From positions 90,367-154,366 of the forward strand of contig JADHVF010000001.1 in the NCBI GenBank assembly GCA_016784145.1: 64,000 nucleotides of DNA, given 5' to 3'. Origin of the DNA: Patescibacteria group bacterium. Its GTDB lineage: Bacteria; Patescibacteriota; Patescibacteriia; UBA2591; UBA6264. How positions within the stretch are numbered: position 1 is the stretch's first letter; each line of letters begins with the position of its first letter. A program made the translations under genes and the position numbers. Below are positions 1-64,000 of this stretch, in pieces. The notes under the pieces were generated by a model that was not told where the DNA came from, made no database searches, and worked only from the letters and a program-made list of their open reading frames with translations.

Positions 1-239
1 TGCTCAACTTTTACTCCGAATGATTCTAATTCTGAAATAGTCCCTTCATCTTTTACTTTTTGACACCAGCCACAAGTGTCAAGATAATAAAAAATCATTT
101 TATTGATTTCACATTGATAAGCTACTGAATTGTTTTGTTTATTTCTTTCAATTTTGTTTCCTCTTGATTGAATGATCATTATTCCTCCTATTATTACTAC
201 AATAGCAATAATAATAAATGATAAATATTTTTTTGACAT
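1..239 (-). CDS. Membrane-anchored thioredoxin/glutaredoxin-like CxxC protein (partial; runs off the window start)
   Basis: Minus-strand translation from the ATG at 239 gives MSKKYLSFIIIAIVVIIGGIMIIQSRGNKIERNKQNNSVAYQCEINKMIFYYLDTCGWCQKVKDEGTISELESFGVKVEQ... It has an N-terminal TM helix and a CGWC redox motif in a thioredoxin-fold context. There is no stop codon before the window edge. It lies immediately downstream of, and co-directional with, csoR. Confidence 0.55.
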   Translation of the reverse strand, partial: MSKKYLSFIIIAIVVIIGGIMIIQSRGNKIERNKQNNSVAYQCEINKMIFYYLDTCGWCQKVKDEGTISELESFGVKVE

Positions 240-244
240 ATATT

Positions 245-517
245 TTATTTATTAAATAATTTAGTAACACCAAGGACTTCTTTTGTCATTTGTGTTTTTA
301 GTTTTTCGTTACTTGTCCCCATTGCTTTCTTAAAACAAGTTTTAAGATGGTTTTCCATTAATTTTTGATGAGCTGATTTTAATAGTCCAATAGCAGCTAA
401 ATTTTGTTGCATAATGTTAATGCAATATTCCTTGTTTTCTATCATACTATTAATTTTTGTCATTAGGCCTTGAACCTTTTTAAAATTAACAAGGACTTTC
501 TTTTTTTCATTGGTCAT
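245..517 (-). CDS. csoR: CsoR-family Cu(I)-sensing transcriptional repressor (DUF156)
   Basis: 90 aa. Has the YC motif (Cys32) and H57-x3-C61, i.e. the C-x24-H-x3-C spacing of the CsoR Cu(I) site. No N-terminal His, so it is not RcnR-like. Helical DUF156-like sequence. Confidence 0.8.
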   Translation of the reverse strand: MTNEKKKVLVNFKKVQGLMTKINSMIENKEYCINIMQQNLAAIGLLKSAHQKLMENHLKTCFKKAMGTSNEKLKTQMTKEVLGVTKLFNK

Positions 518-542
518 AATTTTTTATTAAAATATTTATTAA

Positions 543-569
543 AATACCTATACCCATGGTATAGGTATT
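543..569. promoter_or_regulatory. Perfect inverted repeat AATACCTATACC-cat-GGTATAGGTATT, candidate CsoR operator
   Basis: 12-bp arms with a 3-bp spacer, 26-52 bp upstream of the csoR start. It overlaps the predicted -10/+1 of the csoR promoter. The TACC...GGTA core is typical of CsoR/RcnR-type operators. Confidence 0.6.
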
Positions 570-570
570 A

Positions 571-599
571 TAATTATATAATCAAACAATTATATAATC
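571..599 (-). promoter_or_regulatory. Sigma70-like promoter for csoR (TTGATT-N17-TATAAT on the minus strand)
   Basis: On the minus strand: TTGATT (599-594), 17-nt spacer, TATAAT (576-571). This sits inside a tandem 14-bp direct repeat TTGATTATATAATT x2. Confidence 0.4.
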
Positions 600-698
600 A
601 AGTAATTTGATTGTGGATAACTTTTTGTCAGACACATACCATAACAACATTGATAGGCCTTGCTTCTTAATGGGGTGCTTTTCAATGGGATAAGTGAC

Positions 699-735
699 AA
701 AAAAAAGCCCTGTTTTTTAACAGGGCTTTTTATTT
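699..735. terminator. Bidirectional rho-independent terminator
   Basis: GCCCTG (707-712), loop tttttaa, CAGGGC (721-726), flanked by A/T runs on both sides. It separates the Cys-rich gene (749..1087) from the csoR unit. Confidence 0.6.
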
Positions 736-748
736 TACGGTTAATTAT

Positions 749-1087
749 TTAATTAACTGCTTGCATGCCTAGATCTGGTTGATTACAATTAATGCAACTT
801 GATCTGTGTCCGCGCCTCATTATGCCGGGGTCAGCACAATCAATGCATTGACCTCTTATTTTGCATATTTCATCAGTCCAGCCAATATGCTTTTCTACAA
901 ATTCAAATGTATCAAGCACTTCATCATTAGTTTCGTCTGAACTTTCTATTTCTACGATTAAGATGGGAATCAATTCGTCGTTATTGCTTGTTTTTAATTC
1001 CTTTGGTATTTGCCAAAGATTAAGCATGGCTTGAATTGTTTCCACGTCTTTTTTGATTTTTTCTATCTCTGTTTTTTCCCGAGGCAT
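749..1087 (-). CDS. Hypothetical acidic protein with a C-terminal Cys-rich (6 Cys) module, possible zinc ribbon
   Basis: 112-aa ORF. C-terminus reads CKIRGQCIDCADPGIMRRGHRSSCINCNQ. Terminator immediately downstream. No family recognised. Confidence 0.45.
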   Translation of the reverse strand: MPREKTEIEKIKKDVETIQAMLNLWQIPKELKTSNNDELIPILIVEIESSDETNDEVLDTFEFVEKHIGWTDEICKIRGQCIDCADPGIMRRGHRSSCINCNQPDLGMQAVN

Positions 1088-1185
1088 TTTTTACTCCTTT
1101 TTTTGTTGTAAGTAACTTATATTACATAAGCATGTATATAAATTTATCTTATCACAAAAAATAAATTTTGTCAAAATAAATTTTT

Positions 1186-1220
1186 ATTGACAAGAGGGCT
1201 TAAAAGTGATATGTTAAGAA
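1186..1220. repeat. Direct repeat copy 1 (35 bp, 33/35 identical to 4117..4151)
   Basis: att[g]acaa[g]agggcttaaaagtgatatgttaagaa. Overlaps the predicted 5' end of the ABC-F ORF. Confidence 0.7.
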
Positions 1221-3001
1221 TATATAATAAATCAAAATCATTTTATATGATAGCCAATAGCAATAATTTTGAATTTAATATCTTGAAAAAGGAAAAAATC
1301 AAAACAAAGGTTTTAAGAGTAGAAAAAATATCAAAATCTTTTAATAATAAAGATCTTTTTAAAGATATTAATTTTACCATGGCTAAAAAACAAAAAAAAG
1401 CTCTTGTTGGAAATAACGGGTCCGGCAAAAGTACTTTATTAAAAATAATGGCAGGGGAAGAAAATTCAGATTTTGGGAGAATTGAGACAAATAATATGAA
1501 AATAGAATATTTGCCACAAGAACTATCAATTAAAAATGATTTAAATTTAAATATTTTAGATTATTTAAAAAAAATAACACATATAATGCAGATAGAAAAA
1601 ACAATGAAAGAATTAGCAGAGGATCTAGCAGATAAAAAAAAATTAAAAGAATACGGAAAATTACAGGAACAGTATGAAAGATTAAATGGATATGACTTTG
1701 AATCAATTGCAGAGATAATCCTATCAGGATTTGGACTAGAGAAATATTTAGATAAAAAAGTAGAAGAGCTAAGTGGAGGAGAGAAATCTAAATTGATGTT
1801 TGTCGGAGCTTTGTTAAGAAGCCCAGACATGTTATTGTTAGATGAACCAACAAGTAATTTGGACTTACAATCAATTATTTGGCTAGAAAACTTTATTAAA
1901 CAAAGTGATATGGCTTGTTTGGTTGTTTCGCATGATAAAATATTTTTAGATAATATTATAGGAGGAACAATTGAAATAGATTCTTATAAAAAAAATATTA
2001 TTGAACAATCTGGTAGTTATTCTGAATTTTTAGAAAGAAAACAAAAAAAAAATGAAAGAGAAAAAAATGAATATAAAAAAGGACAAAAAAAAATTAGTAA
2101 TTTAGAAAAAATTGCTAAAAAGAAAAAACAATGGGCAATACAAGGATCTGGCCAATCTACTAAAGACAAGGATAAATATTTGCGCGGGCACCAAAGAGAT
2201 CGTTCTTCAAAAATGGGGAGCGGAGCAAAAGCTATTGACAGGCAAATTAAAAGAATAAAAGAAACAACGAAACAACCATTTCAAGAAAAAGAATTACAAA
2301 TAAAAATAGAATTTAAAGAAATAAGCACAAAAAATTCAATTCAATTAGATCAACTTAAAGTTGGCTACAAAGATGGGTTTTCATTGGGTCCAATAGATTT
2401 AGATATTAAACACGGAGAAAAGATTGTTTTTGTTGGAGATAATGGAGCTGGTAAAAGTACATTGCTTAAAACAATAGCTCAAAAAATTAAACCAATATCA
2501 GGAAAAATAGAAATAGGCAAGCAATTAAATGTTGGTAATTTTATGCAAAATCATGAAGATTTGCCGTTAGATCAGACAATTTTTTCTTATATTAAAAAAA
2601 ATTCTAATATAAGGGATGATGAAATCCATCGTATATTAAATCATTTTGAATTTCAATCTGATTATATAGATAAAAAAATCAAAAATTTAAGTCCAGGAGA
2701 AAGAACAAAGTTAATTTTAGCAAAGTTTTCAGTAAAAAAAGCGAATGTTTTAATTTTAGATGAACCAACAAATTATCTTGATATTAGAACAATGAAAGCA
2801 ATAGAAATTGCGTTAAAAAATTATGAAGGGACAATTATAATGTCTTCTCATGACCGTTATTTTTTAGAAAAAATAAATCCAGATAAATTTTATTTGGTAG
2901 CAGATAAAAAGGTCAAATATTTATCAGATTATAGTAAACATAGAAAATCAATAAAAAATAAAGTTCAAGGTTTAACTAAAAAAGTACAAAATTTTTTATA
3001 A
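1187..3001 (+). CDS. ABC-F family ATPase (two ABC cassettes with no TM domain; EttA/Uup/ARE-like)
   Basis: First Walker A is GNNGSGKST, first signature LSGGEKSKL, first Walker B LLLDEPTSNLD. Second Walker A is GDNGAGKST, second signature LSPGERTKL, second Walker B LILDEPTNYLD. An ~80-aa K/R/E-rich inter-domain linker separates them, and there is no membrane domain. The start is uncertain: TTG at 1187, ATG at 1211 or ATG at 1247. Confidence 0.85.
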   Translation: MTRGLKSDMLRIYNKSKSFYMIANSNNFEFNILKKEKIKTKVLRVEKISKSFNNKDLFKDINFTMAKKQKKALVGNNGSGKSTLLKIMAGEENSDFGRIETNNMKIEYLPQELSIKNDLNLNILDYLKKITHIMQIEKTMKELAEDLADKKKLKEYGKLQEQYERLNGYDFESIAEIILSGFGLEKYLDKKVEELSGGEKSKLMFVGALLRSPDMLLLDEPTSNLDLQSIIWLENFIKQSDMACLVVSHDKIFLDNIIGGTIEIDSYKKNIIEQSGSYSEFLERKQKKNEREKNEYKKGQKKISNLEKIAKKKKQWAIQGSGQSTKDKDKYLRGHQRDRSSKMGSGAKAIDRQIKRIKETTKQPFQEKELQIKIEFKEISTKNSIQLDQLKVGYKDGFSLGPIDLDIKHGEKIVFVGDNGAGKSTLLKTIAQKIKPISGKIEIGKQLNVGNFMQNHEDLPLDQTIFSYIKKNSNIRDDEIHRILNHFEFQSDYIDKKIKNLSPGERTKLILAKFSVKKANVLILDEPTNYLDIRTMKAIEIALKNYEGTIIMSSHDRYFLEKINPDKFYLVADKKVKYLSDYSKHRKSIKNKVQGLTKKVQNFL

Positions 3002-3073
3002 TTTATTTTTTTAACAAAAATTTAAGCATTGGAGAAATTGTAAAAAAATTAAATAAAAAAAAGAATAATAAAA

Positions 3074-3101
3074 ATCAGAAAAATAAAATTTCTGATTTTT
3101 T
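3074..3101 (+). terminator. AT-rich hairpin plus T-run after the ABC-F gene
   Basis: ATCAGAAA (3074-3081), loop, TTTCTGAT (3089-3096), then TTTTT. Confidence 0.4.
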
Positions 3102-3168
3102 AAAACAAGTAAAAAAAGAGTTAGCCACTCCATCTCAAGGAGGTTATCCAATTCTTGACAAAGAGCTT

Positions 3169-4134
3169 ATGGATGCACCGATTGCAATTGAATTACAAAT
3201 TACAGACAAATGTAATTTAAGATGCAAACATTGTTGTCAGGATAATTATTCAAAAATAATGCCCATGAATAAAATCAAAGAAATTTTGAAGATATTATAT
3301 AAAAAAAATGTTTTTGAAATTAGTTTGGTTGGCGGAGAATTATTTACACATCCAAATATTTGGGATATTTTAGATTTGTGTAATAATTATGATTTTGCAA
3401 TTAACATAATAACTAATGCTACATTGTTAGATAATAAATTCATAAAAAAATTAGCAAAATTCAAAAATATTGTATTTTTAGTTAGTTTGGAAGGCGTTCA
3501 CATGGTTAATGACAAGATAAGAGGAATAGGTGTTTTTAAAAAAGTTGATAAAGTTCTTCAAAATTTAAAAAAACATAATATACATGTAGAAATTTCTACA
3601 ACAATAAGTAAAAATAATATTAATAATTATCAAGAGATAATAGATTATAGTAAGTCGTTAGACATTCCTTGTAATTTTAATTTATTTAAACCATTTCATT
3701 GTAGTCAAAAAAATCTTATACTTGATCCAGACAAATATTTTAATTTTGTTCAAGATATTTTTAGTCAAAGATTAAAAAACAAAGCGAAAATTGGGTTAAC
3801 TAATGCAGCAATTGTTTCTTGTTTAATGTGCGAAAAAGATAGAAATGAATGCAGGGCCACATTGTCTGGATTAACAATAAATGTTGATGGAAAAATGGTT
3901 CCATGCCCTTTTTTAAAATTAGCTGGGTATTATAATAATAATATTTTGCCAACCTTTAATAAAAATTTTTTAAATGCATGGAAAAATAATTTTTTATTTA
4001 TGAAATTTCGGGAAGGAAACATTAAAGAATGTCAAGCTCGATCTTATATTTTTAGTAAAAATATAAATGGACTTGATCCATACGGAATTCAAGAGTTCAA
4101 AAAATATTTAAAACAGATTAACAAAAGGGCTTAA
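3169..4134 (+). CDS. Radical SAM enzyme with C-terminal SPASM/twitch-like Cys cluster
   Basis: N-terminal CNLRCKHCC (CxxxCxxC radical SAM cluster) followed by a GGE motif (LVGGELF). C-terminal CLMCEKDRNEC...VPCPF...C resembles a SPASM auxiliary-cluster motif. Strong GGAGG RBS at 3139-3143. The start may be TTG at 3154. Confidence 0.8.
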   Translation: MDAPIAIELQITDKCNLRCKHCCQDNYSKIMPMNKIKEILKILYKKNVFEISLVGGELFTHPNIWDILDLCNNYDFAINIITNATLLDNKFIKKLAKFKNIVFLVSLEGVHMVNDKIRGIGVFKKVDKVLQNLKKHNIHVEISTTISKNNINNYQEIIDYSKSLDIPCNFNLFKPFHCSQKNLILDPDKYFNFVQDIFSQRLKNKAKIGLTNAAIVSCLMCEKDRNECRATLSGLTINVDGKMVPCPFLKLAGYYNNNILPTFNKNFLNAWKNNFLFMKFREGNIKECQARSYIFSKNINGLDPYGIQEFKKYLKQINKRA

Positions 4135-4151
4135 AAGTGATATGTTAAGAA
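4117..4151. repeat. Direct repeat copy 2 (35 bp)
   Basis: att[a]acaa[a]agggcttaaaagtgatatgttaagaa. Overlaps the stop codon of the radical SAM gene. Flanking sequence differs from copy 1 on both sides. Confidence 0.7.
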
Positions 4152-4270
4152 AAGTTCATTGAATTTTTTAATAATAAAAAAAGATGCTGTTATGAAAATA
4201 TAGCGATTATTTGATATTATTGTAATTTTTAACGCAACATTGTTCTTTGTTTTAGAATATGGAGTTCTGG

Positions 4271-4310
4271 TAAAAAAATCTCCACAAAATTTTTATGGAG
4301 ATTTTTCTTT
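4271..4310 (+). terminator. Rho-independent terminator
   Basis: ATCTCCA (4278-4284), loop, TGGAGAT (4296-4302), then TTTTT. It lies ~140 nt of non-coding sequence after the rSAM stop codon. Confidence 0.5.
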
Positions 4311-4343
4311 ACTTTATTATAATATTTTTGTTATAATTAAAAC

Positions 4344-5054
4344 ATGTTTTTAAAGAAAGCAAAAAAAGTCAAAGTATTAATAGGGAAATTGATATCTAAA
4401 AGCAAGCAACCTAAAAAAATAAAAATAACAATTTTTAGTTCAGGCATACTTGGCTTAATCGCCCTTGTTTTAATTGTTGGAATGTATTCTAGGATGACAA
4501 CAGAACAAAATGTTATTAATAATAGAATTGATAAATTAGTATTAGAAATAAAAGAATTAAAAAACAGGACAATTACTTCAAGTCAAAAAATATTTAGAGA
4601 ACCAGCCACAATAATAGTTGATAAAAATGGTTTATGGGTTGTAGATCCAGCTGATTGTCCATATTTTGATTTGTCAATTTTCCCAGGGCAAAATTGTAAA
4701 CCAAATCAAATTTGCGGAAAAAGTAATAAAATAGCTCAATGTTACAATATGAATAAATTAATTCCCCCAAAATCAATTGCAATTTCAAATAAAAATTGGG
4801 CAGATTTTTTATATGATAATAAATTAGCCAATGGAGGATTTTTAATTAATTGTTATGCACCCATAGACAATAATGCGCCCTTTTGTGATAATAATGAAAA
4901 ATTTTGGTGTGACAGGAGTGATTTTTGTTACGACCAACAAAAAAGAGAAACTATTTGTTTGCCAGGGGGTTGGGGGAAATTTAAGTGCGGTGATTGTTTA
5001 GATGGATATGAAGATAAATTTGCTTCTGATATTTGTGAAATAAAAGAAAAATAA
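4344..5054 (+). CDS. Membrane-anchored Cys-rich (12 Cys) extracytoplasmic protein, hypothetical
   Basis: Basic N-terminus, one TM helix (IFSSGILGLIALVLIVGMY), then ~190 aa containing 12 Cys (CPYF, NCKPNQIC, QCY, NCY, FCD, WCD, FCY, ICL, KCGDC, ICE). Confidence 0.6.
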   Translation: MFLKKAKKVKVLIGKLISKSKQPKKIKITIFSSGILGLIALVLIVGMYSRMTTEQNVINNRIDKLVLEIKELKNRTITSSQKIFREPATIIVDKNGLWVVDPADCPYFDLSIFPGQNCKPNQICGKSNKIAQCYNMNKLIPPKSIAISNKNWADFLYDNKLANGGFLINCYAPIDNNAPFCDNNEKFWCDRSDFCYDQQKRETICLPGGWGKFKCGDCLDGYEDKFASDICEIKEK

Positions 5055-5085
5055 AAAAGCCCATTTTATATGGGCTTTTTTTTAA
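5053..5085. terminator. Rho-independent terminator (bidirectional)
   Basis: GCCCAT (5059-5064), loop tttta, ATGGGC (5070-5075), then T8. Confidence 0.7.
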
Positions 5086-5091
5086 GAAGAC

Positions 5092-5241
5092 TTACCAATT
5101 CATAAATCTGAGAAATGAGCCGAGAAATAGGCCAAATATAGTTCCACTGAAAAAGGCCATTATTACTACAACTCCTGGAGAAGAGGCATTTTTTATTATT
5201 TCTCTTATGAAAAGGTCAAAATCTGTTTGATTCTGTTTCAT
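5092..5241 (-). CDS. Small hydrophobic protein (49 aa), hypothetical
   Basis: MKQNQTDFDLFIREIIKNASSPGVVVIMAFFSGTIFGLFLGSFLRFMNW. A GGAGGA RBS lies 6 nt upstream of the ATG. Below the 60-aa cutoff of the supplied ORF track. Confidence 0.35.
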   Translation of the reverse strand: MKQNQTDFDLFIREIIKNASSPGVVVIMAFFSGTIFGLFLGSFLRFMNW

Positions 5242-5353
5242 TTTTTCCTCCGTTGATTGATTTTAAAGATGGCTTAATAATATCAATTATATTGTTTTTT
5301 GTCAAGATTGACGAGTATTTACTTTAAGCATAATATTCTTTATAATATTTAAC

Positions 5354-5755
5354 ATGATAATTAGTTCAAAAAAGTTTGGCAAGATTTTAGTGGTAATGGT
5401 GGCTATTTTTTTGATGTTTAATTATTCTAATTTAATTTCTAATAAAAATAATGAGCAAACACAAGTAAATTCAAATAAAAATAATGGGGAGGCAAGATTA
5501 AATGTGGCTGGGAAAATTTTAGGAGAAAATATTGAAATAGGTGGCATTAGAATAACTGATAATCCAGGCATAAATAAAGTTTTGACTGACTTAGATGGAA
5601 CTGGCACTGGCGTGTGGAAAGAAGTTGATGAGATAAAGATAACTCAACAAAAAATTGATGACAGGATTATAAATATTTTGATTATATTTTTGTCTACTTG
5701 TTTAGTGCTCTATCTCTTAAAAGATAGACAAAATAATAATAGATTTAAATTTTAA
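5354..5755 (+). CDS. Hypothetical protein with N- and C-terminal TM helices
   Basis: 133-aa ORF. TM segments near residues 10-30 and 105-125, with a G/T-rich middle. Confidence 0.45.
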   Translation: MIISSKKFGKILVVMVAIFLMFNYSNLISNKNNEQTQVNSNKNNGEARLNVAGKILGENIEIGGIRITDNPGINKVLTDLDGTGTGVWKEVDEIKITQQKIDDRIINILIIFLSTCLVLYLLKDRQNNNRFKF

Positions 5756-5757
5756 TT

Positions 5758-6255
5758 ATGCCTGAATTAAATAAGGAAAAAAAAATAGAGTCGGTTATAA
5801 AACCAGCCCCAGAAGGATTAAAAACATCTAAAACAGAATCCTTCCCAATTCCCGAAACAGAAACCAATGAACAATCAGAATCTGTTCCTCAAGCAGAACA
5901 TCCTCAAACCCCTATTCAATCAATTCAGCCAACTGTTCCTCAACAACCAGTTGAAGTAGTAGACAAGTCAGTTAGGTTGAAAAAGATTGAAGACATTTTA
6001 GCTGATGGAGTGGACTTGATTTATGATGAATTGCCAAATGATGTTAAAAAAGAATTTAAAAAGCAAGGAGAGGAAACAGCTTTTAAGATTGATGAAATTA
6101 TTTCAAAAACCAAAATAGCTATTTATAAAATCATTGGACTTATTAAAAAATGGTTAATAATTATCCCAGGAGTTAATAAGTTTTTTTTAGAACAAGAAAC
6201 AAAAATTAAAACAGAAAAAATATTAGAATTTGCTGACAAGTATAAAAAAGAATAA
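5758..6255 (+). CDS. Hypothetical P/Q/E-rich protein
   Basis: 165-aa ORF starting 3 nt after the previous gene. Low-complexity P/Q-rich N-terminal half. Confidence 0.45.
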   Translation: MPELNKEKKIESVIKPAPEGLKTSKTESFPIPETETNEQSESVPQAEHPQTPIQSIQPTVPQQPVEVVDKSVRLKKIEDILADGVDLIYDELPNDVKKEFKKQGEETAFKIDEIISKTKIAIYKIIGLIKKWLIIIPGVNKFFLEQETKIKTEKILEFADKYKKE

Positions 6256-8752
6256 ATATATTAAAATGTTTGAAACAATAACAATTACTTCTAACATGAT
6301 AGGGATAGCTTTAATAGGAATAGCCAGCATGGTTATTTTTATTATTTTAATTAAATATTTAAGAAAAATTAGTGCTTTTAAGTTTTCTTTTGAGAGAATT
6401 GTTTTATTGATTACAATTCCAAAACATTCAGGAGACAAGAACAAAGATAACCAGCAAAAATCAGCTAAAGAAATGTTAAAGCCAATGGAAGATTTTTTCA
6501 GTATTGTGGCTGGACTCAAGGCGCAGAAAGGCATAAAATCATATCTTTTTGGTAGAAGTGATGCTTTTTCATTTGAAATTGTATCTGATAAAGACGGCTT
6601 AATTTCTTTTTATTTTGTTATTCCAAAAGAATCTCAACAATTTTTTGAACAACAAATTCAAGCACAATATCCAAGTGCTAATGTAGAACAAGTGTCTGAT
6701 TATAATATTTTTATTCCCCAGGGAGAAGTAACAAGTTCTTATTTAAAACTAAAAAATTATTCAATGTTTCCTATAAAAACATACTTAAAATCAGAAACCG
6801 ATCTTTTAATTGCAGTAATAAATTCTCTAAGTCAAATTCCAAAAGAAGATGCAGCTTGTGTTCAATTTGTAGTTCAGTCAGCTAAAAAAGGTTGGCACAA
6901 TTGGGGAAGCAAGGTTGCTAGAGAGATGCAACAAGGCAAAAAGTTAGATAAAGCTATTTCAGTTGCCATGACTGGTCGTTTTATGTCTTTGATAAATAAT
7001 CTTTTAAGCTTGTTTGGAGGAGTAAAACAGTCAACAGAACAACCCAAAGAACATAAGCTTTCTCCAATGGATCAAGAGGTTATTAAATCATTGGAAGAAA
7101 AATCAAGCAAGGCAGGCCTTGATGTTAATATTAGAATTATTGTTTCTTCAAAGACAGTTCAAAAAGCAGAGATGTATTTAAATAATATTATAAATTCATT
7201 TGCTCAATTTACAACTTATGAATATGGTAATGGTTTTCTCCCAAACAAGAAAAAGCAAGCCAAAACAATTCATGACTTTATATACAGATTTCTAGATAGA
7301 AAAAGAGCTTGTTTGCTTAATGCAGAAGAAATGGCTAGTGTTTTTCATTTACCAACAGCTGAAATACAGACTCCAAATATAAATTGGCTTTTAGCAAAAA
7401 AAGCCCCGGGACCAATAAATATTCCTCAGCAAGGATTATTCTTGGGATATAATATTTTTAGGGGGGAGAAAACACCAATTAGAATTAAAAGAGGGGACAG
7501 AAGAAGACATATGTATGTTATTGGCATGACAGGAGTAGGTAAATCATGGTTTATTGAAGGACTATGCATGCAAGATATTGTTAATGGGGAAGGGGCTTGT
7601 TTTATTGACCCGCACGGAGACGCAATTGACCATCTTTTGGAAAGAATCCCTAAACAACGGGCAGAAGATGTTATTTTATTTGACCCGGCTGATATTGAGA
7701 GACCTTTAGCACTTAACTTGCTTGAATATGATACTCCTGAACAAAAAACATTTGTTGTTAATGAAGTAATGAATATTTTTGACAAACTATATGATTTAAA
7801 AGCAACCGGGGGGCCAATGTTTGAACAATATTTTAAAAATGCATGTTTACTAATAATGGATGACCCTGAATCAGGCTCAACCTTATTAGAGGTCCCAAGA
7901 GTTTTGGCTGATGAAGAATTTAGAAAAATGAAATTAGCAAAATGCAAGACAGAAGTTGTTAAGGATTTTTGGGAAAAACAAGCTCTTAAAGCTGGTGGAG
8001 AGGCTTCTTTACAAAACATGGTTCCGTATATTTCTAGTAAACTAACCCCTTTTATTGCTAATGATTTTATGAGGCCCATTATTTCACAACAAAAAAGTAG
8101 TTTAAATTTTAGTGAAGCCATGAATAATAAAAAAATTATTTTAGTAAAATTGTCAAAAGGGAAGATAGGGGATAATAATGCTTATTTATTAGGCATGATT
8201 TTAATCGCCAAACTTTTAATGGCTGCCCTGGGAAGAGGGGGCATCCCAGAAGAAGAAAGGAATGATTTTTATTTATACATTGATGAGTTTCAAAATTTTT
8301 TAACTGATAGCATGGAAACGATTTTATCAGAAGCTAGAAAATATCGTTTATGTTTAACCATTGCCCATCAATACATAGGCCAGTTAGTAAAGGCAGGGGA
8401 TACTAAATTTAAAGATGCTATTTTCGGTAATGTGGGGACAAAAGTTGCTTTTAGAATTGGAGTTGATGATGCAGAGGCCTTAACAAAAGAGTTTGCGCCT
8501 GTTTTTAGTGACAGTGATTTCTTGAATATGCCAAAATATACAACTTATACTAAACTGTTGATTGATAATGCTAATCCCCCTGGTTTTAGCATGGCCACGG
8601 TACCATTTGATGATATTCCAGGGGTTGGAGATGCTAATCCAGCCATGGCTGAAGCCATTGCTAAAATTTCCCGGCTTAAATATGGCAAAGACAGAACCAT
8701 AATAGAAAGAGAAATAGCAGACAGGGTTAATAAATTAAAAGAACTTGAATAA
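6230..8752 (+). CDS. VirD4/TraG/TraD-family (type IV coupling-protein-like) P-loop ATPase with N-terminal TM and a ~400-aa extension
   Basis: N-terminal TM helix. Walker A is GMTGVGKSW. A DPHGD block follows, and the Walker B-like region is YLYIDEFQNF...HQYIGQL, typical of TrwB/VirD4/TraG (FtsK-HerA superfamily). The start may be the ATG at 6266. Confidence 0.7.
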   Translation: MLTSIKKNKYIKMFETITITSNMIGIALIGIASMVIFIILIKYLRKISAFKFSFERIVLLITIPKHSGDKNKDNQQKSAKEMLKPMEDFFSIVAGLKAQKGIKSYLFGRSDAFSFEIVSDKDGLISFYFVIPKESQQFFEQQIQAQYPSANVEQVSDYNIFIPQGEVTSSYLKLKNYSMFPIKTYLKSETDLLIAVINSLSQIPKEDAACVQFVVQSAKKGWHNWGSKVAREMQQGKKLDKAISVAMTGRFMSLINNLLSLFGGVKQSTEQPKEHKLSPMDQEVIKSLEEKSSKAGLDVNIRIIVSSKTVQKAEMYLNNIINSFAQFTTYEYGNGFLPNKKKQAKTIHDFIYRFLDRKRACLLNAEEMASVFHLPTAEIQTPNINWLLAKKAPGPINIPQQGLFLGYNIFRGEKTPIRIKRGDRRRHMYVIGMTGVGKSWFIEGLCMQDIVNGEGACFIDPHGDAIDHLLERIPKQRAEDVILFDPADIERPLALNLLEYDTPEQKTFVVNEVMNIFDKLYDLKATGGPMFEQYFKNACLLIMDDPESGSTLLEVPRVLADEEFRKMKLAKCKTEVVKDFWEKQALKAGGEASLQNMVPYISSKLTPFIANDFMRPIISQQKSSLNFSEAMNNKKIILVKLSKGKIGDNNAYLLGMILIAKLLMAALGRGGIPEEERNDFYLYIDEFQNFLTDSMETILSEARKYRLCLTIAHQYIGQLVKAGDTKFKDAIFGNVGTKVAFRIGVDDAEALTKEFAPVFSDSDFLNMPKYTTYTKLLIDNANPPGFSMATVPFDDIPGVGDANPAMAEAIAKISRLKYGKDRTIIEREIADRVNKLKELE

Positions 8753-8756
8753 AATT

Positions 8757-9842
8757 ATGGTTATTTATAGAAAATATCGACCACAAAAATTTAAAGATGT
8801 GATTGGACAAGCCAATATTATTGAGATTTTACAAGGGCAAATAAAACAAGATAAAATAGCTCATGCTTATTTATTTACAGGCCCAAGAGGGCTAGGAAAA
8901 ACAACCATTTCTCGCTTAATCGCTAAAGCAGTAAATTGTCAAACAAGAAAAAAGGGAGAATCAGAACCATGCAATAAATGCTCAAATTGTCAAAACATCA
9001 CTCAAGCAAGATTTCTTGATTTAATAGAGCTTGATGCAGCTTCACATACAGGAGTTGATAATGTTAGGGAAAATATTATTTCAATTAGTCGTATTCCGCC
9101 ATCCGCTGGAAAATATAAAATATTTATTATTGATGAATGTCATATGCTTAGCAAGTCAGCTTTTAATGCCTTGTTAAAAACATTAGAAGAACCACCTGCT
9201 AATGTTATTTTTATTTTGGCAACCACGGAAATTTTTAAACTACCTGATACAATTATTTCAAGATGTCAGAGATTTGACTTGGCAAAAGTTTCTATTGATG
9301 AAATTATTAAAAGATTAGCTAAAATTGTTAAAGCAGAAAAAATTAGAGTTAATCCTCAAGTATTAGAATCAATTGCTATTAGAAGTGAAGGATGTGTCAG
9401 GGATGCTGAAAGTTTATTAAATCAGGTATTAGCTATTGATACTAAAAAAATAACAGCCAAACAAGCAGAATTAGTAATTCCGTTGGCTCAATCAGGATTG
9501 TTATTTGAGTTTTCATCTGTAATATTTAAAAAAAATGATGCTCGTGCAATTAAAATGATTAATGATTTTATAGATAAAGGAATGAATGTTGAACAATTTA
9601 ATACAGAATTGATTGAGTTTTTAAGAAGAATTATGCTTATAAAAATTGGCACTGTAAAACAGAGTGTTTTTTGGAAATATGATGAACAATTTTTCAAAAA
9701 AATGACTAAACTTGCCAAAGAAGTTGAATTAAATGATTTAATTTTATTTATAGAAGAGTTTATCAAAGCAAAAGTGCAATTCAGATACAATGAAATCGCA
9801 CAATTGCCTTTAGAATTAGCAGTTTTAAAAATTTGTAATTAA
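8757..9842 (+). CDS. dnaX: DNA polymerase III subunit gamma/tau (short, gamma-like)
   Basis: YRPQKFKDVIGQ, GPRGLGKTT, Zn module CQTRKKGESEPCNKCSNC, DEC box, SRCQ. 361 aa from the ATG at 8757; the ORF track begins at a TTG at 8745. Confidence 0.85.
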   Translation: MVIYRKYRPQKFKDVIGQANIIEILQGQIKQDKIAHAYLFTGPRGLGKTTISRLIAKAVNCQTRKKGESEPCNKCSNCQNITQARFLDLIELDAASHTGVDNVRENIISISRIPPSAGKYKIFIIDECHMLSKSAFNALLKTLEEPPANVIFILATTEIFKLPDTIISRCQRFDLAKVSIDEIIKRLAKIVKAEKIRVNPQVLESIAIRSEGCVRDAESLLNQVLAIDTKKITAKQAELVIPLAQSGLLFEFSSVIFKKNDARAIKMINDFIDKGMNVEQFNTELIEFLRRIMLIKIGTVKQSVFWKYDEQFFKKMTKLAKEVELNDLILFIEEFIKAKVQFRYNEIAQLPLELAVLKICN

Positions 9843-9955
9843 AAATATAATATGAGTGATTTTTTATTAGAAATAATTAGAGGAGTAATTATTTCGAGAA
9901 TTTTTCTCATATTTTTATAACTGGTAAAAAATTAGAAATAGAATAAATATATTGT

Positions 9956-10026
9956 TCGGGGGTCGTCTAATGGCAGGACATTAGGTTCTGGTCCTAAGAA
10001 TCGGGGTTCGAGTCCCTGCCCCCGAG
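9956..10026 (+). tRNA. tRNA-Gln (anticodon CUG)
   Basis: Manual cloverleaf. Acceptor TCGGGGG/CCCCCGA, D-stem GTCT/GGAC, anticodon stem TTAGG/CCTAA with loop TTCTGGT (anticodon CTG), T-stem CGGGG/CCCTG with TTCGAGT loop, discriminator G. Confidence 0.85.
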
Positions 10027-10121
10027 TTTAGATATTTTAAATTTTTTTAATAAAAAAGACTGGATTTTGATTATTTATGTGTTATAATTAATTTATATAA
10101 TTAGTATTAATTTTTAATCTT

Positions 10122-10508
10122 ATGGCATTATCTATTTTTCTGGCAAAAGTAATTGGACTTTTATTTGTAATAATGGGTCTGTTATTTTTCTTTTACAAAA
10201 AAAACTTTAAAATAATCTTTAAAGCAATAGCCAATGAAGAAGCAATGGTTTTATCTGGCTACCTTTCATTAGTGCTCGGGCTTTGCATGGTAGTTGGACA
10301 TGATTTCTGGTATGGCGGTATATGGAGAGTTATAATTACTCTTATTGGCTGGCTAGCTTTAATTAAGGGAATAGTCAGGCTTGCTTGTCCAAAATATACA
10401 GTTAAAATGATTCACAAGCTTCAAAAAAAAGACAGTATCTTGCAAGCAATGGTGGTCTTTATGATGGTGCTTGGGGCATATTTAGCATATATGGGATTTT
10501 CTTTATAA
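10122..10508 (+). CDS. Small integral membrane protein (4 predicted TM), hypothetical
   Basis: 128-aa ORF, highly hydrophobic. Confidence 0.5.
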   Translation: MALSIFLAKVIGLLFVIMGLLFFFYKKNFKIIFKAIANEEAMVLSGYLSLVLGLCMVVGHDFWYGGIWRVIITLIGWLALIKGIVRLACPKYTVKMIHKLQKKDSILQAMVVFMMVLGAYLAYMGFSL

Positions 10509-10520
10509 AATAATATAAAA

Positions 10521-10631
10521 AGGAGCGGACAATTTTGTCGCTGGGGATTAGAGGTTTTCTTTTCCTTCTTTAATCCAAGAATGCGCATGTTTTAGCCATA
10601 ATGCGTTCTTCTGTCCTCAGCGACCTTTTTA
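10521..10631 (+). promoter_or_regulatory. Candidate structured RNA / attenuator element ending in a T-run
   Basis: AAGGAG followed 8 nt later by a 12-codon TTG ORF. An 11-bp long-range stem GTCGCTGGGGA / TCCTCAGCGAC encloses ~70 nt. An alternative short hairpin AGCGGAC/GTCGCT uses the same 5' strand. Ends in CCTTTTT. Lies between the membrane-protein gene and the ABC transporter promoter. Confidence 0.25.
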
Positions 10632-10658
10632 TTATAAACATACTCCACAGAAATTTAT

Positions 10659-10686
10659 TTGACAAAATTTAATATTTTTTTATAAT
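10659..10686 (+). promoter_or_regulatory. Near-consensus sigma70 promoter TTGACA-N16-TATAAT abutting the start codon (leaderless mRNA predicted)
   Basis: TTGACA 10659-10664, TATAAT 10681-10686, ATG at 10693, only 6 nt after the -10 element. Confidence 0.5.
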
Positions 10687-10692
10687 ATTATT

Positions 10693-11622
10693 ATGATTGA
10701 AGTTAATAAACTAACAAAAAAATTCGGACATATTTTAGCGGTTGATAATGTTTCTTTTGATATAAATAAAGGAGAAGTGGTAGGATTTTTAGGACCAAAT
10801 GGAGCTGGTAAAACAACTACGATGAGAATTATCACAGGCTTTTTATCTCCGGACAGAGGAGATGTTAAAATTGTTGGCATTTCAGTAAACAAAGATCCAA
10901 TCAATGCTCGTAAATTGATTGGATATTTGCCTGAAAATAATCCACTATATGGAGATATGCTTGTATCGGAGATGGTTAATTTTACTGGAAAATTACAAAA
11001 TATAAAAAAAACAAAATTAAAAAAATCAATTGAATTTATAGTTAATGCAACTGGTATTTCAGAAATTTATTACAGACCAATTAAGGAGTTGTCTAAGGGG
11101 TATAAACAAAGAGTTGGGATTGCCTTGGCACTTTTGGGAAAACCAAAAGTTATTATTTTAGATGAACCAACCGAAGGGTTGGACCCTAATCAAAGAATTG
11201 AAATTAGAGAATTGATAAAAAATTTAGCAAAAGATAGAACTGTTATTTTGAGTACTCATGTTATGCAAGAGGCTTCAGCTGTTTGTAGTCGTTTGATTGT
11301 TATAAATAAAGGGAGAATAATAAGCGATGGTTCTCCAGAAGATATTGCTAGGTCAACTCAACCAGAAAACATCATTGTTGTTAAAATTCAAGGAAATGAT
11401 GTTCAAAAACATATTGAAAGATTGGATGATGTTCAAGAATTTGATTTATTACAATCAAATAAGGATGTTTTGGCTGCTAAAATAATAGTGAGACAAGACA
11501 GGGTTGTAGAACCTCAAATTTCTAAATTATCTCGCACATATAATTGGACTATTTGGAAAATGTATCCTCAAGAAAAACAACTTGAAGATGTATTTAGAAT
11601 TCTTACTTCGAGAAAAGATTAA
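10693..11622 (+). CDS. ABC transporter ATP-binding protein (GldA-like, ABC-2 type)
   Basis: MIEVNKLTKKFG start, GPNGAGKTT, LSKGYKQRV, ILDEPTEGLD. Confidence 0.85.
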   Translation: MIEVNKLTKKFGHILAVDNVSFDINKGEVVGFLGPNGAGKTTTMRIITGFLSPDRGDVKIVGISVNKDPINARKLIGYLPENNPLYGDMLVSEMVNFTGKLQNIKKTKLKKSIEFIVNATGISEIYYRPIKELSKGYKQRVGIALALLGKPKVIILDEPTEGLDPNQRIEIRELIKNLAKDRTVILSTHVMQEASAVCSRLIVINKGRIISDGSPEDIARSTQPENIIVVKIQGNDVQKHIERLDDVQEFDLLQSNKDVLAAKIIVRQDRVVEPQISKLSRTYNWTIWKMYPQEKQLEDVFRILTSRKD

Positions 11623-11629
11623 ATAAATT

Positions 11630-13855
11630 ATGAATAAAAAAAATATCTTAACAATTATAAAAAAAGAGTTATCAGCTTATTTTAATAATCCAACTGCTTA
11701 TGTTATTGTGGCTGCTTTTTTATTTATGGCCGAGTTTTTATTTTTCAAACAAGCATTTCTTATTGGACAAAGTTCTTTGCAATCTTTATTTTTTTTATTG
11801 CCATGGCTGTTTCTTTTATTTATACCAGCTATTACCATGGGCTCAATCTCGCAAGAAAAAAATCAATCAACTCTTGAGTTCCTTTTAACAAAACCTTTAA
11901 AAGAAATAGACCTTATTATTGGAAAGCTTTTATCATCTTTAATTTTTGTAACAATAAGTTTATCATTTTTTATTCCCATAGCAGCTAGCTTTTCTACTTT
12001 GGGAAATTTTGATTGGGGAGCATTTGTAACACAATATTTAGCAGCAGTATTTTTAGCAGGTGTTTTAATAAGTTTAGGTATATTTGTTTCAAGTTATTTT
12101 GACAATCAAATTTCATCATTTTTAATTTCTGCTATATCAAGTTTTTTTATTATAATTATTGGATTTGACATTATTACAGCTAGTTTGCCTTATTGGTTGG
12201 CAAATATTACAGGAGAATTGTCTGTTCTAACCCACTTTACTTCAATGTCTCGTGGAGTTATTGATTTTAGAGATGTCTGGTATTTTATATCTTTTGTATC
12301 GTTATTTTCAGCTTTGGCTTATTTGCGTCTAATGAAGAACAAATATAGCAATCAAGCCAAGAGATACAGGACATATAAAACAGGTATTTTATTATTTATT
12401 GGCATAGTCATCTTTACAAATATTATTGGTGCTCGCTTGCCTGGTAGAATTGATTTAACTCAAGATAAAATTTTTACATTAACAACCACAACCAAAAACA
12501 CACTGAAAGATTTAGATGATATTGTTAATATCACATTATATGTATCAAAAGATTTGCCTGCTCGTGTTAAGCCAGTTATGAATGAAATAAAATATACTTT
12601 AAATGATTATAAAAAACTAGCAAAAGGGAATATTCAGGTTGATTTAAAAAATCCAACAGTTAATCCAGCGGTTGTTAATGAAATGAGGTCATATGGAGTT
12701 AATGAAATGCAATTTAATGTTATTGAACAAGAGGAATTAAAAATAAAAAAAGGAACATTAGGAATTGTGGTTTCTTATGGTTCAAAATACGAAACAATAC
12801 CATTTGTTCAAGATACAAGAGATTTGGAATATAATTTAACTAAATTTATAACTAAATTAACAAATAAAAATAAAAAGAAAATTGTTTTTTTTGATGGTTA
12901 TGGGTCAAAAAAAATAGAAGACTTTAGCTTAATAAGACAAGAACTTGAACAACAATTTGAAGTTAGTAGTTTTGAAATTAATCTTGAAACACCAGAAGTT
13001 CCAAGTAATACTAACTTGTTAATTATTCCGGGAGTGTCAGAGCAAATTGATGAATCAGTTTTGCAAGGGCTTGATAACTATGTTAAAAACAAAGGAGCGA
13101 TTATGGTTTTATTGGACGGCGTTTTTATAAATCCTCAGGCACAGCAGATTAACAAAAATGAGACCAATTTGATATTATGGCTAAAAGATAATTACGGGAT
13201 AACATTAAATAATGATTTGGTTTATGATTTGCAGTCAAACGAGATGGTTTCTTTTGGTGGAGGATTTTTTAGCTATAGTTTACCATACCCATTATGGGTT
13301 AGGGGATTACCATTAGACAATATTCCAATCACTAATAGAATCTCTAATATTGTTTTGCCTTGGACCAGTTCTTTAAAGGTAAATGAAACAAAGGCATTGG
13401 AACAAGGATTTAATCCAATGGTTTTATTTACTACAAGTCAGTCAGCCGGGTCTATAAAAGAAAATTATAATATAGCTCCTGACCAAACTTTTCCTAAGGA
13501 TAATTTAGCTAAACAAGATTTAATAATTGCTTTAGAACCAAAGCAATTAAAATCAAATTTAGGCAGGATTATAGTGGTTCCAGATTCTGACTTTCTTTCT
13601 AATGCTCATATTCAGGGAAGTATTCAAAACAGCGCTTTTGCGCTTGAATCATCTTCATGGCTAAGTCAAGAGATATCATTGGCTGGTATAAAAATAAAAC
13701 AAAAAAATAATAATAAACTTTTATTTCAAAATCAAAATCAACCAAAATTAATTAAATATATTAATTTATCAATTAGTATCATAATCCCTTTTATAATTGG
13801 GTTTACTTATTTATTAAAAAGACGCAACAAGCAACAACTAACTTATTTGTCTTAA
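11630..13855 (+). CDS. Fusion of ABC-2 permease (GldF-like) and GldG-like ABC-type uncharacterized transport system domain
   Basis: N-terminal ~240 aa has 6 TM helices (ABC-2 permease). The remainder matches the GldG-like pattern (RIDLTQDKIFTLTTTT...ITLYVS...) and ends in a C-terminal TM anchor. Confidence 0.65.
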   Translation: MNKKNILTIIKKELSAYFNNPTAYVIVAAFLFMAEFLFFKQAFLIGQSSLQSLFFLLPWLFLLFIPAITMGSISQEKNQSTLEFLLTKPLKEIDLIIGKLLSSLIFVTISLSFFIPIAASFSTLGNFDWGAFVTQYLAAVFLAGVLISLGIFVSSYFDNQISSFLISAISSFFIIIIGFDIITASLPYWLANITGELSVLTHFTSMSRGVIDFRDVWYFISFVSLFSALAYLRLMKNKYSNQAKRYRTYKTGILLFIGIVIFTNIIGARLPGRIDLTQDKIFTLTTTTKNTLKDLDDIVNITLYVSKDLPARVKPVMNEIKYTLNDYKKLAKGNIQVDLKNPTVNPAVVNEMRSYGVNEMQFNVIEQEELKIKKGTLGIVVSYGSKYETIPFVQDTRDLEYNLTKFITKLTNKNKKKIVFFDGYGSKKIEDFSLIRQELEQQFEVSSFEINLETPEVPSNTNLLIIPGVSEQIDESVLQGLDNYVKNKGAIMVLLDGVFINPQAQQINKNETNLILWLKDNYGITLNNDLVYDLQSNEMVSFGGGFFSYSLPYPLWVRGLPLDNIPITNRISNIVLPWTSSLKVNETKALEQGFNPMVLFTTSQSAGSIKENYNIAPDQTFPKDNLAKQDLIIALEPKQLKSNLGRIIVVPDSDFLSNAHIQGSIQNSAFALESSSWLSQEISLAGIKIKQKNNNKLLFQNQNQPKLIKYINLSISIIIPFIIGFTYLLKRRNKQQLTYLS

Positions 13856-13870
13856 ACAAAACAATAAATT

Positions 13871-14425
13871 ATGTCTAAAAAATTAATAATTACATTTGCT
13901 GTTATATTTCTTTTGCTGGGGCTAATTGTTCTTTATCCTTTTATTGAAAATAGAAATACAAACAATAAAACAAAAATTGACACAAATTTTTTAGTAGGCA
14001 TAAATTTGAATTTAATTGAAAAAATAAGAATAAAATCAATTGATGAAGATGAAATTCTTTTAGAAAAAGACGATGATTTATGGTCAGTGAATGGCTTTCA
14101 AGCAGACAAGGAAATTGTAAATAATTTTTTGAATAGTTTAAAAAATATAAAAGTAGATAAAATTGTTTCAAAAAATCCAAGCAATCATAAAGAATTTTTG
14201 CTTGGGAATGACTTGGGTAAAGAAATTATTATAATCCAGGAAGATAATATAATAAGTTTTTTGACTGGGAAAAAAGGAGTTGAATACAATTCTGTTTATT
14301 TAAGATGGCCCAACCAAGATGAAGTATATCTAGTAAAAACAAATATAAATGATTTTTTGATTAAACAATCTCAAGAATGGGAGAATAAAGATATTAATGT
14401 AAATACAGATAAAAATATAGATTAA
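13871..14425 (+). CDS. Hypothetical membrane-anchored protein (possibly a short DUF4340-like partner of GldG)
   Basis: 184 aa with an N-terminal TM helix, located where a DUF4340 protein usually sits after gldG. Homology is not verifiable here. Confidence 0.4.
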   Translation: MSKKLIITFAVIFLLLGLIVLYPFIENRNTNNKTKIDTNFLVGINLNLIEKIRIKSIDEDEILLEKDDDLWSVNGFQADKEIVNNFLNSLKNIKVDKIVSKNPSNHKEFLLGNDLGKEIIIIQEDNIISFLTGKKGVEYNSVYLRWPNQDEVYLVKTNINDFLIKQSQEWENKDINVNTDKNID

Positions 14426-14506
14426 AAATTGTTTTTTAGTAAAAAAAAGTGTTATAATTTAACCTGTGTATAATTAATTACATTTAAGAAATTAATCTAA
14501 AAAAAT

Positions 14507-14881
14507 ATGGAAAAAAAGTATCTTTATTTATTAATCGCAATCATTGTGTTAATAATAATTGTTGTTGGCATGATTTCTCAGACCACAACCAAAAATCTTA
14601 CAGAAGAAGCATTAATTGATGCGACTGAAAAACAAGAAATAATTAAAACAGATTCAGAGGAATTGTTGGTTGACCCAACCAACAAAGACGCATTACTTGA
14701 TCCTTTTGGAGAAAAAATTAGTGGAGCAGAAACATTGGAAGCTAATTTAGAGGACATTGAAGAATCTCTTACAGGAGAAATAGATTCATTTTTAAATGAA
14801 CTTGAACAAATCGAAGAAGATTTAGGGGATGATAGTGCTTTAGAATCTCTTGATGATGAATTAGTTAACATTTTTGAATAA
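14507..14881 (+). CDS. Hypothetical acidic protein with N-terminal TM
   Basis: 124 aa. TM helix, then a D/E-rich tail. Confidence 0.45.
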   Translation: MEKKYLYLLIAIIVLIIIVVGMISQTTTKNLTEEALIDATEKQEIIKTDSEELLVDPTNKDALLDPFGEKISGAETLEANLEDIEESLTGEIDSFLNELEQIEEDLGDDSALESLDDELVNIFE

Positions 14882-14912
14882 AATAATAAAATAAAAAAAT
14901 AAAAATATTTTT

Positions 14913-15812
14913 ATGAAAAATAAAAACATCAAAAGCACTTTTATTATTGCTATAATTGGTACTATTTTGTCTAGCATTTTAGTTTCAGCCACATTGGCTC
15001 AGGCAGGTGATTTAAAGACCAAACAACAAATAAAAGCCCGTACTATTATGCTCGAATCTCCAACCGCTAAAAGCAAAAAACCTATATTAAAATATAAAAG
15101 CATTAAAAGTAGTTACAAGCAAGAAGTAGATGCATTTAAGAATACAAAAAAACAATTTTTAGATGCCAGGGGGAAATTCAAGAGCTTCAAAAATAAAGAA
15201 AACAAAGCAGTGCTTGAAGACAGTGCTAGGGATTATTTAAAAAAGACAATATTAGTATTAATAAAAAAAACAGAATCAATCAATGACTGGGTCTCTAATG
15301 ATAAAAGCATAGAAGACCAAGAAAAAAATAATATAATTACTGAGTTAGATTCAGATATTTCATGGCTAAATTCAATGGTTGACAATATAGATGAAGCAAC
15401 CCAAGAACAAGTAAAAGTCAAAGCAAAAGAAGTAAAAGATTACTGGAAAGAGCATCGTGTAAAGATGAAAAAAATTACTGGTCAAATCATGGCATCAAGA
15501 ATCAGTTTTCTTATTAAAAAAAGTGAATTAATTTCAACTAAAATTTCAAGCAGAATAGAAAAATTAAAACAAGCTGGTAAAGATGTTTCAGCCATAGAAG
15601 CAATTCCAAATGTTCTTAATGAGAAAATTAATTTAGCAAAAGTAAAAGCAACCTCAGCTAAAAGTACATTTTCGTCAATATCAAACTTGTCAGAGGCTAA
15701 TAATCTATTTTTAAAAGGTAGAGGGTTTGTTAGCCAAGCGCAGACATATATAAAAGAAGGCAGAAATAGTATTAAACAAATGATTTCAGCGCACAGACAA
15801 GCAAACAAGTAA
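14913..15812 (+). CDS. Hypothetical secreted K-rich coiled-coil protein
   Basis: 299 aa. Signal peptide ...VSATLAQA, then K/E-rich. Confidence 0.45.
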   Translation: MKNKNIKSTFIIAIIGTILSSILVSATLAQAGDLKTKQQIKARTIMLESPTAKSKKPILKYKSIKSSYKQEVDAFKNTKKQFLDARGKFKSFKNKENKAVLEDSARDYLKKTILVLIKKTESINDWVSNDKSIEDQEKNNIITELDSDISWLNSMVDNIDEATQEQVKVKAKEVKDYWKEHRVKMKKITGQIMASRISFLIKKSELISTKISSRIEKLKQAGKDVSAIEAIPNVLNEKINLAKVKATSAKSTFSSISNLSEANNLFLKGRGFVSQAQTYIKEGRNSIKQMISAHRQANK

Positions 15813-15844
15813 GAATACTTTATTAAAAATAATTTAAGTATATA

Positions 15845-15876
15845 AAAAAAGGGCTAGAATTTTCTAGCCCTTTTAT
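15845..15876 (+). terminator. Rho-independent terminator
   Basis: GGGCTAGA (15851-15858), loop aatt, TCTAGCCC (15863-15870), then TTTT. Confidence 0.7.
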
Positions 15877-16096
15877 GGTCTTGCTTACGCTTATTAAGGA
15901 GGATAGCAGAAACTGCCCAAAATCTTTATCCAAGATTTTTCAAAAGCAGAGAGATATTCAATAAAGGATAAGCATAGACCTTAAAAACCTCCATTTTTTT
16001 TGTATAATTTCTTAAGTATTATAACAATAGCATATTTAAATATTTTGTCAAGCTTTGTATGTTGAAAAAATAATGTATTTTTGATAATATAAAAAC

Positions 16097-17404
16097 ATGG
16101 AATATATTTCTAAAATTAAACAATCTGATTTAACTAAGATTTATTACTGGCTCATTGTTTTCGGTATTTTATCATTTTTATTATTTGGTAACTTTTTTTT
16201 AAAAAATATTGTTATAGCTCAAAACAATTCTAAAAACAATAATCAAACAAAACATGTTTTACCAAATAATCAGTCGGATAATTTATTAAACATTCCTAAT
16301 GTTGCTGAGAGGCAAACACAACCAGAATTTATTATCAAAGAATATATAGTGCAGTCAGGAGATGTGTTTTCACTACTAGCAGAAGAATTAGGCATAACTA
16401 ATGAACGAATTCATCAAATTATAAATAATTCAAACAATGTTTATGATTTTGCCAGCATAATGGCTGGAAATTCTATTCAGTCATTTTTTGATTTCAAAAC
16501 AAATGAATTTGTAAAAATGGTCTATAATATAAATGAAAATAATTATATTTTAATAGAAAATACTAATTTAGATATAATAGTAAAAAAAATTAAAAGAGAA
16601 TATGACATTAAACTAACAAAAGTGAGAGGCATTGTAGACGAATCTTTTTATCTTGCCGGACAAACTGCCGGACTTAAAGACAAAACCATAATGGAAATGG
16701 CTGATATTTTTGCATGGGACATTGATTTTGGCATGGAAGTCAAACAAGGAGATGTGTTTGAATTTTTATATGAAAAACGCTTTTTAGATGGACAAGAAGT
16801 GTCTCCTGGAAAAATATTAATTGCTAGTTATAATAATCAAAATAATGTTCATACGGCCTTATATTATAAAGACCCTGAAGGAAGTTGGGATTATTATGAT
16901 ATAAATGGTCATAATTTGCGTAGACAATTTCTTCGTTCGCCTATAAACTATAGGTATATTAGTTCAGGATTCAGTTATAAGCGAATGCATCCTGTTTGGG
17001 GAGTATATACAACTCATACTTCAATTGATTATGCTGCCTCTTGTGGTACGCCTGTGTATGTTCCCGGGGATGGCATAATTACATTCGCGGGTTGGAAAAA
17101 TTATGTTTATGGTTATACGGTTGAAGTAAGACATAATGGAGTTTATCAAACAAGATACTCTCATCTTTCTAATTTTGCCAAAGGAATAAAATATGGTACT
17201 AAAGTCAAACAAGGACAAATAGTTGCTTTTGTTGGCACAACAGGAACTTCAACAGGTTGCCATCTTGATTATGGAATGAAAAAATATGGACAAGCAGTAA
17301 ATCCGTTGTTACAAAAATTCGACCGTTCAGACCCGGTTAAAGCAGATTTTGTAGGAAATTTTGAATTTGAAAAAAATATCCTTATAAACCTATTGAAAGA
17401 ATAG
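16097..17404 (+). CDS. LysM domain-containing M23 family metallopeptidase
   Basis: N-terminal TM. LysM motif EYIVQSGDVFSLLAEELGIT. M23 motifs HTSIDYAA, RHNGVYQTRYSHL, GTTGTSTGCHLDY. Confidence 0.85.
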   Translation: MEYISKIKQSDLTKIYYWLIVFGILSFLLFGNFFLKNIVIAQNNSKNNNQTKHVLPNNQSDNLLNIPNVAERQTQPEFIIKEYIVQSGDVFSLLAEELGITNERIHQIINNSNNVYDFASIMAGNSIQSFFDFKTNEFVKMVYNINENNYILIENTNLDIIVKKIKREYDIKLTKVRGIVDESFYLAGQTAGLKDKTIMEMADIFAWDIDFGMEVKQGDVFEFLYEKRFLDGQEVSPGKILIASYNNQNNVHTALYYKDPEGSWDYYDINGHNLRRQFLRSPINYRYISSGFSYKRMHPVWGVYTTHTSIDYAASCGTPVYVPGDGIITFAGWKNYVYGYTVEVRHNGVYQTRYSHLSNFAKGIKYGTKVKQGQIVAFVGTTGTSTGCHLDYGMKKYGQAVNPLLQKFDRSDPVKADFVGNFEFEKNILINLLKE

Positions 17405-17454
17405 AAAATATATGTTATAATATAGTCATAAATAATAAACTAATTTTTAAATTT

Positions 17455-17598
17455 ATGGAAGGTTATTGCGTAAAATGTAAAGCAAAAAGAGAAATAGCAG
17501 AGGCCAAAGAAGTTACAATGAAGAACAAAAGAAAGGCATTAAAAGGAAAATGCCCAAAATGTGGTACTGGAATGTACAGAATTTTAGGAAAAGCATAA
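17455..17598 (+). CDS. Small zinc-ribbon protein (47 aa, CxxC...CxxC)
   Basis: MEGYCVKCKAKREIAEAKEVTMKNKRKALKGKCPKCGTGMYRILGKA. Resembles a conserved small archaeal/CPR zinc-ribbon family (recalled from memory, not verified). Below the ORF-track cutoff. Confidence 0.5.
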   Translation: MEGYCVKCKAKREIAEAKEVTMKNKRKALKGKCPKCGTGMYRILGKA

Positions 17599-17711
17599 AA
17601 AGGGTCTTTTAAAATCCTTTTTATTCTCAAATAGCAGAGTTTTGCTTTTAAGCAGAAATCGCCTTGGCTTTATTTTTGTCAAGGCGATAACACTTTATAA
17701 AATTAAATCAA

Positions 17712-18743
17712 ATGAATAATAAAATTAAAATAATATCAGAAAAAATCATTGCCAAAACCATTAAATATAAGTGGGGGAAAGATATGGCTGGGCGAAAAAT
17801 GATAAAGTTAATCCCAATTGTTAGTCCAGGAGATAGTATTGAGAAGATAAAAAATCAACTAGCAGATAAAATTAAGAATAAATACATAGATACAATAAAT
17901 TATATTTATGTAGTGGATTATAATAAAAAATTAGTTGGTGTTTTTTCAATAAAAAAAATATTTAAAGAGCCAAATAGCAAGCAAGCCAAAGACATAATGA
18001 TTAAAAATCTTATTTCGGTTTCTCCTAAAACAGATCAAGAGGATGTGGTTTGGTTGGCTCTTAAAAATAATATAAAGTCAATCCCGGTTGTTGACAAAAA
18101 CCAAGTTTTATTAGGGATTGTTCCAAGTGATAAAATTTTAAAGATATTAGATAAAGAATATGGAGAAGATTTATTACACATAGCTGGTATATATGCTCCT
18201 GGTTCGCATTTAAGTAACATTTTAAGTGTTTCTTTAATTGCTTTAATAAAACAAAGAATACCATGGTTAATTATAGGACTTGGTGGTGGACTACTTTCAG
18301 CTGCAATAATTGGATTTTTTAAAGAATCATTGGAGGAAAATCTAATTTTAGCAATGTTTATTCCTATCATTGTTTATATGAGTGGAGCAGTTGGATCTCA
18401 AACAAGAGTTCTTTTTGTGAGAGACATGGCCATGACTTCTAAATTGCCATTATTAAAATATTATTTAAAACATATAAAAATAAGTTTTTCTTTAGCAATC
18501 TTTTTAAGCTCACTTCTTTTTTTGGTTGTATTTTTTGTTGGTGATTCATTTAATTTAGCTTTAGCTCTTGGCATAGCTATGCTACTGACCATTTTATGGG
18601 GAGCTGTTTTATCTTTAGTGCTTCCTTATCTTTTAAATAGATTCAAATTTGACCCAGCTCTTAGTGCGGGCCCATTCACAACAACAATACAAGATATTTC
18701 AAGCATTATAATATATTTTTTAACAGCAAATATTATTCTTTAA
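17712..18743 (+). CDS. mgtE: Magnesium transporter MgtE (CBS pair plus MgtE TM domain; short form)
   Basis: CBS-like region (residues ~30-150), then 5 TM helices with GGLLSAAIIGFF and a C-terminal PFTTTIQDISSIIIYF motif typical of MgtE. Confidence 0.75.
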   Translation: MNNKIKIISEKIIAKTIKYKWGKDMAGRKMIKLIPIVSPGDSIEKIKNQLADKIKNKYIDTINYIYVVDYNKKLVGVFSIKKIFKEPNSKQAKDIMIKNLISVSPKTDQEDVVWLALKNNIKSIPVVDKNQVLLGIVPSDKILKILDKEYGEDLLHIAGIYAPGSHLSNILSVSLIALIKQRIPWLIIGLGGGLLSAAIIGFFKESLEENLILAMFIPIIVYMSGAVGSQTRVLFVRDMAMTSKLPLLKYYLKHIKISFSLAIFLSSLLFLVVFFVGDSFNLALALGIAMLLTILWGAVLSLVLPYLLNRFKFDPALSAGPFTTTIQDISSIIIYFLTANIIL

Positions 18744-18757
18744 TATAAAATAAATAA

Positions 18758-20473
18758 ATGGACAACAAACAAGTATCAGAGATTTTTAATCAAATGGCTG
18801 ATATTTTAGAGATAAAACAAGCTAATAGATTTAAAATTATTGCTTTTCGTAGAGCTGGAGAAACAATTAAACAAATGCCAGTTAATGTTAGGACTATTTA
18901 TCAATCAGGGAATTTGGAAGATATTCCGGGCGTAGGGATTGCGCTGGCAGGTAAAATTAAAGAACTAATTAAAACTGGAACATGTTCAGAGTTTGAAAAA
19001 TTAAAAAAGGAAATCCCCAGAGGAGTAGTAAAATTATTAGAAATACAAGGAATAGGTCCCAAAAGAGTGGCTCTTTTTTTTAATAAATTTAACGTAAAAT
19101 CAATTAGAGCGCTTGAAAAATTAATAAAATCAAAAAAATTAGATAAACTTAAGGGGTGGGGAGATAAAAGCCAAGCAGACATTCTTCATAAAATAACAGT
19201 TTATAAAAGATTTAAAAATCGTTTTTTATTAGGAAAAATTTATCCTTTAGCTAATAATATTATTAACCAACTAACCAAAGAAAAATTAATAGATAAAGCT
19301 GCTATTTGTGGTTCCGTAAGAAGAGGAAAAGAAACAGTAGGGGATTTAGATATTTTAGTGACATCTAAAAAACCATTGCAAGCAATTGATTTTTTTTGTT
19401 CAATGAATTTTGTAAAAAAAATATTATTAAAAGGAAACACCAAAGCTCGAGTTCTTATTAAAAGTGGCCCTGAGACAGATTTAAGAGTAGTAAAGCCAGC
19501 TAGTTTTGGGTCAGCTATGCATTATTTTACTGGTTCAAGGTCCCATAATATTAAGCTTCGTAAGTTAGGGATATCAAAAGGATTGAAAATTAATGAATAT
19601 GGTGTTTTTAAAAACAATCGAAAGATAGCTGGCCGAACAGAAACAAGTGTGTTTGAGGCAGTAAAAATCCCTTTTATTCCTCCTGAAATAAGGGAAGGGA
19701 TGAATGAAATAAAAATAGCTCAAGAGAACAAGTTGCCAAAATTAATAAATTTTAATGATATTAAAGGAGATTTACACTTGCACACAAAATGGTCTGATGG
19801 GACTAGAACAATAATTGAAATGGCTAAACATTGTCAGGCAATAGGATATAAATATATTGCAATCACAGATCATGCCTCTCCATTAAAAATTGTAAACGGA
19901 CTGGATAAGCATAGAATATTAAAATACATCAAAGCAATAAAATTGGCTGATAAAAAAGTAAAAGGAATAAAAATTTTAGCAGGAGCAGAAGTTGATATCA
20001 AAAAAGATGGTTCATTATTTTTGCCAGATAAAATTTTAAAAAAATTAGATTTAGTCATAGCTTCGGTTCATTCAGGGTTTAAGATGAACGAAATAGAGAT
20101 GACTAGAAGAATTAAAATAGCCATTAGAAATCCTTGTGTTCATATTATAGGACATCCAACTGGCAGATTAATAAACAGAAGAGAACCATATAAAGTTGAT
20201 ATGGAAGAAATTTTAAAAACAGCTAAAGATGCTCAGAAAATAATAGAAATAAATGCATTTTACACTCGCCTTGATTTAAATGCCATACATGTTAAAATGG
20301 CTAAAGACATTGGTGTTAAAATGGTTATTTCAACAGACTCGCATTCAACTAGCCATCTTAATACAATGTTTTACGGCATTTTAACTGCTCGGAGAGGGTG
20401 GTTAGAAGTAAAAGATGTAGTTAATGCCAAAAGCTTTAAACAATTTGCACGACAATTAAAAATTCAAGATTAA
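18758..20473 (+). CDS. DNA polymerase X family protein with C-terminal PHP domain (PolX)
   Basis: HhH motifs. Pol-beta nucleotidyltransferase signature GSVRRGKETVGDLDILV. PHP motifs HLHTKWSDG and ITDH. Confidence 0.85.
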   Translation: MDNKQVSEIFNQMADILEIKQANRFKIIAFRRAGETIKQMPVNVRTIYQSGNLEDIPGVGIALAGKIKELIKTGTCSEFEKLKKEIPRGVVKLLEIQGIGPKRVALFFNKFNVKSIRALEKLIKSKKLDKLKGWGDKSQADILHKITVYKRFKNRFLLGKIYPLANNIINQLTKEKLIDKAAICGSVRRGKETVGDLDILVTSKKPLQAIDFFCSMNFVKKILLKGNTKARVLIKSGPETDLRVVKPASFGSAMHYFTGSRSHNIKLRKLGISKGLKINEYGVFKNNRKIAGRTETSVFEAVKIPFIPPEIREGMNEIKIAQENKLPKLINFNDIKGDLHLHTKWSDGTRTIIEMAKHCQAIGYKYIAITDHASPLKIVNGLDKHRILKYIKAIKLADKKVKGIKILAGAEVDIKKDGSLFLPDKILKKLDLVIASVHSGFKMNEIEMTRRIKIAIRNPCVHIIGHPTGRLINRREPYKVDMEEILKTAKDAQKIIEINAFYTRLDLNAIHVKMAKDIGVKMVISTDSHSTSHLNTMFYGILTARRGWLEVKDVVNAKSFKQFARQLKIQD

Positions 20474-20493
20474 AATCTTAAAATTAATAAATT

Positions 20494-21021
20494 ATGAAAT
20501 CAAGACCTAGTAAGCATGAATATTATTTAAAAATTGCTGAAAAGATCGGCTCTCGTTCAACTTGTTTTCGCAATAAAATAGGGGTTGTAATTTTAACTAA
20601 AGATCAAATCGCAGCAACTGGATACATAGGGGCTCCTAGAAAAACAAAAGATTGTATTGTTAGGGGAAATTGTCTTAGAAATAAATTAAATATTTCACAT
20701 GGTAGTCAATACGAGATATGTCGTTCTGTTCATGCTGAACAAAATGCAATCATAAATGCTGCTAGAGCAGGTACAAATATTTTTGATGGGATTATGTATA
20801 TTGCCGGAATGACAACTAACAATGAAAAAATAAATATGTTTCCTTGTTTCATTTGTAAAAAAATGATTATAAATTCCGGCATTAAAAAAGTTATTTGTTC
20901 TATGAAAAATAATAAATTTAAAATTTTTGTTATAAAAGAATGGATTGAAGATTGGCAAAAAAAAGATATTATTAAAGACAAATATCAGTATGGACAAGAC
21001 CAAAATAAAAAATATGATTAA
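20494..21021 (+). CDS. dCMP deaminase (ComEB-like cytidine/deoxycytidylate deaminase)
   Basis: HAEQNAI and PCFICKKMI zinc-binding motifs. Confidence 0.8.
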   Translation: MKSRPSKHEYYLKIAEKIGSRSTCFRNKIGVVILTKDQIAATGYIGAPRKTKDCIVRGNCLRNKLNISHGSQYEICRSVHAEQNAIINAARAGTNIFDGIMYIAGMTTNNEKINMFPCFICKKMIINSGIKKVICSMKNNKFKIFVIKEWIEDWQKKDIIKDKYQYGQDQNKKYD

Positions 21022-21406
21022 AGAAATTACAATTTTAAGCAAGCAAAGATATGAAATGATTGATATTACTGATAAATTAGAAGAAATTATTAAAAAAGCA
21101 AGCATTAAAAATGGATTAGCTCTTATATTTGTTCGTCATTCTACGGCCGGAGTTATTTTAACTGAAAATGAAGCAGGATTAAAACAAGATTGGATTAATT
21201 TTTTTAAAAGAATGATGTCTGGGATTGATTTTAAACATAACCAAATTGACAATAATGCTGATTCACATATTTTGGCCGGCTTAATGGGGCAGGGGAGAAC
21301 TATTTCAATTGAGAATAATAAATTAAATAGAGGATTTTGGCAACAAATTTTTTTAGCTGAATTTGATGGCCCTAGAACAAGGACAATAATAATTAAAATT
21401 ATATAA
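21014..21406 (+). CDS. YjbQ/UPF0047 family protein (secondary thiamine-phosphate synthase-like)
   Basis: HSTAGVILTENE...DSHILAGLMGQGRTISI...LAEFDGPRTRTI matches the YjbQ pattern. The ATG at 21014 overlaps the previous stop (ATGATTAA). The ORF track begins earlier at 20945. Confidence 0.7.
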   Translation: MIKEITILSKQRYEMIDITDKLEEIIKKASIKNGLALIFVRHSTAGVILTENEAGLKQDWINFFKRMMSGIDFKHNQIDNNADSHILAGLMGQGRTISIENNKLNRGFWQQIFLAEFDGPRTRTIIIKII

Positions 21407-21416
21407 TTAATAAATC

Positions 21417-21977
21417 ATGGAATTATTTGATGAACTAAACACAAAGACAGCTGAAATTATAATGAAGGGAGGCCTTGGCGTAATTCCAACTGATACAATT
21501 TATGGAATTGTAGCCAGTGCCTTAAACAAAAGCGCAGTAACCATGATTTATAAAATAAGGAAAAGAGAGTTAGATAAACCAATGATTATTTTAATAGGGA
21601 ATTTAAATGATTTAGAAATATTTAATATAAGAGTAGATAATAAAATAAGAAAAGCTTTAGCTGGTTTTTGGCCAGGAAAAACAAGTATTATTTTTAAATG
21701 TTCTGACCCTAAGTTTTCATATCTTCATAGAGGAAAACAAACGTTAGCAATAAGATTACCTGCTGGCAAAAAATTAAGAAGTTGGTTAAAACAAACAGGA
21801 CCAATAGTAGCCCCTAGTGCTAACATAGCTGGCATGGCCTATTCTAAAACAGTCAGCCAAGCTCAAAAATATTTTTCTAATAAAATAGATTTTTATGTTG
21901 ACAAAGGACTAATTAGCGCTAAACCATCTAAGGTTATTGAAATAAGCAAACAAAAGATAATTATAAAAAGAAAATAA
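21417..21977 (+). CDS. tsaC: L-threonylcarbamoyladenylate synthase (YrdC/TsaC family)
   Basis: GGLGVIPTDTIYGIVASA...KIRKRELDKPMIILIGN. Confidence 0.8.
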   Translation: MELFDELNTKTAEIIMKGGLGVIPTDTIYGIVASALNKSAVTMIYKIRKRELDKPMIILIGNLNDLEIFNIRVDNKIRKALAGFWPGKTSIIFKCSDPKFSYLHRGKQTLAIRLPAGKKLRSWLKQTGPIVAPSANIAGMAYSKTVSQAQKYFSNKIDFYVDKGLISAKPSKVIEISKQKIIIKRK

Positions 21978-22036
21978 ACAGAAAATCCGTTAGTTGACTG
22001 ATATTTTTAATATAATAAAATTATAAAAAAGAGATT

Positions 22037-24757
22037 ATGAAAAATAAAATACAAATTCAAACTATTATTTTTATACTATTATTTTTAACAATTTTTTTGA
22101 TGCCAAATATTTTTAATATTTTAGTTGATTGGCATTGGTTTGCTAATATTGGATACTTATCAGTATTCAAGACGATTATTTGGTCACAAATTTTGATTGG
22201 CATAATTGCTGGAATAATTTCTTTTTTAATTATATTTTTAAACTTATTAATCAGTCAAAAAACAGCCAAATCATCAGATTTATCAGCAAAATACATTGAG
22301 ATTAATCCAGTCAAAAAAATAGCATTTAATGGAATTAATAAACTTAAAATAATATTAACATTAATATTGTCAATAATAATCGGGATTGCTTGTGCAAGTA
22401 ATTGGGAAGTCATTTTAAAATATTTTAATTCTACTAGTTTTGGGTTAAATGACCCTATATTTGGGAAAGATATTTCATTTTATTTTTTTCAACTTCCTTT
22501 TTTTCAATTTTTTATTTCTTTATGTTTTTGGCTAATAATTTTCTCTTTCATAGGAGTTATGATTACTTATAGTTTAAGGGGGCTAAAATCATTGAAAAGT
22601 TTTGATAGTTTTTTAATTAAAAATAAGCGAGCAAAAATACATCTTTCAATCTTGGCTGGCTTGTTTTTTCTTTTAATTGCCTTGAATATTAATTTTGTTA
22701 AAATTCCGAGCTTGCTTTATAGTTCTACGGGTCCTTTTATTGGAGCAAGTTATACTGATATTCATGCTATCTTGCCTTTTCTAAAAATATCAATAATATT
22801 TGCATTGCTAGTGGCTTGCTTATGTATTTTAAGTATTTTTAAATCAAGTAATAAATGGATTATATATTCAATTGGGTTGTATTTTGTCATCTCAATTTTA
22901 GGTGGGACTATTTATCCAGCCATGTTACAAAGATTTATTGTCTTGCCAAATGAACTTGTAAAAGAAACTCCCTATATGGAACATCATATTGCTGCCACTA
23001 GAAAAGCTTTTGGAATTGATAATATTATAGAAAGAAATTTAAAGGGAGAAGCGTCACTCACAATAGAGGATATTAATAATAATCAATCAACAATAAAAAA
23101 TGTTCGATTATGGGACAGAGAACCTTTATTAGATACATTTTCTCAAATTCAAGAAATTAGGACTTATTATGACTTTGTTTCAGTTGATAATGATAGATAT
23201 CAACTAAATGGCGATTATAGGCAAGTGTTGTTATCACCCAGAGAGCTTAATTCCTACAGTTTACCACAAAGAAATTTTATTAATGAACATTTAACTTTTA
23301 CACACGGATTTGGATTAACATTAAGTCCTGTTAATGAGGTTACTTCTGAAGGATTACCAGTGTTATTAATAAAAGACCTTCCGCCTGTTTCAAGTATTGA
23401 TTCTCTTTTAATAAACGACCCAGAGATATATTATGGCGAGCTTTCTAATGAATATGTTGTTGTGAAAACAAACGCTAAAGAATTCGATTATCCATCTGGA
23501 GAAGAAAATATTTTTACTAATTATAGCGGGAGCGGGGGAGTGAAGATTAATTCTTTTTTTAGAAAAGCATTATTTGCAATAAAATTTGGTTCTTTAAAAA
23601 TTCTTCTTTCAAATGACATAAATAATGACTCTAGGATAATGTATTATAGAGATATTAGAACAAGAGTGAAAAAAGTGTTGCCATTTTTAAAATTTGACAA
23701 TGATCCTTATTTAGTTATTGGAAAAGAAGGAGATTTAAAATGGATTTATGATGCTTATACGGTCAGTAACAAGTATCCGTATTCCATTTTTATGACAGGT
23801 TTTAATGATTATCAGTCATATATTTCCAATAACATAAATTATATTAGAAATTCTGTTAAAATAGTAATAGATGCTTATAATGGAGATATTAAAGTTTATA
23901 TTTCTGATAAAAATGACCCAATTATACAAACATATGCCAAAATTTTTAAAGATTTGTTTATGCCAATAGAAGAAATGAATACAACTTTAAGAGAACATAC
24001 AAGATATCCAGAAGATTTATTTGATTATCAAACCAAGCTTTATTCCACTTATCATATGGATAAAATTCAGATTTTTTATAACAAGGAAGACCAGTGGGTT
24101 ATTCCGTCAAGAATAGGACTCGACACAGATGACCCAATGATGCGTAGAATGATAATGAAACTTCCAGAAGAAGATAAAGAAGAGTTTATTTTAATGATTC
24201 CATTTACTCCAAGAGGCAAGGATAATTTAGCTGCTTGGATGGTGGCGAGAAATGATAATGAAAAATATGGAGAATTAATTATATATAAATTTCCAAAACA
24301 AAGATTAATTTTTGGTCCAACCCAAATAAACAATAGAATAAATCAAGACACAGAAGTATCTCAACAATTAACTTTATGGGACCAAAGAGGGTCAGAGGTA
24401 ATTAAAGGGAATTTATTGGTAATTCCAATTGAAGAATCGCTTATATATGTTCAACCAATTTATTTAAGAGCAGAAGGTGGTAAAATTCCAGAATTAAAAC
24501 GGGTAATAGTTGCTTATGAAAAACATATAGTTATGGCCGAAGACTTAGACACTGGCTTAGCTGAAATATTTGGAAATAATCAATATAATGATAAAATCGA
24601 TAAACAAGAAACAATAACAGCCCCTACAACCAATGACTTAATAAAGCAAGCCCAAAAATATTTTGAGGAAGCGATTCAAGCACAGCAACAAGGGGATTGG
24701 TCTAAATATGGAACTAAATTAGAAAATCTTGGTAATATCCTTAAAAAATTAAAATAA
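22037..24757 (+). CDS. UPF0182 family large membrane protein
   Basis: 906 aa, with ~7 N-terminal TM helices then a large soluble domain. YPAMLQRFIVLPNELVKETPYMEHHIAATRKAFGID resembles the UPF0182 signature. Confidence 0.65.
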   Translation: MKNKIQIQTIIFILLFLTIFLMPNIFNILVDWHWFANIGYLSVFKTIIWSQILIGIIAGIISFLIIFLNLLISQKTAKSSDLSAKYIEINPVKKIAFNGINKLKIILTLILSIIIGIACASNWEVILKYFNSTSFGLNDPIFGKDISFYFFQLPFFQFFISLCFWLIIFSFIGVMITYSLRGLKSLKSFDSFLIKNKRAKIHLSILAGLFFLLIALNINFVKIPSLLYSSTGPFIGASYTDIHAILPFLKISIIFALLVACLCILSIFKSSNKWIIYSIGLYFVISILGGTIYPAMLQRFIVLPNELVKETPYMEHHIAATRKAFGIDNIIERNLKGEASLTIEDINNNQSTIKNVRLWDREPLLDTFSQIQEIRTYYDFVSVDNDRYQLNGDYRQVLLSPRELNSYSLPQRNFINEHLTFTHGFGLTLSPVNEVTSEGLPVLLIKDLPPVSSIDSLLINDPEIYYGELSNEYVVVKTNAKEFDYPSGEENIFTNYSGSGGVKINSFFRKALFAIKFGSLKILLSNDINNDSRIMYYRDIRTRVKKVLPFLKFDNDPYLVIGKEGDLKWIYDAYTVSNKYPYSIFMTGFNDYQSYISNNINYIRNSVKIVIDAYNGDIKVYISDKNDPIIQTYAKIFKDLFMPIEEMNTTLREHTRYPEDLFDYQTKLYSTYHMDKIQIFYNKEDQWVIPSRIGLDTDDPMMRRMIMKLPEEDKEEFILMIPFTPRGKDNLAAWMVARNDNEKYGELIIYKFPKQRLIFGPTQINNRINQDTEVSQQLTLWDQRGSEVIKGNLLVIPIEESLIYVQPIYLRAEGGKIPELKRVIVAYEKHIVMAEDLDTGLAEIFGNNQYNDKIDKQETITAPTTNDLIKQAQKYFEEAIQAQQQGDWSKYGTKLENLGNILKKLK

Positions 24758-24764
24758 AAAAACT

Positions 24765-25469
24765 ATGAAAATTAAACTATTATTTTTACTTTTAATCCCT
24801 CTAGTTGTGTCTGGGTGTGTATCATCTGAGACAATAAAAAAGGAGGATGCAGAGACAATTAAAGAACCAGTTGTGAAAACAGTTAAAGATTTACCTGAAG
24901 CAATTAATCAGCCTAAAGACAAGTTAATTATGGAAATAGTTAAAGATGTTAAAAAAATAGAGCCAACTGAATTTGATGATTTGGTTAGCAAATACAAGCA
25001 AGCTATTATTAAAACAAGTTTAGGAGATATTAAGGTAGAACTTTATAACAATGATTCTCCTATTACTGTTAATAATTTTCTTAATTTAGCAAACAAAGAG
25101 TTTTATGATAACACAAAGTTTCATCGTGTAATAAAAAACTTCATGATTCAAGCAGGTGATCCAAATAGTAAAGACAATAATTGGGATGACGATGGCACAG
25201 GTGGTCCAGGATATTCATTTAAAGACGAGATAAATGAACATAAATTAGTAAAAGGAAGCTTAGCCATGGCTAACTCCGGACCAAATACAAATGGTTCTCA
25301 ATTTTTTATTGTTACTGCTAATCAAACTTCTTGGCTTGATGGCCTGCATACTAATTTTGGATATGTTATTGACGGCTTGGATGTTATTGAAAAAATTGAA
25401 AAAACAGAGGCTAATGCAAGGGACCATCCAATAAATGATATAATTATAAAAAGTATTGTTTTAGAGTAA
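24765..25469 (+). CDS. Cyclophilin-type peptidyl-prolyl cis-trans isomerase, lipoprotein
   Basis: Lipobox LVVSGC. Cyclophilin motifs FHRVIKNFMIQAGDP and GSLAMANSGPNTNGSQFFI. Confidence 0.85.
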   Translation: MKIKLLFLLLIPLVVSGCVSSETIKKEDAETIKEPVVKTVKDLPEAINQPKDKLIMEIVKDVKKIEPTEFDDLVSKYKQAIIKTSLGDIKVELYNNDSPITVNNFLNLANKEFYDNTKFHRVIKNFMIQAGDPNSKDNNWDDDGTGGPGYSFKDEINEHKLVKGSLAMANSGPNTNGSQFFIVTANQTSWLDGLHTNFGYVIDGLDVIEKIEKTEANARDHPINDIIIKSIVLE

Positions 25470-25470
25470 G

Positions 25471-25662
25471 ATGGAATGTCAACAAAATAAAAATATAGTC
25501 AATTGTCCTTGTACTTATCCAGGTTGTCCCAGGAAAGGGGTTTGTTGTGAATGTATTAAATATCACAACCAAAGAAAAGAATTGCCTGCTTGTGTATTTT
25601 CAAAGCAAGCGGAAGCAACTTATGACAGAACGATTGAGAAATTCATACAAGATCAGAAATAG
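25471..25662 (+). CDS. Small Cys-rich protein (9 Cys in 63 aa), conserved-hypothetical type
   Basis: MECQQNKNIVNCPCTYPGCPRKGVCCECIKYHNQRKELPACVF... Confidence 0.5.
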   Translation: MECQQNKNIVNCPCTYPGCPRKGVCCECIKYHNQRKELPACVFSKQAEATYDRTIEKFIQDQK

Positions 25663-25730
25663 GGAGCAAGAATAATTGTAAATTAGGTTAAATAATTTGT
25701 TTTATAAATTTTTGTAAATAAAATTTACAA

Positions 25731-25763
25731 TAAAAAAAGCCCTCTTTAATTAGAGGGCTTTTA
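25731..25763 (+). terminator. Rho-independent terminator
   Basis: GCCCTCT (25739-25745), loop ttaatt, AGAGGGC (25752-25758), then TTTT. Confidence 0.7.
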
Positions 25764-26048
25764 ATGGTAGGCATTAAAAAAATATTTGGTCTGTTTTTTA
25801 ATCAGAGCGTCAATCCAATCCAAGGAGTATGTTGGAAGGCAATAGGAGAGAAGAGGTTCCTATTTAACTATAATTGCTCGAGAAAAACAGATATTGGAAA
25901 AAAGGAGGTTTTTCCAAATAAGCCAACATATAATTTTAATGCCTGAATTTTTCCACTCCTTAATTATATTTATATGATAACATATTTTTTTAAAAAAGTT
26001 ATCCACAAACTATGATAAAAACAAATAATTTGATATACTAAATATAAC

Positions 26049-26960
26049 ATGAAATACAAAAATGAAATAAAATTATATAAAAGAACAAGAGCATCTAGAC
26101 ATTCTACTAGTAGAAAAAGATTCTTGCGCAAGCGTAATAAAAAATTAAAAATTTTAATATTTATATTGGCAATAATATTGGCAATAATATTTATTTTTTA
26201 TTTTTTATTTTTTAGCAATTTTTTTAAAATTGATAAGGCAGCCATATCTTTTAATAACAGAAAATCTGAATTAATTTTAGAAGATGAAATTCAAGAAATA
26301 ATTTCTGATTTCATGAATAAAAAATATTTTTCTATTTTAGCTGGAAATAATTTAATTCTTCTTAAAACTAATTTACTTAAAAATAAAATTAAGCAAGATT
26401 CAAGAATAAGTTCTGTTTTTATTAATAAAAAATTGTTTCCTCGTTGCAAATTGCTTGTAAAAATAGAGCAAGTTGAACCAGTAGCTAATTTAATTATCTT
26501 GGGAGATAAAAAAATATATTATTTAAACTCTCTAGGACAGATAATTATGCCTTCTACTAATAATTCTGGCAATCAATTATTATATGAAATGCCTGTATTT
26601 TATGACCAGAGTTCTATAAATATAAAAAAAGCAAATGTGGTAAAATTTTTTAATAATTTATTGTCCTTTATAAATAATTCTATTTTAAAAAATATAAATG
26701 GAGTAAATATAAACAAAATAGACATAGACGAAGAGGGGAGTATACTAACAGCCAAAATGACAACAATAGATAATTGGCAAATATTTATTAACTCAGAAAT
26801 TAATATTAATGAACAATTAGTTAAATTAAATAAAATTTTATCGCAAAAAATTGGGATAGAGGAAAGAAAAGAATTAAAATATATTGACTTACGTTATGGC
26901 AACAAAATATTTCATAAATTCATAGATTTAGACGAAGAAGAAATAGAATCATTAGAATGA
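26049..26960 (+). CDS. FtsQ/DivIB-like cell division protein (TM plus POTRA-like region), tentative
   Basis: Basic N-terminus, single TM (ILIFILAIILAIIFIFYFLFF), then a beta-rich ~230-aa ectodomain. Confidence 0.4.
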   Translation: MKYKNEIKLYKRTRASRHSTSRKRFLRKRNKKLKILIFILAIILAIIFIFYFLFFSNFFKIDKAAISFNNRKSELILEDEIQEIISDFMNKKYFSILAGNNLILLKTNLLKNKIKQDSRISSVFINKKLFPRCKLLVKIEQVEPVANLIILGDKKIYYLNSLGQIIMPSTNNSGNQLLYEMPVFYDQSSINIKKANVVKFFNNLLSFINNSILKNINGVNINKIDIDEEGSILTAKMTTIDNWQIFINSEININEQLVKLNKILSQKIGIEERKELKYIDLRYGNKIFHKFIDLDEEEIESLE

Positions 26961-27045
26961 TATTGACAAAAGTGATTTTTTTTGATATATATTGATATGT
27001 TCATATAAAATTCATTAAAACAACAATTAAAGGAGGAATATCACA

Positions 27046-27345
27046 ATGAATCACACAGAAACAGGCAAGAAACGCGCCGTATTGATGCTAAAAGAGCTAA
27101 TTGACAAGCAATTTGATGCACGGGCCAAAGTTCGAACATCTATTGAATTCAAGAAGCAAAAATGCATTGCAGTATCATTAATTCTTGATAATACTATTTC
27201 ATCCAAAATACATTTTCAACCACCATTTGAATCATTTTTTGCTACTATTGACAAACCATCTAATGAAGATGATATAATGGAAACAATTGAAAGATGTGAT
27301 GGACGACAAGCATTTATTCTTTGTGAAAAAAAACAAGAGGGCTAA
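27046..27345 (+). CDS. Hypothetical protein (99 aa)
   Basis: Strong SD AAAGGAGGA 7 nt upstream. Has its own terminator. Locally higher GC than neighbours. Confidence 0.5.
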   Translation: MNHTETGKKRAVLMLKELIDKQFDARAKVRTSIEFKKQKCIAVSLILDNTISSKIHFQPPFESFFATIDKPSNEDDIMETIERCDGRQAFILCEKKQEG

Positions 27346-27364
27346 TAATTGGCCCTCTTTTTTG
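27334..27364 (+). terminator. Rho-independent terminator
   Basis: AGAGGGC (27336-27342), loop, GCCCTCT (27352-27358), then TTTTTT. Confidence 0.7.
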
Positions 27365-27469
27365 TATAAAATTAATTATTGAATAAAGAGTAGTGTTCAA
27401 GCGACGTAAAATGTATATTGTGCGACACTATCTATAACAAAACAGATACTACTCTCTCTTTATTTATTT

Positions 27470-27742
27470 CTATGGTAATATTGTTTTTTTAAGAAATGTT
27501 TCCTTTTCCGGGAAAAATACTCTTTGTTGCTGATGTTGCTCTATTTCAGCCCATATTTTAACATATTCTCTAACAAACACCGCTCCTAAGAAAAAAATTC
27601 CAAAAGTTATGATTCCCAACATAATTAAAGAAATAATTGGATGAATACTCTGCCTCCAAAAGCTGTTTAACCCATTTCTGTTATAATTTGACATAAATAA
27701 ATTTTTATAATAAATAATCTTCTGGATTAACTGGCATGCCAT
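27470..27742 (-). CDS. Small membrane protein, hypothetical
   Basis: A likely true start is the ATG giving MSNYNRNGL..., near 27694, since the ORF-track start overlaps the upstream gene by 38 nt. One TM helix. Confidence 0.4.
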   Translation of the reverse strand: MACQLIQKIIYYKNLFMSNYNRNGLNSFWRQSIHPIISLIMLGIITFGIFFLGAVFVREYVKIWAEIEQHQQQRVFFPEKETFLKKTILP

Positions 27743-28937
27743 TTAATCTTACCTCAAAATGTAAATGTGGTCCAGTGGAAAACCGACCAGCCCCATATGT
27801 TCCAGGCATCCCGCCTGTTCTAGCTACCCCCTGCCCTCTTTTTATGTATTCCCCTTCTTCCACTAAAAACTCACTCACATGTCCATATAAAGTTGAAAAA
27901 TCATCATTATGAACAAGCAATAAATAACTATATCCAAGCCCCGCATTACGTGTTTTAGCCACATATCCAGAGGCAGGGGCTCTAATAAGTGTTCCCTGAC
28001 TTGCTCTTAAATCTAGCCCCGAGTGTTCTCCTATCCAATTTCTATAAGGATAATCAGGGTCATGAAATCTAGATGTAATTCCCCTATTTGTTACAGGCCA
28101 TGAAAAAATAATAATACCAGCTGGTTCCATCAAAGTTTCTCCTGACTCTTCTTTTGCTAGTTTGGCCCTAATCTCTCTTTCCATGCTAGCTATTTCATTT
28201 TCAATTTGTTTGTTTTCAGCTAAAATCTCTGCTAATAAGCTTTGGAACTTCCATTCTGCTCCTTGTGTTTCTGCTAATATATTTTTTTTTGTCTGCTCGG
28301 TTGAACTTAGTCGAGATTTTTTATTTATCAATTCAGCATCCATGTCAATCAAGTCATTTAATTCAACTCTAAGATTCTTTTCTTGAATTTCAAGTCCTTG
28401 TTTGACAAATTTTATTTGTTTTAAAAAATGATTTGTTTTTGATTGAAGCGAATTTAAATATCTAATACTATTAAAAATGGCTGATATTGAGTCATTAAAT
28501 AAGATAATTTCTACAAAGCTTTGCTCGTCAGCAGAATTAATTGTTTGTAGGATATTTGATAAACTTGCTTTAATATTTATTATTTCTTTTTTATTATCTT
28601 CAATATTATATTGAATGTTTTTTATTGATAAATTTTTTGAATCAATTTTGACTTCTTGTTGTTGTATTTCTGTATTACTTTTAAATATTTGTATTTTTAA
28701 AATATCAATTTGATTTTTTAAGGTTACTGACTCATCTCTTTTTATATCAATTTTATCTTGATAAAATTCTTTCTGATTTTTTAAATCATTTATTTTTTGC
28801 TCCTTTGCTTTTATCTGTTTTTGAATTTCTTCTATTTCTTCTGAAAAAGAATTAGAAGCAAAAATATTTCTATTTTTAATAGGGGAAAAAATTATAATTA
28901 GTATAAAAATAAAAATTATTTTTTTATTATTTTTCAT
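27705..28937 (-). CDS. M23 family peptidase with long N-terminal coiled-coil (EnvC-like)
   Basis: Signal/TM, ~230 aa of coiled-coil (KEQKINDLKNQKEFYQDKID...), then M23 motifs HSGLDL, GHVSEF and GPHLHFEV. Confidence 0.8.
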   Translation of the reverse strand: MKNNKKIIFIFILIIIFSPIKNRNIFASNSFSEEIEEIQKQIKAKEQKINDLKNQKEFYQDKIDIKRDESVTLKNQIDILKIQIFKSNTEIQQQEVKIDSKNLSIKNIQYNIEDNKKEIINIKASLSNILQTINSADEQSFVEIILFNDSISAIFNSIRYLNSLQSKTNHFLKQIKFVKQGLEIQEKNLRVELNDLIDMDAELINKKSRLSSTEQTKKNILAETQGAEWKFQSLLAEILAENKQIENEIASMEREIRAKLAKEESGETLMEPAGIIIFSWPVTNRGITSRFHDPDYPYRNWIGEHSGLDLRASQGTLIRAPASGYVAKTRNAGLGYSYLLLVHNDDFSTLYGHVSEFLVEEGEYIKRGQGVARTGGMPGTYGAGRFSTGPHLHFEVRLNGMPVNPEDYLL

Positions 28938-30435
28938 TATTTTTTATTTTAATTAAAATTTGATTGAGTATATTTAATACTTTTTCTTTGCCAAAAATTT
29001 CAGCAATTTGTTCTGGTGGAGGAGATTGTTTTTGCTTGGTTAAAGCTACTCTAAGAGGCCAAAAAAATTCTCCTAAACTTGAACAATTAGCTGTCCTTTT
29101 TTTTAAAACTTTCCTGATTTTTTTAGCAGTAAACAATATTTTAGGAATGCTTGATAAATCTTGCTTAATTTGTTTCAAATTAATCGCTACATCATTGATA
29201 TCCATTTTTTTCCATAAAAGCATTTCTAAATCATATTTTAAGTTATCAACAAAAAAGAATTTACTTAAATCCCCTATTTCATTTAAATGCTTAATCCTGT
29301 CTTGCTCTAATTTTACAATTTTTTTTATCCTTTTAAAATTTATTAATTTGCCTGTAGCTTTTATCCTATATTTTTGTTTGTATTTGACTATTAATTCATC
29401 TTCAATCAAATAAGGAATACATTTGGTTGTTAATTTTTTTAATTTCATTTTTCTAATATAATGACCATTCATCCAATTAAGTTTTTTTAAATCAAAAATA
29501 GCGCCTGCTTTTTGAATATCTTTTAAGAAAAAATTATTAATTATTTGTTTTAAACTCAATATTTCTTTGTCATTATTGGGGTTCCATCCAAGTAATACTA
29601 AAAAATTAATTAAAGAGTTTTTTAAATATCCTTTTTTCAAATAATCTTCAACAGATACGCTTGCTTCTCTTTTTGATAATTTTGAACGATCAGTATTAAG
29701 AATAAGAGGCATGTGAGCAAATATTGGAATATTCCATGCCAATGCTTTATAAACCAGAATATGCTTTGGAGTTGATGACAACCACTCTTCTCCTCTAATA
29801 ACATGCGTAATCCCCATTAAATGGTCATCTATTACATTTGCTAGATGATAAGTCGGCCATTTGTCAGATTTTAATAAAATAGGGTCATCAACGTGTTTTA
29901 AATCAAATTTAACCTTACCTCTAATTTTGTCTTTGAATTCAATACTCCCCTGCTCGGGTACTTTTAATCTAATAACATATTGGTCTCCTCTTTTTAATTT
30001 TATATCTATTTCTGCTTGGGTTAGGTGTTTACATCGACGGTCATATTTTGGAGCTTGCTTCACAGCAATTTGTTTGGCTCTCATTTCATCCAGGTCATTT
30101 TTTGAACAAAAACAATAATATGCTTTATTTTTATCTATTAACTGGTAAGCTATTTTTCTATATGTCTCGACCCTAGTTGACTGATAATAAGGCCCTTTAT
30201 CCCATTTTAGTCCCATTTTTTTTAAAATTTTAATTAATTTTTTGTCAGCCCCTGGGATGTATCTCTCTCTGTCTGTATCCTCTATACGCAAAATTAACTT
30301 ACCTTTATTTTTTTTAGCATAAAGCCAATTATAAAGATAAGTCCTAAATCCTCCTATATGTAAATAGCCTGTTGGGCTAGGAGCAAAACGTACTTTGACC
30401 ATAAAAATATGTAATTTATTATTTAGTGCTTTCAA
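28927..30435 (-). CDS. gltX: Glutamate--tRNA ligase
   Basis: HIGH motif (PSPTGYLHIGG) and KLSKR (KMSKS-type), 502 aa. Confidence 0.9.
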   Translation of the reverse strand: MKALNNKLHIFMVKVRFAPSPTGYLHIGGFRTYLYNWLYAKKNKGKLILRIEDTDRERYIPGADKKLIKILKKMGLKWDKGPYYQSTRVETYRKIAYQLIDKNKAYYCFCSKNDLDEMRAKQIAVKQAPKYDRRCKHLTQAEIDIKLKRGDQYVIRLKVPEQGSIEFKDKIRGKVKFDLKHVDDPILLKSDKWPTYHLANVIDDHLMGITHVIRGEEWLSSTPKHILVYKALAWNIPIFAHMPLILNTDRSKLSKREASVSVEDYLKKGYLKNSLINFLVLLGWNPNNDKEILSLKQIINNFFLKDIQKAGAIFDLKKLNWMNGHYIRKMKLKKLTTKCIPYLIEDELIVKYKQKYRIKATGKLINFKRIKKIVKLEQDRIKHLNEIGDLSKFFFVDNLKYDLEMLLWKKMDINDVAINLKQIKQDLSSIPKILFTAKKIRKVLKKRTANCSSLGEFFWPLRVALTKQKQSPPPEQIAEIFGKEKVLNILNQILIKIKNNEK

Positions 30436-31300
30436 CTCTTTGCCAAATTTTTGCCAGTTTTGGTTGAAATATTTTTATTTTTAAAAAAATTAAAAACCAT
30501 AAATATATTCTAGCCAAAAAAAGTACAAAAGTCCAAAGAAATTCTTTAATTGTTTTAGGAAAAAATAAGAATAAAATTACTCCATCTTTTATTTCTTGCC
30601 AAAATGTTCTAGTTTTTAATTTATGATTAGTTGTTTGTATAAATTTTTGTTTATATCCTCCTGTTGACCTAAGTTTTTGCTTCATCCAGTCCTTAAAATT
30701 ATCAGGATACTTAACATAAACAATTGATTTAGGAGAATATGATATGTTATATCCCTTTGATTTGATGATTTGCGTTATTAATCCATCTTCTGCTAGAACA
30801 TTTTTTGGAATTTGGCTAATTATATTTCTAAATGAATATAAATATCCTGAACAAGGAAAGTTTGTTTTTGTCATTCTCCACTTATGAGCCGCATGAGTTA
30901 AAAAATGAGACCAATATCCTAGCATTTGTTTTCTTGAGTTAAGACTAACGGGCCTGCCAGTAATTGCTCCTATTTTTTTATCTTTAAATGGCCTTATAAG
31001 AGATTCAAGCCCTTTATTATCAATATAAACATCTCCATCAGTTAAAATTAAAATATCTCCTTTTGCTTTTTTAAAGGCGAGATTAAGGGCAGCTGGTTTA
31101 CCTTCTGCTTTGTCTTTTAAATATTTAATATATTTATATCTTTGAGATAATTTAGTCACAATTTTAGCTGTTTGCTTGTCAGGACCAATAACTAAAATTT
31201 CAATTTTATAATTTTTATCTAATCGGCTACGCAATATTTCATCAATTGCTTTTAAAAGAGTTCCCTCTTCTCTGCAGGTTGTAATAATAATAGAAATCAT
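30419..31300 (-). CDS. Family 2 glycosyltransferase
   Basis: MISIIITTCRE start, DGD (DxD) motif ILTDGDVYI, C-terminal TM. Confidence 0.8.
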   Translation of the reverse strand: MISIIITTCREEGTLLKAIDEILRSRLDKNYKIEILVIGPDKQTAKIVTKLSQRYKYIKYLKDKAEGKPAALNLAFKKAKGDILILTDGDVYIDNKGLESLIRPFKDKKIGAITGRPVSLNSRKQMLGYWSHFLTHAAHKWRMTKTNFPCSGYLYSFRNIISQIPKNVLAEDGLITQIIKSKGYNISYSPKSIVYVKYPDNFKDWMKQKLRSTGGYKQKFIQTTNHKLKTRTFWQEIKDGVILFLFFPKTIKEFLWTFVLFLARIYLWFLIFLKIKIFQPKLAKIWQRVESTK

Positions 31301-31445
31301 TTTATTTTTCTTTCAATATTATTTTATAATTATAGCATAATTACAAAATAATCAAAATGCTTTACCAAGTTAAAATATTTTAGTAAAATATAAAATAATT
31401 CTTAATTTAAAAATTTTAATTTTCTTTTCTTAGCACTCTATGTCC

Positions 31446-31473
31446 TTGACTGCTAATATTATTATGTTATAAT
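31446..31473 (+). promoter_or_regulatory. Sigma70 promoter TTGACT-N16-TATAAT, 7 nt before the clpB ATG (leaderless predicted)
   Basis: TTGACT 31446-31451, TATAAT 31468-31473, ATG at 31481. Confidence 0.45.
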
Positions 31474-31480
31474 ATATATT

Positions 31481-34096
31481 ATGAATAACTTTACTATCAA
31501 AGCGCAGGAAGCAATTCAAACAGCGCATAATATAGCAATTGAAAACAATCAACAACAAGTTGATGTAAGTCATCTAATACTTGCCCTGCTGACACAAACA
31601 GATGGTGTTATTTTAGCTGTCTTAAAAAAAATGGAAATAGACATAGCTAAATTAAAAATAAAAGCTGATAATTTAATTAAATCAGCTCCAAAAATTAAGC
31701 AAGAACAAACTGCTAATGTTGCAGAAATGTTTATTTCTCCCTTGCTTCAAAAAACTATATTCATGGCATCAAGAGAAGCAAAAAAAATAAAAGATGAATA
31801 TGTTAGTACAGAACATTTTTTTCTAGCAATTCTTACAATCCCCTCAACATTAAAAGATGCATTAAATAAAGAATTTCAAATTGATTATGAGAAAATATTA
31901 AAAATATTAGCAGATGTTCGTGGTTCTGAAAGAATAACTGAGCCAGACCCTGAGAGCAAGTATCAAGCATTAGAAAAATATACTGTAAATTTAACAAAAA
32001 TGGCTCGTAACGAAGAAATTGATCCAATTATTGGTAGAGATAATGAAATAAGAAGGATTATTCAAGTATTGAGTAGAAGAAAAAAAAATAATCCTGTTTT
32101 AATTGGTGAAGCAGGTGTTGGCAAAACAGCTATTGCAGAAGGATTAGCCCAAAGAATTGTAGCCAAGGATGTTCCAGAGTCATTAAAAAATAGAGAATTA
32201 GTTTCGCTTGACCTAGGAGGAATGATTGCTGGTACAAAATTTAGAGGAGAATTTGAAAGCCGATTAAGGGCAGTTTTAAGAGAAATAAAAAAATCAGGGA
32301 ATTATATCCTTTTTATTGACGAAATGCATACTTTGGTTGGTGCAGGTGGAGCAGAAGGGTCAATTGATGCTTCAAATATGTTAAAACCAGCCTTGGCCAG
32401 AGGAGAATTGCATTGCATAGGGGCAACAACCTTAAAAGAATACCAAAAACATATTGAAAAAGATGCAGCTTTAGAACGTCGATTTCAACAAGTTTACGTG
32501 AAAGAACCAAATATAGAAGATGCAATTACTATTTTGCGAGGGATAAAAGAAAAATATGAAATACATCATGGCGTAAGAATCACGGACAAGGCAATTATAG
32601 CTGCTGTTAATCTATCAAAAAGATATATAAGTGATCGATTTTTGCCAGATAAAGCAATTGATTTAATGGATGAAGCCTGTTCAGCACTAAGAATGGAAAT
32701 AGAAAGCCAGCCAGAAGAATTAGATAAATTGCAACGAAAATATAGACAAATTGAATTAGAAATTGCTGTTTTAAAAAAAGATAAAAAAGCCAAACAGCAA
32801 AAAGCAAAGTTAAACAAAAAATTAGCAAATTTAAGAGAAAAAATTAAAGCAATTAAAATTAGATGGAAGACAGAAAAAGACATTATTACTAAAATCCATA
32901 AAACAAAAGAAACTATTGATAAATTAAAACAAGAATCTGAAATTGCTGAAAGAGAAACAAAATTACAAAAAGTAGCCGAAATAAAATACGGATTAATCCC
33001 AGAATTAAATAAAAAAATAAAAACATATCAATCCAGATTAAAAAAGATTCAAAAAAATGAAAGAATATTAAAAGAAGAAATTGGAGAAGAAGAAATAGCT
33101 AAGATTGTATCTAGGTGGACAGGAATTCCAGTATCTAAAATGATGCAAGCAGAGAGCGAAAAACTAGCCAACATGGAACAAGAGATTCATAAAAGATTAA
33201 TTGGTCAAGCAAAAGCTGTCATGGCCGTTGCTAATGCAATTAGAAGGTCTATGGCAGGAATATCAGAAGAAAACAAACCAATTGGTTCATTTATTTTTCT
33301 TGGTCCAACAGGGGTTGGCAAAACAGAATTAGCAAAAAGTTTAGCAGAATTTTTATTTAATACTGAAGAAGCGTTAGTTCAAATAGATATGTCAGAATAT
33401 ATGGAAAGTCATGCTGTCTCAAAAATAATTGGGTCCCCTCCTGGTTACATAGGATATGATGAGGGGGGGCAATTAACAGAAATTGTTAGAAAAAGACCGT
33501 ATTCTGTAATTCTTTTTGATGAAATAGAAAAAGCCCATCCAAAAATATTTAATATTTTATTACAAATATTAGACGAAGGAAAGCTTACTGACGCTAAAGG
33601 CAGAACAGTTAATTTTAAAAATACTGTTATTATAATGACTTCGAATATCGGAACTGATTTAATAAAAGATTATTCATCAAAATCTAATATTGGATTTGAA
33701 TCAGAAAAAACCAAGCAAACGCAAGGAGAAATAATAGAGGAAAAGATTTATGAATCCCTAAGAAAAACATTTAAACCAGAATTTTTAAATAGAATTGACG
33801 AAACAATTATATTTCATACTCTCGCAAAAAAACATATTAAAAAAATTGTTGACTTGCAATTAAAAAAAGTAGCTATTAGATTAAAAACAAAAAAGCTTAA
33901 ATTAGTGGTTACAGATAAGGCAAAAGATCTTTTAACAGAGCTTGGGTATGATATAACATATGGAGCTAGGCCGTTAAAAAGAGTAATTCAAAAAGAAATT
34001 CTTGACAAACTTGCTTTAAAAATGATTAGTGGACAAGCAGACAAAAAAAGAGTCTTTAGGGTTGATGTAAGGAATAAAAAAATATTTATAAAATAA
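31481..34096 (+). CDS. clpB: ATP-dependent chaperone ClpB
   Basis: Clp N domain, two AAA+ modules ([16 protein letters not shown]) and a long middle coiled-coil, 871 aa. Confidence 0.9.
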
Positions 34097-34101
34097 ATTT
34101 A

Positions 34102-35484
34102 ATGCCTAGATTTTTACACATACTATTAATTTCTATTTTAGGATTTCTATTTTTCCCTCTTAATGTCTTCGCTCTTTTTGAGCCAAATTATATTATTTCT
34201 GATCATGACCTAACTAATTATCAAGCAATGGATGTTGGACAAATTCAAGCATTTTTAGATAAAAAAGGAGGAGGAATTGCAAATTATTACACTAATGACG
34301 TTGATGGTATTAAAAAATCAGCTGCAACCATAATACATAGAGCCGGTCAAGAATATAAAATAAATCCAGAATTTCTAATAACATTATTACAAAGAGAAAA
34401 AAGCTTGATAACCAAGCAATCTCCTACACAAGATGATTATAATTGGGCTACTGGTTTTACTTGCTATGACTATCAATCCCCTGTTAGTAAATACAGGGGC
34501 TTTGCTTTGCAAGTAGATAGAGCTGCATGGAGATTTAATTATTATTTAGACCATCCTTGGCAATTTAGATATAAGATTGGAACAAAAACAACCACTCTTA
34601 TCAACTGGAAAGACCGCCCGCTTGTTCAAGAACACGGCCACATTATTTATCCTAGTAATATGGCCACGGCTGGTCTTTACAACTATGCTCCTCATCTTTT
34701 TGATAATTGGCTATTCAAAGAAATCTGGGATAATTGGTTTGTACAAGAGATTGCTAAAGAGACAAATGGGACAATTGTAAGAGCTGAAAATGAAGCAGGC
34801 GTTTGGCTTATTCAAAATAACAAAAAAAGACCCTTTCGCTCAAAAAGTGTTTTTTTAATTGGATATGATTTTAAAAATGTTAAAATAATAGACAAAGAAA
34901 AGCTTGATTCTTACGAGATTGGCGAACCAATGGGCTTTCCAAATTATTCTTTGATTCAATCCCCTGATAAAATAATATATATGATTGTTGAAGACAAAAA
35001 ACGCCCTATTTCAGAAGAAATATTTAAAGCAATTGGATTTCATCCTGATGAAATTATAGAAGTTGAATTTAATGATATTAATCTTTACAAGACAGGCAAT
35101 ACAATAAAATCACCATACCCAACCGGGGCCTTATTGCAGGACAGTAAAACAAATAGCGTTTTTTATGTTAAAGGAGATATCAAATATCCAATTATTGACA
35201 TAACAATTTTAAAAAACAATTATCCATATAGCTCTCTTATAAAAGTAGATTCAGACGAACTTAATCAGTATAAAATGTCTAGCCCAATTAAATTCAAGGA
35301 TGGATCATTGATAAAAATAGTAAATGATCCATGTGTCTATCTTATTAGCAATAGTAAAAAAATGCCTATTTTCTCGGAAGAAGTATTCAAAACAATGGGA
35401 TATCAATGGGAATCGGTTATTAATGTGTCAAAACCAGTATCAAATATACATGAATTAGGAGATGTTTTAATGATTACACAATAA
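34102..35484 (+). CDS. Secreted protein with four ~48-aa repeats also found in the 771-aa giant protein
   Basis: Signal peptide ...NVFALFEPN. C-terminal repeats of the pattern VY(L/V)IxNNKKRP(I/F)xSxxVFxxxGxxWxxVxxV...ELxxYxxG. Confidence 0.55.
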   Translation: MPRFLHILLISILGFLFFPLNVFALFEPNYIISDHDLTNYQAMDVGQIQAFLDKKGGGIANYYTNDVDGIKKSAATIIHRAGQEYKINPEFLITLLQREKSLITKQSPTQDDYNWATGFTCYDYQSPVSKYRGFALQVDRAAWRFNYYLDHPWQFRYKIGTKTTTLINWKDRPLVQEHGHIIYPSNMATAGLYNYAPHLFDNWLFKEIWDNWFVQEIAKETNGTIVRAENEAGVWLIQNNKKRPFRSKSVFLIGYDFKNVKIIDKEKLDSYEIGEPMGFPNYSLIQSPDKIIYMIVEDKKRPISEEIFKAIGFHPDEIIEVEFNDINLYKTGNTIKSPYPTGALLQDSKTNSVFYVKGDIKYPIIDITILKNNYPYSSLIKVDSDELNQYKMSSPIKFKDGSLIKIVNDPCVYLISNSKKMPIFSEEVFKTMGYQWESVINVSKPVSNIHELGDVLMITQ

Positions 35485-35488
35485 AATT

Positions 35489-36253
35489 ATGTTATCTTTT
35501 TCTGTTATAATTCCAAATATGCCAATTATTATTCCTGAAATTAATTCAGGCAAACTTGATTTATTCAAAAAAACAAATCATTCAATCAAAAATATATCTC
35601 AAGCAAAATCTTTATTAGCTCCTGATTCAATAATAGTTTTATCTAGTCATTTGCCAATTTTTAATAATGCTATGGCTCTTAATTTGTCTGAAGAATATAT
35701 TACTAATTTTGCTAAATTTGGCAATTTAAAAACAACAATTAAATTTAAACCAGCTATTGAACTCTCTCATAAAATTAAAGAAAAATTTGAAACAGATAAA
35801 ATTAAATTAACAATGATAACTCAAACAAATATCGACCATCAAATATCTATTCCTTTGTATTATTTTGATAAAAACTGTCCCATAGTGCCAATCTCTCATT
35901 CATGTTTGAGCCCCAAAGACCATTATAATTTCGGGAAAAAATTAAAACAAGAGATTTTATTTACAAATAAAAAAATAGGAATAATTGCTTCTTCTAATTT
36001 TTTTCATGGACCTAAAAATAACAAAGATGAAGTTAATAAAAAACTTATAAAATATATTAAAAAAAATCAAATTCATGATTTTTTAGAATTTTTAAGTAAA
36101 CTTATCGCGAGCAACAAAGAATACATGGACTTGCTGTCTTTATGTCTTCTTTTTGGTATACTATATAAAACAAATTATAAAACAAAAATTCTGTCCTATG
36201 AGTCAATGGATAATAAAGGATTTTTAGTGACAGACTTTGATATAATTAATTAA
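35489..36253 (+). CDS. Hypothetical protein (weak resemblance to Memo/LigB-type dioxygenase-fold proteins)
   Basis: Motifs IVLSSHLP and IIASSNFFHG. Assignment is weak. Confidence 0.3.
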   Translation: MLSFSVIIPNMPIIIPEINSGKLDLFKKTNHSIKNISQAKSLLAPDSIIVLSSHLPIFNNAMALNLSEEYITNFAKFGNLKTTIKFKPAIELSHKIKEKFETDKIKLTMITQTNIDHQISIPLYYFDKNCPIVPISHSCLSPKDHYNFGKKLKQEILFTNKKIGIIASSNFFHGPKNNKDEVNKKLIKYIKKNQIHDFLEFLSKLIASNKEYMDLLSLCLLFGILYKTNYKTKILSYESMDNKGFLVTDFDIIN

Positions 36254-36268
36254 CTTTTAATAAATATT

Positions 36269-36829
36269 ATGACTAATTATTATTTATGGATTTTAATAGG
36301 GATTATTGCTGTAATTATTTTATGGATAATTGCATCATATAATTCTTTAATTCGTTGGCAAAACAGAACAAAAGAATCATGGTCAGACATTGATGTTCAA
36401 TTGAAGCGTCGCTATAATTTAATTCCGAATTTAATTAAAACCGTCAAAGCATATGCTACTCACGAAAAAGAAGTTTTTGAAAAAGTTACAAAAGCCAGAA
36501 CAACAGCCATGGGAGCACAAAATCCAACTAAAAAAGCCAGTGCTGAAAAAGGTTTATCAGGAGCTTTAAAATCTCTTTTTGCAGTATCAGAAAATTATCC
36601 TGAATTAAAAGCATCTGCTAATTTTAAATCTCTTCAAGATGAACTTGTTGATACAGAAAATAAAATTCAAGCAGCTAGACGATTTTATAATAGTAATGTT
36701 CGAGACTTTAATACAAAACAAGAAATTTTCCCCACTAATTTAATAGCTCAAATATTTAATTTTAAAAAATCTGAATTTTTTGAACTTGAAGAAAAAGATG
36801 CTAGGACAGTTCCAGAAGTAAATTTTTAA
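36269..36829 (+). CDS. LemA family protein
   Basis: N-terminal TM plus IRWQNRTKESWSDIDVQLKRRYNLIPNL, a typical LemA sequence. Confidence 0.8.
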   Translation: MTNYYLWILIGIIAVIILWIIASYNSLIRWQNRTKESWSDIDVQLKRRYNLIPNLIKTVKAYATHEKEVFEKVTKARTTAMGAQNPTKKASAEKGLSGALKSLFAVSENYPELKASANFKSLQDELVDTENKIQAARRFYNSNVRDFNTKQEIFPTNLIAQIFNFKKSEFFELEEKDARTVPEVNF

Positions 36830-36843
36830 ATTTTAAATAGACC

Positions 36844-37335
36844 ATGAAAAAAAATAAAGAAATAAAAACTACCTTAAAACGCAAGACCTCTATTCATAAA
36901 GCTAAAAAAAATAAAACAACTAAAGAAACAGATATACAAAAAGTTGTTAATCATTTTTTTTATAGCAAAGGAATAAATTTAGAACAAATAAAAAAAGATT
37001 GTAAGAAAAGAAAAATAATATATTCTCGTTTTACCAGGCCAGCTAAACAATTATTAGAATTAGCTGGTTCTTTAAAAAAATCAAAACAAGCAATTGATAA
37101 AATTTCACAATGGGCAAAATCAAGAAACCTTGATTATTCTATTGAAACAATCTTTAAAAAATGGCTCGAATTAGATAAATTAAAACCAAAAGAAATTGTT
37201 AAAAAACCATTTTATCAAGGAAACCCAATGATATGGAGTCAATCAAAAAAGGCCTGGTTTGTAATAGTTGATGATAATGAGTGGCGCGAATTTGCAGGAG
37301 AAGAAAAAGATATTAAATGGAAAAAGATAAAATAA
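36844..37335 (+). CDS. Hypothetical K-rich protein
   Basis: 163-aa ORF with no recognisable motifs. Confidence 0.45.
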   Translation: MKKNKEIKTTLKRKTSIHKAKKNKTTKETDIQKVVNHFFYSKGINLEQIKKDCKKRKIIYSRFTRPAKQLLELAGSLKKSKQAIDKISQWAKSRNLDYSIETIFKKWLELDKLKPKEIVKKPFYQGNPMIWSQSKKAWFVIVDDNEWREFAGEEKDIKWKKIK

Positions 37336-37348
37336 ATTTTATAATCTA

Positions 37349-38290
37349 ATGAATAAAAAATATAAAATTGTTTTTTTTGGTACACCTGAATTTGCTGAAA
37401 TAATATTAAAAAAATTAATTAAAACAAAATTCAAACCAATAGTAACTATCACTTGTCCTGATAAATTAATTGGTCGGAAGCAAATTTTATCCCCATCTTT
37501 GACTAAAAAGATAAGCATTAATAATAAAATTGATGTTTGGCAACCAAAATCTTTAAACAATAATGATAAAATTACAAATAAATTATTAAAAATTCAGCCA
37601 GATTTATTCATTGTAACAGCTTATGGGCTAATTCTACCTAAAAAAATTTTAGATATACCAAAATATGGATGTATTAATATACATCCATCTCTTTTGCCAA
37701 AATATAGAGGTGCCTCCCCTATTCATCAATCTATTCTCTCTTTAGACAAACAAACAGGAGTTAGTATTATTCTTATGGATGAAAAAATGGATCACGGCGA
37801 TATAATTATTCAGCAAGAAATTGAAATTAAATTAACTACTTATAAAGAATTATCTAAAAAATTAGCAAACATAGGAGCTGATTTATTAATTGAAATTTTA
37901 CCAAAATGGTTTAAAAATAAATTAAAACCAATTCCACAAAATCATCAACAAGCAAGCTTTACATATAAAATAAAAAAAACAGATGGGAAAATTAATTGGA
38001 ACCAATCTGCTAAAAAAATTGAAGCGAGTATTAGGGCCTATAATCTTTGGCCTAATTCATATACTATTTTAGATAATAAAATTTTAAAAATTATTGAAGC
38101 TAATATTTTAAAAATTAAAAAAAGAGAGCCCGTGGGTAAAGTTTTTTTATCTAAAGATAAAAAAATATGTGTTAGTTGTCAAAAAAACGCTTTAATTCTT
38201 GAAAAAATACAAATACAAGGAAAGAAAATAATAACATCTAGGGATTTCTATAATGGTCACCCTGATATTATTAATTTTGTTTTGTTATAA
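37349..38290 (+). CDS. fmt: Methionyl-tRNA formyltransferase
   Basis: IVFFGTPEFA start, HPSLLPKYRGASPI and C-terminal domain. Confidence 0.85.
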   Translation: MNKKYKIVFFGTPEFAEIILKKLIKTKFKPIVTITCPDKLIGRKQILSPSLTKKISINNKIDVWQPKSLNNNDKITNKLLKIQPDLFIVTAYGLILPKKILDIPKYGCINIHPSLLPKYRGASPIHQSILSLDKQTGVSIILMDEKMDHGDIIIQQEIEIKLTTYKELSKKLANIGADLLIEILPKWFKNKLKPIPQNHQQASFTYKIKKTDGKINWNQSAKKIEASIRAYNLWPNSYTILDNKILKIIEANILKIKKREPVGKVFLSKDKKICVSCQKNALILEKIQIQGKKIITSRDFYNGHPDIINFVLL

Positions 38291-38296
38291 TTTTTT

Positions 38297-38614
38297 TTAT
38301 TCCAACTTTTCAGGTGAATCATCTGAAAAATCTTCTGAATCCGAAGGAATATTTTCAGATGATGAAGGAATATTTTCAGAAAACTCTGGGGCAGATGGCT
38401 GTACTGGAGTTTTTTCTTCTTCTGTCTTGGTTGGCAGAGAAGGTTCTTTAGCTACAATTGGTAAATTTTTTTCTCCTTTTAATGACAAAAAAAGCAAAAT
38501 TAAACCAATTAAAGCGATTCCAATAATAATCAAATAATGAATATCAAGAAAGAGTAATACGATTGCAATTAAAAGAAAAATTATTCCAATTATTAGGTTA
38601 ATTTTTTTGTTCAT
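38297..38614 (-). CDS. Small membrane protein with acidic C-terminal tail
   Basis: Two TM helices, then an S/E/D-rich tail. The overlapping plus-strand ORF 38253..38537 is judged spurious. Confidence 0.4.
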   Translation of the reverse strand: MNKKINLIIGIIFLLIAIVLLFLDIHYLIIIGIALIGLILLFLSLKGEKNLPIVAKEPSLPTKTEEEKTPVQPSAPEFSENIPSSSENIPSDSEDFSDDSPEKLE

Positions 38615-38692
38615 ATTTCTTAAAATAATTATTTAATTAAATATCGACTTTTATTTTCTAAATTATAACAATTTTATTTGACTAAAACAAGC

Positions 38693-40618
38693 TTATTCAT
38701 CAAAAAACCATTCTAAAAGCTCTTTGGCAACCGGAACAGCTACTTTGCTCCCTTCTCCCCCGTTTTCTATCAAAACAACAAAAGCTATCTCTGGATTTTC
38801 ATATGGAGCAAACCCAATAAACCATGCGTGTGGCTCTTTATCTCCTCCAACCTGAGCTGTACCAGTTTTGCCAGCCACATTTATTTTAAGTGTAGATAAT
38901 CTTTTAGCACTCCCGGTTGTGACAGCTCTTCTTAGCCCTGTTTTTATTAATTCAATGCTTTCTTGAGATACAAAATTTTGTCTTAAAATTTTTGGAGATA
39001 TTTGTTGATTTGTTTGATTAGCTTGTGCTTGTATTTCTTTAACCAAAGACGGTTCAAACAATGTGCCATTATTTGCTATAGCAGAAATATAATTAACTAC
39101 TTGAATTGGAGTAACTAAAACATCTCCTTGTCCTATTGAAACATGATAAGTATCTCCAATATACCATTGTTCTTTTTTTACTGCTTGTTTCCATTCTGGA
39201 TTTGCTATTAAGCCAGCCCTTTCAGTTGGTAAATCAATATTTGTTAGTTGATTTAATCCAAATAAATTAGTATAAAAATGTATTTTATCAATACCCAACC
39301 CGTTAAATTTTTCAAAACCGCCTCCAATATAATAAAAAAATGTATTAACTGATTCTGATAATGCTTTTATAACATCTGTATATCCATGCCCTCCTTTTTT
39401 CCAGTCAGCAAAAAACCATTTATCAACATTTATTCCTCCGGTAGAATAAATTAATGTTCTCCCGCTAATTACTTCTTCTTCAAGAGCTCCAATTGCAATA
39501 ATTGGTTTTATAATTGATCCAGATGGATATTCTCCAGCTATTGCTCTAAAAACAAGTGGTTTATCTGGGTTATTAATAATGCTCTCATATTTTATTTTGT
39601 CAGAATCAATAAAAATATTATTATCATAACTAGGCCAGCTAAACATCGCTAAAATTTGACCATTAGATGGATTCATTGCTATTATTGTGCCAGCTCTACT
39701 TTTGTTTTTTTTAATATGTTTTATTAAAATTTCAGATATTTTCCTTTGCAATTCAGCATTTATTGAAAGAACTATATTTTGCCCTGAAATAGATTTTTCT
39801 TGAAAAATTATATTTTTTTCTTTACCCAAAGAATCAACTTCTATTTTTTTTCTGCCATATTTACCTTTTAAAACATCTTCGTAATACAATTCTATTCCCG
39901 TCTTCCCTATATTATCTGTAATTAAATAATCTGGATACTTGGTTAATTCAAGTTTGTTTAATTTACCAACATATCCCAAAATATGAGAAAAATTTGCTGG
40001 CATTAAATAATAACGTTGACTACTTGGCTCAAGTAAAATGCCTTGCAAATTATTGACCACTAGCATTAATTTCATTGCATTTAAATGACTTAAATTATTT
40101 TTGAGAATAACTTTATTATATGAATATGTATTTAAATTTTCAAAAATTTTAATTTGTTCTTGGGTGGATATTTCAAGTTCCTCCATCTTTTTATTCAAAG
40201 CATTGATAATGGTTGCCTTGATTAGCTCGTCTTTTGGCAGGTCTCCGGGCACTACAATTAATGAAAATTTTGGAATATTTTCTACTAATAAATTAAGATT
40301 TGAGTCATAAATAAGCCCTCTATCTGGTTTTATTTTAGTTATTCTAATTCTATTCCCTTCTGCAATATTTTCATATTTATTTCCTAAAACAATTTGTAGC
40401 CAAGTAATTCGCCCAATAATAATTAAAAAACAGAAGATAAATAAAAAATAGAGCCAATAAATTCTACTATTTTTAATTGGCTCAACCAAAGTTGATGCAT
40501 CCATGCTTTCTTGGTTGGTTGAGGTGTAGTCAAACTCTACTGGATTATATGAAGATTTTTCTATTTTATTATCTCTAATACTATTATCTTTTAATTTTAT
40601 TGAAAACAAATCTTTCAT
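38693..40618 (-). CDS. mrdA: Penicillin-binding protein 2 (peptidoglycan D,D-transpeptidase)
   Basis: N-terminal TM and dimerisation domain. Transpeptidase motifs SIIK (SxxK), SxN and KTGTA. Confidence 0.85.
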   Translation of the reverse strand: MKDLFSIKLKDNSIRDNKIEKSSYNPVEFDYTSTNQESMDASTLVEPIKNSRIYWLYFLFIFCFLIIIGRITWLQIVLGNKYENIAEGNRIRITKIKPDRGLIYDSNLNLLVENIPKFSLIVVPGDLPKDELIKATIINALNKKMEELEISTQEQIKIFENLNTYSYNKVILKNNLSHLNAMKLMLVVNNLQGILLEPSSQRYYLMPANFSHILGYVGKLNKLELTKYPDYLITDNIGKTGIELYYEDVLKGKYGRKKIEVDSLGKEKNIIFQEKSISGQNIVLSINAELQRKISEILIKHIKKNKSRAGTIIAMNPSNGQILAMFSWPSYDNNIFIDSDKIKYESIINNPDKPLVFRAIAGEYPSGSIIKPIIAIGALEEEVISGRTLIYSTGGINVDKWFFADWKKGGHGYTDVIKALSESVNTFFYYIGGGFEKFNGLGIDKIHFYTNLFGLNQLTNIDLPTERAGLIANPEWKQAVKKEQWYIGDTYHVSIGQGDVLVTPIQVVNYISAIANNGTLFEPSLVKEIQAQANQTNQQISPKILRQNFVSQESIELIKTGLRRAVTTGSAKRLSTLKINVAGKTGTAQVGGDKEPHAWFIGFAPYENPEIAFVVLIENGGEGSKVAVPVAKELLEWFFDE

Positions 40619-41148
40619 GATTTATGAAAATTAAATTTTGTCATTTTTAAAACAAAAATCATAAAAACAACTAAAAACCCTTGCAAAAATAACAATAAAA
40701 AAATATTAGATATATAAATTTCATTAATATTAATTTTTGTTTCTAATAAATTAAAAAAATAATAGATGTAATTAAGCCCTAAAAAAAATATTTGCCAAAC
40801 AAAACTCATTAAAAATCCAGTAATAAAAATATTTAAAGAACTTGATAAATTTAATTTTTGAACAATAAATTTATAACTAATACAGGCACTTAAAAATAAT
40901 GACAAAAACATTAATCCTTTTGGAAAAATAGAATATATGTCTAACAAAATTCCAGCCCAAGCAAAGAATATCAATAGATTATAAGGAATATTTTTATTAG
41001 ATGGCATTTTGATTGAATATATTATCGCCAAGACAATAATTAAAACAAAAACTAAAGAAATGTCTTTAAATATAAATGTTAAAGATAAATTTAATACAAA
41101 AAAAATTAAAATTAGTAAAAGAATTGAAAAAAATTTAAAAATTTCCAT
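40615..41148 (-). CDS. mreD: Rod shape-determining protein MreD-like polytopic membrane protein
   Basis: 177 aa with ~5 TM helices. Located between the mreC-like gene and PBP2, overlapping PBP2 by 4 nt. Confidence 0.5.
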   Translation of the reverse strand: MEIFKFFSILLLILIFFVLNLSLTFIFKDISLVFVLIIVLAIIYSIKMPSNKNIPYNLLIFFAWAGILLDIYSIFPKGLMFLSLFLSACISYKFIVQKLNLSSSLNIFITGFLMSFVWQIFFLGLNYIYYFFNLLETKININEIYISNIFLLLFLQGFLVVFMIFVLKMTKFNFHKS

Positions 41149-41152
41149 ATGT

Positions 41153-41932
41153 TTATTTTGGAAGTATAATAGAAGCTATCCTAAAATTCTTATTAAAAAA
41201 AGATTTTATAATTATATCCTTAAAAATAGTGCTCGTATTTTCATTTATTGCATCTATTTTTCCAATAATTATACCTCTTCTAATATTTTCTTGTAACCCA
41301 GAAGTAATAATAAAATCATCAATATTTACTTTTTTATTTGATGGAACATATTCTATTTTTATGGTTGATTCATACTGCCCCTTGATAATTCCTGACACAA
41401 TATTGTTTGTTTGTTCATTATCATTAACATTGCTTAAAATATCTGCTGAAATTAAAGACCTATAGTCAAATATTGGCATTAAAAATGAATAATAATCCGT
41501 TGTTTTGTATATTTTACCTATCAAAAACCCTCTGGCATCAACAACTGCTAGCCCGTTGATTACCCCATCATTTTTTCCTTTATCTAATAATGTCCAGTTG
41601 GAATCAACTCCTATTTTTCTACCGATAACGTTAGTTAAAATAAATTTATCTTTTGATTTCTCAAGAAAATTAAGATGTTTTCTTAAAATTTGATTTTCAT
41701 TTTGAAATATTTTAATTTGAGTTTTTTCATCACAAATATTATTATCAAGATTGTTTTGAACTAAAGAAAAAGAAAAAAATCTTTGTAAAGGGCTTAAAAG
41801 AAAATAAAAAACATTTTCTCCTTTAAAGAGAAAAATGAAAAAAAATAAAACAATAATAATTAAAAATATTATTTTTTTTATCATAAAAAAATTATTCTGA
41901 ACCAGGAGTTGAAGTCGTGTTACCTTCTTCAA
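41153..41932 (-). CDS. mreC: Rod shape-determining protein MreC
   Basis: TM helix, coiled-coil (ENQILRKHLNFLEKSKDK), then a beta domain ending ...DFIITSGLQENIRRGIIIGKI. The ATG at 41884 is the likelier start; 41932 is a TTG. Confidence 0.65.
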   Translation of the reverse strand: MKKVTRLQLLVQNNFFMIKKIIFLIIIVLFFFIFLFKGENVFYFLLSPLQRFFSFSLVQNNLDNNICDEKTQIKIFQNENQILRKHLNFLEKSKDKFILTNVIGRKIGVDSNWTLLDKGKNDGVINGLAVVDARGFLIGKIYKTTDYYSFLMPIFDYRSLISADILSNVNDNEQTNNIVSGIIKGQYESTIKIEYVPSNKKVNIDDFIITSGLQENIRRGIIIGKIDAINENTSTIFKDIIIKSFFNKNFRIASIILPK

Positions 41933-44207
41933 TGACTGGAGTTATTGATGATGTGTTTCCAATTATTGGACCATCTTCATATATTTCTCCAACCAAAATC
42001 TCTATTACATCTTCCCATTTAAACCCTAGCATTTCAAATATTTCTCCTGATTGAAAAGCTCTTTTTTTATTATCTTCAATAAAATAAATACCTGAACTGT
42101 TAGGATATTTAATCAAAGTCCCATTTAATCGTCCGCTTATGATATCGCCATCCTCATAAACTTCATTGATGGGAATTTCTATTACGTCTTCCCATTTAAA
42201 TCCTATCATCTCAAATATTTCTCCTGATTGAAAAGCTCTTTTTTTATTATTTTCAATAAGATAAACTCCCGGACTATCAGGATACTTAATCAATGTATTA
42301 TTAGGTCTTCCTTGTATTTGAACAATGAATTGGAAACTATTTATTAACATTTCAAAACAGGTTTTGAAATTTGATTTTTTTTCTATACCAATGTTATAAG
42401 AAATTGCATAGACCCTATCCTCTTTAGCAGTATATATTGTTAATTTTTCAGGATTCCATATAGCTGGTTGATTGTCTATAATTGTCTCAAATAATAATTC
42501 TTCTGCAATGTCTGGAGATTGTCTTAAATACCATTCTTTTGGAGATAATTTTTCTAAATTATTTTCCACTGTGATGCTAAAAAATTCTCCAGTATTAGTA
42601 ATCACTAATACTTCTTGATTAGCTGTTTCTGGCAATGCTCTGGCCAACCATGAACTTGGATAGAAAAAACTATAGGAATAAGTTGGGTTGGTATAAACAT
42701 TAATTAACCCAGAACTGGCAAGTTGTGCTTCTCCAGAATTTAATGGGTGCATTAATGTAAGAACCTCTTGTCCATCAGGGTTTCCGTCACCATCAGTGTC
42801 AGGATTATTTATTTGAGTTGTAAAAATATTTTCTTCTATATTAGTTAATCCATCATTATCTGAATCAATGCTTAGAGGGATATTTGGAGCAATTTGGAAT
42901 TTCTCAATTTTTGGAGTTGTTTTATCCTTGGCAACTAGAATAGCAAAAATTTTTGAAGGCAAAATATCAAAATTAATAGATAACGTATTCTTATTCGTGT
43001 CCAAAATAGATTCAAGAGGTGTCCATAGATTATCTTTAAAATATCCTAAAACTAAGTGCTCTTCCCAATCAGCATTAATAAATTCTTGATTATATGATAT
43101 TTTTAGTCTAACTGACTCAGAAAAAACAAGTGAAAAATCATTTGGCTCAATATTAAAATTATAGATGGTTTCAATAACCTTGTATGAAGATTCTTCTACC
43201 AAAAATTCTTGCTGTAATTTATTTGTCCATAATTGAGATGTAATATTCATTTCAAATGTAGTATTCTCATTAATTGCTCCGGCTGGCAAATAAAATTCAA
43301 TTTCTGCAATTTTTTTGTTTTCATTATTAACCGCCTCGGTTGTAATTATTTGTTCTGCTGATAAAACCTCTTCAATTATCGATTCTTCCTCTATTGGCTG
43401 TTCTTCTTCTTTAATTGTCTCTTCTGCTTGTTCTTCTTCTTTTACCTCTCCTTCTGTTGGCGCTGGCTCTGCTTGTTCTTCTTCTTTTACCTCTGTTTGT
43501 GGTTGAGGTTGTTCTTGAACTGATTGATAATAATTATTCATCCACATAAAAAAACCAAAGCCACCGCCACCAAGTAGTAAAATAATTAAAATTACAAAAA
43601 TTATTATATTTTTCTTTTTCTTTCTTTTTTTCTTTTTTGGTTTAAATTTTTTAAATTTACCGGGCATTGTATAAACCTTTCCCTTAGAAGATGCTCCTTC
43701 TTGGGCTGCTTTTTCAATAATTTCTTTTTTAGCTAACTCAGGCGTTTCAAATTCCTCTTGTTTTGTATCAATCTTCTGGAGCTGAGGAGCTGGAACTGAA
43801 CCAGCCGGCTTTGGGGCTGGTTGAGGCACAGAAGTTGGCTGAGGAGCAGGAACTGAACCAGCCGACTCAGGGGCTGGTTGAGGAGCAGGAGTTGGCTGAG
43901 GAACTGGAACCGAACCAGCCGACTCAGGGGCTGGCTGAGGAGCAGGAGTTGGCTGAGGAGCAGGAACTGAACCAGCCGACTCAGGGGCTGGTTGAGAAGC
44001 AGGAGTTGGCTGAGGAACTGGAACCGAACCAGCCGACTTTGGGACTGGTTGAGGAGCAGGAGTTGGCTGAGGAGCAGGAGTTGGCTGAGAAACAGGAGTT
44101 GGCTGAGGAACTGGAACCGAACCAGCCGGCTTTGGGGCTGGTTGAGGAGCAGGAGTTGGCTGAGATTGAGGAGACGAATTATTTGTTTTATTTTTATCTT
44201 CAAACAT
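41892..44207 (-). CDS. Giant membrane/surface protein: cytoplasmic Pro-rich tandem repeats, one TM, then an extracellular region with Ca-binding and ~48-aa repeats
   Basis: N-terminal ~190 aa consist of 6-7 copies of PQPTPAPQPAPESAGSVPV. A KKKKRKKKK stretch and a TM helix follow. After that come an E/Q-rich segment, DSDNDGLTN...DTDGDGNPDG, and two C-terminal VYLIENNKKRAFQSGEIFEM repeats. Confidence 0.6.
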   Translation of the reverse strand: MFEDKNKTNNSSPQSQPTPAPQPAPKPAGSVPVPQPTPVSQPTPAPQPTPAPQPVPKSAGSVPVPQPTPASQPAPESAGSVPAPQPTPAPQPAPESAGSVPVPQPTPAPQPAPESAGSVPAPQPTSVPQPAPKPAGSVPAPQLQKIDTKQEEFETPELAKKEIIEKAAQEGASSKGKVYTMPGKFKKFKPKKKKRKKKKNIIIFVILIILLLGGGGFGFFMWMNNYYQSVQEQPQPQTEVKEEEQAEPAPTEGEVKEEEQAEETIKEEEQPIEEESIIEEVLSAEQIITTEAVNNENKKIAEIEFYLPAGAINENTTFEMNITSQLWTNKLQQEFLVEESSYKVIETIYNFNIEPNDFSLVFSESVRLKISYNQEFINADWEEHLVLGYFKDNLWTPLESILDTNKNTLSINFDILPSKIFAILVAKDKTTPKIEKFQIAPNIPLSIDSDNDGLTNIEENIFTTQINNPDTDGDGNPDGQEVLTLMHPLNSGEAQLASSGLINVYTNPTYSYSFFYPSSWLARALPETANQEVLVITNTGEFFSITVENNLEKLSPKEWYLRQSPDIAEELLFETIIDNQPAIWNPEKLTIYTAKEDRVYAISYNIGIEKKSNFKTCFEMLINSFQFIVQIQGRPNNTLIKYPDSPGVYLIENNKKRAFQSGEIFEMIGFKWEDVIEIPINEVYEDGDIISGRLNGTLIKYPNSSGIYFIEDNKKRAFQSGEIFEMLGFKWEDVIEILVGEIYEDGPIIGNTSSITPVIEEGNTTSTPGSE
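43760..44200. repeat. In-frame 57-nt tandem repeat array (~7 units) inside the 771-aa gene
   Basis: Units such as ctgaggagcaggaactgaaccagccgactcaggggctggttgaggagcaggagttgg repeat with minor variation. Coding, not CRISPR. Confidence 0.6.
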
Positions 44208-44211
44208 AAAA

Positions 44212-44826
44212 TTATTTTAATTTTTTTATTTCTTCTTGTAAATTAAATAATAAAGCACCTACGTCTGGATTATTTGGGTCTTTTCTGTTTTTTATTTCAT
44301 CTCCGTCAGTATTTCCATCTCCATCAGTATCTTTATTTAAAGGATCTGTTAAATAAATTTTTACTTCTTCATAATCTGATAATCCATCATCATCTGAATC
44401 TATTTTATTTTTATTTGTGCCCAACGCTGATTCTTCTTCGTCTTTAAGTCCATCCCTGTCAGCATCATCGTTGATGTCTTTTTTAATAATTGATTCATCT
44501 TTTTCTTGAACATTTACTTCTGGAGCTGGATTGACTATCGGAATAATAATTTCTGGCTGGTTAGTTTGTTTTAAATTTTTCCAACCATACAATGCTCCCC
44601 CAACAACCATTATTACTATAATTATAAGTATGGTTGGTTTTAAAAATTTTTTCAATAATAATTTTTTTGGCAAAGGATTATCAACATTCACTTGTCTCAC
44701 TTTAATTGGAGATTTGTTCTTGTTAGCCATTAAATCAGCTTCTTGCTTAAATGTCTCTTGATTTGTTTGTTTTTTAGAAGACCTTTCAACTTCTTTAAAA
44801 ATATCTTCTATTTTTTCTTCTGACAT
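44212..44826 (-). CDS. Membrane-anchored protein with thrombospondin-type-3-like Ca-binding repeats
   Basis: TM helix. DADRDGLKDEEE, DSDDDGLSDYEE and DTDGDGNTDGDE match the DxDxDGxxDxxE motif. Confidence 0.55.
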   Translation of the reverse strand: MSEEKIEDIFKEVERSSKKQTNQETFKQEADLMANKNKSPIKVRQVNVDNPLPKKLLLKKFLKPTILIIIVIMVVGGALYGWKNLKQTNQPEIIIPIVNPAPEVNVQEKDESIIKKDINDDADRDGLKDEEESALGTNKNKIDSDDDGLSDYEEVKIYLTDPLNKDTDGDGNTDGDEIKNRKDPNNPDVGALLFNLQEEIKKLK

Positions 44827-44853
44827 AAATATAATTTTTTATTTTTTTATAAA

Positions 44854-47800
44854 TTAATTACACGAAGAACAACCTTCTTGATAGAAGAAACAATAATAAT
44901 TAACCATAACTTCATTGGAATATTCCGATGTATTATTAATATTATATGCTTTTATTCTATAATGATAAATATCGCCAGTATTTCCCATAACATTTTCGTC
45001 ATTATATAAATATTCATTAGCTGGAATACTGTCTGTTAGAATTAGCCATGATTCACTGTTGAATTTTCTTTCTAAAATAAAACCCGTTTGTCCATTATCA
45101 CCATAATCTGGCCATAACAAGCGAATCTCTTCATCATCTATTTGACAAAAATTTAATGCAGGAGCAGGCAACAATGTAGTCACTTCTGACTGATTAGAAT
45201 AGCCAGAACTACCACCACTATTATAGGCCTTGACCTTGTAATTATAAGTCATATTTATTCCAAGCCCAGTATCATTATTGTATGAATTTTCATTTACTCC
45301 GAGAGCTACGATTTCTACCCAGCTTGTCCATGTTCCATCAATTAAATCAGCTCTTTCAATTATAAACCCTGTTTCGTTTGTAGAATTATCACTCCATGAT
45401 AAATTTACTTGAGACGAAGATACTGCTAAAGCCGATAAACCGCTTGGAGCAAGTGGGGCCAATGGATGGGTTGTTTCAAAAGCAATGTTTGAATAAGTTG
45501 AATCCCCACCATTATTATAGGCCTTTATTTGATAATGATAAAGAGTATTTGGAGCTAAACTTCCATCAATATATGATGTTACATCATAAGCAACCGTGTT
45601 AATCTCTTGCCAAATAACTCCATCAGAGCTTCTTTCTATTTTAATTCCTGTTTCAGTATCAGCATTGTCTGTCCATGATAATTCTATTTGTGATGAAGAT
45701 ATTACGGTTGCTGATAAATCGCTTGGAGTTGATGGAATATCAATAACACAACTATCATCGCCTACTTGGTGATAGCCATTAATACAATTATCTACCAAAC
45801 AAGTTATTCCACTCCAATTGGGCCAAGCAGGAGGATGAATACTAAAATTGCAATCCCTATGCTGTGTTCCGTCTCCGCAATCAACTTGAGTTCCATATAA
45901 ATCACAATACAAGTCACAAACTTGTGTTTCTGAATTATTGGCAGGTACATCCGGGTTTGTAAAAGCATCTGTACAATGAGCTACTTCACACTGATTGTTA
46001 TAAATTCTATAATAGCCATCAGTTGGATTATAAAGACATTCATTTAAAACACATGACCAATTTTGCCAAAAAGGAGGATGGCTATCAATGCATTCTCTTG
46101 ATTCATCAGCATCTTGAGCATGTTCTTTTAGGGCTGTGCAATCTCTTGTGTCAAAATCCCCTATAGTTCCCCATGTATTTTCATCATCAGAACAATGATC
46201 TAATTCACAAATATTATATGATTGATAAATCCTATAGCCATAATCACATGCTGTAACATAACAAGTCCCCCATGCTCCCCAGTCAGGATTAGGGCAAGAA
46301 TCAAGACAAGTTCTTTCTTGTTCGCCATTTCCATTGGCCATGCCACAATCTCTTGTTTGTGATTGATCAATATCTGTATTTGGAGACACACAATGGTCTA
46401 GTCCACAATAAATACAATCGTTATTGGCTAGTAAACATGTCTGCCCAGGAGTACATCCCCTGTAATCATTATTGCAAGTAGTAGCATAACAACTTCCCCA
46501 TGCTCCCCAGTCAGGCGTTGGTTGAGTTGGGTAATAATCTTCGCAATACCTCTGTTGTTCGCCCTGTCCATTAGCGATTGAACATGTTTGAGCATTAGAA
46601 TCATTAATTTCTCCAGCTGGTGATTGACACTGGTCTAACTGACATGTGTTTTGCCAACCCCGATAATTCTCATTACAAGACCAACTACATTCTCCATCAA
46701 TACATTGAGATGTTCCATTGTCAGGCACATAACAAATATTTCCACAAACATCACAATTGTCAGCAGAGCCACCAATATGAGTTTCGCAACCATTTGAAGT
46801 ATCTTCTTGAAGGTCTCCATTACAATCAGCCCAATCTATCTCACAAGCCCACCCAAAACAAAGAGTAGTTTGATTACAAAAAGCATTTTCTTTAGAATTT
46901 TGATTTTGATCACAAACTTCTCCACATTCCATGATATTATTGCCACAAACAGGAGCTTCTGGCGGACTATATGAAAAATTGGAAATACCTATTTCGTCTA
47001 ATTGAGAAATTATTATATTATCTTCATTACCAGAAATATCTTCTCCTTGCCAAGTAACATATCCATCAGTTGGCTTATATTCAAAATTAGCAGCCCCGGT
47101 ATAATAATCCCCTAAGCAAGCCGAATCTTCTGGAGCATAATATTGATAAACATAAGAGCCATTAGGATGTTCAAAATAAAAAGTATTTGAATTATAACAA
47201 GTATTATTACATTGATAATCAGACGAATCAGTGTCTGATGGACAGCCAGCACAAAATCCATTAAATTCATTAATAGGGTCAATCGGTAGTGTTTGCCCCA
47301 ATAAAGACCCAAAGACATTTTGCCATGAAATCCATTTACTATTTGTTTGCCCCTGGATATAGGTGCCTGATGTTAATTCTGGATAATTTCCTGATGAATT
47401 TTTATAATTTTTTAAATTAGGAATAATTGCTTGCTTAAAGTCATAAATTCTATTTAAATCCCTTTTAATCTGATTCTTGTGATTTTCGTCTTCAATATTA
47501 ACATTAAATCTCCAGTTGCTTAACATTTGATTAAAAATATTTATGGTGTCTGAGCTAGCATTATCATTGCGAGAAATAAGATAAATTCTAGTGTTAATAA
47601 CTGGACTTGTTTCTTCATCCATAACATCAGCTACTCCAACATAAATTGTTCTGCCGTCATTAAGCCCGTTATAGCCATCAATAACTACATTGGTTGGGCT
47701 TCCAGGAGAATAAGCATATTCATTATACCAGTCCAAAACCTTAAAACGTTTAGGATTTTTATATACTCTCAAACCAATCACATCGTCATTCCCTGTTATT

Positions 47801-47970
47801 GGGAAAATGATTTCCTTGACCATGTTTTCGGTTGGCATTAAAAATACAGGAGTATCTATCTCAGGTAAAAGATCCTGTGCAGACGTGAATTTATAATTAA
47901 TAAAAATCAAAAATAATACAGCCACCATACTGATAAATAATAAAATTTTTATTATTGTTTTTTTAAACAT
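44854..47970 (-). CDS. Giant secreted protein (1038 aa): Cys-rich central region plus three C-terminal fibronectin type III-like repeats
   Basis: Signal-anchor, >60 Cys in the middle ~500 aa, then repeats of the form LSxxxxSSSQIxLSWxDN...TGxxIER...YxYxxKAYNxGG. Confidence 0.6.
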   Translation of the reverse strand: MFKKTIIKILLFISMVAVLFLIFINYKFTSAQDLLPEIDTPVFLMPTENMVKEIIFPITGNDDVIGLRVYKNPKRFKVLDWYNEYAYSPGSPTNVVIDGYNGLNDGRTIYVGVADVMDEETSPVINTRIYLISRNDNASSDTINIFNQMLSNWRFNVNIEDENHKNQIKRDLNRIYDFKQAIIPNLKNYKNSSGNYPELTSGTYIQGQTNSKWISWQNVFGSLLGQTLPIDPINEFNGFCAGCPSDTDSSDYQCNNTCYNSNTFYFEHPNGSYVYQYYAPEDSACLGDYYTGAANFEYKPTDGYVTWQGEDISGNEDNIIISQLDEIGISNFSYSPPEAPVCGNNIMECGEVCDQNQNSKENAFCNQTTLCFGWACEIDWADCNGDLQEDTSNGCETHIGGSADNCDVCGNICYVPDNGTSQCIDGECSWSCNENYRGWQNTCQLDQCQSPAGEINDSNAQTCSIANGQGEQQRYCEDYYPTQPTPDWGAWGSCYATTCNNDYRGCTPGQTCLLANNDCIYCGLDHCVSPNTDIDQSQTRDCGMANGNGEQERTCLDSCPNPDWGAWGTCYVTACDYGYRIYQSYNICELDHCSDDENTWGTIGDFDTRDCTALKEHAQDADESRECIDSHPPFWQNWSCVLNECLYNPTDGYYRIYNNQCEVAHCTDAFTNPDVPANNSETQVCDLYCDLYGTQVDCGDGTQHRDCNFSIHPPAWPNWSGITCLVDNCINGYHQVGDDSCVIDIPSTPSDLSATVISSSQIELSWTDNADTETGIKIERSSDGVIWQEINTVAYDVTSYIDGSLAPNTLYHYQIKAYNNGGDSTYSNIAFETTHPLAPLAPSGLSALAVSSSQVNLSWSDNSTNETGFIIERADLIDGTWTSWVEIVALGVNENSYNNDTGLGINMTYNYKVKAYNSGGSSGYSNQSEVTTLLPAPALNFCQIDDEEIRLLWPDYGDNGQTGFILERKFNSESWLILTDSIPANEYLYNDENVMGNTGDIYHYRIKAYNINNTSEYSNEVMVNYYCFFYQEGCSSCN

Positions 47971-47977
47971 AAATTAT

Positions 47978-50900
47978 TTAATCCCTACAATATAATAATT
48001 CAAAATTGGTTTCTTCATTTTCACCAACAGCATTACCATAATTGGTTCCTCCTGTCCAATCCTGATAAAACCAAGGATTTTCACATAAAAAAACCTTGGT
48101 TTGAATCTTTTTTAAATATTGATCCCCAACTGTCTGATTAAGAGCATCAATAATGATTTCAATGCCTCCTATTATTTCAGAGTTCCCATTATTATTTTGA
48201 ACCACCCCTGTTTCATTATCAGTAGTTGACGAATCATTAATATTGATTATCTCTTGGTCAGAAGATGACCATAACCATTGCCATTCATATAGGTTTGTCA
48301 CTTGTATAATTTGATTATTGTCATCATCTTTTACTGTTGCCATAAAATCAATATCATCTCCTGCATTAAAAAAGATAAAATCATTCTCTGAAATTTCTTG
48401 AGTATTTTCAATAATTTCAGGAATTACGTCTATATCTATTAAGTTTGCCGAACAAATATCTTCTTTGGTTGAAAATTCAAACAAATAATCATTTCCCATG
48501 ACAATATCATAAAAACTATATATTCCATTTTCTCCTCCACTGATTTCTATCTTATAATCATTATTGGCTATTAATAATCCTACATTTATATAAACTTCTG
48601 TTTTATTATTAGCATTATGAAATTTAGATATAACAATTGGCAATTCACACCACCAAACACCTTGCGCTTCTTCATAACAATTTAATTCTGTCTGAGATGC
48701 CTCATATTTGCCATAAAAATTTATTGTGGTTGATGAAATAGTGGCTAAGTTTGCCTTTTGATTAAATACAATAATAGGAAAAATATTTCTACAAACACCA
48801 GATTCATTATTACTTGGATTGATTGACTCTATATTAATTTGTGTAGCAACCTCTAAATGAATTTGTGCTTCCGTATCTTGCCCATCAAGAGTTGTGGTTG
48901 AAACAATATCAATTTCACCCAAAGAAACAGATTCTGCTTGAGCTTGAGATGGTTCTGTTTGTGGTGTTATTGTAGCAATGCCAATATCTGATGATGCCCA
49001 TGCCCATGTCATACCACTTGTTAAAATCTGACAATTTGGACCAATGGCAGAAGAAAAATAATCTCTTGTATTAGGGTGGATAATTTTTCCTGGCAATTCA
49101 TCTGCTGGAACATTTTCAATAAGCATAACCTGTTCAACCGGACAAAGTTCTTCTTGATTATTTGTTTTAAATTTCCAAACATAATCATCATTAGGAGTGT
49201 TATCTTCAAATCCATTTTCGTTACCATCTAATTGATTGCCTGTTTCTCCTACAACACCGCTAGGACCACTTTTAATAATTGCCTGATACCAATAATTAGC
49301 ATCTAAAAGATTATCTGGTTCAAATTTAACCCCAGTATAATTTGATAATTGCATTTCTATTATTGAGCCACTAATTACAACGCAATCCTCTTGATCAAAA
49401 TCTTCATTAGCAGAATTACATTTTTTAATAATAATATTATTATTATTTAACCCAGTAGTTACAATTTGATTAAATTCAACTAAAATGCCTGCGTTTTTAC
49501 AAGCATAATCTGAGTCAGGCCATGGGTTTGGAGTTCTGTATGAAGAAGAACAATCATTCCTTTGGGCTACCATTAATAACTCTTCTCCTTCTGGAATTTC
49601 AGTCATAAAATGTAAAGAATTGCTATTTATCCATTCTTCATCCCATATTTCTTCCCAATCACCAAAACAGGTCTCCCCAAACTGAAAACCATTACAAACT
49701 AAACGAAAATTTGTTTTAATTTTTTTCCTTACAAACACTCCTCCTGTAACTGCTTGAGCTGGTACAGCAATATCATCTATTAAAGTATCAGATACCCATG
49801 ATAAAACTCCAGCCAATTTATTATTTTTAAAAATTAGTTCTCTACCCGTAATTTCAGGTTCTAAGGTAAATCTCACTCCCTTTATTTCAATAGGAGAATA
49901 CCCTACTAGCCCATAATAAGGATCTATTGAACACAAAGCTGGGCCTAATGGGCTTTTATTAACTTCCCATGATTTTTCATTACTATTAATTCCAGCTGAT
50001 GTTTCAATGAAAACATCAACATCATAATTATTTGATTCTTCTGAAAGAGCAGGCAATTCGTTTGGCACCACAACAATAATTTGTTCATTAGTCCAGTTAG
50101 ATGGACAAAAATCTGGCAAAGAATCAGCTAAATAATTAATTCCATTATATTTAAAATAAACATTTCCAAAAGATGAACCAAAGTTTTCGCCTTTAATAGT
50201 TATCCAAGTTGTCAAGGGCCCATTATCAGGAGTAATTTTAATAATTTTAGGTGGTTTATAAAATGGAACCGGATTAGACGCCTTTAAGGGAAATCCTGTT
50301 TCAATTGGTGAGCGAACCCTAACAATAACATCTGCTTCTTGTTCTTGATTGTTTGGCACATTAAAACCAATTGATATATTTTCCCAATTATTCTCGTCAA
50401 TTCCATCAATAGTTGTGCCCGCAAAAGTAACATTACTATCCCCAATATCATTACCAAAACTAATTCCATTAATATCAATATTATCTCCAACATTACCATT
50501 ATTTGGGTTTAATTTACAAATTGCCGGATGAAATTCAGCAGTAACGAAGAAATCTTCTTTATTGCTTTCTCCCCAATAAGGATCAATTACAGCTACCTGA
50601 TAACTTTCATCCATTGTTAGCTCTGCTGGAACAACTGCTACAATTTTTGTATCTGACCAATTATTACAACCTATTTCAGCTGTATAAATGTTTTCTTGTG
50701 AATCCTTAAACCCAATATATTTTTGTCCTTTATTATTACTAAAATGTTCCCCCGTAATAGTAATATAAGTTGGGATGGTAATATCATTTGTTCCTCTATT
50801 TGGACTAATTTCCGTGATAACTGGCAATTGATGGTCTAAAGAAGTGAAAGGCAAAGGATTGCTTTGACCAATGTTATTAATTAAAACAACATCACCTGTG

Positions 50901-53017
50901 ACTGTTCCAAGAGGAACCAGTGCTGAAGATACTTTAATATCTGTCCATGAATCATAAGAAGCAATTTTATTAGAATAAAACCTTACTTGAGATAATTCAG
51001 ATTCCTCATCAAATCTTATTCCTCTTAAATCAACATTATTTATGTTTGGATAACCATAAGCAGGTGTTATTTTAAATAAGCATGGTCCTTGTGCCTGAAA
51101 CAAACTATCAACATAAAATTGAGAAGAATTACTTTCCAAGGACTGCCCACTATCTTCATAAACAATTGATGTTTTAACATCAAGTATATCCCCCTCCAAG
51201 TAGTCTGCCCCTTCATTGTCAGACGGAACCATTGTAGTAATGTATCGCCCGTCATAACCTTGAACAGGCATTGTGATAATAGTACTTGTGGCTGCCCCGG
51301 CAACAAAATTAACATCAAAAGGTTCGGCTGGCTGATAAGTTGTCCCGGCCAAACATGAACCATGAATTGTCAAACACTCCCCTTCTGATCCTTGATCCGG
51401 GGTTAACCGCGAAATAAATGGAGAACAAACACATGTTTCTAAAGTAGCTGAAGTAAAATCCCATGAATGTGTGAGTAAATCTCCTTGCTGATTCATCACT
51501 AAATCAGTCATTATAGATACATTATATGGTGTATTATTTTGCAAATTATTGTCTAATTCAAGTATAAAAACCTTGAATTTGTTCATATTTTGAACATCAT
51601 CAACCCTAAATGTTCCACCCGCAAATTGAACAGAGTATGGTTCGCCAACTTGAGATGGGTTTATGCTTATGTTTATATTGTCCCCTCCCCCTGTTAAAGT
51701 AATTTCAACCCGTTTGTTATACATAGATGTATTGAAAACAGCCATAATGTCAGCATCTGGACAGGTATTGTCTCCAGTAGGATGCCATGATTTTATGCCA
51801 GGAGATGAATCATTTGTTTGAAATTCCCACTCTTTTGCTTCAGTCATTTCATTGCCACAAAGGTCCATAATATGTTCAACGTGAATTCTATACCAAGTAA
51901 ATGATTCCAATAAATTACTATCAATTAATTCTAAATTAAAACCATTACCAGCCATCTCTACCTCCCAAACATCAGCCATAAATGTTTCTTCTATTGCTCC
52001 TCCTTCTTCACTCAATTTGTCTACCCAAATATTATTTGCTATTAAATTATTGTTTTCGTCCATTACTGTCGTCACATCAATCGGCTCTGAAAATCTTACT
52101 TGAATAACTGGGTTCATGGAGACATTTGTGTCTGGATAATCAAGGTCATTAATATCAGAAATTGGATAAGTTGAAGTAACTTCCGGATTAATGATGTCTG
52201 TTGTTTCTCCGGTTGTAAAATCCCAAATAAAATTACTGCCTGTTTCTTGACAATTACCCGAGGCAATACATTCTTGTAATGTCCGGCCCTGCGAATCTAA
52301 TATTTGTTTTGGTAAATAAGCAGAATAATTAGTATTAGCATCAAAAAGTGTAGCCACATGTTTAAAAATAATAGCATTATTACGTGTTTGCCATGTTCCA
52401 GTAAAAATTTCTCCAACATTATTAGTTATTTTTATGCTTTCATCAAGAACTAAATCATCTATTTTCCCGCTATTAACCCTAGAATTAAAAAGGGGCTGAA
52501 CAGCTGAACAAAGATATACATCTTGATGATAGCTTGCCTCATCCCCACCATGAGTTGTCTCAATTTTGGTTATTTTAAAAACATCACCATATGAACCAGA
52601 ACCACCTGGGTCTCCTCCTGATCCTGTCCACCCCTCCCCTGTAATTCCAGCAAATCTAGTCATTATAAAAGCCACTATTGCATACGAAGAAAGAATAATT
52701 ATCATTCCAATTATGCCTTCTTGCATAATTCTTCTAGCTTTTTTTATTTTTTCAGGGTCACCAGCTGAAGTTAACCAAATAACCCCTCCTGTTATTATTA
52801 TAATTACACCGATTAATCCGAGTAAACCAAGCACGATTTTTATAATATTGCCAACAACTTGAGGTAAATCAGCTTGTCCATACCCGGCTGTGTTGCCAAA
52901 ATCTGACAAGCCTTGGTTAAGATTCATTTCATTTTGAGCTAAAACATTAGCAAGAGGTGAAAAAAATAAAAAAGCAAAAAATAATAATAAAAATATAATT
53001 TTAAAAATATTCTTCAT
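47978..53017 (-). CDS. Giant protein (1679 aa) with N-terminal TrbC/VirB2-like T4SS-pilin module fused to a ~1500-aa extracellular region
   Basis: Signal peptide ...LANVLA/QNE, then the two-helix module VVGNIIKIVLGLLGLIGVIIIITGGVIWL-TSAGDPEKIKKARRIMQEG-IIGMIIILSSYAIVAFIM, characteristic of VirB2/TrbC-type pilins. Then a G-rich linker and a long beta-rich region. Confidence 0.55.
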   Translation of the reverse strand: MKNIFKIIFLLLFFAFLFFSPLANVLAQNEMNLNQGLSDFGNTAGYGQADLPQVVGNIIKIVLGLLGLIGVIIIITGGVIWLTSAGDPEKIKKARRIMQEGIIGMIIILSSYAIVAFIMTRFAGITGEGWTGSGGDPGGSGSYGDVFKITKIETTHGGDEASYHQDVYLCSAVQPLFNSRVNSGKIDDLVLDESIKITNNVGEIFTGTWQTRNNAIIFKHVATLFDANTNYSAYLPKQILDSQGRTLQECIASGNCQETGSNFIWDFTTGETTDIINPEVTSTYPISDINDLDYPDTNVSMNPVIQVRFSEPIDVTTVMDENNNLIANNIWVDKLSEEGGAIEETFMADVWEVEMAGNGFNLELIDSNLLESFTWYRIHVEHIMDLCGNEMTEAKEWEFQTNDSSPGIKSWHPTGDNTCPDADIMAVFNTSMYNKRVEITLTGGGDNINISINPSQVGEPYSVQFAGGTFRVDDVQNMNKFKVFILELDNNLQNNTPYNVSIMTDLVMNQQGDLLTHSWDFTSATLETCVCSPFISRLTPDQGSEGECLTIHGSCLAGTTYQPAEPFDVNFVAGAATSTIITMPVQGYDGRYITTMVPSDNEGADYLEGDILDVKTSIVYEDSGQSLESNSSQFYVDSLFQAQGPCLFKITPAYGYPNINNVDLRGIRFDEESELSQVRFYSNKIASYDSWTDIKVSSALVPLGTVTGDVVLINNIGQSNPLPFTSLDHQLPVITEISPNRGTNDITIPTYITITGEHFSNNKGQKYIGFKDSQENIYTAEIGCNNWSDTKIVAVVPAELTMDESYQVAVIDPYWGESNKEDFFVTAEFHPAICKLNPNNGNVGDNIDINGISFGNDIGDSNVTFAGTTIDGIDENNWENISIGFNVPNNQEQEADVIVRVRSPIETGFPLKASNPVPFYKPPKIIKITPDNGPLTTWITIKGENFGSSFGNVYFKYNGINYLADSLPDFCPSNWTNEQIIVVVPNELPALSEESNNYDVDVFIETSAGINSNEKSWEVNKSPLGPALCSIDPYYGLVGYSPIEIKGVRFTLEPEITGRELIFKNNKLAGVLSWVSDTLIDDIAVPAQAVTGGVFVRKKIKTNFRLVCNGFQFGETCFGDWEEIWDEEWINSNSLHFMTEIPEGEELLMVAQRNDCSSSYRTPNPWPDSDYACKNAGILVEFNQIVTTGLNNNNIIIKKCNSANEDFDQEDCVVISGSIIEMQLSNYTGVKFEPDNLLDANYWYQAIIKSGPSGVVGETGNQLDGNENGFEDNTPNDDYVWKFKTNNQEELCPVEQVMLIENVPADELPGKIIHPNTRDYFSSAIGPNCQILTSGMTWAWASSDIGIATITPQTEPSQAQAESVSLGEIDIVSTTTLDGQDTEAQIHLEVATQINIESINPSNNESGVCRNIFPIIVFNQKANLATISSTTINFYGKYEASQTELNCYEEAQGVWWCELPIVISKFHNANNKTEVYINVGLLIANNDYKIEISGGENGIYSFYDIVMGNDYLFEFSTKEDICSANLIDIDVIPEIIENTQEISENDFIFFNAGDDIDFMATVKDDDNNQIIQVTNLYEWQWLWSSSDQEIININDSSTTDNETGVVQNNNGNSEIIGGIEIIIDALNQTVGDQYLKKIQTKVFLCENPWFYQDWTGGTNYGNAVGENEETNFELLYCRD

Positions 53018-53024
53018 CTTAAAA

Positions 53025-53483
53025 TTAAATATTAGATAATTGCTTTTGAACTATTTGTTTAATTTTGTCGCCTGAAGCTCTGCCTTTTATTTCTTTTATC
53101 GCCATGCCCATTACCTTGCCAAAATCTTTCATTCCCTGAGCATTTATGTTTTTTATAATTTCTGAAACTATTTTAATAATAATTGCTTTATCAAGTTCAA
53201 CTGGTAAATATTTTGATAAAATTTTTAATTCATTGGCTTCTTTCTCAAGCAAATCCTTTCTGCCTCCTTTTTTATAAAACTCAATTGCTTCTGTCCGTTT
53301 CTTGGCTTGTTTTTGAATTATATTAACTGCAATCTCATCTGTCATTAATTGCTCAAGAGGACGTAATTCAACTTCTTTATTTAATAAAGCAGTTTTTATA
53401 TCTCTTAAAACAACTGCCAAATCACGGTCTTTTGATTTTATAGATTTTATTAAATCTACTTCAATTTGTTTTAATAATTCCAT
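53025..53483 (-). CDS. GatB/YqeY domain-containing protein
   Basis: 152 aa. Typical yqeY sequence, and adjacent to rpsU as in Bacillus. Confidence 0.75.
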   Translation of the reverse strand: MELLKQIEVDLIKSIKSKDRDLAVVLRDIKTALLNKEVELRPLEQLMTDEIAVNIIQKQAKKRTEAIEFYKKGGRKDLLEKEANELKILSKYLPVELDKAIIIKIVSEIIKNINAQGMKDFGKVMGMAIKEIKGRASGDKIKQIVQKQLSNI

Positions 53484-53487
53484 AAAA

Positions 53488-53706
53488 TTATTTTATTCTA
53501 CCTGTTTTTTTTAAATAAAATAATTGCTCTGACGTTTTCTTTTTCTTGAGTGCGTTTTCTTTCCTGGCCCTTTTATTTAAGGGTTTGGTTAGAAATTTTG
53601 TTTTTTTCTTTTGGTTAAGAATACCACTACGTTTTACTCTGTCAGAAAATTTTTTTAGAAAAAAATTCATTGGTTCATTTTGTTTTCTTTTGCTTTCAAT
53701 TGCCAT
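53488..53706 (-). CDS. rpsU: 30S ribosomal protein S21
   Basis: 72-aa basic protein (MAIESKRKQNEPMNFFLKKFSDRVKRSGIL...) matching the S21 pattern. Confidence 0.8.
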   Translation of the reverse strand: MAIESKRKQNEPMNFFLKKFSDRVKRSGILNQKKKTKFLTKPLNKRARKENALKKKKTSEQLFYLKKTGRIK

Positions 53707-53746
53707 AATAATTTCATTTTAACAAACATAAATTAAAAAGTAAATA

Positions 53747-54604
53747 TTATTTATGTTTTTGTATTTTATTTATTATTCTATTTAAATCATCATTATTATA
53801 TGCTTCAATAATAATTTTAACTTTTTTCACGGTTGGCTGTAATTTAACTTTTGTTTCAAGAAATAATGATAATTCTTCTTCTTTGGCTAATAAATTTCTA
53901 TCAGGAGTTATTTTTTTTCTAAATTTATTGCCAGCTGCTATTTGAGCTGTTTCCCTAACAGTCAATCCTGCTCCAAGTATTCTTTTTAACATTAATTTTC
54001 TACTTTGTTCATTTTTAATTGCTAGTAAGGCCTTAGCATGTCCCTCTGTTATCCTTTCGTCTCTAACTGCTTGTTGAATTATGTCTGGCAAAGTTAATAA
54101 TCGTAATGTATTAGCAATGTTTGCTCTTGACTTCCCTATCCTCTCTGATATTTGCTCTTGAGTTAGATTAAATTCATCAATTAATCTTTGATAAGCAACT
54201 GCATTTTCCATTGGATTTAAGTCTTTTCTTTGAATATTTTCTATTAAAGAAATTTCTAATTTTTCATTATTTTTAATTGAGCGAACCAATGACGGCACTT
54301 CATCCATTTCTAAAAATTTAGCAGACCGCCAACGTCTTTCTCCTGCAATTATTTCATATTTATCAGGCGATGAAGAAATTTTAGTAAGAATTATTGGCTG
54401 AATAATCCCATTTTTTTTAATTGAATTAATTAATTCTTCCATTTCAGAATGAGCAAAATTTTTTCTTGGTTGATTTGGGTTTGGATTAATTTGATTTATT
54501 GGTATTAACAAAACATTTTCTTTTGTTTTTCCCAAAACTTCTTGTGAGTGTTTTCTAATTGATTTTGAAGGGATTAAAGCCCCTATTCCTCTTCCTAAAG
54601 ACAT
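53747..54604 (-). CDS. parB: Chromosome partitioning protein ParB/Spo0J
   Basis: ParB box IELIENIQRKDLNPMENAVAYQRL plus HTH region. Confidence 0.9.
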   Translation of the reverse strand: MSLGRGIGALIPSKSIRKHSQEVLGKTKENVLLIPINQINPNPNQPRKNFAHSEMEELINSIKKNGIIQPIILTKISSSPDKYEIIAGERRWRSAKFLEMDEVPSLVRSIKNNEKLEISLIENIQRKDLNPMENAVAYQRLIDEFNLTQEQISERIGKSRANIANTLRLLTLPDIIQQAVRDERITEGHAKALLAIKNEQSRKLMLKRILGAGLTVRETAQIAAGNKFRKKITPDRNLLAKEEELSLFLETKVKLQPTVKKVKIIIEAYNNDDLNRIINKIQKHK

Positions 54605-54607
54605 AAT

Positions 54608-55387
54608 TTAAAAATTTTTATGTTCAAATAAAATTTCTTTGGCTAATCTTTTATAGGCATTAGCACCTTTTGATTTTGGAGCATGCTCTAAAATTGTTTT
54701 ACTATGACTAGGAGCTTCTGCTAAAGAAGTATTTCTTGGTATTACTGTTCTAAATATTTTATAAGGAAAATTCTTATAAAGTTCTTGCCAAACATCATAT
54801 GAAAGTTTATTTCTTTTATCATACATTGTTAAAACAGCTCCCATGATTGATAAATCTGGTTTCAATTCTTGTTTTATTAAGTTAATTGATTGAATGAGCT
54901 GTGTGAGCCCCTCTAAAGCATAGTATTCTGTTTGAACAGGGATAAGTATTTCATCTGCTGCCACCATTGCATTCAATGTAATTAATCCAAAAGAAGGAGG
55001 TGTGTCAATAAAAACAAAATCAAATTCATTTTCAGTATTATTAAAAAATGATTTTACAACTTGAGATAAAATTGATTCTCTATTATCTGCATTTACTAAC
55101 TCAATGTCAGCTCCCACTAAATTAGGAGTTGCCGGGGAAAGCCAAAAGTTAGGTAAAACCTCGTTCATTGATGCCCCTAAAGATATCTCTTTACTTAATA
55201 CTTCATAAATTCCCTTGTCATTATTTTCCTGTCCTAATCCAGAACTTGCGTTTGATTGAGGGTCTAAATCAATTAATAAAACTTTTTTGCCAAAATAAGC
55301 CAGAAAAGCTGGCAAATTTACAGCTATATTTGTTTTGCCAGTTCCTCCTTTTCTATTACAAATTGCTATTACAATTGGTTTTTGCAT
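54608..55387 (-). CDS. parA: Chromosome partitioning ATPase ParA/Soj
   Basis: Deviant Walker A KGGTGKTN and the usual ParA motifs. Confidence 0.9.
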   Translation of the reverse strand: MQKPIVIAICNRKGGTGKTNIAVNLPAFLAYFGKKVLLIDLDPQSNASSGLGQENNDKGIYEVLSKEISLGASMNEVLPNFWLSPATPNLVGADIELVNADNRESILSQVVKSFFNNTENEFDFVFIDTPPSFGLITLNAMVAADEILIPVQTEYYALEGLTQLIQSINLIKQELKPDLSIMGAVLTMYDKRNKLSYDVWQELYKNFPYKIFRTVIPRNTSLAEAPSHSKTILEHAPKSKGANAYKRLAKEILFEHKNF

Positions 55388-55396
55388 CTTAAAAGA

Positions 55397-55777
55397 TTAT
55401 AACATTAATAATAAAAAAATGCCACCCATTAAATCTGCCATAATGTCCCAAAAAGTATCAACCCTTCCTTGTTGTAGTGCCATTAAATTATAAGAAATCC
55501 CAATACTGTGATCAATTATATATTCTGATATTTCCCATATTATTCCAATTAAAAAAACAAGCATAATTGATTTTATCTTTACATGTTTCTGTTTTTTTTC
55601 TTGTAAAGTCCATATAGATAATAGCCCAATACTTGCTCCGGCTAAAAAATGAAGAACTTTATCATATAAGAAAATCGTATAATAATACTCCCTCCACCCC
55701 AACCAATGCAAAAGCATAAAAAATGGTATACAAATTAAAAAATATATTTTTATTTTTTTAGAATAATTCATAAACAA
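55397..55777 (-). CDS. VanZ-like membrane protein, tentative
   Basis: 4 TM helices. DKVLHFLAG and a C-terminal DxxxDxxG pattern reminiscent of the VanZ family. Confidence 0.35.
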   Translation of the reverse strand: MFMNYSKKIKIYFLICIPFFMLLHWLGWREYYYTIFLYDKVLHFLAGASIGLLSIWTLQEKKQKHVKIKSIMLVFLIGIIWEISEYIIDHSIGISYNLMALQQGRVDTFWDIMADLMGGIFLLLML

Positions 55778-55816
55778 GGAAAGAGGCCATAAGTTTTATC
55801 AAATAGCCTCTTTTTT

Positions 55817-56368
55817 TTAAAACGGGAGTTTAGTTTTTTGCTTATATTCTTCATATTCCTTAAACCATGATGTTAAAAAATATTCCTCTTGCCTCATGCA
55901 ATTAATTATAAATGCAGTCCCAAGAGTTAGAACAATTATTAAGAAATAACTTGCCAAAGTCATCTCAAAGCCAATCCCCATTAATAAGCTACCAATATAA
56001 ATTGGATGTCTTACATATTTATACGGACCAGTATCAACTAATATCTTTGGCTTGGCTATACAACGAGCTGTTCTCCAATTATTTTTAAGTTCTTTTCTCC
56101 CCCAAACAGATATAAATACTCCTGCTAAGAAAATTAAAAAACCAATTGATTGATATGGTTCTATTAAAGACCATGCCCAAACATCAACAAATAACTGAAA
56201 AACAATTACGCTTATAGTGATTATTTCTGCCAGGATAATAGAAATAAAATAAAATTTTATTCTCCACCCTTTATCATTAAAATCACCATTTAGCCCTACA
56301 ACTGAAAATCTACTCAAAAAATAAACTATAATCCCTGTAATTAACAATATCTTCATATCGCCCTCCAT
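55817..56368 (-). CDS. Isoprenylcysteine carboxyl methyltransferase / phospholipid methyltransferase family membrane protein
   Basis: Motifs YKYVRHPIYIGSLL and EEYFL...EYEEY at the C-terminus. Confidence 0.7.
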   Translation of the reverse strand: MEGDMKILLITGIIVYFLSRFSVVGLNGDFNDKGWRIKFYFISIILAEIITISVIVFQLFVDVWAWSLIEPYQSIGFLIFLAGVFISVWGRKELKNNWRTARCIAKPKILVDTGPYKYVRHPIYIGSLLMGIGFEMTLASYFLIIVLTLGTAFIINCMRQEEYFLTSWFKEYEEYKQKTKLPF

Positions 56369-56444
56369 TGTTTGATTTTGTGATGAACTATAAAGGATTA
56401 TATCAAATTTTAGCTATTTTGTCAATCCAATGTCATTTAATGAT

Positions 56445-56822
56445 TTAAAGATGTTTTTCAATTTTATCTAATATTTCAGTTAAATGAATATCTGCCTTAA
56501 TCAAATAATCAACCGCCCCCAAAGCTTTACCCTTGGCAACTTCTTTTTCTTGCCCCATGTTAGACAGAATAATAACTGGCGTATTTTGTAAAGCTGGGTT
56601 GTATTCCATTTTTTTCAAAACTTCAAACCCATCTAATTTGGGCATTATAATATCAAGCAATATCAAGTTTGGCTTTTCTTTGATAGCCAAATTTATTGCT
56701 TGTTCTCCGTTTTCAGCCGTAATCACAATATAGCCGGCACTGGATACCATGCCTTTTAAAATATTGCGCATATCTGGCTCGTCTTCTGCAATTAAAATTT
56801 TAATTTTTTTTGTTGCTGACAT
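56445..56822 (-). CDS. Response regulator, receiver domain only (CheY-like)
   Basis: KILIAEDEPDMR...LILLDIIMPKLDG...K. 125 aa with no output domain. Confidence 0.85.
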   Translation of the reverse strand: MSATKKIKILIAEDEPDMRNILKGMVSSAGYIVITAENGEQAINLAIKEKPNLILLDIIMPKLDGFEVLKKMEYNPALQNTPVIILSNMGQEKEVAKGKALGAVDYLIKADIHLTEILDKIEKHL

Positions 56823-56846
56823 AATTTATTAATTTTATTTTGTTAT

Positions 56847-59327
56847 TTATTTATTATAAGGTAATTTAAAATAAAAAGTAGCCCCTTGATTCTCTTTTGA
56901 TTTAAAGCCCATCTCTCCACCAAAAGCTTCTATTAGCCCTTTGGCTAAATAAAGCCCTAGCCCTGTACCAGGTTTTTGAGATACATTTTCAGCTCTAAAA
57001 AATCGATTAAATATCTTATCTTTTTCTTTAGCAGGAATACCAACTCCATTATCTTTTACTGAATAAATAATTTGTTGTTTCACATCATCTGTATGAATCT
57101 CTATTGTAATTTCCCCTCCCTCTGGAGAATATTTAACCGCATTATCAAGTAAAATAATAATAATTTGCCGCATTTTCTCTAAATCAACTTCAACTTTTGG
57201 CAAAGATTTTAAATTTTTATTAAAGATTACTTTTGCTTTTTTCTTGGCCAAATATGGCTTATATTCTTCTATTATTTTATCAGTCAATTCTTTTAATTGT
57301 ATTTGTTTTAAGTCAAAAACCAATCTACTTGATTCCATTCTAGAGACATCAAGTAAATCATTAATTAACTCAATCATTCTAGTAGCCCCTCTATGAACTC
57401 TTTGTATTTGTTCTACTTCTTGCTTGTCTGCATTGTCTTTTTTTTGATGTAACATCATTTCTACCCCCCATTTAATAATTGTGGCAGGGGTTCTTAATTG
57501 ATGAGAAGCCAAAGAAACAAACTCTGACTTTATTCTTTCTATTTCTCTTTCTTGAGTAATGTCCCTAAAAACAATCACCGCTCCAATAATATTTTTATTT
57601 TCGTCTTTAATAGGAGCAGATGAACAAGCTATTGGAATTTTGTTTTTATTTTTATGAACAAGCACAGTATGATTTCGCATACTTGTTGTTCTACCGCTAT
57701 CTATTGCTTTAATAATAAATTTTTTATTAACAGAATTATCATTTTCTTTTAAAAATTCAAAAACTTTATCATATTTTTTGCCTAAACAATTATTGGCTTC
57801 AAAACCTGATATTTTAACTGCTGAAGGATTTATTAAAATTAATTTTTGGCCATTATCAATAACAAAAACGCCGTCACCAATGCTATTTAGCATTGCTTGA
57901 ATCCTGTTTTTCTCTCTTTCAATCTGATTTTTCGCTTGAGCTAGCTGTTTTGTTCTTTGTCTCACTTTGGCTTCCAAAGTAGCATAATATTGTTTTAATT
58001 TAACAGCCATTTCATTAAACTTTTCACCCAAAACTTGAATTTCATCTTTTGTTTTGATTTTGATTTGATATGAAAGATTCCCTCTGCTCATTTCATCAAC
58101 TCCTTTAACTAGCTCTTCCATTGGTTTTGTAATTAATTTTGACCCAAAAAATATTATTATTAAAAGAAAAAAACAAGCCAAAAAAAGAATTGCTATTATA
58201 AAATTTTTCACTAACACAGCACTCTGAATAACTTCATTAACTGGCACAACAAAACCAAGTACCCATCCTGTATTTTCAATTGGATGTGATGCAATGTATT
58301 TTTTTACTTTATTGAATTCAACTATTTTTGGCTCATGAACATGTTTTTGTTCTATCATTTCTGATATAACATTTTTAAATTGTTGATTTGAAAGATTAGC
58401 TAATAAATTATATTTTCTAATTTCGGAAATTTTTAAATTTTCTTTTTTATATTCTAAATCCGCTCCTGCTCTAACTGGAAAACTAATTGCCATGGCCTGA
58501 GAATCAATTAAAAAAGCATAACCTGTTTCCCATAACTTAATATCAATTATTCTGTTTGTAATATTTGACAATTTCATATCCATGCCTGTTACGGCAATCA
58601 TTTTATCGTCTTTATAAACAGGGGCTAATACAGAAGTAACTAATCCATGACCACTAACATCAAGATATGGTGGACTCCATTTTGCTTGTTTGCCTGGATT
58701 TAATTTTTTATCAAGATTGTCCCAAAAAATAGGGTCTATTCCATCTTTATTTAAATCAGCTGGCAAAACATCAATAGCAACTCCGCCTTGTTTCTCAGGC
58801 ACAGCATCATAATTTGGATAAAGACGATACCAAGAATAATTGTCTCCTATAATATATAAACTATCTATATTTTTATTCTCTTGCTTTATAGAAGGAAAAA
58901 TAAAATCCAAATTAGAAGATAGTGTTAAATTCTTTTTTATCTCATCATTAAAGTCAACCCAATTAAAAACAATTACTGAACTCTGTTCATTTGCGCTATT
59001 ACCATATTGTCCGTCTTTCCCTTGAAAAAGATTATCAGTTGACCATTGGTCAGGACGATAAAACATGGCTTGATTATTATAAACATTAGTTGCAAAATCA
59101 GCTAAATTTTTAGTACTTGATTTTACTTTTGACAAAACAGCGTCAATTCTCTTTGCCTCTATGTGATAAGAATCAAATCGTTCAAAGGCTTCTTTTTCTA
59201 ATGCCTTGGTTGTATAGGAAACAGATACAAATCCTATTATTGAAATTGGCAAAATAGATAATAATAAAAAAATGAGAATAATTTTTTTATTAAATCCAAA
59301 TTTTATTTTTTTGTTAAAATCGTCCAT
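56847..59327 (-). CDS. Sensor histidine kinase (TM, Cache-like periplasmic domain, TM, HAMP, PAS, HisKA, HATPase)
   Basis: H-box LASHQLRTPATI. G-boxes DNGVGI and GTGLGL. Two TM helices flank a ~300-aa extracytoplasmic domain. Confidence 0.85.
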   Translation of the reverse strand: MDDFNKKIKFGFNKKIILIFLLLSILPISIIGFVSVSYTTKALEKEAFERFDSYHIEAKRIDAVLSKVKSSTKNLADFATNVYNNQAMFYRPDQWSTDNLFQGKDGQYGNSANEQSSVIVFNWVDFNDEIKKNLTLSSNLDFIFPSIKQENKNIDSLYIIGDNYSWYRLYPNYDAVPEKQGGVAIDVLPADLNKDGIDPIFWDNLDKKLNPGKQAKWSPPYLDVSGHGLVTSVLAPVYKDDKMIAVTGMDMKLSNITNRIIDIKLWETGYAFLIDSQAMAISFPVRAGADLEYKKENLKISEIRKYNLLANLSNQQFKNVISEMIEQKHVHEPKIVEFNKVKKYIASHPIENTGWVLGFVVPVNEVIQSAVLVKNFIIAILFLACFFLLIIIFFGSKLITKPMEELVKGVDEMSRGNLSYQIKIKTKDEIQVLGEKFNEMAVKLKQYYATLEAKVRQRTKQLAQAKNQIEREKNRIQAMLNSIGDGVFVIDNGQKLILINPSAVKISGFEANNCLGKKYDKVFEFLKENDNSVNKKFIIKAIDSGRTTSMRNHTVLVHKNKNKIPIACSSAPIKDENKNIIGAVIVFRDITQEREIERIKSEFVSLASHQLRTPATIIKWGVEMMLHQKKDNADKQEVEQIQRVHRGATRMIELINDLLDVSRMESSRLVFDLKQIQLKELTDKIIEEYKPYLAKKKAKVIFNKNLKSLPKVEVDLEKMRQIIIILLDNAVKYSPEGGEITIEIHTDDVKQQIIYSVKDNGVGIPAKEKDKIFNRFFRAENVSQKPGTGLGLYLAKGLIEAFGGEMGFKSKENQGATFYFKLPYNK

Positions 59328-59358
59328 ATTGTTTTAATTATAAACAAAAAACCATATA

Positions 59359-59387
59359 TTGACAAATGGTTATTTTTTTGATATATT
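59359..59387 (+). promoter_or_regulatory. Sigma70-like promoter TTGACA-N17-TATATT
   Basis: Upstream of the 59432 gene, with a ~40-nt leader carrying an AAGGAGG SD. Confidence 0.4.
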
Positions 59388-59431
59388 TAATTTAGTACAT
59401 TAAAAATAAAACAAAACCCAAGGAGGTTATA

Positions 59432-60139
59432 ATGAATTATTCTCAAAATCCAACTAGATTGAGAAGTTTACTTACCATCTATCAAATAAAAATTAATTTA
59501 TTAAAAGAAGGTATATATAAATTAATATACTTAATTGATAGCACGGAAAAGGAAATCAATGAAACATTTATTGAGCAAGCTACTAGCGCTGGTTCTAATA
59601 ATGCTGAACTAATTGAAGAATTTTGGGAGTTTGCATCAGACAACATAGATGAAATGACAGAAATTTCCAAGCTCTACGTTGGAGCAATGATAATAGAAGG
59701 ATCAGCTTTAATAGAAAGAATGATAATACAAGTCTCATTCATTGTCCAAGATATTGAACAATGTCCAGATGCGCCAGACAAAGAAAATCAATCAAATTAT
59801 TTCACTGATTCAATCAAAGCAATGGAATATATTGATAACCTTACTCAAATATCTCTTAAGAAGTCTCATTCATGGGAAAAAATAAAACTATTAAGAGATT
59901 TGCGACAAAAATTGGCTCATGGTTTTTTCTCTTTTAGGTTAAAACCAAATGAATTTAAAAATTATAATGCCAAGTTCAAAACAAGCAAGCATCCTCTTCT
60001 AATTAAAATTAATGAAAAAAATAATCTGTATGAATGTTCTTTATATGGAGATATTGAAATTTTAATGAGAATAGGTTGGAATTTTCTTGACTTTATTAAT
60101 GAAGTTGAAACAGCGTTAAGGATAAAATATTCCTTTTAA
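59432..60139 (+). CDS. Hypothetical protein (235 aa)
   Basis: Strong SD, own promoter and terminator. No recognisable motifs. Confidence 0.5.
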   Translation: MNYSQNPTRLRSLLTIYQIKINLLKEGIYKLIYLIDSTEKEINETFIEQATSAGSNNAELIEEFWEFASDNIDEMTEISKLYVGAMIIEGSALIERMIIQVSFIVQDIEQCPDAPDKENQSNYFTDSIKAMEYIDNLTQISLKKSHSWEKIKLLRDLRQKLAHGFFSFRLKPNEFKNYNAKFKTSKHPLLIKINEKNNLYECSLYGDIEILMRIGWNFLDFINEVETALRIKYSF

Positions 60140-60159
60140 AGTAACCTTGAGTAAATAAA

Positions 60160-60192
60160 TAAAAAGGAGCGATAAAAAATCGCTCCTTTTTT
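60160..60192 (+). terminator. Rho-independent terminator
   Basis: GGAGCGAT (60166-60173), loop aaaaa, ATCGCTCC (60179-60186), then TTTTTT. Confidence 0.7.
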
Positions 60193-60396
60193 CTTTCTCT
60201 TTTATCAACTTAAGCACCCCTCTTCAATGGTTGGCAAGAGGCCATACCTTCCTTGAAAGCCGATCCTCTAAAGTACAAATTCTCTGCTTTTTTTAAAAGC
60301 AGAGGCATAAAATAATATAATCCAAATATTGACAATCGCCCCTTTTTCTGCTACCCTTAAAATATTGTTCATTAAAATAAAAAAAGGAGGGAACAA

Positions 60397-61128
60397 ATGG
60401 AAAAACTAATAAAAATTCTTTCTCAATTTTTGGTAAAAATCCATAATTATAAAGAAAAGTGGATTCAATCAAAAATAAAAGAATATATTGATGATTTTGA
60501 GAAAAGAGCTAAAAAGAAAAAACAGTATTGGTTTGAGAAAATAGCAGATATAATTATTCTCCCTTTAATAAGAAAAAAAATAGTGAATGGGCCTAATCTT
60601 ATATCTATCTTTAGAATAATATTAGCAATACCTATTTTTATTTTTGTTATTGATGAACATTATATTATATCTTTAATATTTTTTATCTCAGCCATGCTAC
60701 TTGATGTAATTGATGGACCATTAGCAAGAGTATTAAACCAAGAAAGCGAACTAGGAGCAAAACTTGATCCTTTAGGAGACAAGTTAGTATTTGCGGCTGT
60801 TTTTCTTCCGCTTGGATTTAATTGGTTAGCACCATGGATTTTTTGGACTGTTTTAATCCTTGAACTAAACATGGTGTTTATCTTTTTTATGTTAACACCA
60901 TTAGCTCGTAGATTAAACTTTGGTTGGAGACAAAAATCTACTTTGCCTGGTAAAACCAAATTATTTCTACAAGTAATTGGTTGTAGTTTTCTTATTTTGA
61001 GTTGCGTGTTGCATGTTTCAAAAAATATGAATGTTGTTGCAAGTATATTTCTTGTCGCTAGCATTCCGTTTTCAGTAATTGCAATCATCTCTCATCTCAT
61101 TTCAATCAAAAAAAACACCCTTAAATAA
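60397..61128 (+). CDS. CDP-alcohol phosphatidyltransferase family protein (PgsA-like)
   Basis: DGPLARVLNQESELGAKLDPLGDKL matches the D-G-x2-A-R-x8-G-x3-D-x3-D signature. Multiple TM helices and a ~60-aa N-terminal extension. Confidence 0.8.
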   Translation: MEKLIKILSQFLVKIHNYKEKWIQSKIKEYIDDFEKRAKKKKQYWFEKIADIIILPLIRKKIVNGPNLISIFRIILAIPIFIFVIDEHYIISLIFFISAMLLDVIDGPLARVLNQESELGAKLDPLGDKLVFAAVFLPLGFNWLAPWIFWTVLILELNMVFIFFMLTPLARRLNFGWRQKSTLPGKTKLFLQVIGCSFLILSCVLHVSKNMNVVASIFLVASIPFSVIAIISHLISIKKNTLK

Positions 61129-61186
61129 AAATTTAGGGGTGTATTTTTTTATCCCTATTATCAAGTAAAGAAAAACAAATTAAAAA

Positions 61187-62113
61187 TTAATAAAATATTT
61201 TTTTATACCACTTAACTGTCAATTTAGCGCCTTTTTTAATATTATATTTTGGATTATATCCCAACAACTTTTTTGCTTTTGAAATATCAGCCATATATTG
61301 CAAAACCTCCCCTGCTCTATTATTCTTAAGCAAAACATGACTGTTGCTTTTCATTTCTCTGATTATTAATTTTGCTACATCAAGCAATCTATGAGATTGA
61401 CCAGAACTTAAATTAAATGTATTATTTTTAATTTTTGAAAATTTTTTAATAGCCAAGTAAATACCAGAAATACAATCATCAATATACGTAAAATCTAGCA
61501 TCTTCTCTTCCCCATAAATAAATATATTTTTATTCTGATTGGCTTTTGAAATGAAAAGAGGAAATAAACGGTCTGATTTATCATATTTTCCATAAACATT
61601 TGAAAACCGAAATATAATATAATCAATGTCATAAGAATTGCCATAAGACGCTATTAAGGCCTCGCCAGCCATTTTACTAGCTGCATAAGGACTAGCACAG
61701 CTATCAATATTTTCATTGTCATTTTCTTTATAAACCATGGCTCCATTATTACCATAAACCTCCCTGCTGCTTGAAAAAATAATTTTACATATCTTATTTT
61801 TTCTAACAACCTCTAATATATTATATATCATTTCCATGTTCTCAAATGCAAGCCGAGGATTAACAACTAAATCATAAACTCTAGCATTAGCTGCCAAATG
61901 AATTATTAAATCAATATTTTTAGGAATTTTTTCAATATCTTTATTTTTAAGCAAATCCCCTCTTATTGTTAATTTATTCAACTTTTTCTCCCAGACATTT
62001 TCTTTTTTATCAATTCCAATTACATTATATCCCTTGTCTAATAAAAACATAAACAAAGCCGTCCCAATTGTTCCGCTTGAACCAGTTATTAAAATTTTTA
62101 ATTTTTTATTCAT
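61187..62113 (-). CDS. NAD-dependent epimerase/dehydratase (extended SDR)
   Basis: ILITGSSGTIGTAL Rossmann motif and YAASK (YxxxK). Confidence 0.85.
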   Translation of the reverse strand: MNKKLKILITGSSGTIGTALFMFLLDKGYNVIGIDKKENVWEKKLNKLTIRGDLLKNKDIEKIPKNIDLIIHLAANARVYDLVVNPRLAFENMEMIYNILEVVRKNKICKIIFSSSREVYGNNGAMVYKENDNENIDSCASPYAASKMAGEALIASYGNSYDIDYIIFRFSNVYGKYDKSDRLFPLFISKANQNKNIFIYGEEKMLDFTYIDDCISGIYLAIKKFSKIKNNTFNLSSGQSHRLLDVAKLIIREMKSNSHVLLKNNRAGEVLQYMADISKAKKLLGYNPKYNIKKGAKLTVKWYKKIFY

Positions 62114-63365
62114 GTTTTAAGGCTTTAATTGGATTAAGTTTAGCTGCTTTTTTAGCAGGATAAATACCGAAAACAAGACCAATGATTACTGCAATCAAAA
62201 AAGCAATGCTAACTGCTAACCAAGAAATTGTTAAAGGCCAGGTCAGGCCCTGTTGTTGAGCACCAAATCCTATTAAAAATGAAAATAATATTCCTGTTAA
62301 AGTCCCAATCAGCCCACCTACACCAGTAATAATAAGTCCTTCAATTAAAAATTGACCCAAGATATCTCTACTTGAAGCCCCTAGTGATTTTCTTAACCCT
62401 ATTTCTTTTGTCCTTTCAGTAACATTTACCAACATTATATTCATTATTCCAACTCCACCGACCAACAAAGAAATAGCTGCTAAAAACCCTAACAATAAAT
62501 TCAAGACATAACTAATTTCATTTATTTGATTTAAGATTTCTTCCATGGTTGTAATTTGAAAATCATCTTTACTAGGGTCAATAATATTATGATTTTGACG
62601 CAACATTCTAGATATTTCTTTTATTGCTCGCGCAGAATATGTTTCATCTTTAATTGTCAGAGCTATTTCAGTTAAATAATTAATTCCTAAAATTTGTTTA
62701 AGGGCTGTCTCTAATGGAATGTAAAGAAAATCATTCATATCTATGCCCCCCATAGCAATCCCCCCCATTGGCTTTAATACTCCAATTATCTCATAATTTT
62801 GTCCTTTTATTTTTATTTTCTTTTCTAAAGGATTATTTTTTTTAAAAAAATGATTAGCCAAATTATTTCCCAAAACAACCACCCTGGCCAATGACTTTTC
62901 TTCTGAATCAGTGTAAAATCTTCCCTTGTCTATTTTAGCTGTTTTTATAACCAAAGGAAAATCAGCGCTAGCCCCATAAAAAATTGTTCTTTTCTCGTTA
63001 TTTTTATAAGCCACCCAATCCTGTCCAAATGCTTGTCCATAAACAGCTTCTATGTATGGAAATCTTTGTTTGTTTTTAAGCGCTTTAATATCATCTGTTT
63101 TTAAAGTTGTTATCTTTATCCCCTTGGCAACTGAAACAATTGTACCCATTTGATTGTCTCCGGGGACCTTAATAGCTATATCAAGAATATTTGGACCAAA
63201 TGCTTCTATTTCGTTCGTCACAAACCCTTTTAATCCCTGTCCCACTGAAAGAATAATAACAACCGAGGCCACTCCTATTACAATTCCTAAAATTGAAAAA
63301 AAACTACGCAGTTTGTTTAATTTCAAGGCAATAATTGATTGTTTTAAAATAGAAATTTTATTCAT
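62106..63365 (-). CDS. ABC transporter permease, MacB/FtsX family (MacB periplasmic domain plus FtsX C-terminal 4-TM)
   Basis: N-terminal TM, large periplasmic domain, and the C-terminal FtsX signature LLVGGVGIMNIMLVNVTERTKEIGLRKSLGA. Confidence 0.8.
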   Translation of the reverse strand: MNKISILKQSIIALKLNKLRSFFSILGIVIGVASVVIILSVGQGLKGFVTNEIEAFGPNILDIAIKVPGDNQMGTIVSVAKGIKITTLKTDDIKALKNKQRFPYIEAVYGQAFGQDWVAYKNNEKRTIFYGASADFPLVIKTAKIDKGRFYTDSEEKSLARVVVLGNNLANHFFKKNNPLEKKIKIKGQNYEIIGVLKPMGGIAMGGIDMNDFLYIPLETALKQILGINYLTEIALTIKDETYSARAIKEISRMLRQNHNIIDPSKDDFQITTMEEILNQINEISYVLNLLLGFLAAISLLVGGVGIMNIMLVNVTERTKEIGLRKSLGASSRDILGQFLIEGLIITGVGGLIGTLTGILFSFLIGFGAQQQGLTWPLTISWLAVSIAFLIAVIIGLVFGIYPAKKAAKLNPIKALKHE

Positions 63366-64000
63366 ACCTTAGTGCATCTATAGCATTTAATTTAGAAGCT
63401 TTGTTAGCTGGCCAAAGTCCAAAGATTAAACCAATGCTCACAGCCATTATGGTCGCATAAAAAATAGCAATTGGTTCAATAATAAACTGCCAATCATATC
63501 CAAAATAATTTACAATAATGCTCGCCAATAAAGCAATCAAAATTCCTAAAACAATTCCAATTATTCCACCAATTAATGTAATGACAGCACTTTCAATTAA
63601 AAATTGAATAATAATATCCTTTTTACTTGCTCCCAAGGCCTTCCTCAACCCAATTTCCTGAGTTCTTTCATTTACATTCACAAACATAATATTCATAATA
63701 CCAATTCCGCCAACAATTAAAGAAATAGCTGCCACAGCAGCTAAAAATAATTGAAGTGCCTGAGTAACTGTTCCTAAAATATCCATTGCTTGAACAGTTG
63801 TTTTAATAGTAAAATCGTCTTTACTCGGGTCTTTTATATTATGTCGATAACGAATTAATCTAGCTATTCTTGCTTGAACCAGAGAAACATTATCTGATTT
63901 ATCAACCTTAGCCCTTATAAAAGCCAAATGATTTACCCCTAGAAGTAATTTTTGGGCTGTTTTCAAAGGTACAAAAATTAACTGATCTTGATTCTCAAAC
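63358..64000 (-). CDS. Second MacB/FtsX family permease (C-terminal part; N-terminus beyond the window end)
   Basis: FtsX signature LIVGGIGIMNIMFVNVNERTQEIGLRKALGA. The reading frame stays open to position 64000. Confidence 0.7.
   Translation of the reverse strand, partial: FENQDQLIFVPLKTAQKLLLGVNHLAFIRAKVDKSDNVSLVQARIARLIRYRHNIKDPSKDDFTIKTTVQAMDILGTVTQALQLFLAAVAAISLIVGGIGIMNIMFVNVNERTQEIGLRKALGASKKDIIIQFLIESAVITLIGGIIGIVLGILIALLASIIVNYFGYDWQFIIEPIAIFYATIMAVSIGLIFGLWPANKASKLNAIDALRYE

Follow-up and report, generated by a model that had tools for sequence, protein, structure and literature searches.

The closest described systems to the protein reported here are the short VirB2-like pilins of Patescibacteria. 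In Ca. Southlakia epibionticum, the one strain tested, the T4SS and its VirB2-like pilins are essential for epibiotic life, and the short pilins form an essential array (PMC10633639; PMC12102498). Such pilins (Pfam family PF18895, T4SS_pilin) are precursors of about 105-150 aa whose signal peptide ends in A-x-A|Q; after a brief exposed segment come two hydrophobic helices with a short basic turn between them (W-M-T-S-G-G...K..AKK). These pilins end a few residues past helix 2, and many are encoded in arrays near virB4. A location near virB4, other T4SS genes or a pilin array is usual, not universal (1135 of 1948 assemblies; PMC12102498). The helical-hairpin plan is shared by the classical TrbC/VirB2/TraA pilins (PF04956), and conjugative pilus structures are discussed in PMC9905601. 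Among type IV pilins, an unrelated class with its own assembly machine, modular forms such as PilB of Streptococcus sanguinis combine an N-terminal pilin module with a functional adhesive module (PMC8179133). PrgB of pCF10 is a large surface adhesin of a Gram-positive T4SS, and Quinonero-Coronel et al. found no PrgB-type adhesins or PrgB homologues in Patescibacteria T4SSs (PMC12102498).

In the 64-kb stretch of Patescibacteria DNA analysed here (the window), a gene at 47978..53017 encodes a protein of 1679 aa (plus stop), in which a signal peptide is followed by a hairpin of two helices, a linker rich in Gly and Ig-like beta domains totalling about 1550 aa. It lies on the minus strand, which the preliminary description of this locus did not give, as do all parts of the gene and all neighbours located below. 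According to the ORF list and the translation, the frame starts with ATG and is uninterrupted over 1679 codons. Given that about 8% of random codons are stops at the 29% G+C of this DNA, we calculate a probability of about 1e-60 for 1679 open codons, and a chance origin of the frame is thus excluded. The product is an exact database match to GenBank MBL7053708.1, named 'Ig-like domain-containing protein [Patescibacteria group bacterium]'. The preliminary description had proposed a giant protein with a pilin-like N-terminus and a huge beta-rich region, and every segment that it quoted is found in the translation: the signal peptide end (...PLANVLA/QNE), helix 1 (VVGNIIKIVLGLLGLIGVIIIITGGVIWL), the charged loop (TSAGDPEKIKKARRIMQEG), helix 2 (IIGMIIILSSYAIVAFIM) and the Gly-rich linker (GITGEGWTGSGGDPGGSGS).

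The same description had pointed to a sequencing or assembly error, by which a frameshift or chimera joins a small pilin gene to an unrelated large one, as an explanation to be considered. We regard it as practically ruled out, since the fusion is kept in relatives that are 24-47% identical and in about 20 independent loci, 15 of them further metagenome loci. Moreover, the identical 1679-aa protein occurs on several contigs of separate data sets (NCBI, Logan, ENA), and the junction between pilin module and ectodomain is a conserved Gly-rich linker. Nothing in favour of an artefact was found; in a related metagenome-assembled genome (L009), the opposite error splits the giant over two ORFs.

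The protein begins with a signal peptide (aa 1-27; 52937..53017), modelled as a helix over residues 2-24, for which the -3/-1 rule predicts cleavage at ...ANVLA|QNE. The A-x-A-Q motif is conserved throughout the pilin-module family, with A27 conserved at 90% or more in the alignment with short pilins, and VirB2 is likewise processed by signal peptidase before Gln. The short acidic segment that follows (aa 28-50; 52868..52936) contains no basic residue, aligns with the mature N-terminus of short pilins and is probably flexible, as indicated by its low pLDDT. The pilin-like hairpin itself (aa 51-127; 52637..52867), delimited by Pfam, AlphaFold2 and alignment, comprises helix 1 (aa 51-82), a TSAGD turn (aa 83-87) and helix 2 (aa 88-127). 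AlphaFold2, run with a 38-sequence alignment, predicted the hairpin with confidence (H51-82 and H88-127; block-mean pLDDT 90-96 over aa 61-110). The model confines the true turn to about aa 83-87, and the K/R-rich stretch (PEKIKKARR, with five K/R in aa 88-96) is the start of helix 2. On either side of the hairpin, ahead of helix 1 and in the linker behind helix 2, the sequence is acidic and has no more than one basic residue, a distribution which, together with the five K/R, fits the positive-inside rule. The linker (about aa 122-146; 52580..52654) was recognised from its sequence, the N-termini of relatives and its low pLDDT; relatives carry Gly/Pro-rich or small Cys-rich segments at this position. 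A hydropathy scan of the whole protein detected only three hydrophobic stretches, all N-terminal (aa 1-28, about 51-86 and about 97-125), and the sequence contains no LPXTG motif.

Profile searches placed this module among the T4SS pilins. The PF18895 match (aa 51-118; 52664..52867) spans profile positions 5-71 of 71 and scores 29.3 bits with the full protein and 33.2 bits with aa 1-138 (cut-off 26.6). In an alignment with 20 short pilins (115-144 aa), no gap interrupts the module anywhere between the beginning of helix 1 and the last residue of helix 2; its identity to many short pilins is 40-55%, reaching 55% with a 133-aa protein that NCBI names 'TrbC/VirB2 family protein'. An HMM built from short pilins only scored the module at 133 bits, within the 98-187 bits of held-out short pilins, and an exhaustive search of representatives assigned 31,172 of them to the pilin-module family at E<=1e-3. 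The giant also has the layout of PF18895 pilins, from signal peptide and short exposed segment to the two hydrophobic helices and the short basic turn; what sets it apart is its size, 1679 aa as against small precursors that end just after helix 2. These sequence comparisons show that the N-terminal module truly belongs to the VirB2-like pilins of Patescibacteria.

The narrower label of a TrbC/VirB2-type pilin, used in the preliminary description, holds in part: the PF18895 result and the identity to the TrbC/VirB2-named protein support it, but the giant has no match to PF04956 (TrbC/VirB2) even at E<=1. That family is matched by 25 of the 38 aligned relatives (best E 1.1e-7), and some fusion relatives score 24-26 bits against its cut-off of 27.9. 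The NCBIfam model NF045849 (Mbov_0395 pilin-like conjugal transfer protein) gave 27.7 bits, below its cut-off of 40. Comparison by hhalign with Agrobacterium VirB2, for which an approximate sequence was used, gave a probability of 7% in the correct register and is not counted as support. A profile search of PDB sequences detected no relative of the module, and Foldseek with the hairpin returned no match at E<=0.001, with the CedA1 pilus at rank 17. Fold searches cannot separate this hairpin from any of thousands of other helical hairpins, which, together with the missing PF04956 match and the low VirB2 probability, speaks for a generic signal peptide followed by two membrane helices that have no evolutionary tie to pilins, the reading against which the preliminary description had set its own. 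We nevertheless reject it as very improbable, because the evidence at the level of the family contradicts it: PF18895 exceeds its cut-off, identity to many short pilins is high across a hairpin without gaps, most of the aligned relatives match PF04956 as well, and specific residues (G78, W81, T83, G86, A94 and G104) are conserved rather than hydrophobicity alone.

Behind the linker, the long beta-rich extension proposed earlier was resolved into successive sets of Ig-like domains. Three Big_5-type bacterial Ig-like domains (51452..52444) were detected by Pfam at about aa 192-270 (weak), 276-401 (strong) and 409-522 (at threshold), within a conserved base (aa 140-730) that is 41-52% identical to relatives P0002-P0014. 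Next come some six TIG/IPT-like Ig domains in a row (about aa 528-1135; 49613..51436), identified by Pfam TIG and a motif scan, each of which starts with P-x-[IL]-x(1-3)-[ILV]-x-P-x-x-G (aa 533, 645, 732, 831, 923 and 1026). Pfam TIG itself matched three stretches, the best at aa 732-811, and the number of these domains differs among relatives. With scores of 71.3 bits for Big_5 and 59 bits for TIG and a predicted signal peptide, the protein groups with the exported bacterial Ig-like surface proteins. The C-terminal 540 aa (aa 1140-1679; 47981..49600) comprise about four further Ig-like beta-sandwich domains, identified by AlphaFold2, Foldseek and alignment: the model is all beta with a mean pLDDT of 85.7, and a weak Big_5 match covers aa 1172-1285. 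The C-terminal end carries the conserved motif VFLCENPW..(~25 aa)..NFELLYCRD, recognised from invariant alignment columns. Pfam gave nothing informative for the last 280 aa, and no SLH or other S-layer Pfam match was found in the giant.

The fusion is not an isolated case. The giant has 18 relatives of 1016-2865 aa that are 24-47% identical; all 18 align at the N-terminus, where 17 have a precomputed PF18895 match. Among the best 150 of the 31,172 family representatives, about 27 combine the module with a long extension (337-4069 aa). Homologues of the module include short pilins as well. The design, considered unusual in the preliminary description, recurs in Patescibacteria. Other proteins with the same module are fused to Big_5, TIG, beta-propeller or Laminin_G_3 lectin domains, and the distal half of the giant varies strongly between relatives in both length and content. 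Patescibacteria also encode 'poly-pilins' with 2-17 hairpins per chain. A literature search found no paper describing a pilin hairpin fused to a giant Ig-like ectodomain.

We examined the genomic setting in about 20 loci; a scan of genome contigs with a single peptide pattern gave only five. The loci share a cassette in the order S21, YqeY, giant, fn3 protein (in some), and two membrane proteins with TSP3 repeats, often followed by MreC/MreD/PBP2. In the window, rpsU (S21; 53488..53706) and yqeY (53025..53483), both identified by Pfam, are separated from the next gene downstream by 4 and 7 nt, respectively, and together span 53025..53706; S21 and YqeY are directly upstream of the giant in every locus with an upstream flank and constitute an invariant left border of the cassette. 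Only 7 nt separate the stop codon of the giant from the gene for a 1038-aa partner (44854..47970), which encodes a signal peptide, a domain of no assigned family, Cys-rich repeats and then fn3 domains (Pfam fn3). By BLAST, aa 23-407 of this partner are 31-47% identical to the tails of giants P0007-P0012, P0014 and P0015. Its N-terminal 280-380 aa thus correspond to the C-terminal tail of the giant itself in other lineages, which makes this a case of gene fission and provides a Rosetta-stone link between the two proteins; Pfam searches with aa 23-340 and 341-740 of the fn3 protein gave nothing informative. Next comes a 204-aa single-pass membrane protein (44212..44826) with bacterial TSP3 repeats of the calcium-binding type (Pfam TSP3_bac), which follows the giant in almost every locus whose flank is long enough. 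The second TSP3 partner (771 aa; 41892..44207), recognised from its translation and a weak TSP3 match, has a Pro-rich repetitive N-terminus, one membrane helix and an outer region with a TSP3 repeat and a duplicated C-terminal domain, for which Pfam gave nothing informative; relatives 30-56% identical to it are likewise present in nearly all loci with enough flank. Gaps between most consecutive genes from rpsU through PBP2 are 4-27 nt. A promoter and terminator scan of this AT-rich DNA returned counts close to the shuffled expectation.

None of the annotated loci of the giant contains a T4SS Pfam family, and neither a short pilin gene nor another ORF with the pilin module occurs in the flanks scanned in about 20 loci. 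Likewise, the window contains no further pilin module. Two weak matches to the module were rejected as chance similarity of membrane helices, one at 1..260 in a thioredoxin-like membrane protein and one at 63358..63999 in an FtsX-type permease. A VirD4/TraD-like ATPase is encoded 40 kb from the giant gene, a point against the anchored fibre favoured below. In the loci examined, the giant thus never adjoins recognisable T4SS or short pilin genes; its cassette is of a housekeeping and cell-envelope kind, adjoins a ribosomal protein gene and is often near mreC/mreD/PBP2 or glycosyltransferase/Wzy genes.

Taken together, and with about even confidence, we favour a constitutive fibre on the cell surface, fixed in the membrane through a hairpin of pilin origin and serving contact or adhesion or as an envelope scaffold, rather than a bulk pilus subunit. 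The giant would be exported by Sec, with a membrane anchor borrowed from the VirB2/TrbC-like pilins of Patescibacteria. After the predicted cleavage of the signal peptide, helix 1 would enter the membrane from the outer face, leaving the turn and the basic start of helix 2 in the cytoplasm, and helix 2 would lead back outside, so that the Gly-rich linker and about 14 Ig-like domains (Big_5, TIG/IPT and related) would be displayed extracellularly. Judging by the domain count, the ectodomain may be a flexible rod that reaches tens of nanometres. Inherited vertically within a probably co-transcribed cassette, the giant may form a surface complex with the fn3/Cys-rich protein and the two TSP3-repeat membrane proteins, most likely staying in the cytoplasmic membrane. 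The conservation of the hairpin, with its invariant Gly and W-M/L-T-S-x-G turn, goes far past what a generic anchor needs; a pure anchor does not explain this excess, which may point to a specific contact, such as with other pilins or the machinery that handles pilins.

An unlikely alternative is built by analogy with the modular type IV pilins of S. sanguinis: T4SS machinery of the VirB4 type would pull the hairpin out of the membrane and insert it into a VirB2-like pilus, whether at the tip, the base or scattered positions on the shaft, with the Ig-like chain as a carried adhesin module. The family's conserved residues are kept and the HMM score is within the range of true short pilins, while the variety of outward-looking domains attached to the module (Big_5, TIG, beta-propeller, lectin) is expected of interchangeable adhesin modules. 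Solved structures of conjugative pili have the loop between the helices turned to the lumen and both termini outward, and a C-terminal extension would thus point away from the filament. Pilin modularity is, moreover, an established principle in type IV pili (PMC8179133), and no PrgB-type adhesins were found in Patescibacteria T4SSs (PMC12102498), which leaves that role vacant. However, the giant gene adjoins neither T4SS genes nor pilin arrays in any of the roughly 20 loci, and a T4SS pilus has not been demonstrated for any member of Patescibacteria, for which a review grants only the 'potential to elaborate conjugative pili' (PMC12857230). A subunit with some 1550 additional aa is also too bulky for every lattice position: by our estimate the per-subunit surface of a pilus of about 8 nm is smaller than the cross-section of an Ig domain, which allows only rare incorporation, and the tight linkage to rpsU suggests constitutive, possibly high expression, a poor fit to a rare minor pilin. 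Less probable still is a coat, in which the giant would join with the fn3 protein and both calcium-binding TSP3 proteins of the membrane to build the regular outer layer known on ultra-small bacteria, with the pilin hairpin replacing the SLH or lipid anchors used elsewhere. The cassette was present in every locus recovered, and its neighbours fit a core part of the envelope; TSP3 repeats bind calcium, an ion that many S-layers require. Among the top structural matches of the C-terminal model are the S-layer proteins SbsB, SbsC, EA1 and Sap (E 2e-11 to 1e-8), as well as invasin, but TM-scores are 0.12-0.26, and titin, the nucleoporin NUP210 and cell-adhesion molecules score equally well, as is generic for any Ig-like chain. 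S-layer proteins are reported for Patescibacteria by a survey based on structure prediction (bioRxiv 10.1101/2024.05.28.596244). The strong distal variation among giants is more typical of adhesins than of lattice-forming proteins.

The giant differs from each described system. Relative to the short Patescibacteria pilins, whose module it shares, the giant has some 1550 aa more and lies in a non-T4SS cassette. It shares the hairpin plan with classical TrbC/VirB2/TraA pilins, and many close relatives of its module match PF04956, but its own sequence has no direct match to that family, a weak profile match to VirB2 (approximate sequence) and no relative of solved structure by sequence; a 1550-aa tail would also make the head-to-tail cyclisation of VirB2 and TrbC impossible unless the tail were cleaved. 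In type IV pilins, prepilin peptidase cuts a class III signal peptide and the N-terminus forms one long helix; the giant instead has a classical signal peptide with an A-x-A site and then a two-helix hairpin. Its beads-on-a-string Ig-like ectodomain resembles, in a generic way, those of SbsB/SbsC/Sap/EA1, invasin/intimin and FdeC, which are anchored by SLH domains or outer-membrane beta-barrels and not by a pilin-like inner-membrane hairpin. Like PrgB, it may be a large surface adhesin tied to a monoderm T4SS, although PrgB has an LPXTG wall anchor, different domains and a gene inside the T4SS operon.

These findings broaden the architecture of the 'T4SS pilin' family well beyond what the literature describes, to free pilins, tandem poly-pilins and giant fusions, and thereby affect how thousands of metagenomic 'pilin' annotations should be read. 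The order rpsU–yqeY–giant–TSP3–TSP3 also provides an easily recognised genomic marker. It is conceivable, if rather doubtful, that Patescibacteria have turned the VirB2-type hairpin into a general-purpose element of free pilins, poly-pilins and giant modular pilins, with the cassette giant loaded into or onto a pilus by the T4SS or forming an outer coat with its fn3 and TSP3 partners. If so, the essential Patescibacteria T4SS, for which no adhesin has so far been found and no pilus seen, would have its missing adhesin or contact structure in the giant, which would also be the first modular pilin of the VirB2 family. As a pilin hairpin with a giant Ig-like ectodomain encoded in a conserved core cassette, it is, from its sequence, a candidate for host contact or envelope building.

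The ORF list and translation place the 1679-aa giant protein on the minus strand at 47978..53017, as a frame of 1679 codons with an ATG start, and every segment quoted from it in the preliminary description was found in the translation. The G+C content of the window is 29%, and by our own estimate the chance of a 1679-codon open frame in its DNA is about 1e-60; the length of the ORF is not explicable by chance. The giant and its automatic domain calls are already in databases: GenBank MBL7053708.1 ('Ig-like domain-containing protein [Patescibacteria group bacterium]') is identical to it, as are copies on several contigs of separate data sets (NCBI, Logan, and ENA).

The preliminary description had proposed that the N-terminus resembles a TrbC/VirB2-type T4SS pilin. 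Pfam assigned residues 51-118 to PF18895 (T4SS_pilin) with 29.3 bits for the whole protein and 33.2 bits for residues 1-138, both above the gathering score of 26.6, which bears out the pilin part of the proposal. An exhaustive HMMER search with residues 28-130, covering 1.84 billion cluster representatives, recovered 31,172 relatives at E<=1e-3, of which 4,724 reached E<=1e-10; among the 120 best matches listed in a profile search, the typical pilin-family member has 106-149 aa. The N-terminal module, comprising the signal peptide and a two-helix hairpin, shares 55% identity with a 133-aa protein annotated at NCBI as 'TrbC/VirB2 family protein' and bearing both PF18895 and PF04956. When the giant was aligned with 17 relatives and with 20 short pilins (115-144 aa), its hairpin came out free of gaps, and it shares the family-conserved A-x-A-Q signal-peptidase site, G78, W81, T83, G86, A94, and G104, while the nearly invariant Met at position 82 is Leu. 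An HMM built from short pilins only gave the giant's module 133 bits, compared with 98-187 bits for held-out short pilins and 104-136 bits for modules taken from 39 long fusions. From the module alignment, AlphaFold2 predicted a signal-peptide helix and a hairpin of helices 51-82 and 88-127, with a block-mean pLDDT of 90-96 over residues 61-110. The reading of the hairpin as a generic anchor was rejected. The TrbC/VirB2 part of the proposal fared less well: PF04956 did not match the giant even at E<=1, whereas it was matched by 25 of the 38 aligned sequences (best E, 1.1e-7). A search of PDB sequences with a profile of the module found nothing, and hhalign paired the module with Agrobacterium VirB2 in the expected register but at a probability of only 7%, using an approximate VirB2 sequence. 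Our findings show that the module belongs to the Patescibacteria pilin family (PF18895); its link to classical TrbC/VirB2 is indirect, and membership of PF04956 proper is unsupported for the giant.

Behind the hairpin, a Gly-rich linker leads into a chain of Ig-like domains. Pfam detected a strong Big_5 domain at residues 276-401 and weaker ones at about 192-270, 409-522, and 1172-1285, and Pfam together with a motif scan gave about six TIG/IPT-like domains between residues 528 and 1135. AlphaFold2 confidently modelled the C-terminal 540 aa as about four more beta-sandwich domains (mean pLDDT 85.7). Foldseek matched this model to the Ig-like chains of the S-layer proteins SbsB, SbsC, EA1, and Sap and of NUP210, titin, invasin, and FdeC, at TM-scores so low that the resemblance is generic. 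The hydropathy profile has just three hydrophobic stretches, none of them beyond about residue 125, and shows no membrane segment past the N-terminal region; the sequence contains no LPXTG motif. The hairpin flanks are acidic and five K/R residues stand at the start of helix 2, a charge distribution that fits an N-out/C-out orientation, and the remaining region of roughly 1550 aa is thus predicted to be extracellular.

A whole-protein search with the giant found 18 relatives, which are 1016-2865 aa long and share 24-47% identity with it. An N-terminal PF18895 match was precomputed in 17 of them, and the module could be aligned in all 18; the conserved regions correspond to residues 1-730 and about 1150-1679 of the giant, with a variable number of TIG domains between them. 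Given this recurrence and the identical protein in separate data sets, we rejected an assembly or sequencing artefact. The preliminary description had asked whether homologues are short or fused, and both occur. Among the best 150 of the 31,172 representatives from the module search (E<=1e-3), 33 are short single pilins (115-192 aa), 90 are tandem proteins with 2-17 modules per polypeptide (187-1775 aa), and about 27 combine a single N-terminal module with a long extension (337-4069 aa), some of the shorter ones probably being cut off at contig ends. Extensions in the last class carry Big_5 and TIG domains and also beta-propeller and Laminin_G_3 lectin domains. Judging from these sequences, a pilin module with a giant extension recurs within the family as a minority form and is neither artefact nor singleton.

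The tandem 'poly-pilins' (P0020, P0033, P0027, and 87 others), all from outside the window, have one N-terminal signal peptide and repeat units of about 92 aa, each consisting of an exposed segment, helix 1, a turn, and helix 2; the chains may either be cut into single pilins or be polytopic membrane proteins. At locus L009 (6879..12958), a related giant is divided into two overlapping ORFs of 980 and 1111 aa, probably by an assembly frameshift in that MAG; on the near-identical contigs L004 and L022, it is a single ORF of 2213 aa.

Earlier work describes the short pilins and the arrays in which their genes lie (PMC10633639, PMC12102498, PMC12857230), and highly expressed PF18895 proteins have been reported from methanogen-associated Patescibacteria (PMC10936435). 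Full-text searches of the literature on PF18895 and Patescibacteria pilins brought up no account of giant pilin fusions, poly-pilins, or an S21–YqeY cassette; the pilin papers found describe arrays of separate genes and no multi-hairpin chains. The conserved gene neighbourhood of the giant is the chief new result of our analysis. In the window (38693..55387, minus strand), it runs parA, parB, rpsU (S21), yqeY, the giant, a 1038-aa fn3/Cys-rich protein, two TSP3-repeat membrane proteins of 204 and 771 aa, mreC, mreD, and PBP2, and from rpsU to PBP2 most adjacent genes are 4-27 nt apart or overlap. Relatives in JGI, ENA, Logan, and NCBI data have the same order around them. So do 15 additional metagenome loci, which an alignment of the ectodomain base retrieved at identities as low as about 30%. 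In all loci with upstream flank (about 20 distinct), S21 and YqeY immediately precede the giant and the pilin module opens it; two TSP3 proteins follow in nearly all loci with enough downstream flank. Behind the TSP3 pair come mreC/mreD/PBP2, except in one clade, which has glycosyltransferase and Wzy genes there instead. No T4SS Pfam families occur in the annotated giant loci, and no extra pilin-module ORFs were found in the scanned flanks of giants or elsewhere in the window. The sole T4SS-related gene in the window, 40 kb from the giant, encodes an 840-aa VirD4/TraD-like ATPase (6230..8752, plus strand; TraG-D_C, TrwB_AAD_bind, DUF87; N-terminal membrane helices), near which no other T4SS genes were recognised; VirD4/TraD-like genes are reportedly frequent among Patescibacteria and mostly not linked to virB4 (PMC12102498).

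Ahead of the ATPase gene lie three small membrane-protein ORFs with no assigned family (4344..6255, plus strand). In the N-terminal part of the 771-aa protein (43620..44207, minus strand), near-perfect Pro-rich repeats (PQPTPAPQPAPESAGSVPVPQ...) extend over about 140 aa. They are predicted to be cytoplasmic, and read in other frames their DNA gives long ORFs that are spurious (43733..44203, minus; 43763..44209, plus). At L015 (1649..15032), which belongs to a more distant lineage, two distinct pilin-fusion giants stand in tandem after S21–YqeY, one of 1127 aa with an ectodomain of no recognised family and one of 4069 aa with Laminin_G_3, LTD, Big_5, and DUF4215. Three cassette-bearing MAG contigs (L009, L010, and L013) are labelled 'uncultured Gammaproteobacteria bacterium', apparently because the bins were given the wrong taxonomy; the cassette itself is of Patescibacteria type.

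The giant ends in ...NFELLYCRD, at the exact point where one-piece relatives run on with ...YCRDGxPLLPxL. Across the junction (47970..47980), the 1038-aa gene (44854..47970, minus strand) begins 7 nt past the giant's stop. Its product opens with a signal peptide of its own and continues with DLLPEI, and residues 23-407 share 31-47% identity with the C-terminal tails of P0007-P0012, P0014, and P0015, which are one-piece giants. Since the split is common to several independent loci, the gene fission is real, and it argues that the two products still act together.

The giant is a conserved, predicted surface protein with a pilin-family hairpin as its anchor, and it is apparently inherited together with its gene neighbourhood. 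We see an even chance that it is a membrane-retained fibre or contact structure, which the hairpin would keep in the membrane and with which the fn3 and TSP3 proteins would work as partners. This reading is favoured because the gene stands apart from those for T4SS and pilins and is in tight linkage with housekeeping and envelope genes, and because a pilus about 8 nm wide has no room for a 1550-aa appendage on each of its subunits. The core-genome position of the cassette, its calcium-binding partners, and the structural matches of the C-terminal model would also suit a coat or S-layer protein, but this evidence is generic and we regard such a role as quite improbable.

That the giant is a modular minor pilin seems unlikely to us, as the gene's separation from T4SS and pilin genes and the size of the appendage count against it too. 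The idea stays alive through the strong pilin-specific conservation of the hairpin, which exceeds what a mere anchor explains, and it has a parallel in modular type IV pilins (PMC8179133). If true, it would fill the adhesin gap reported for Patescibacteria T4SSs (PMC12102498).
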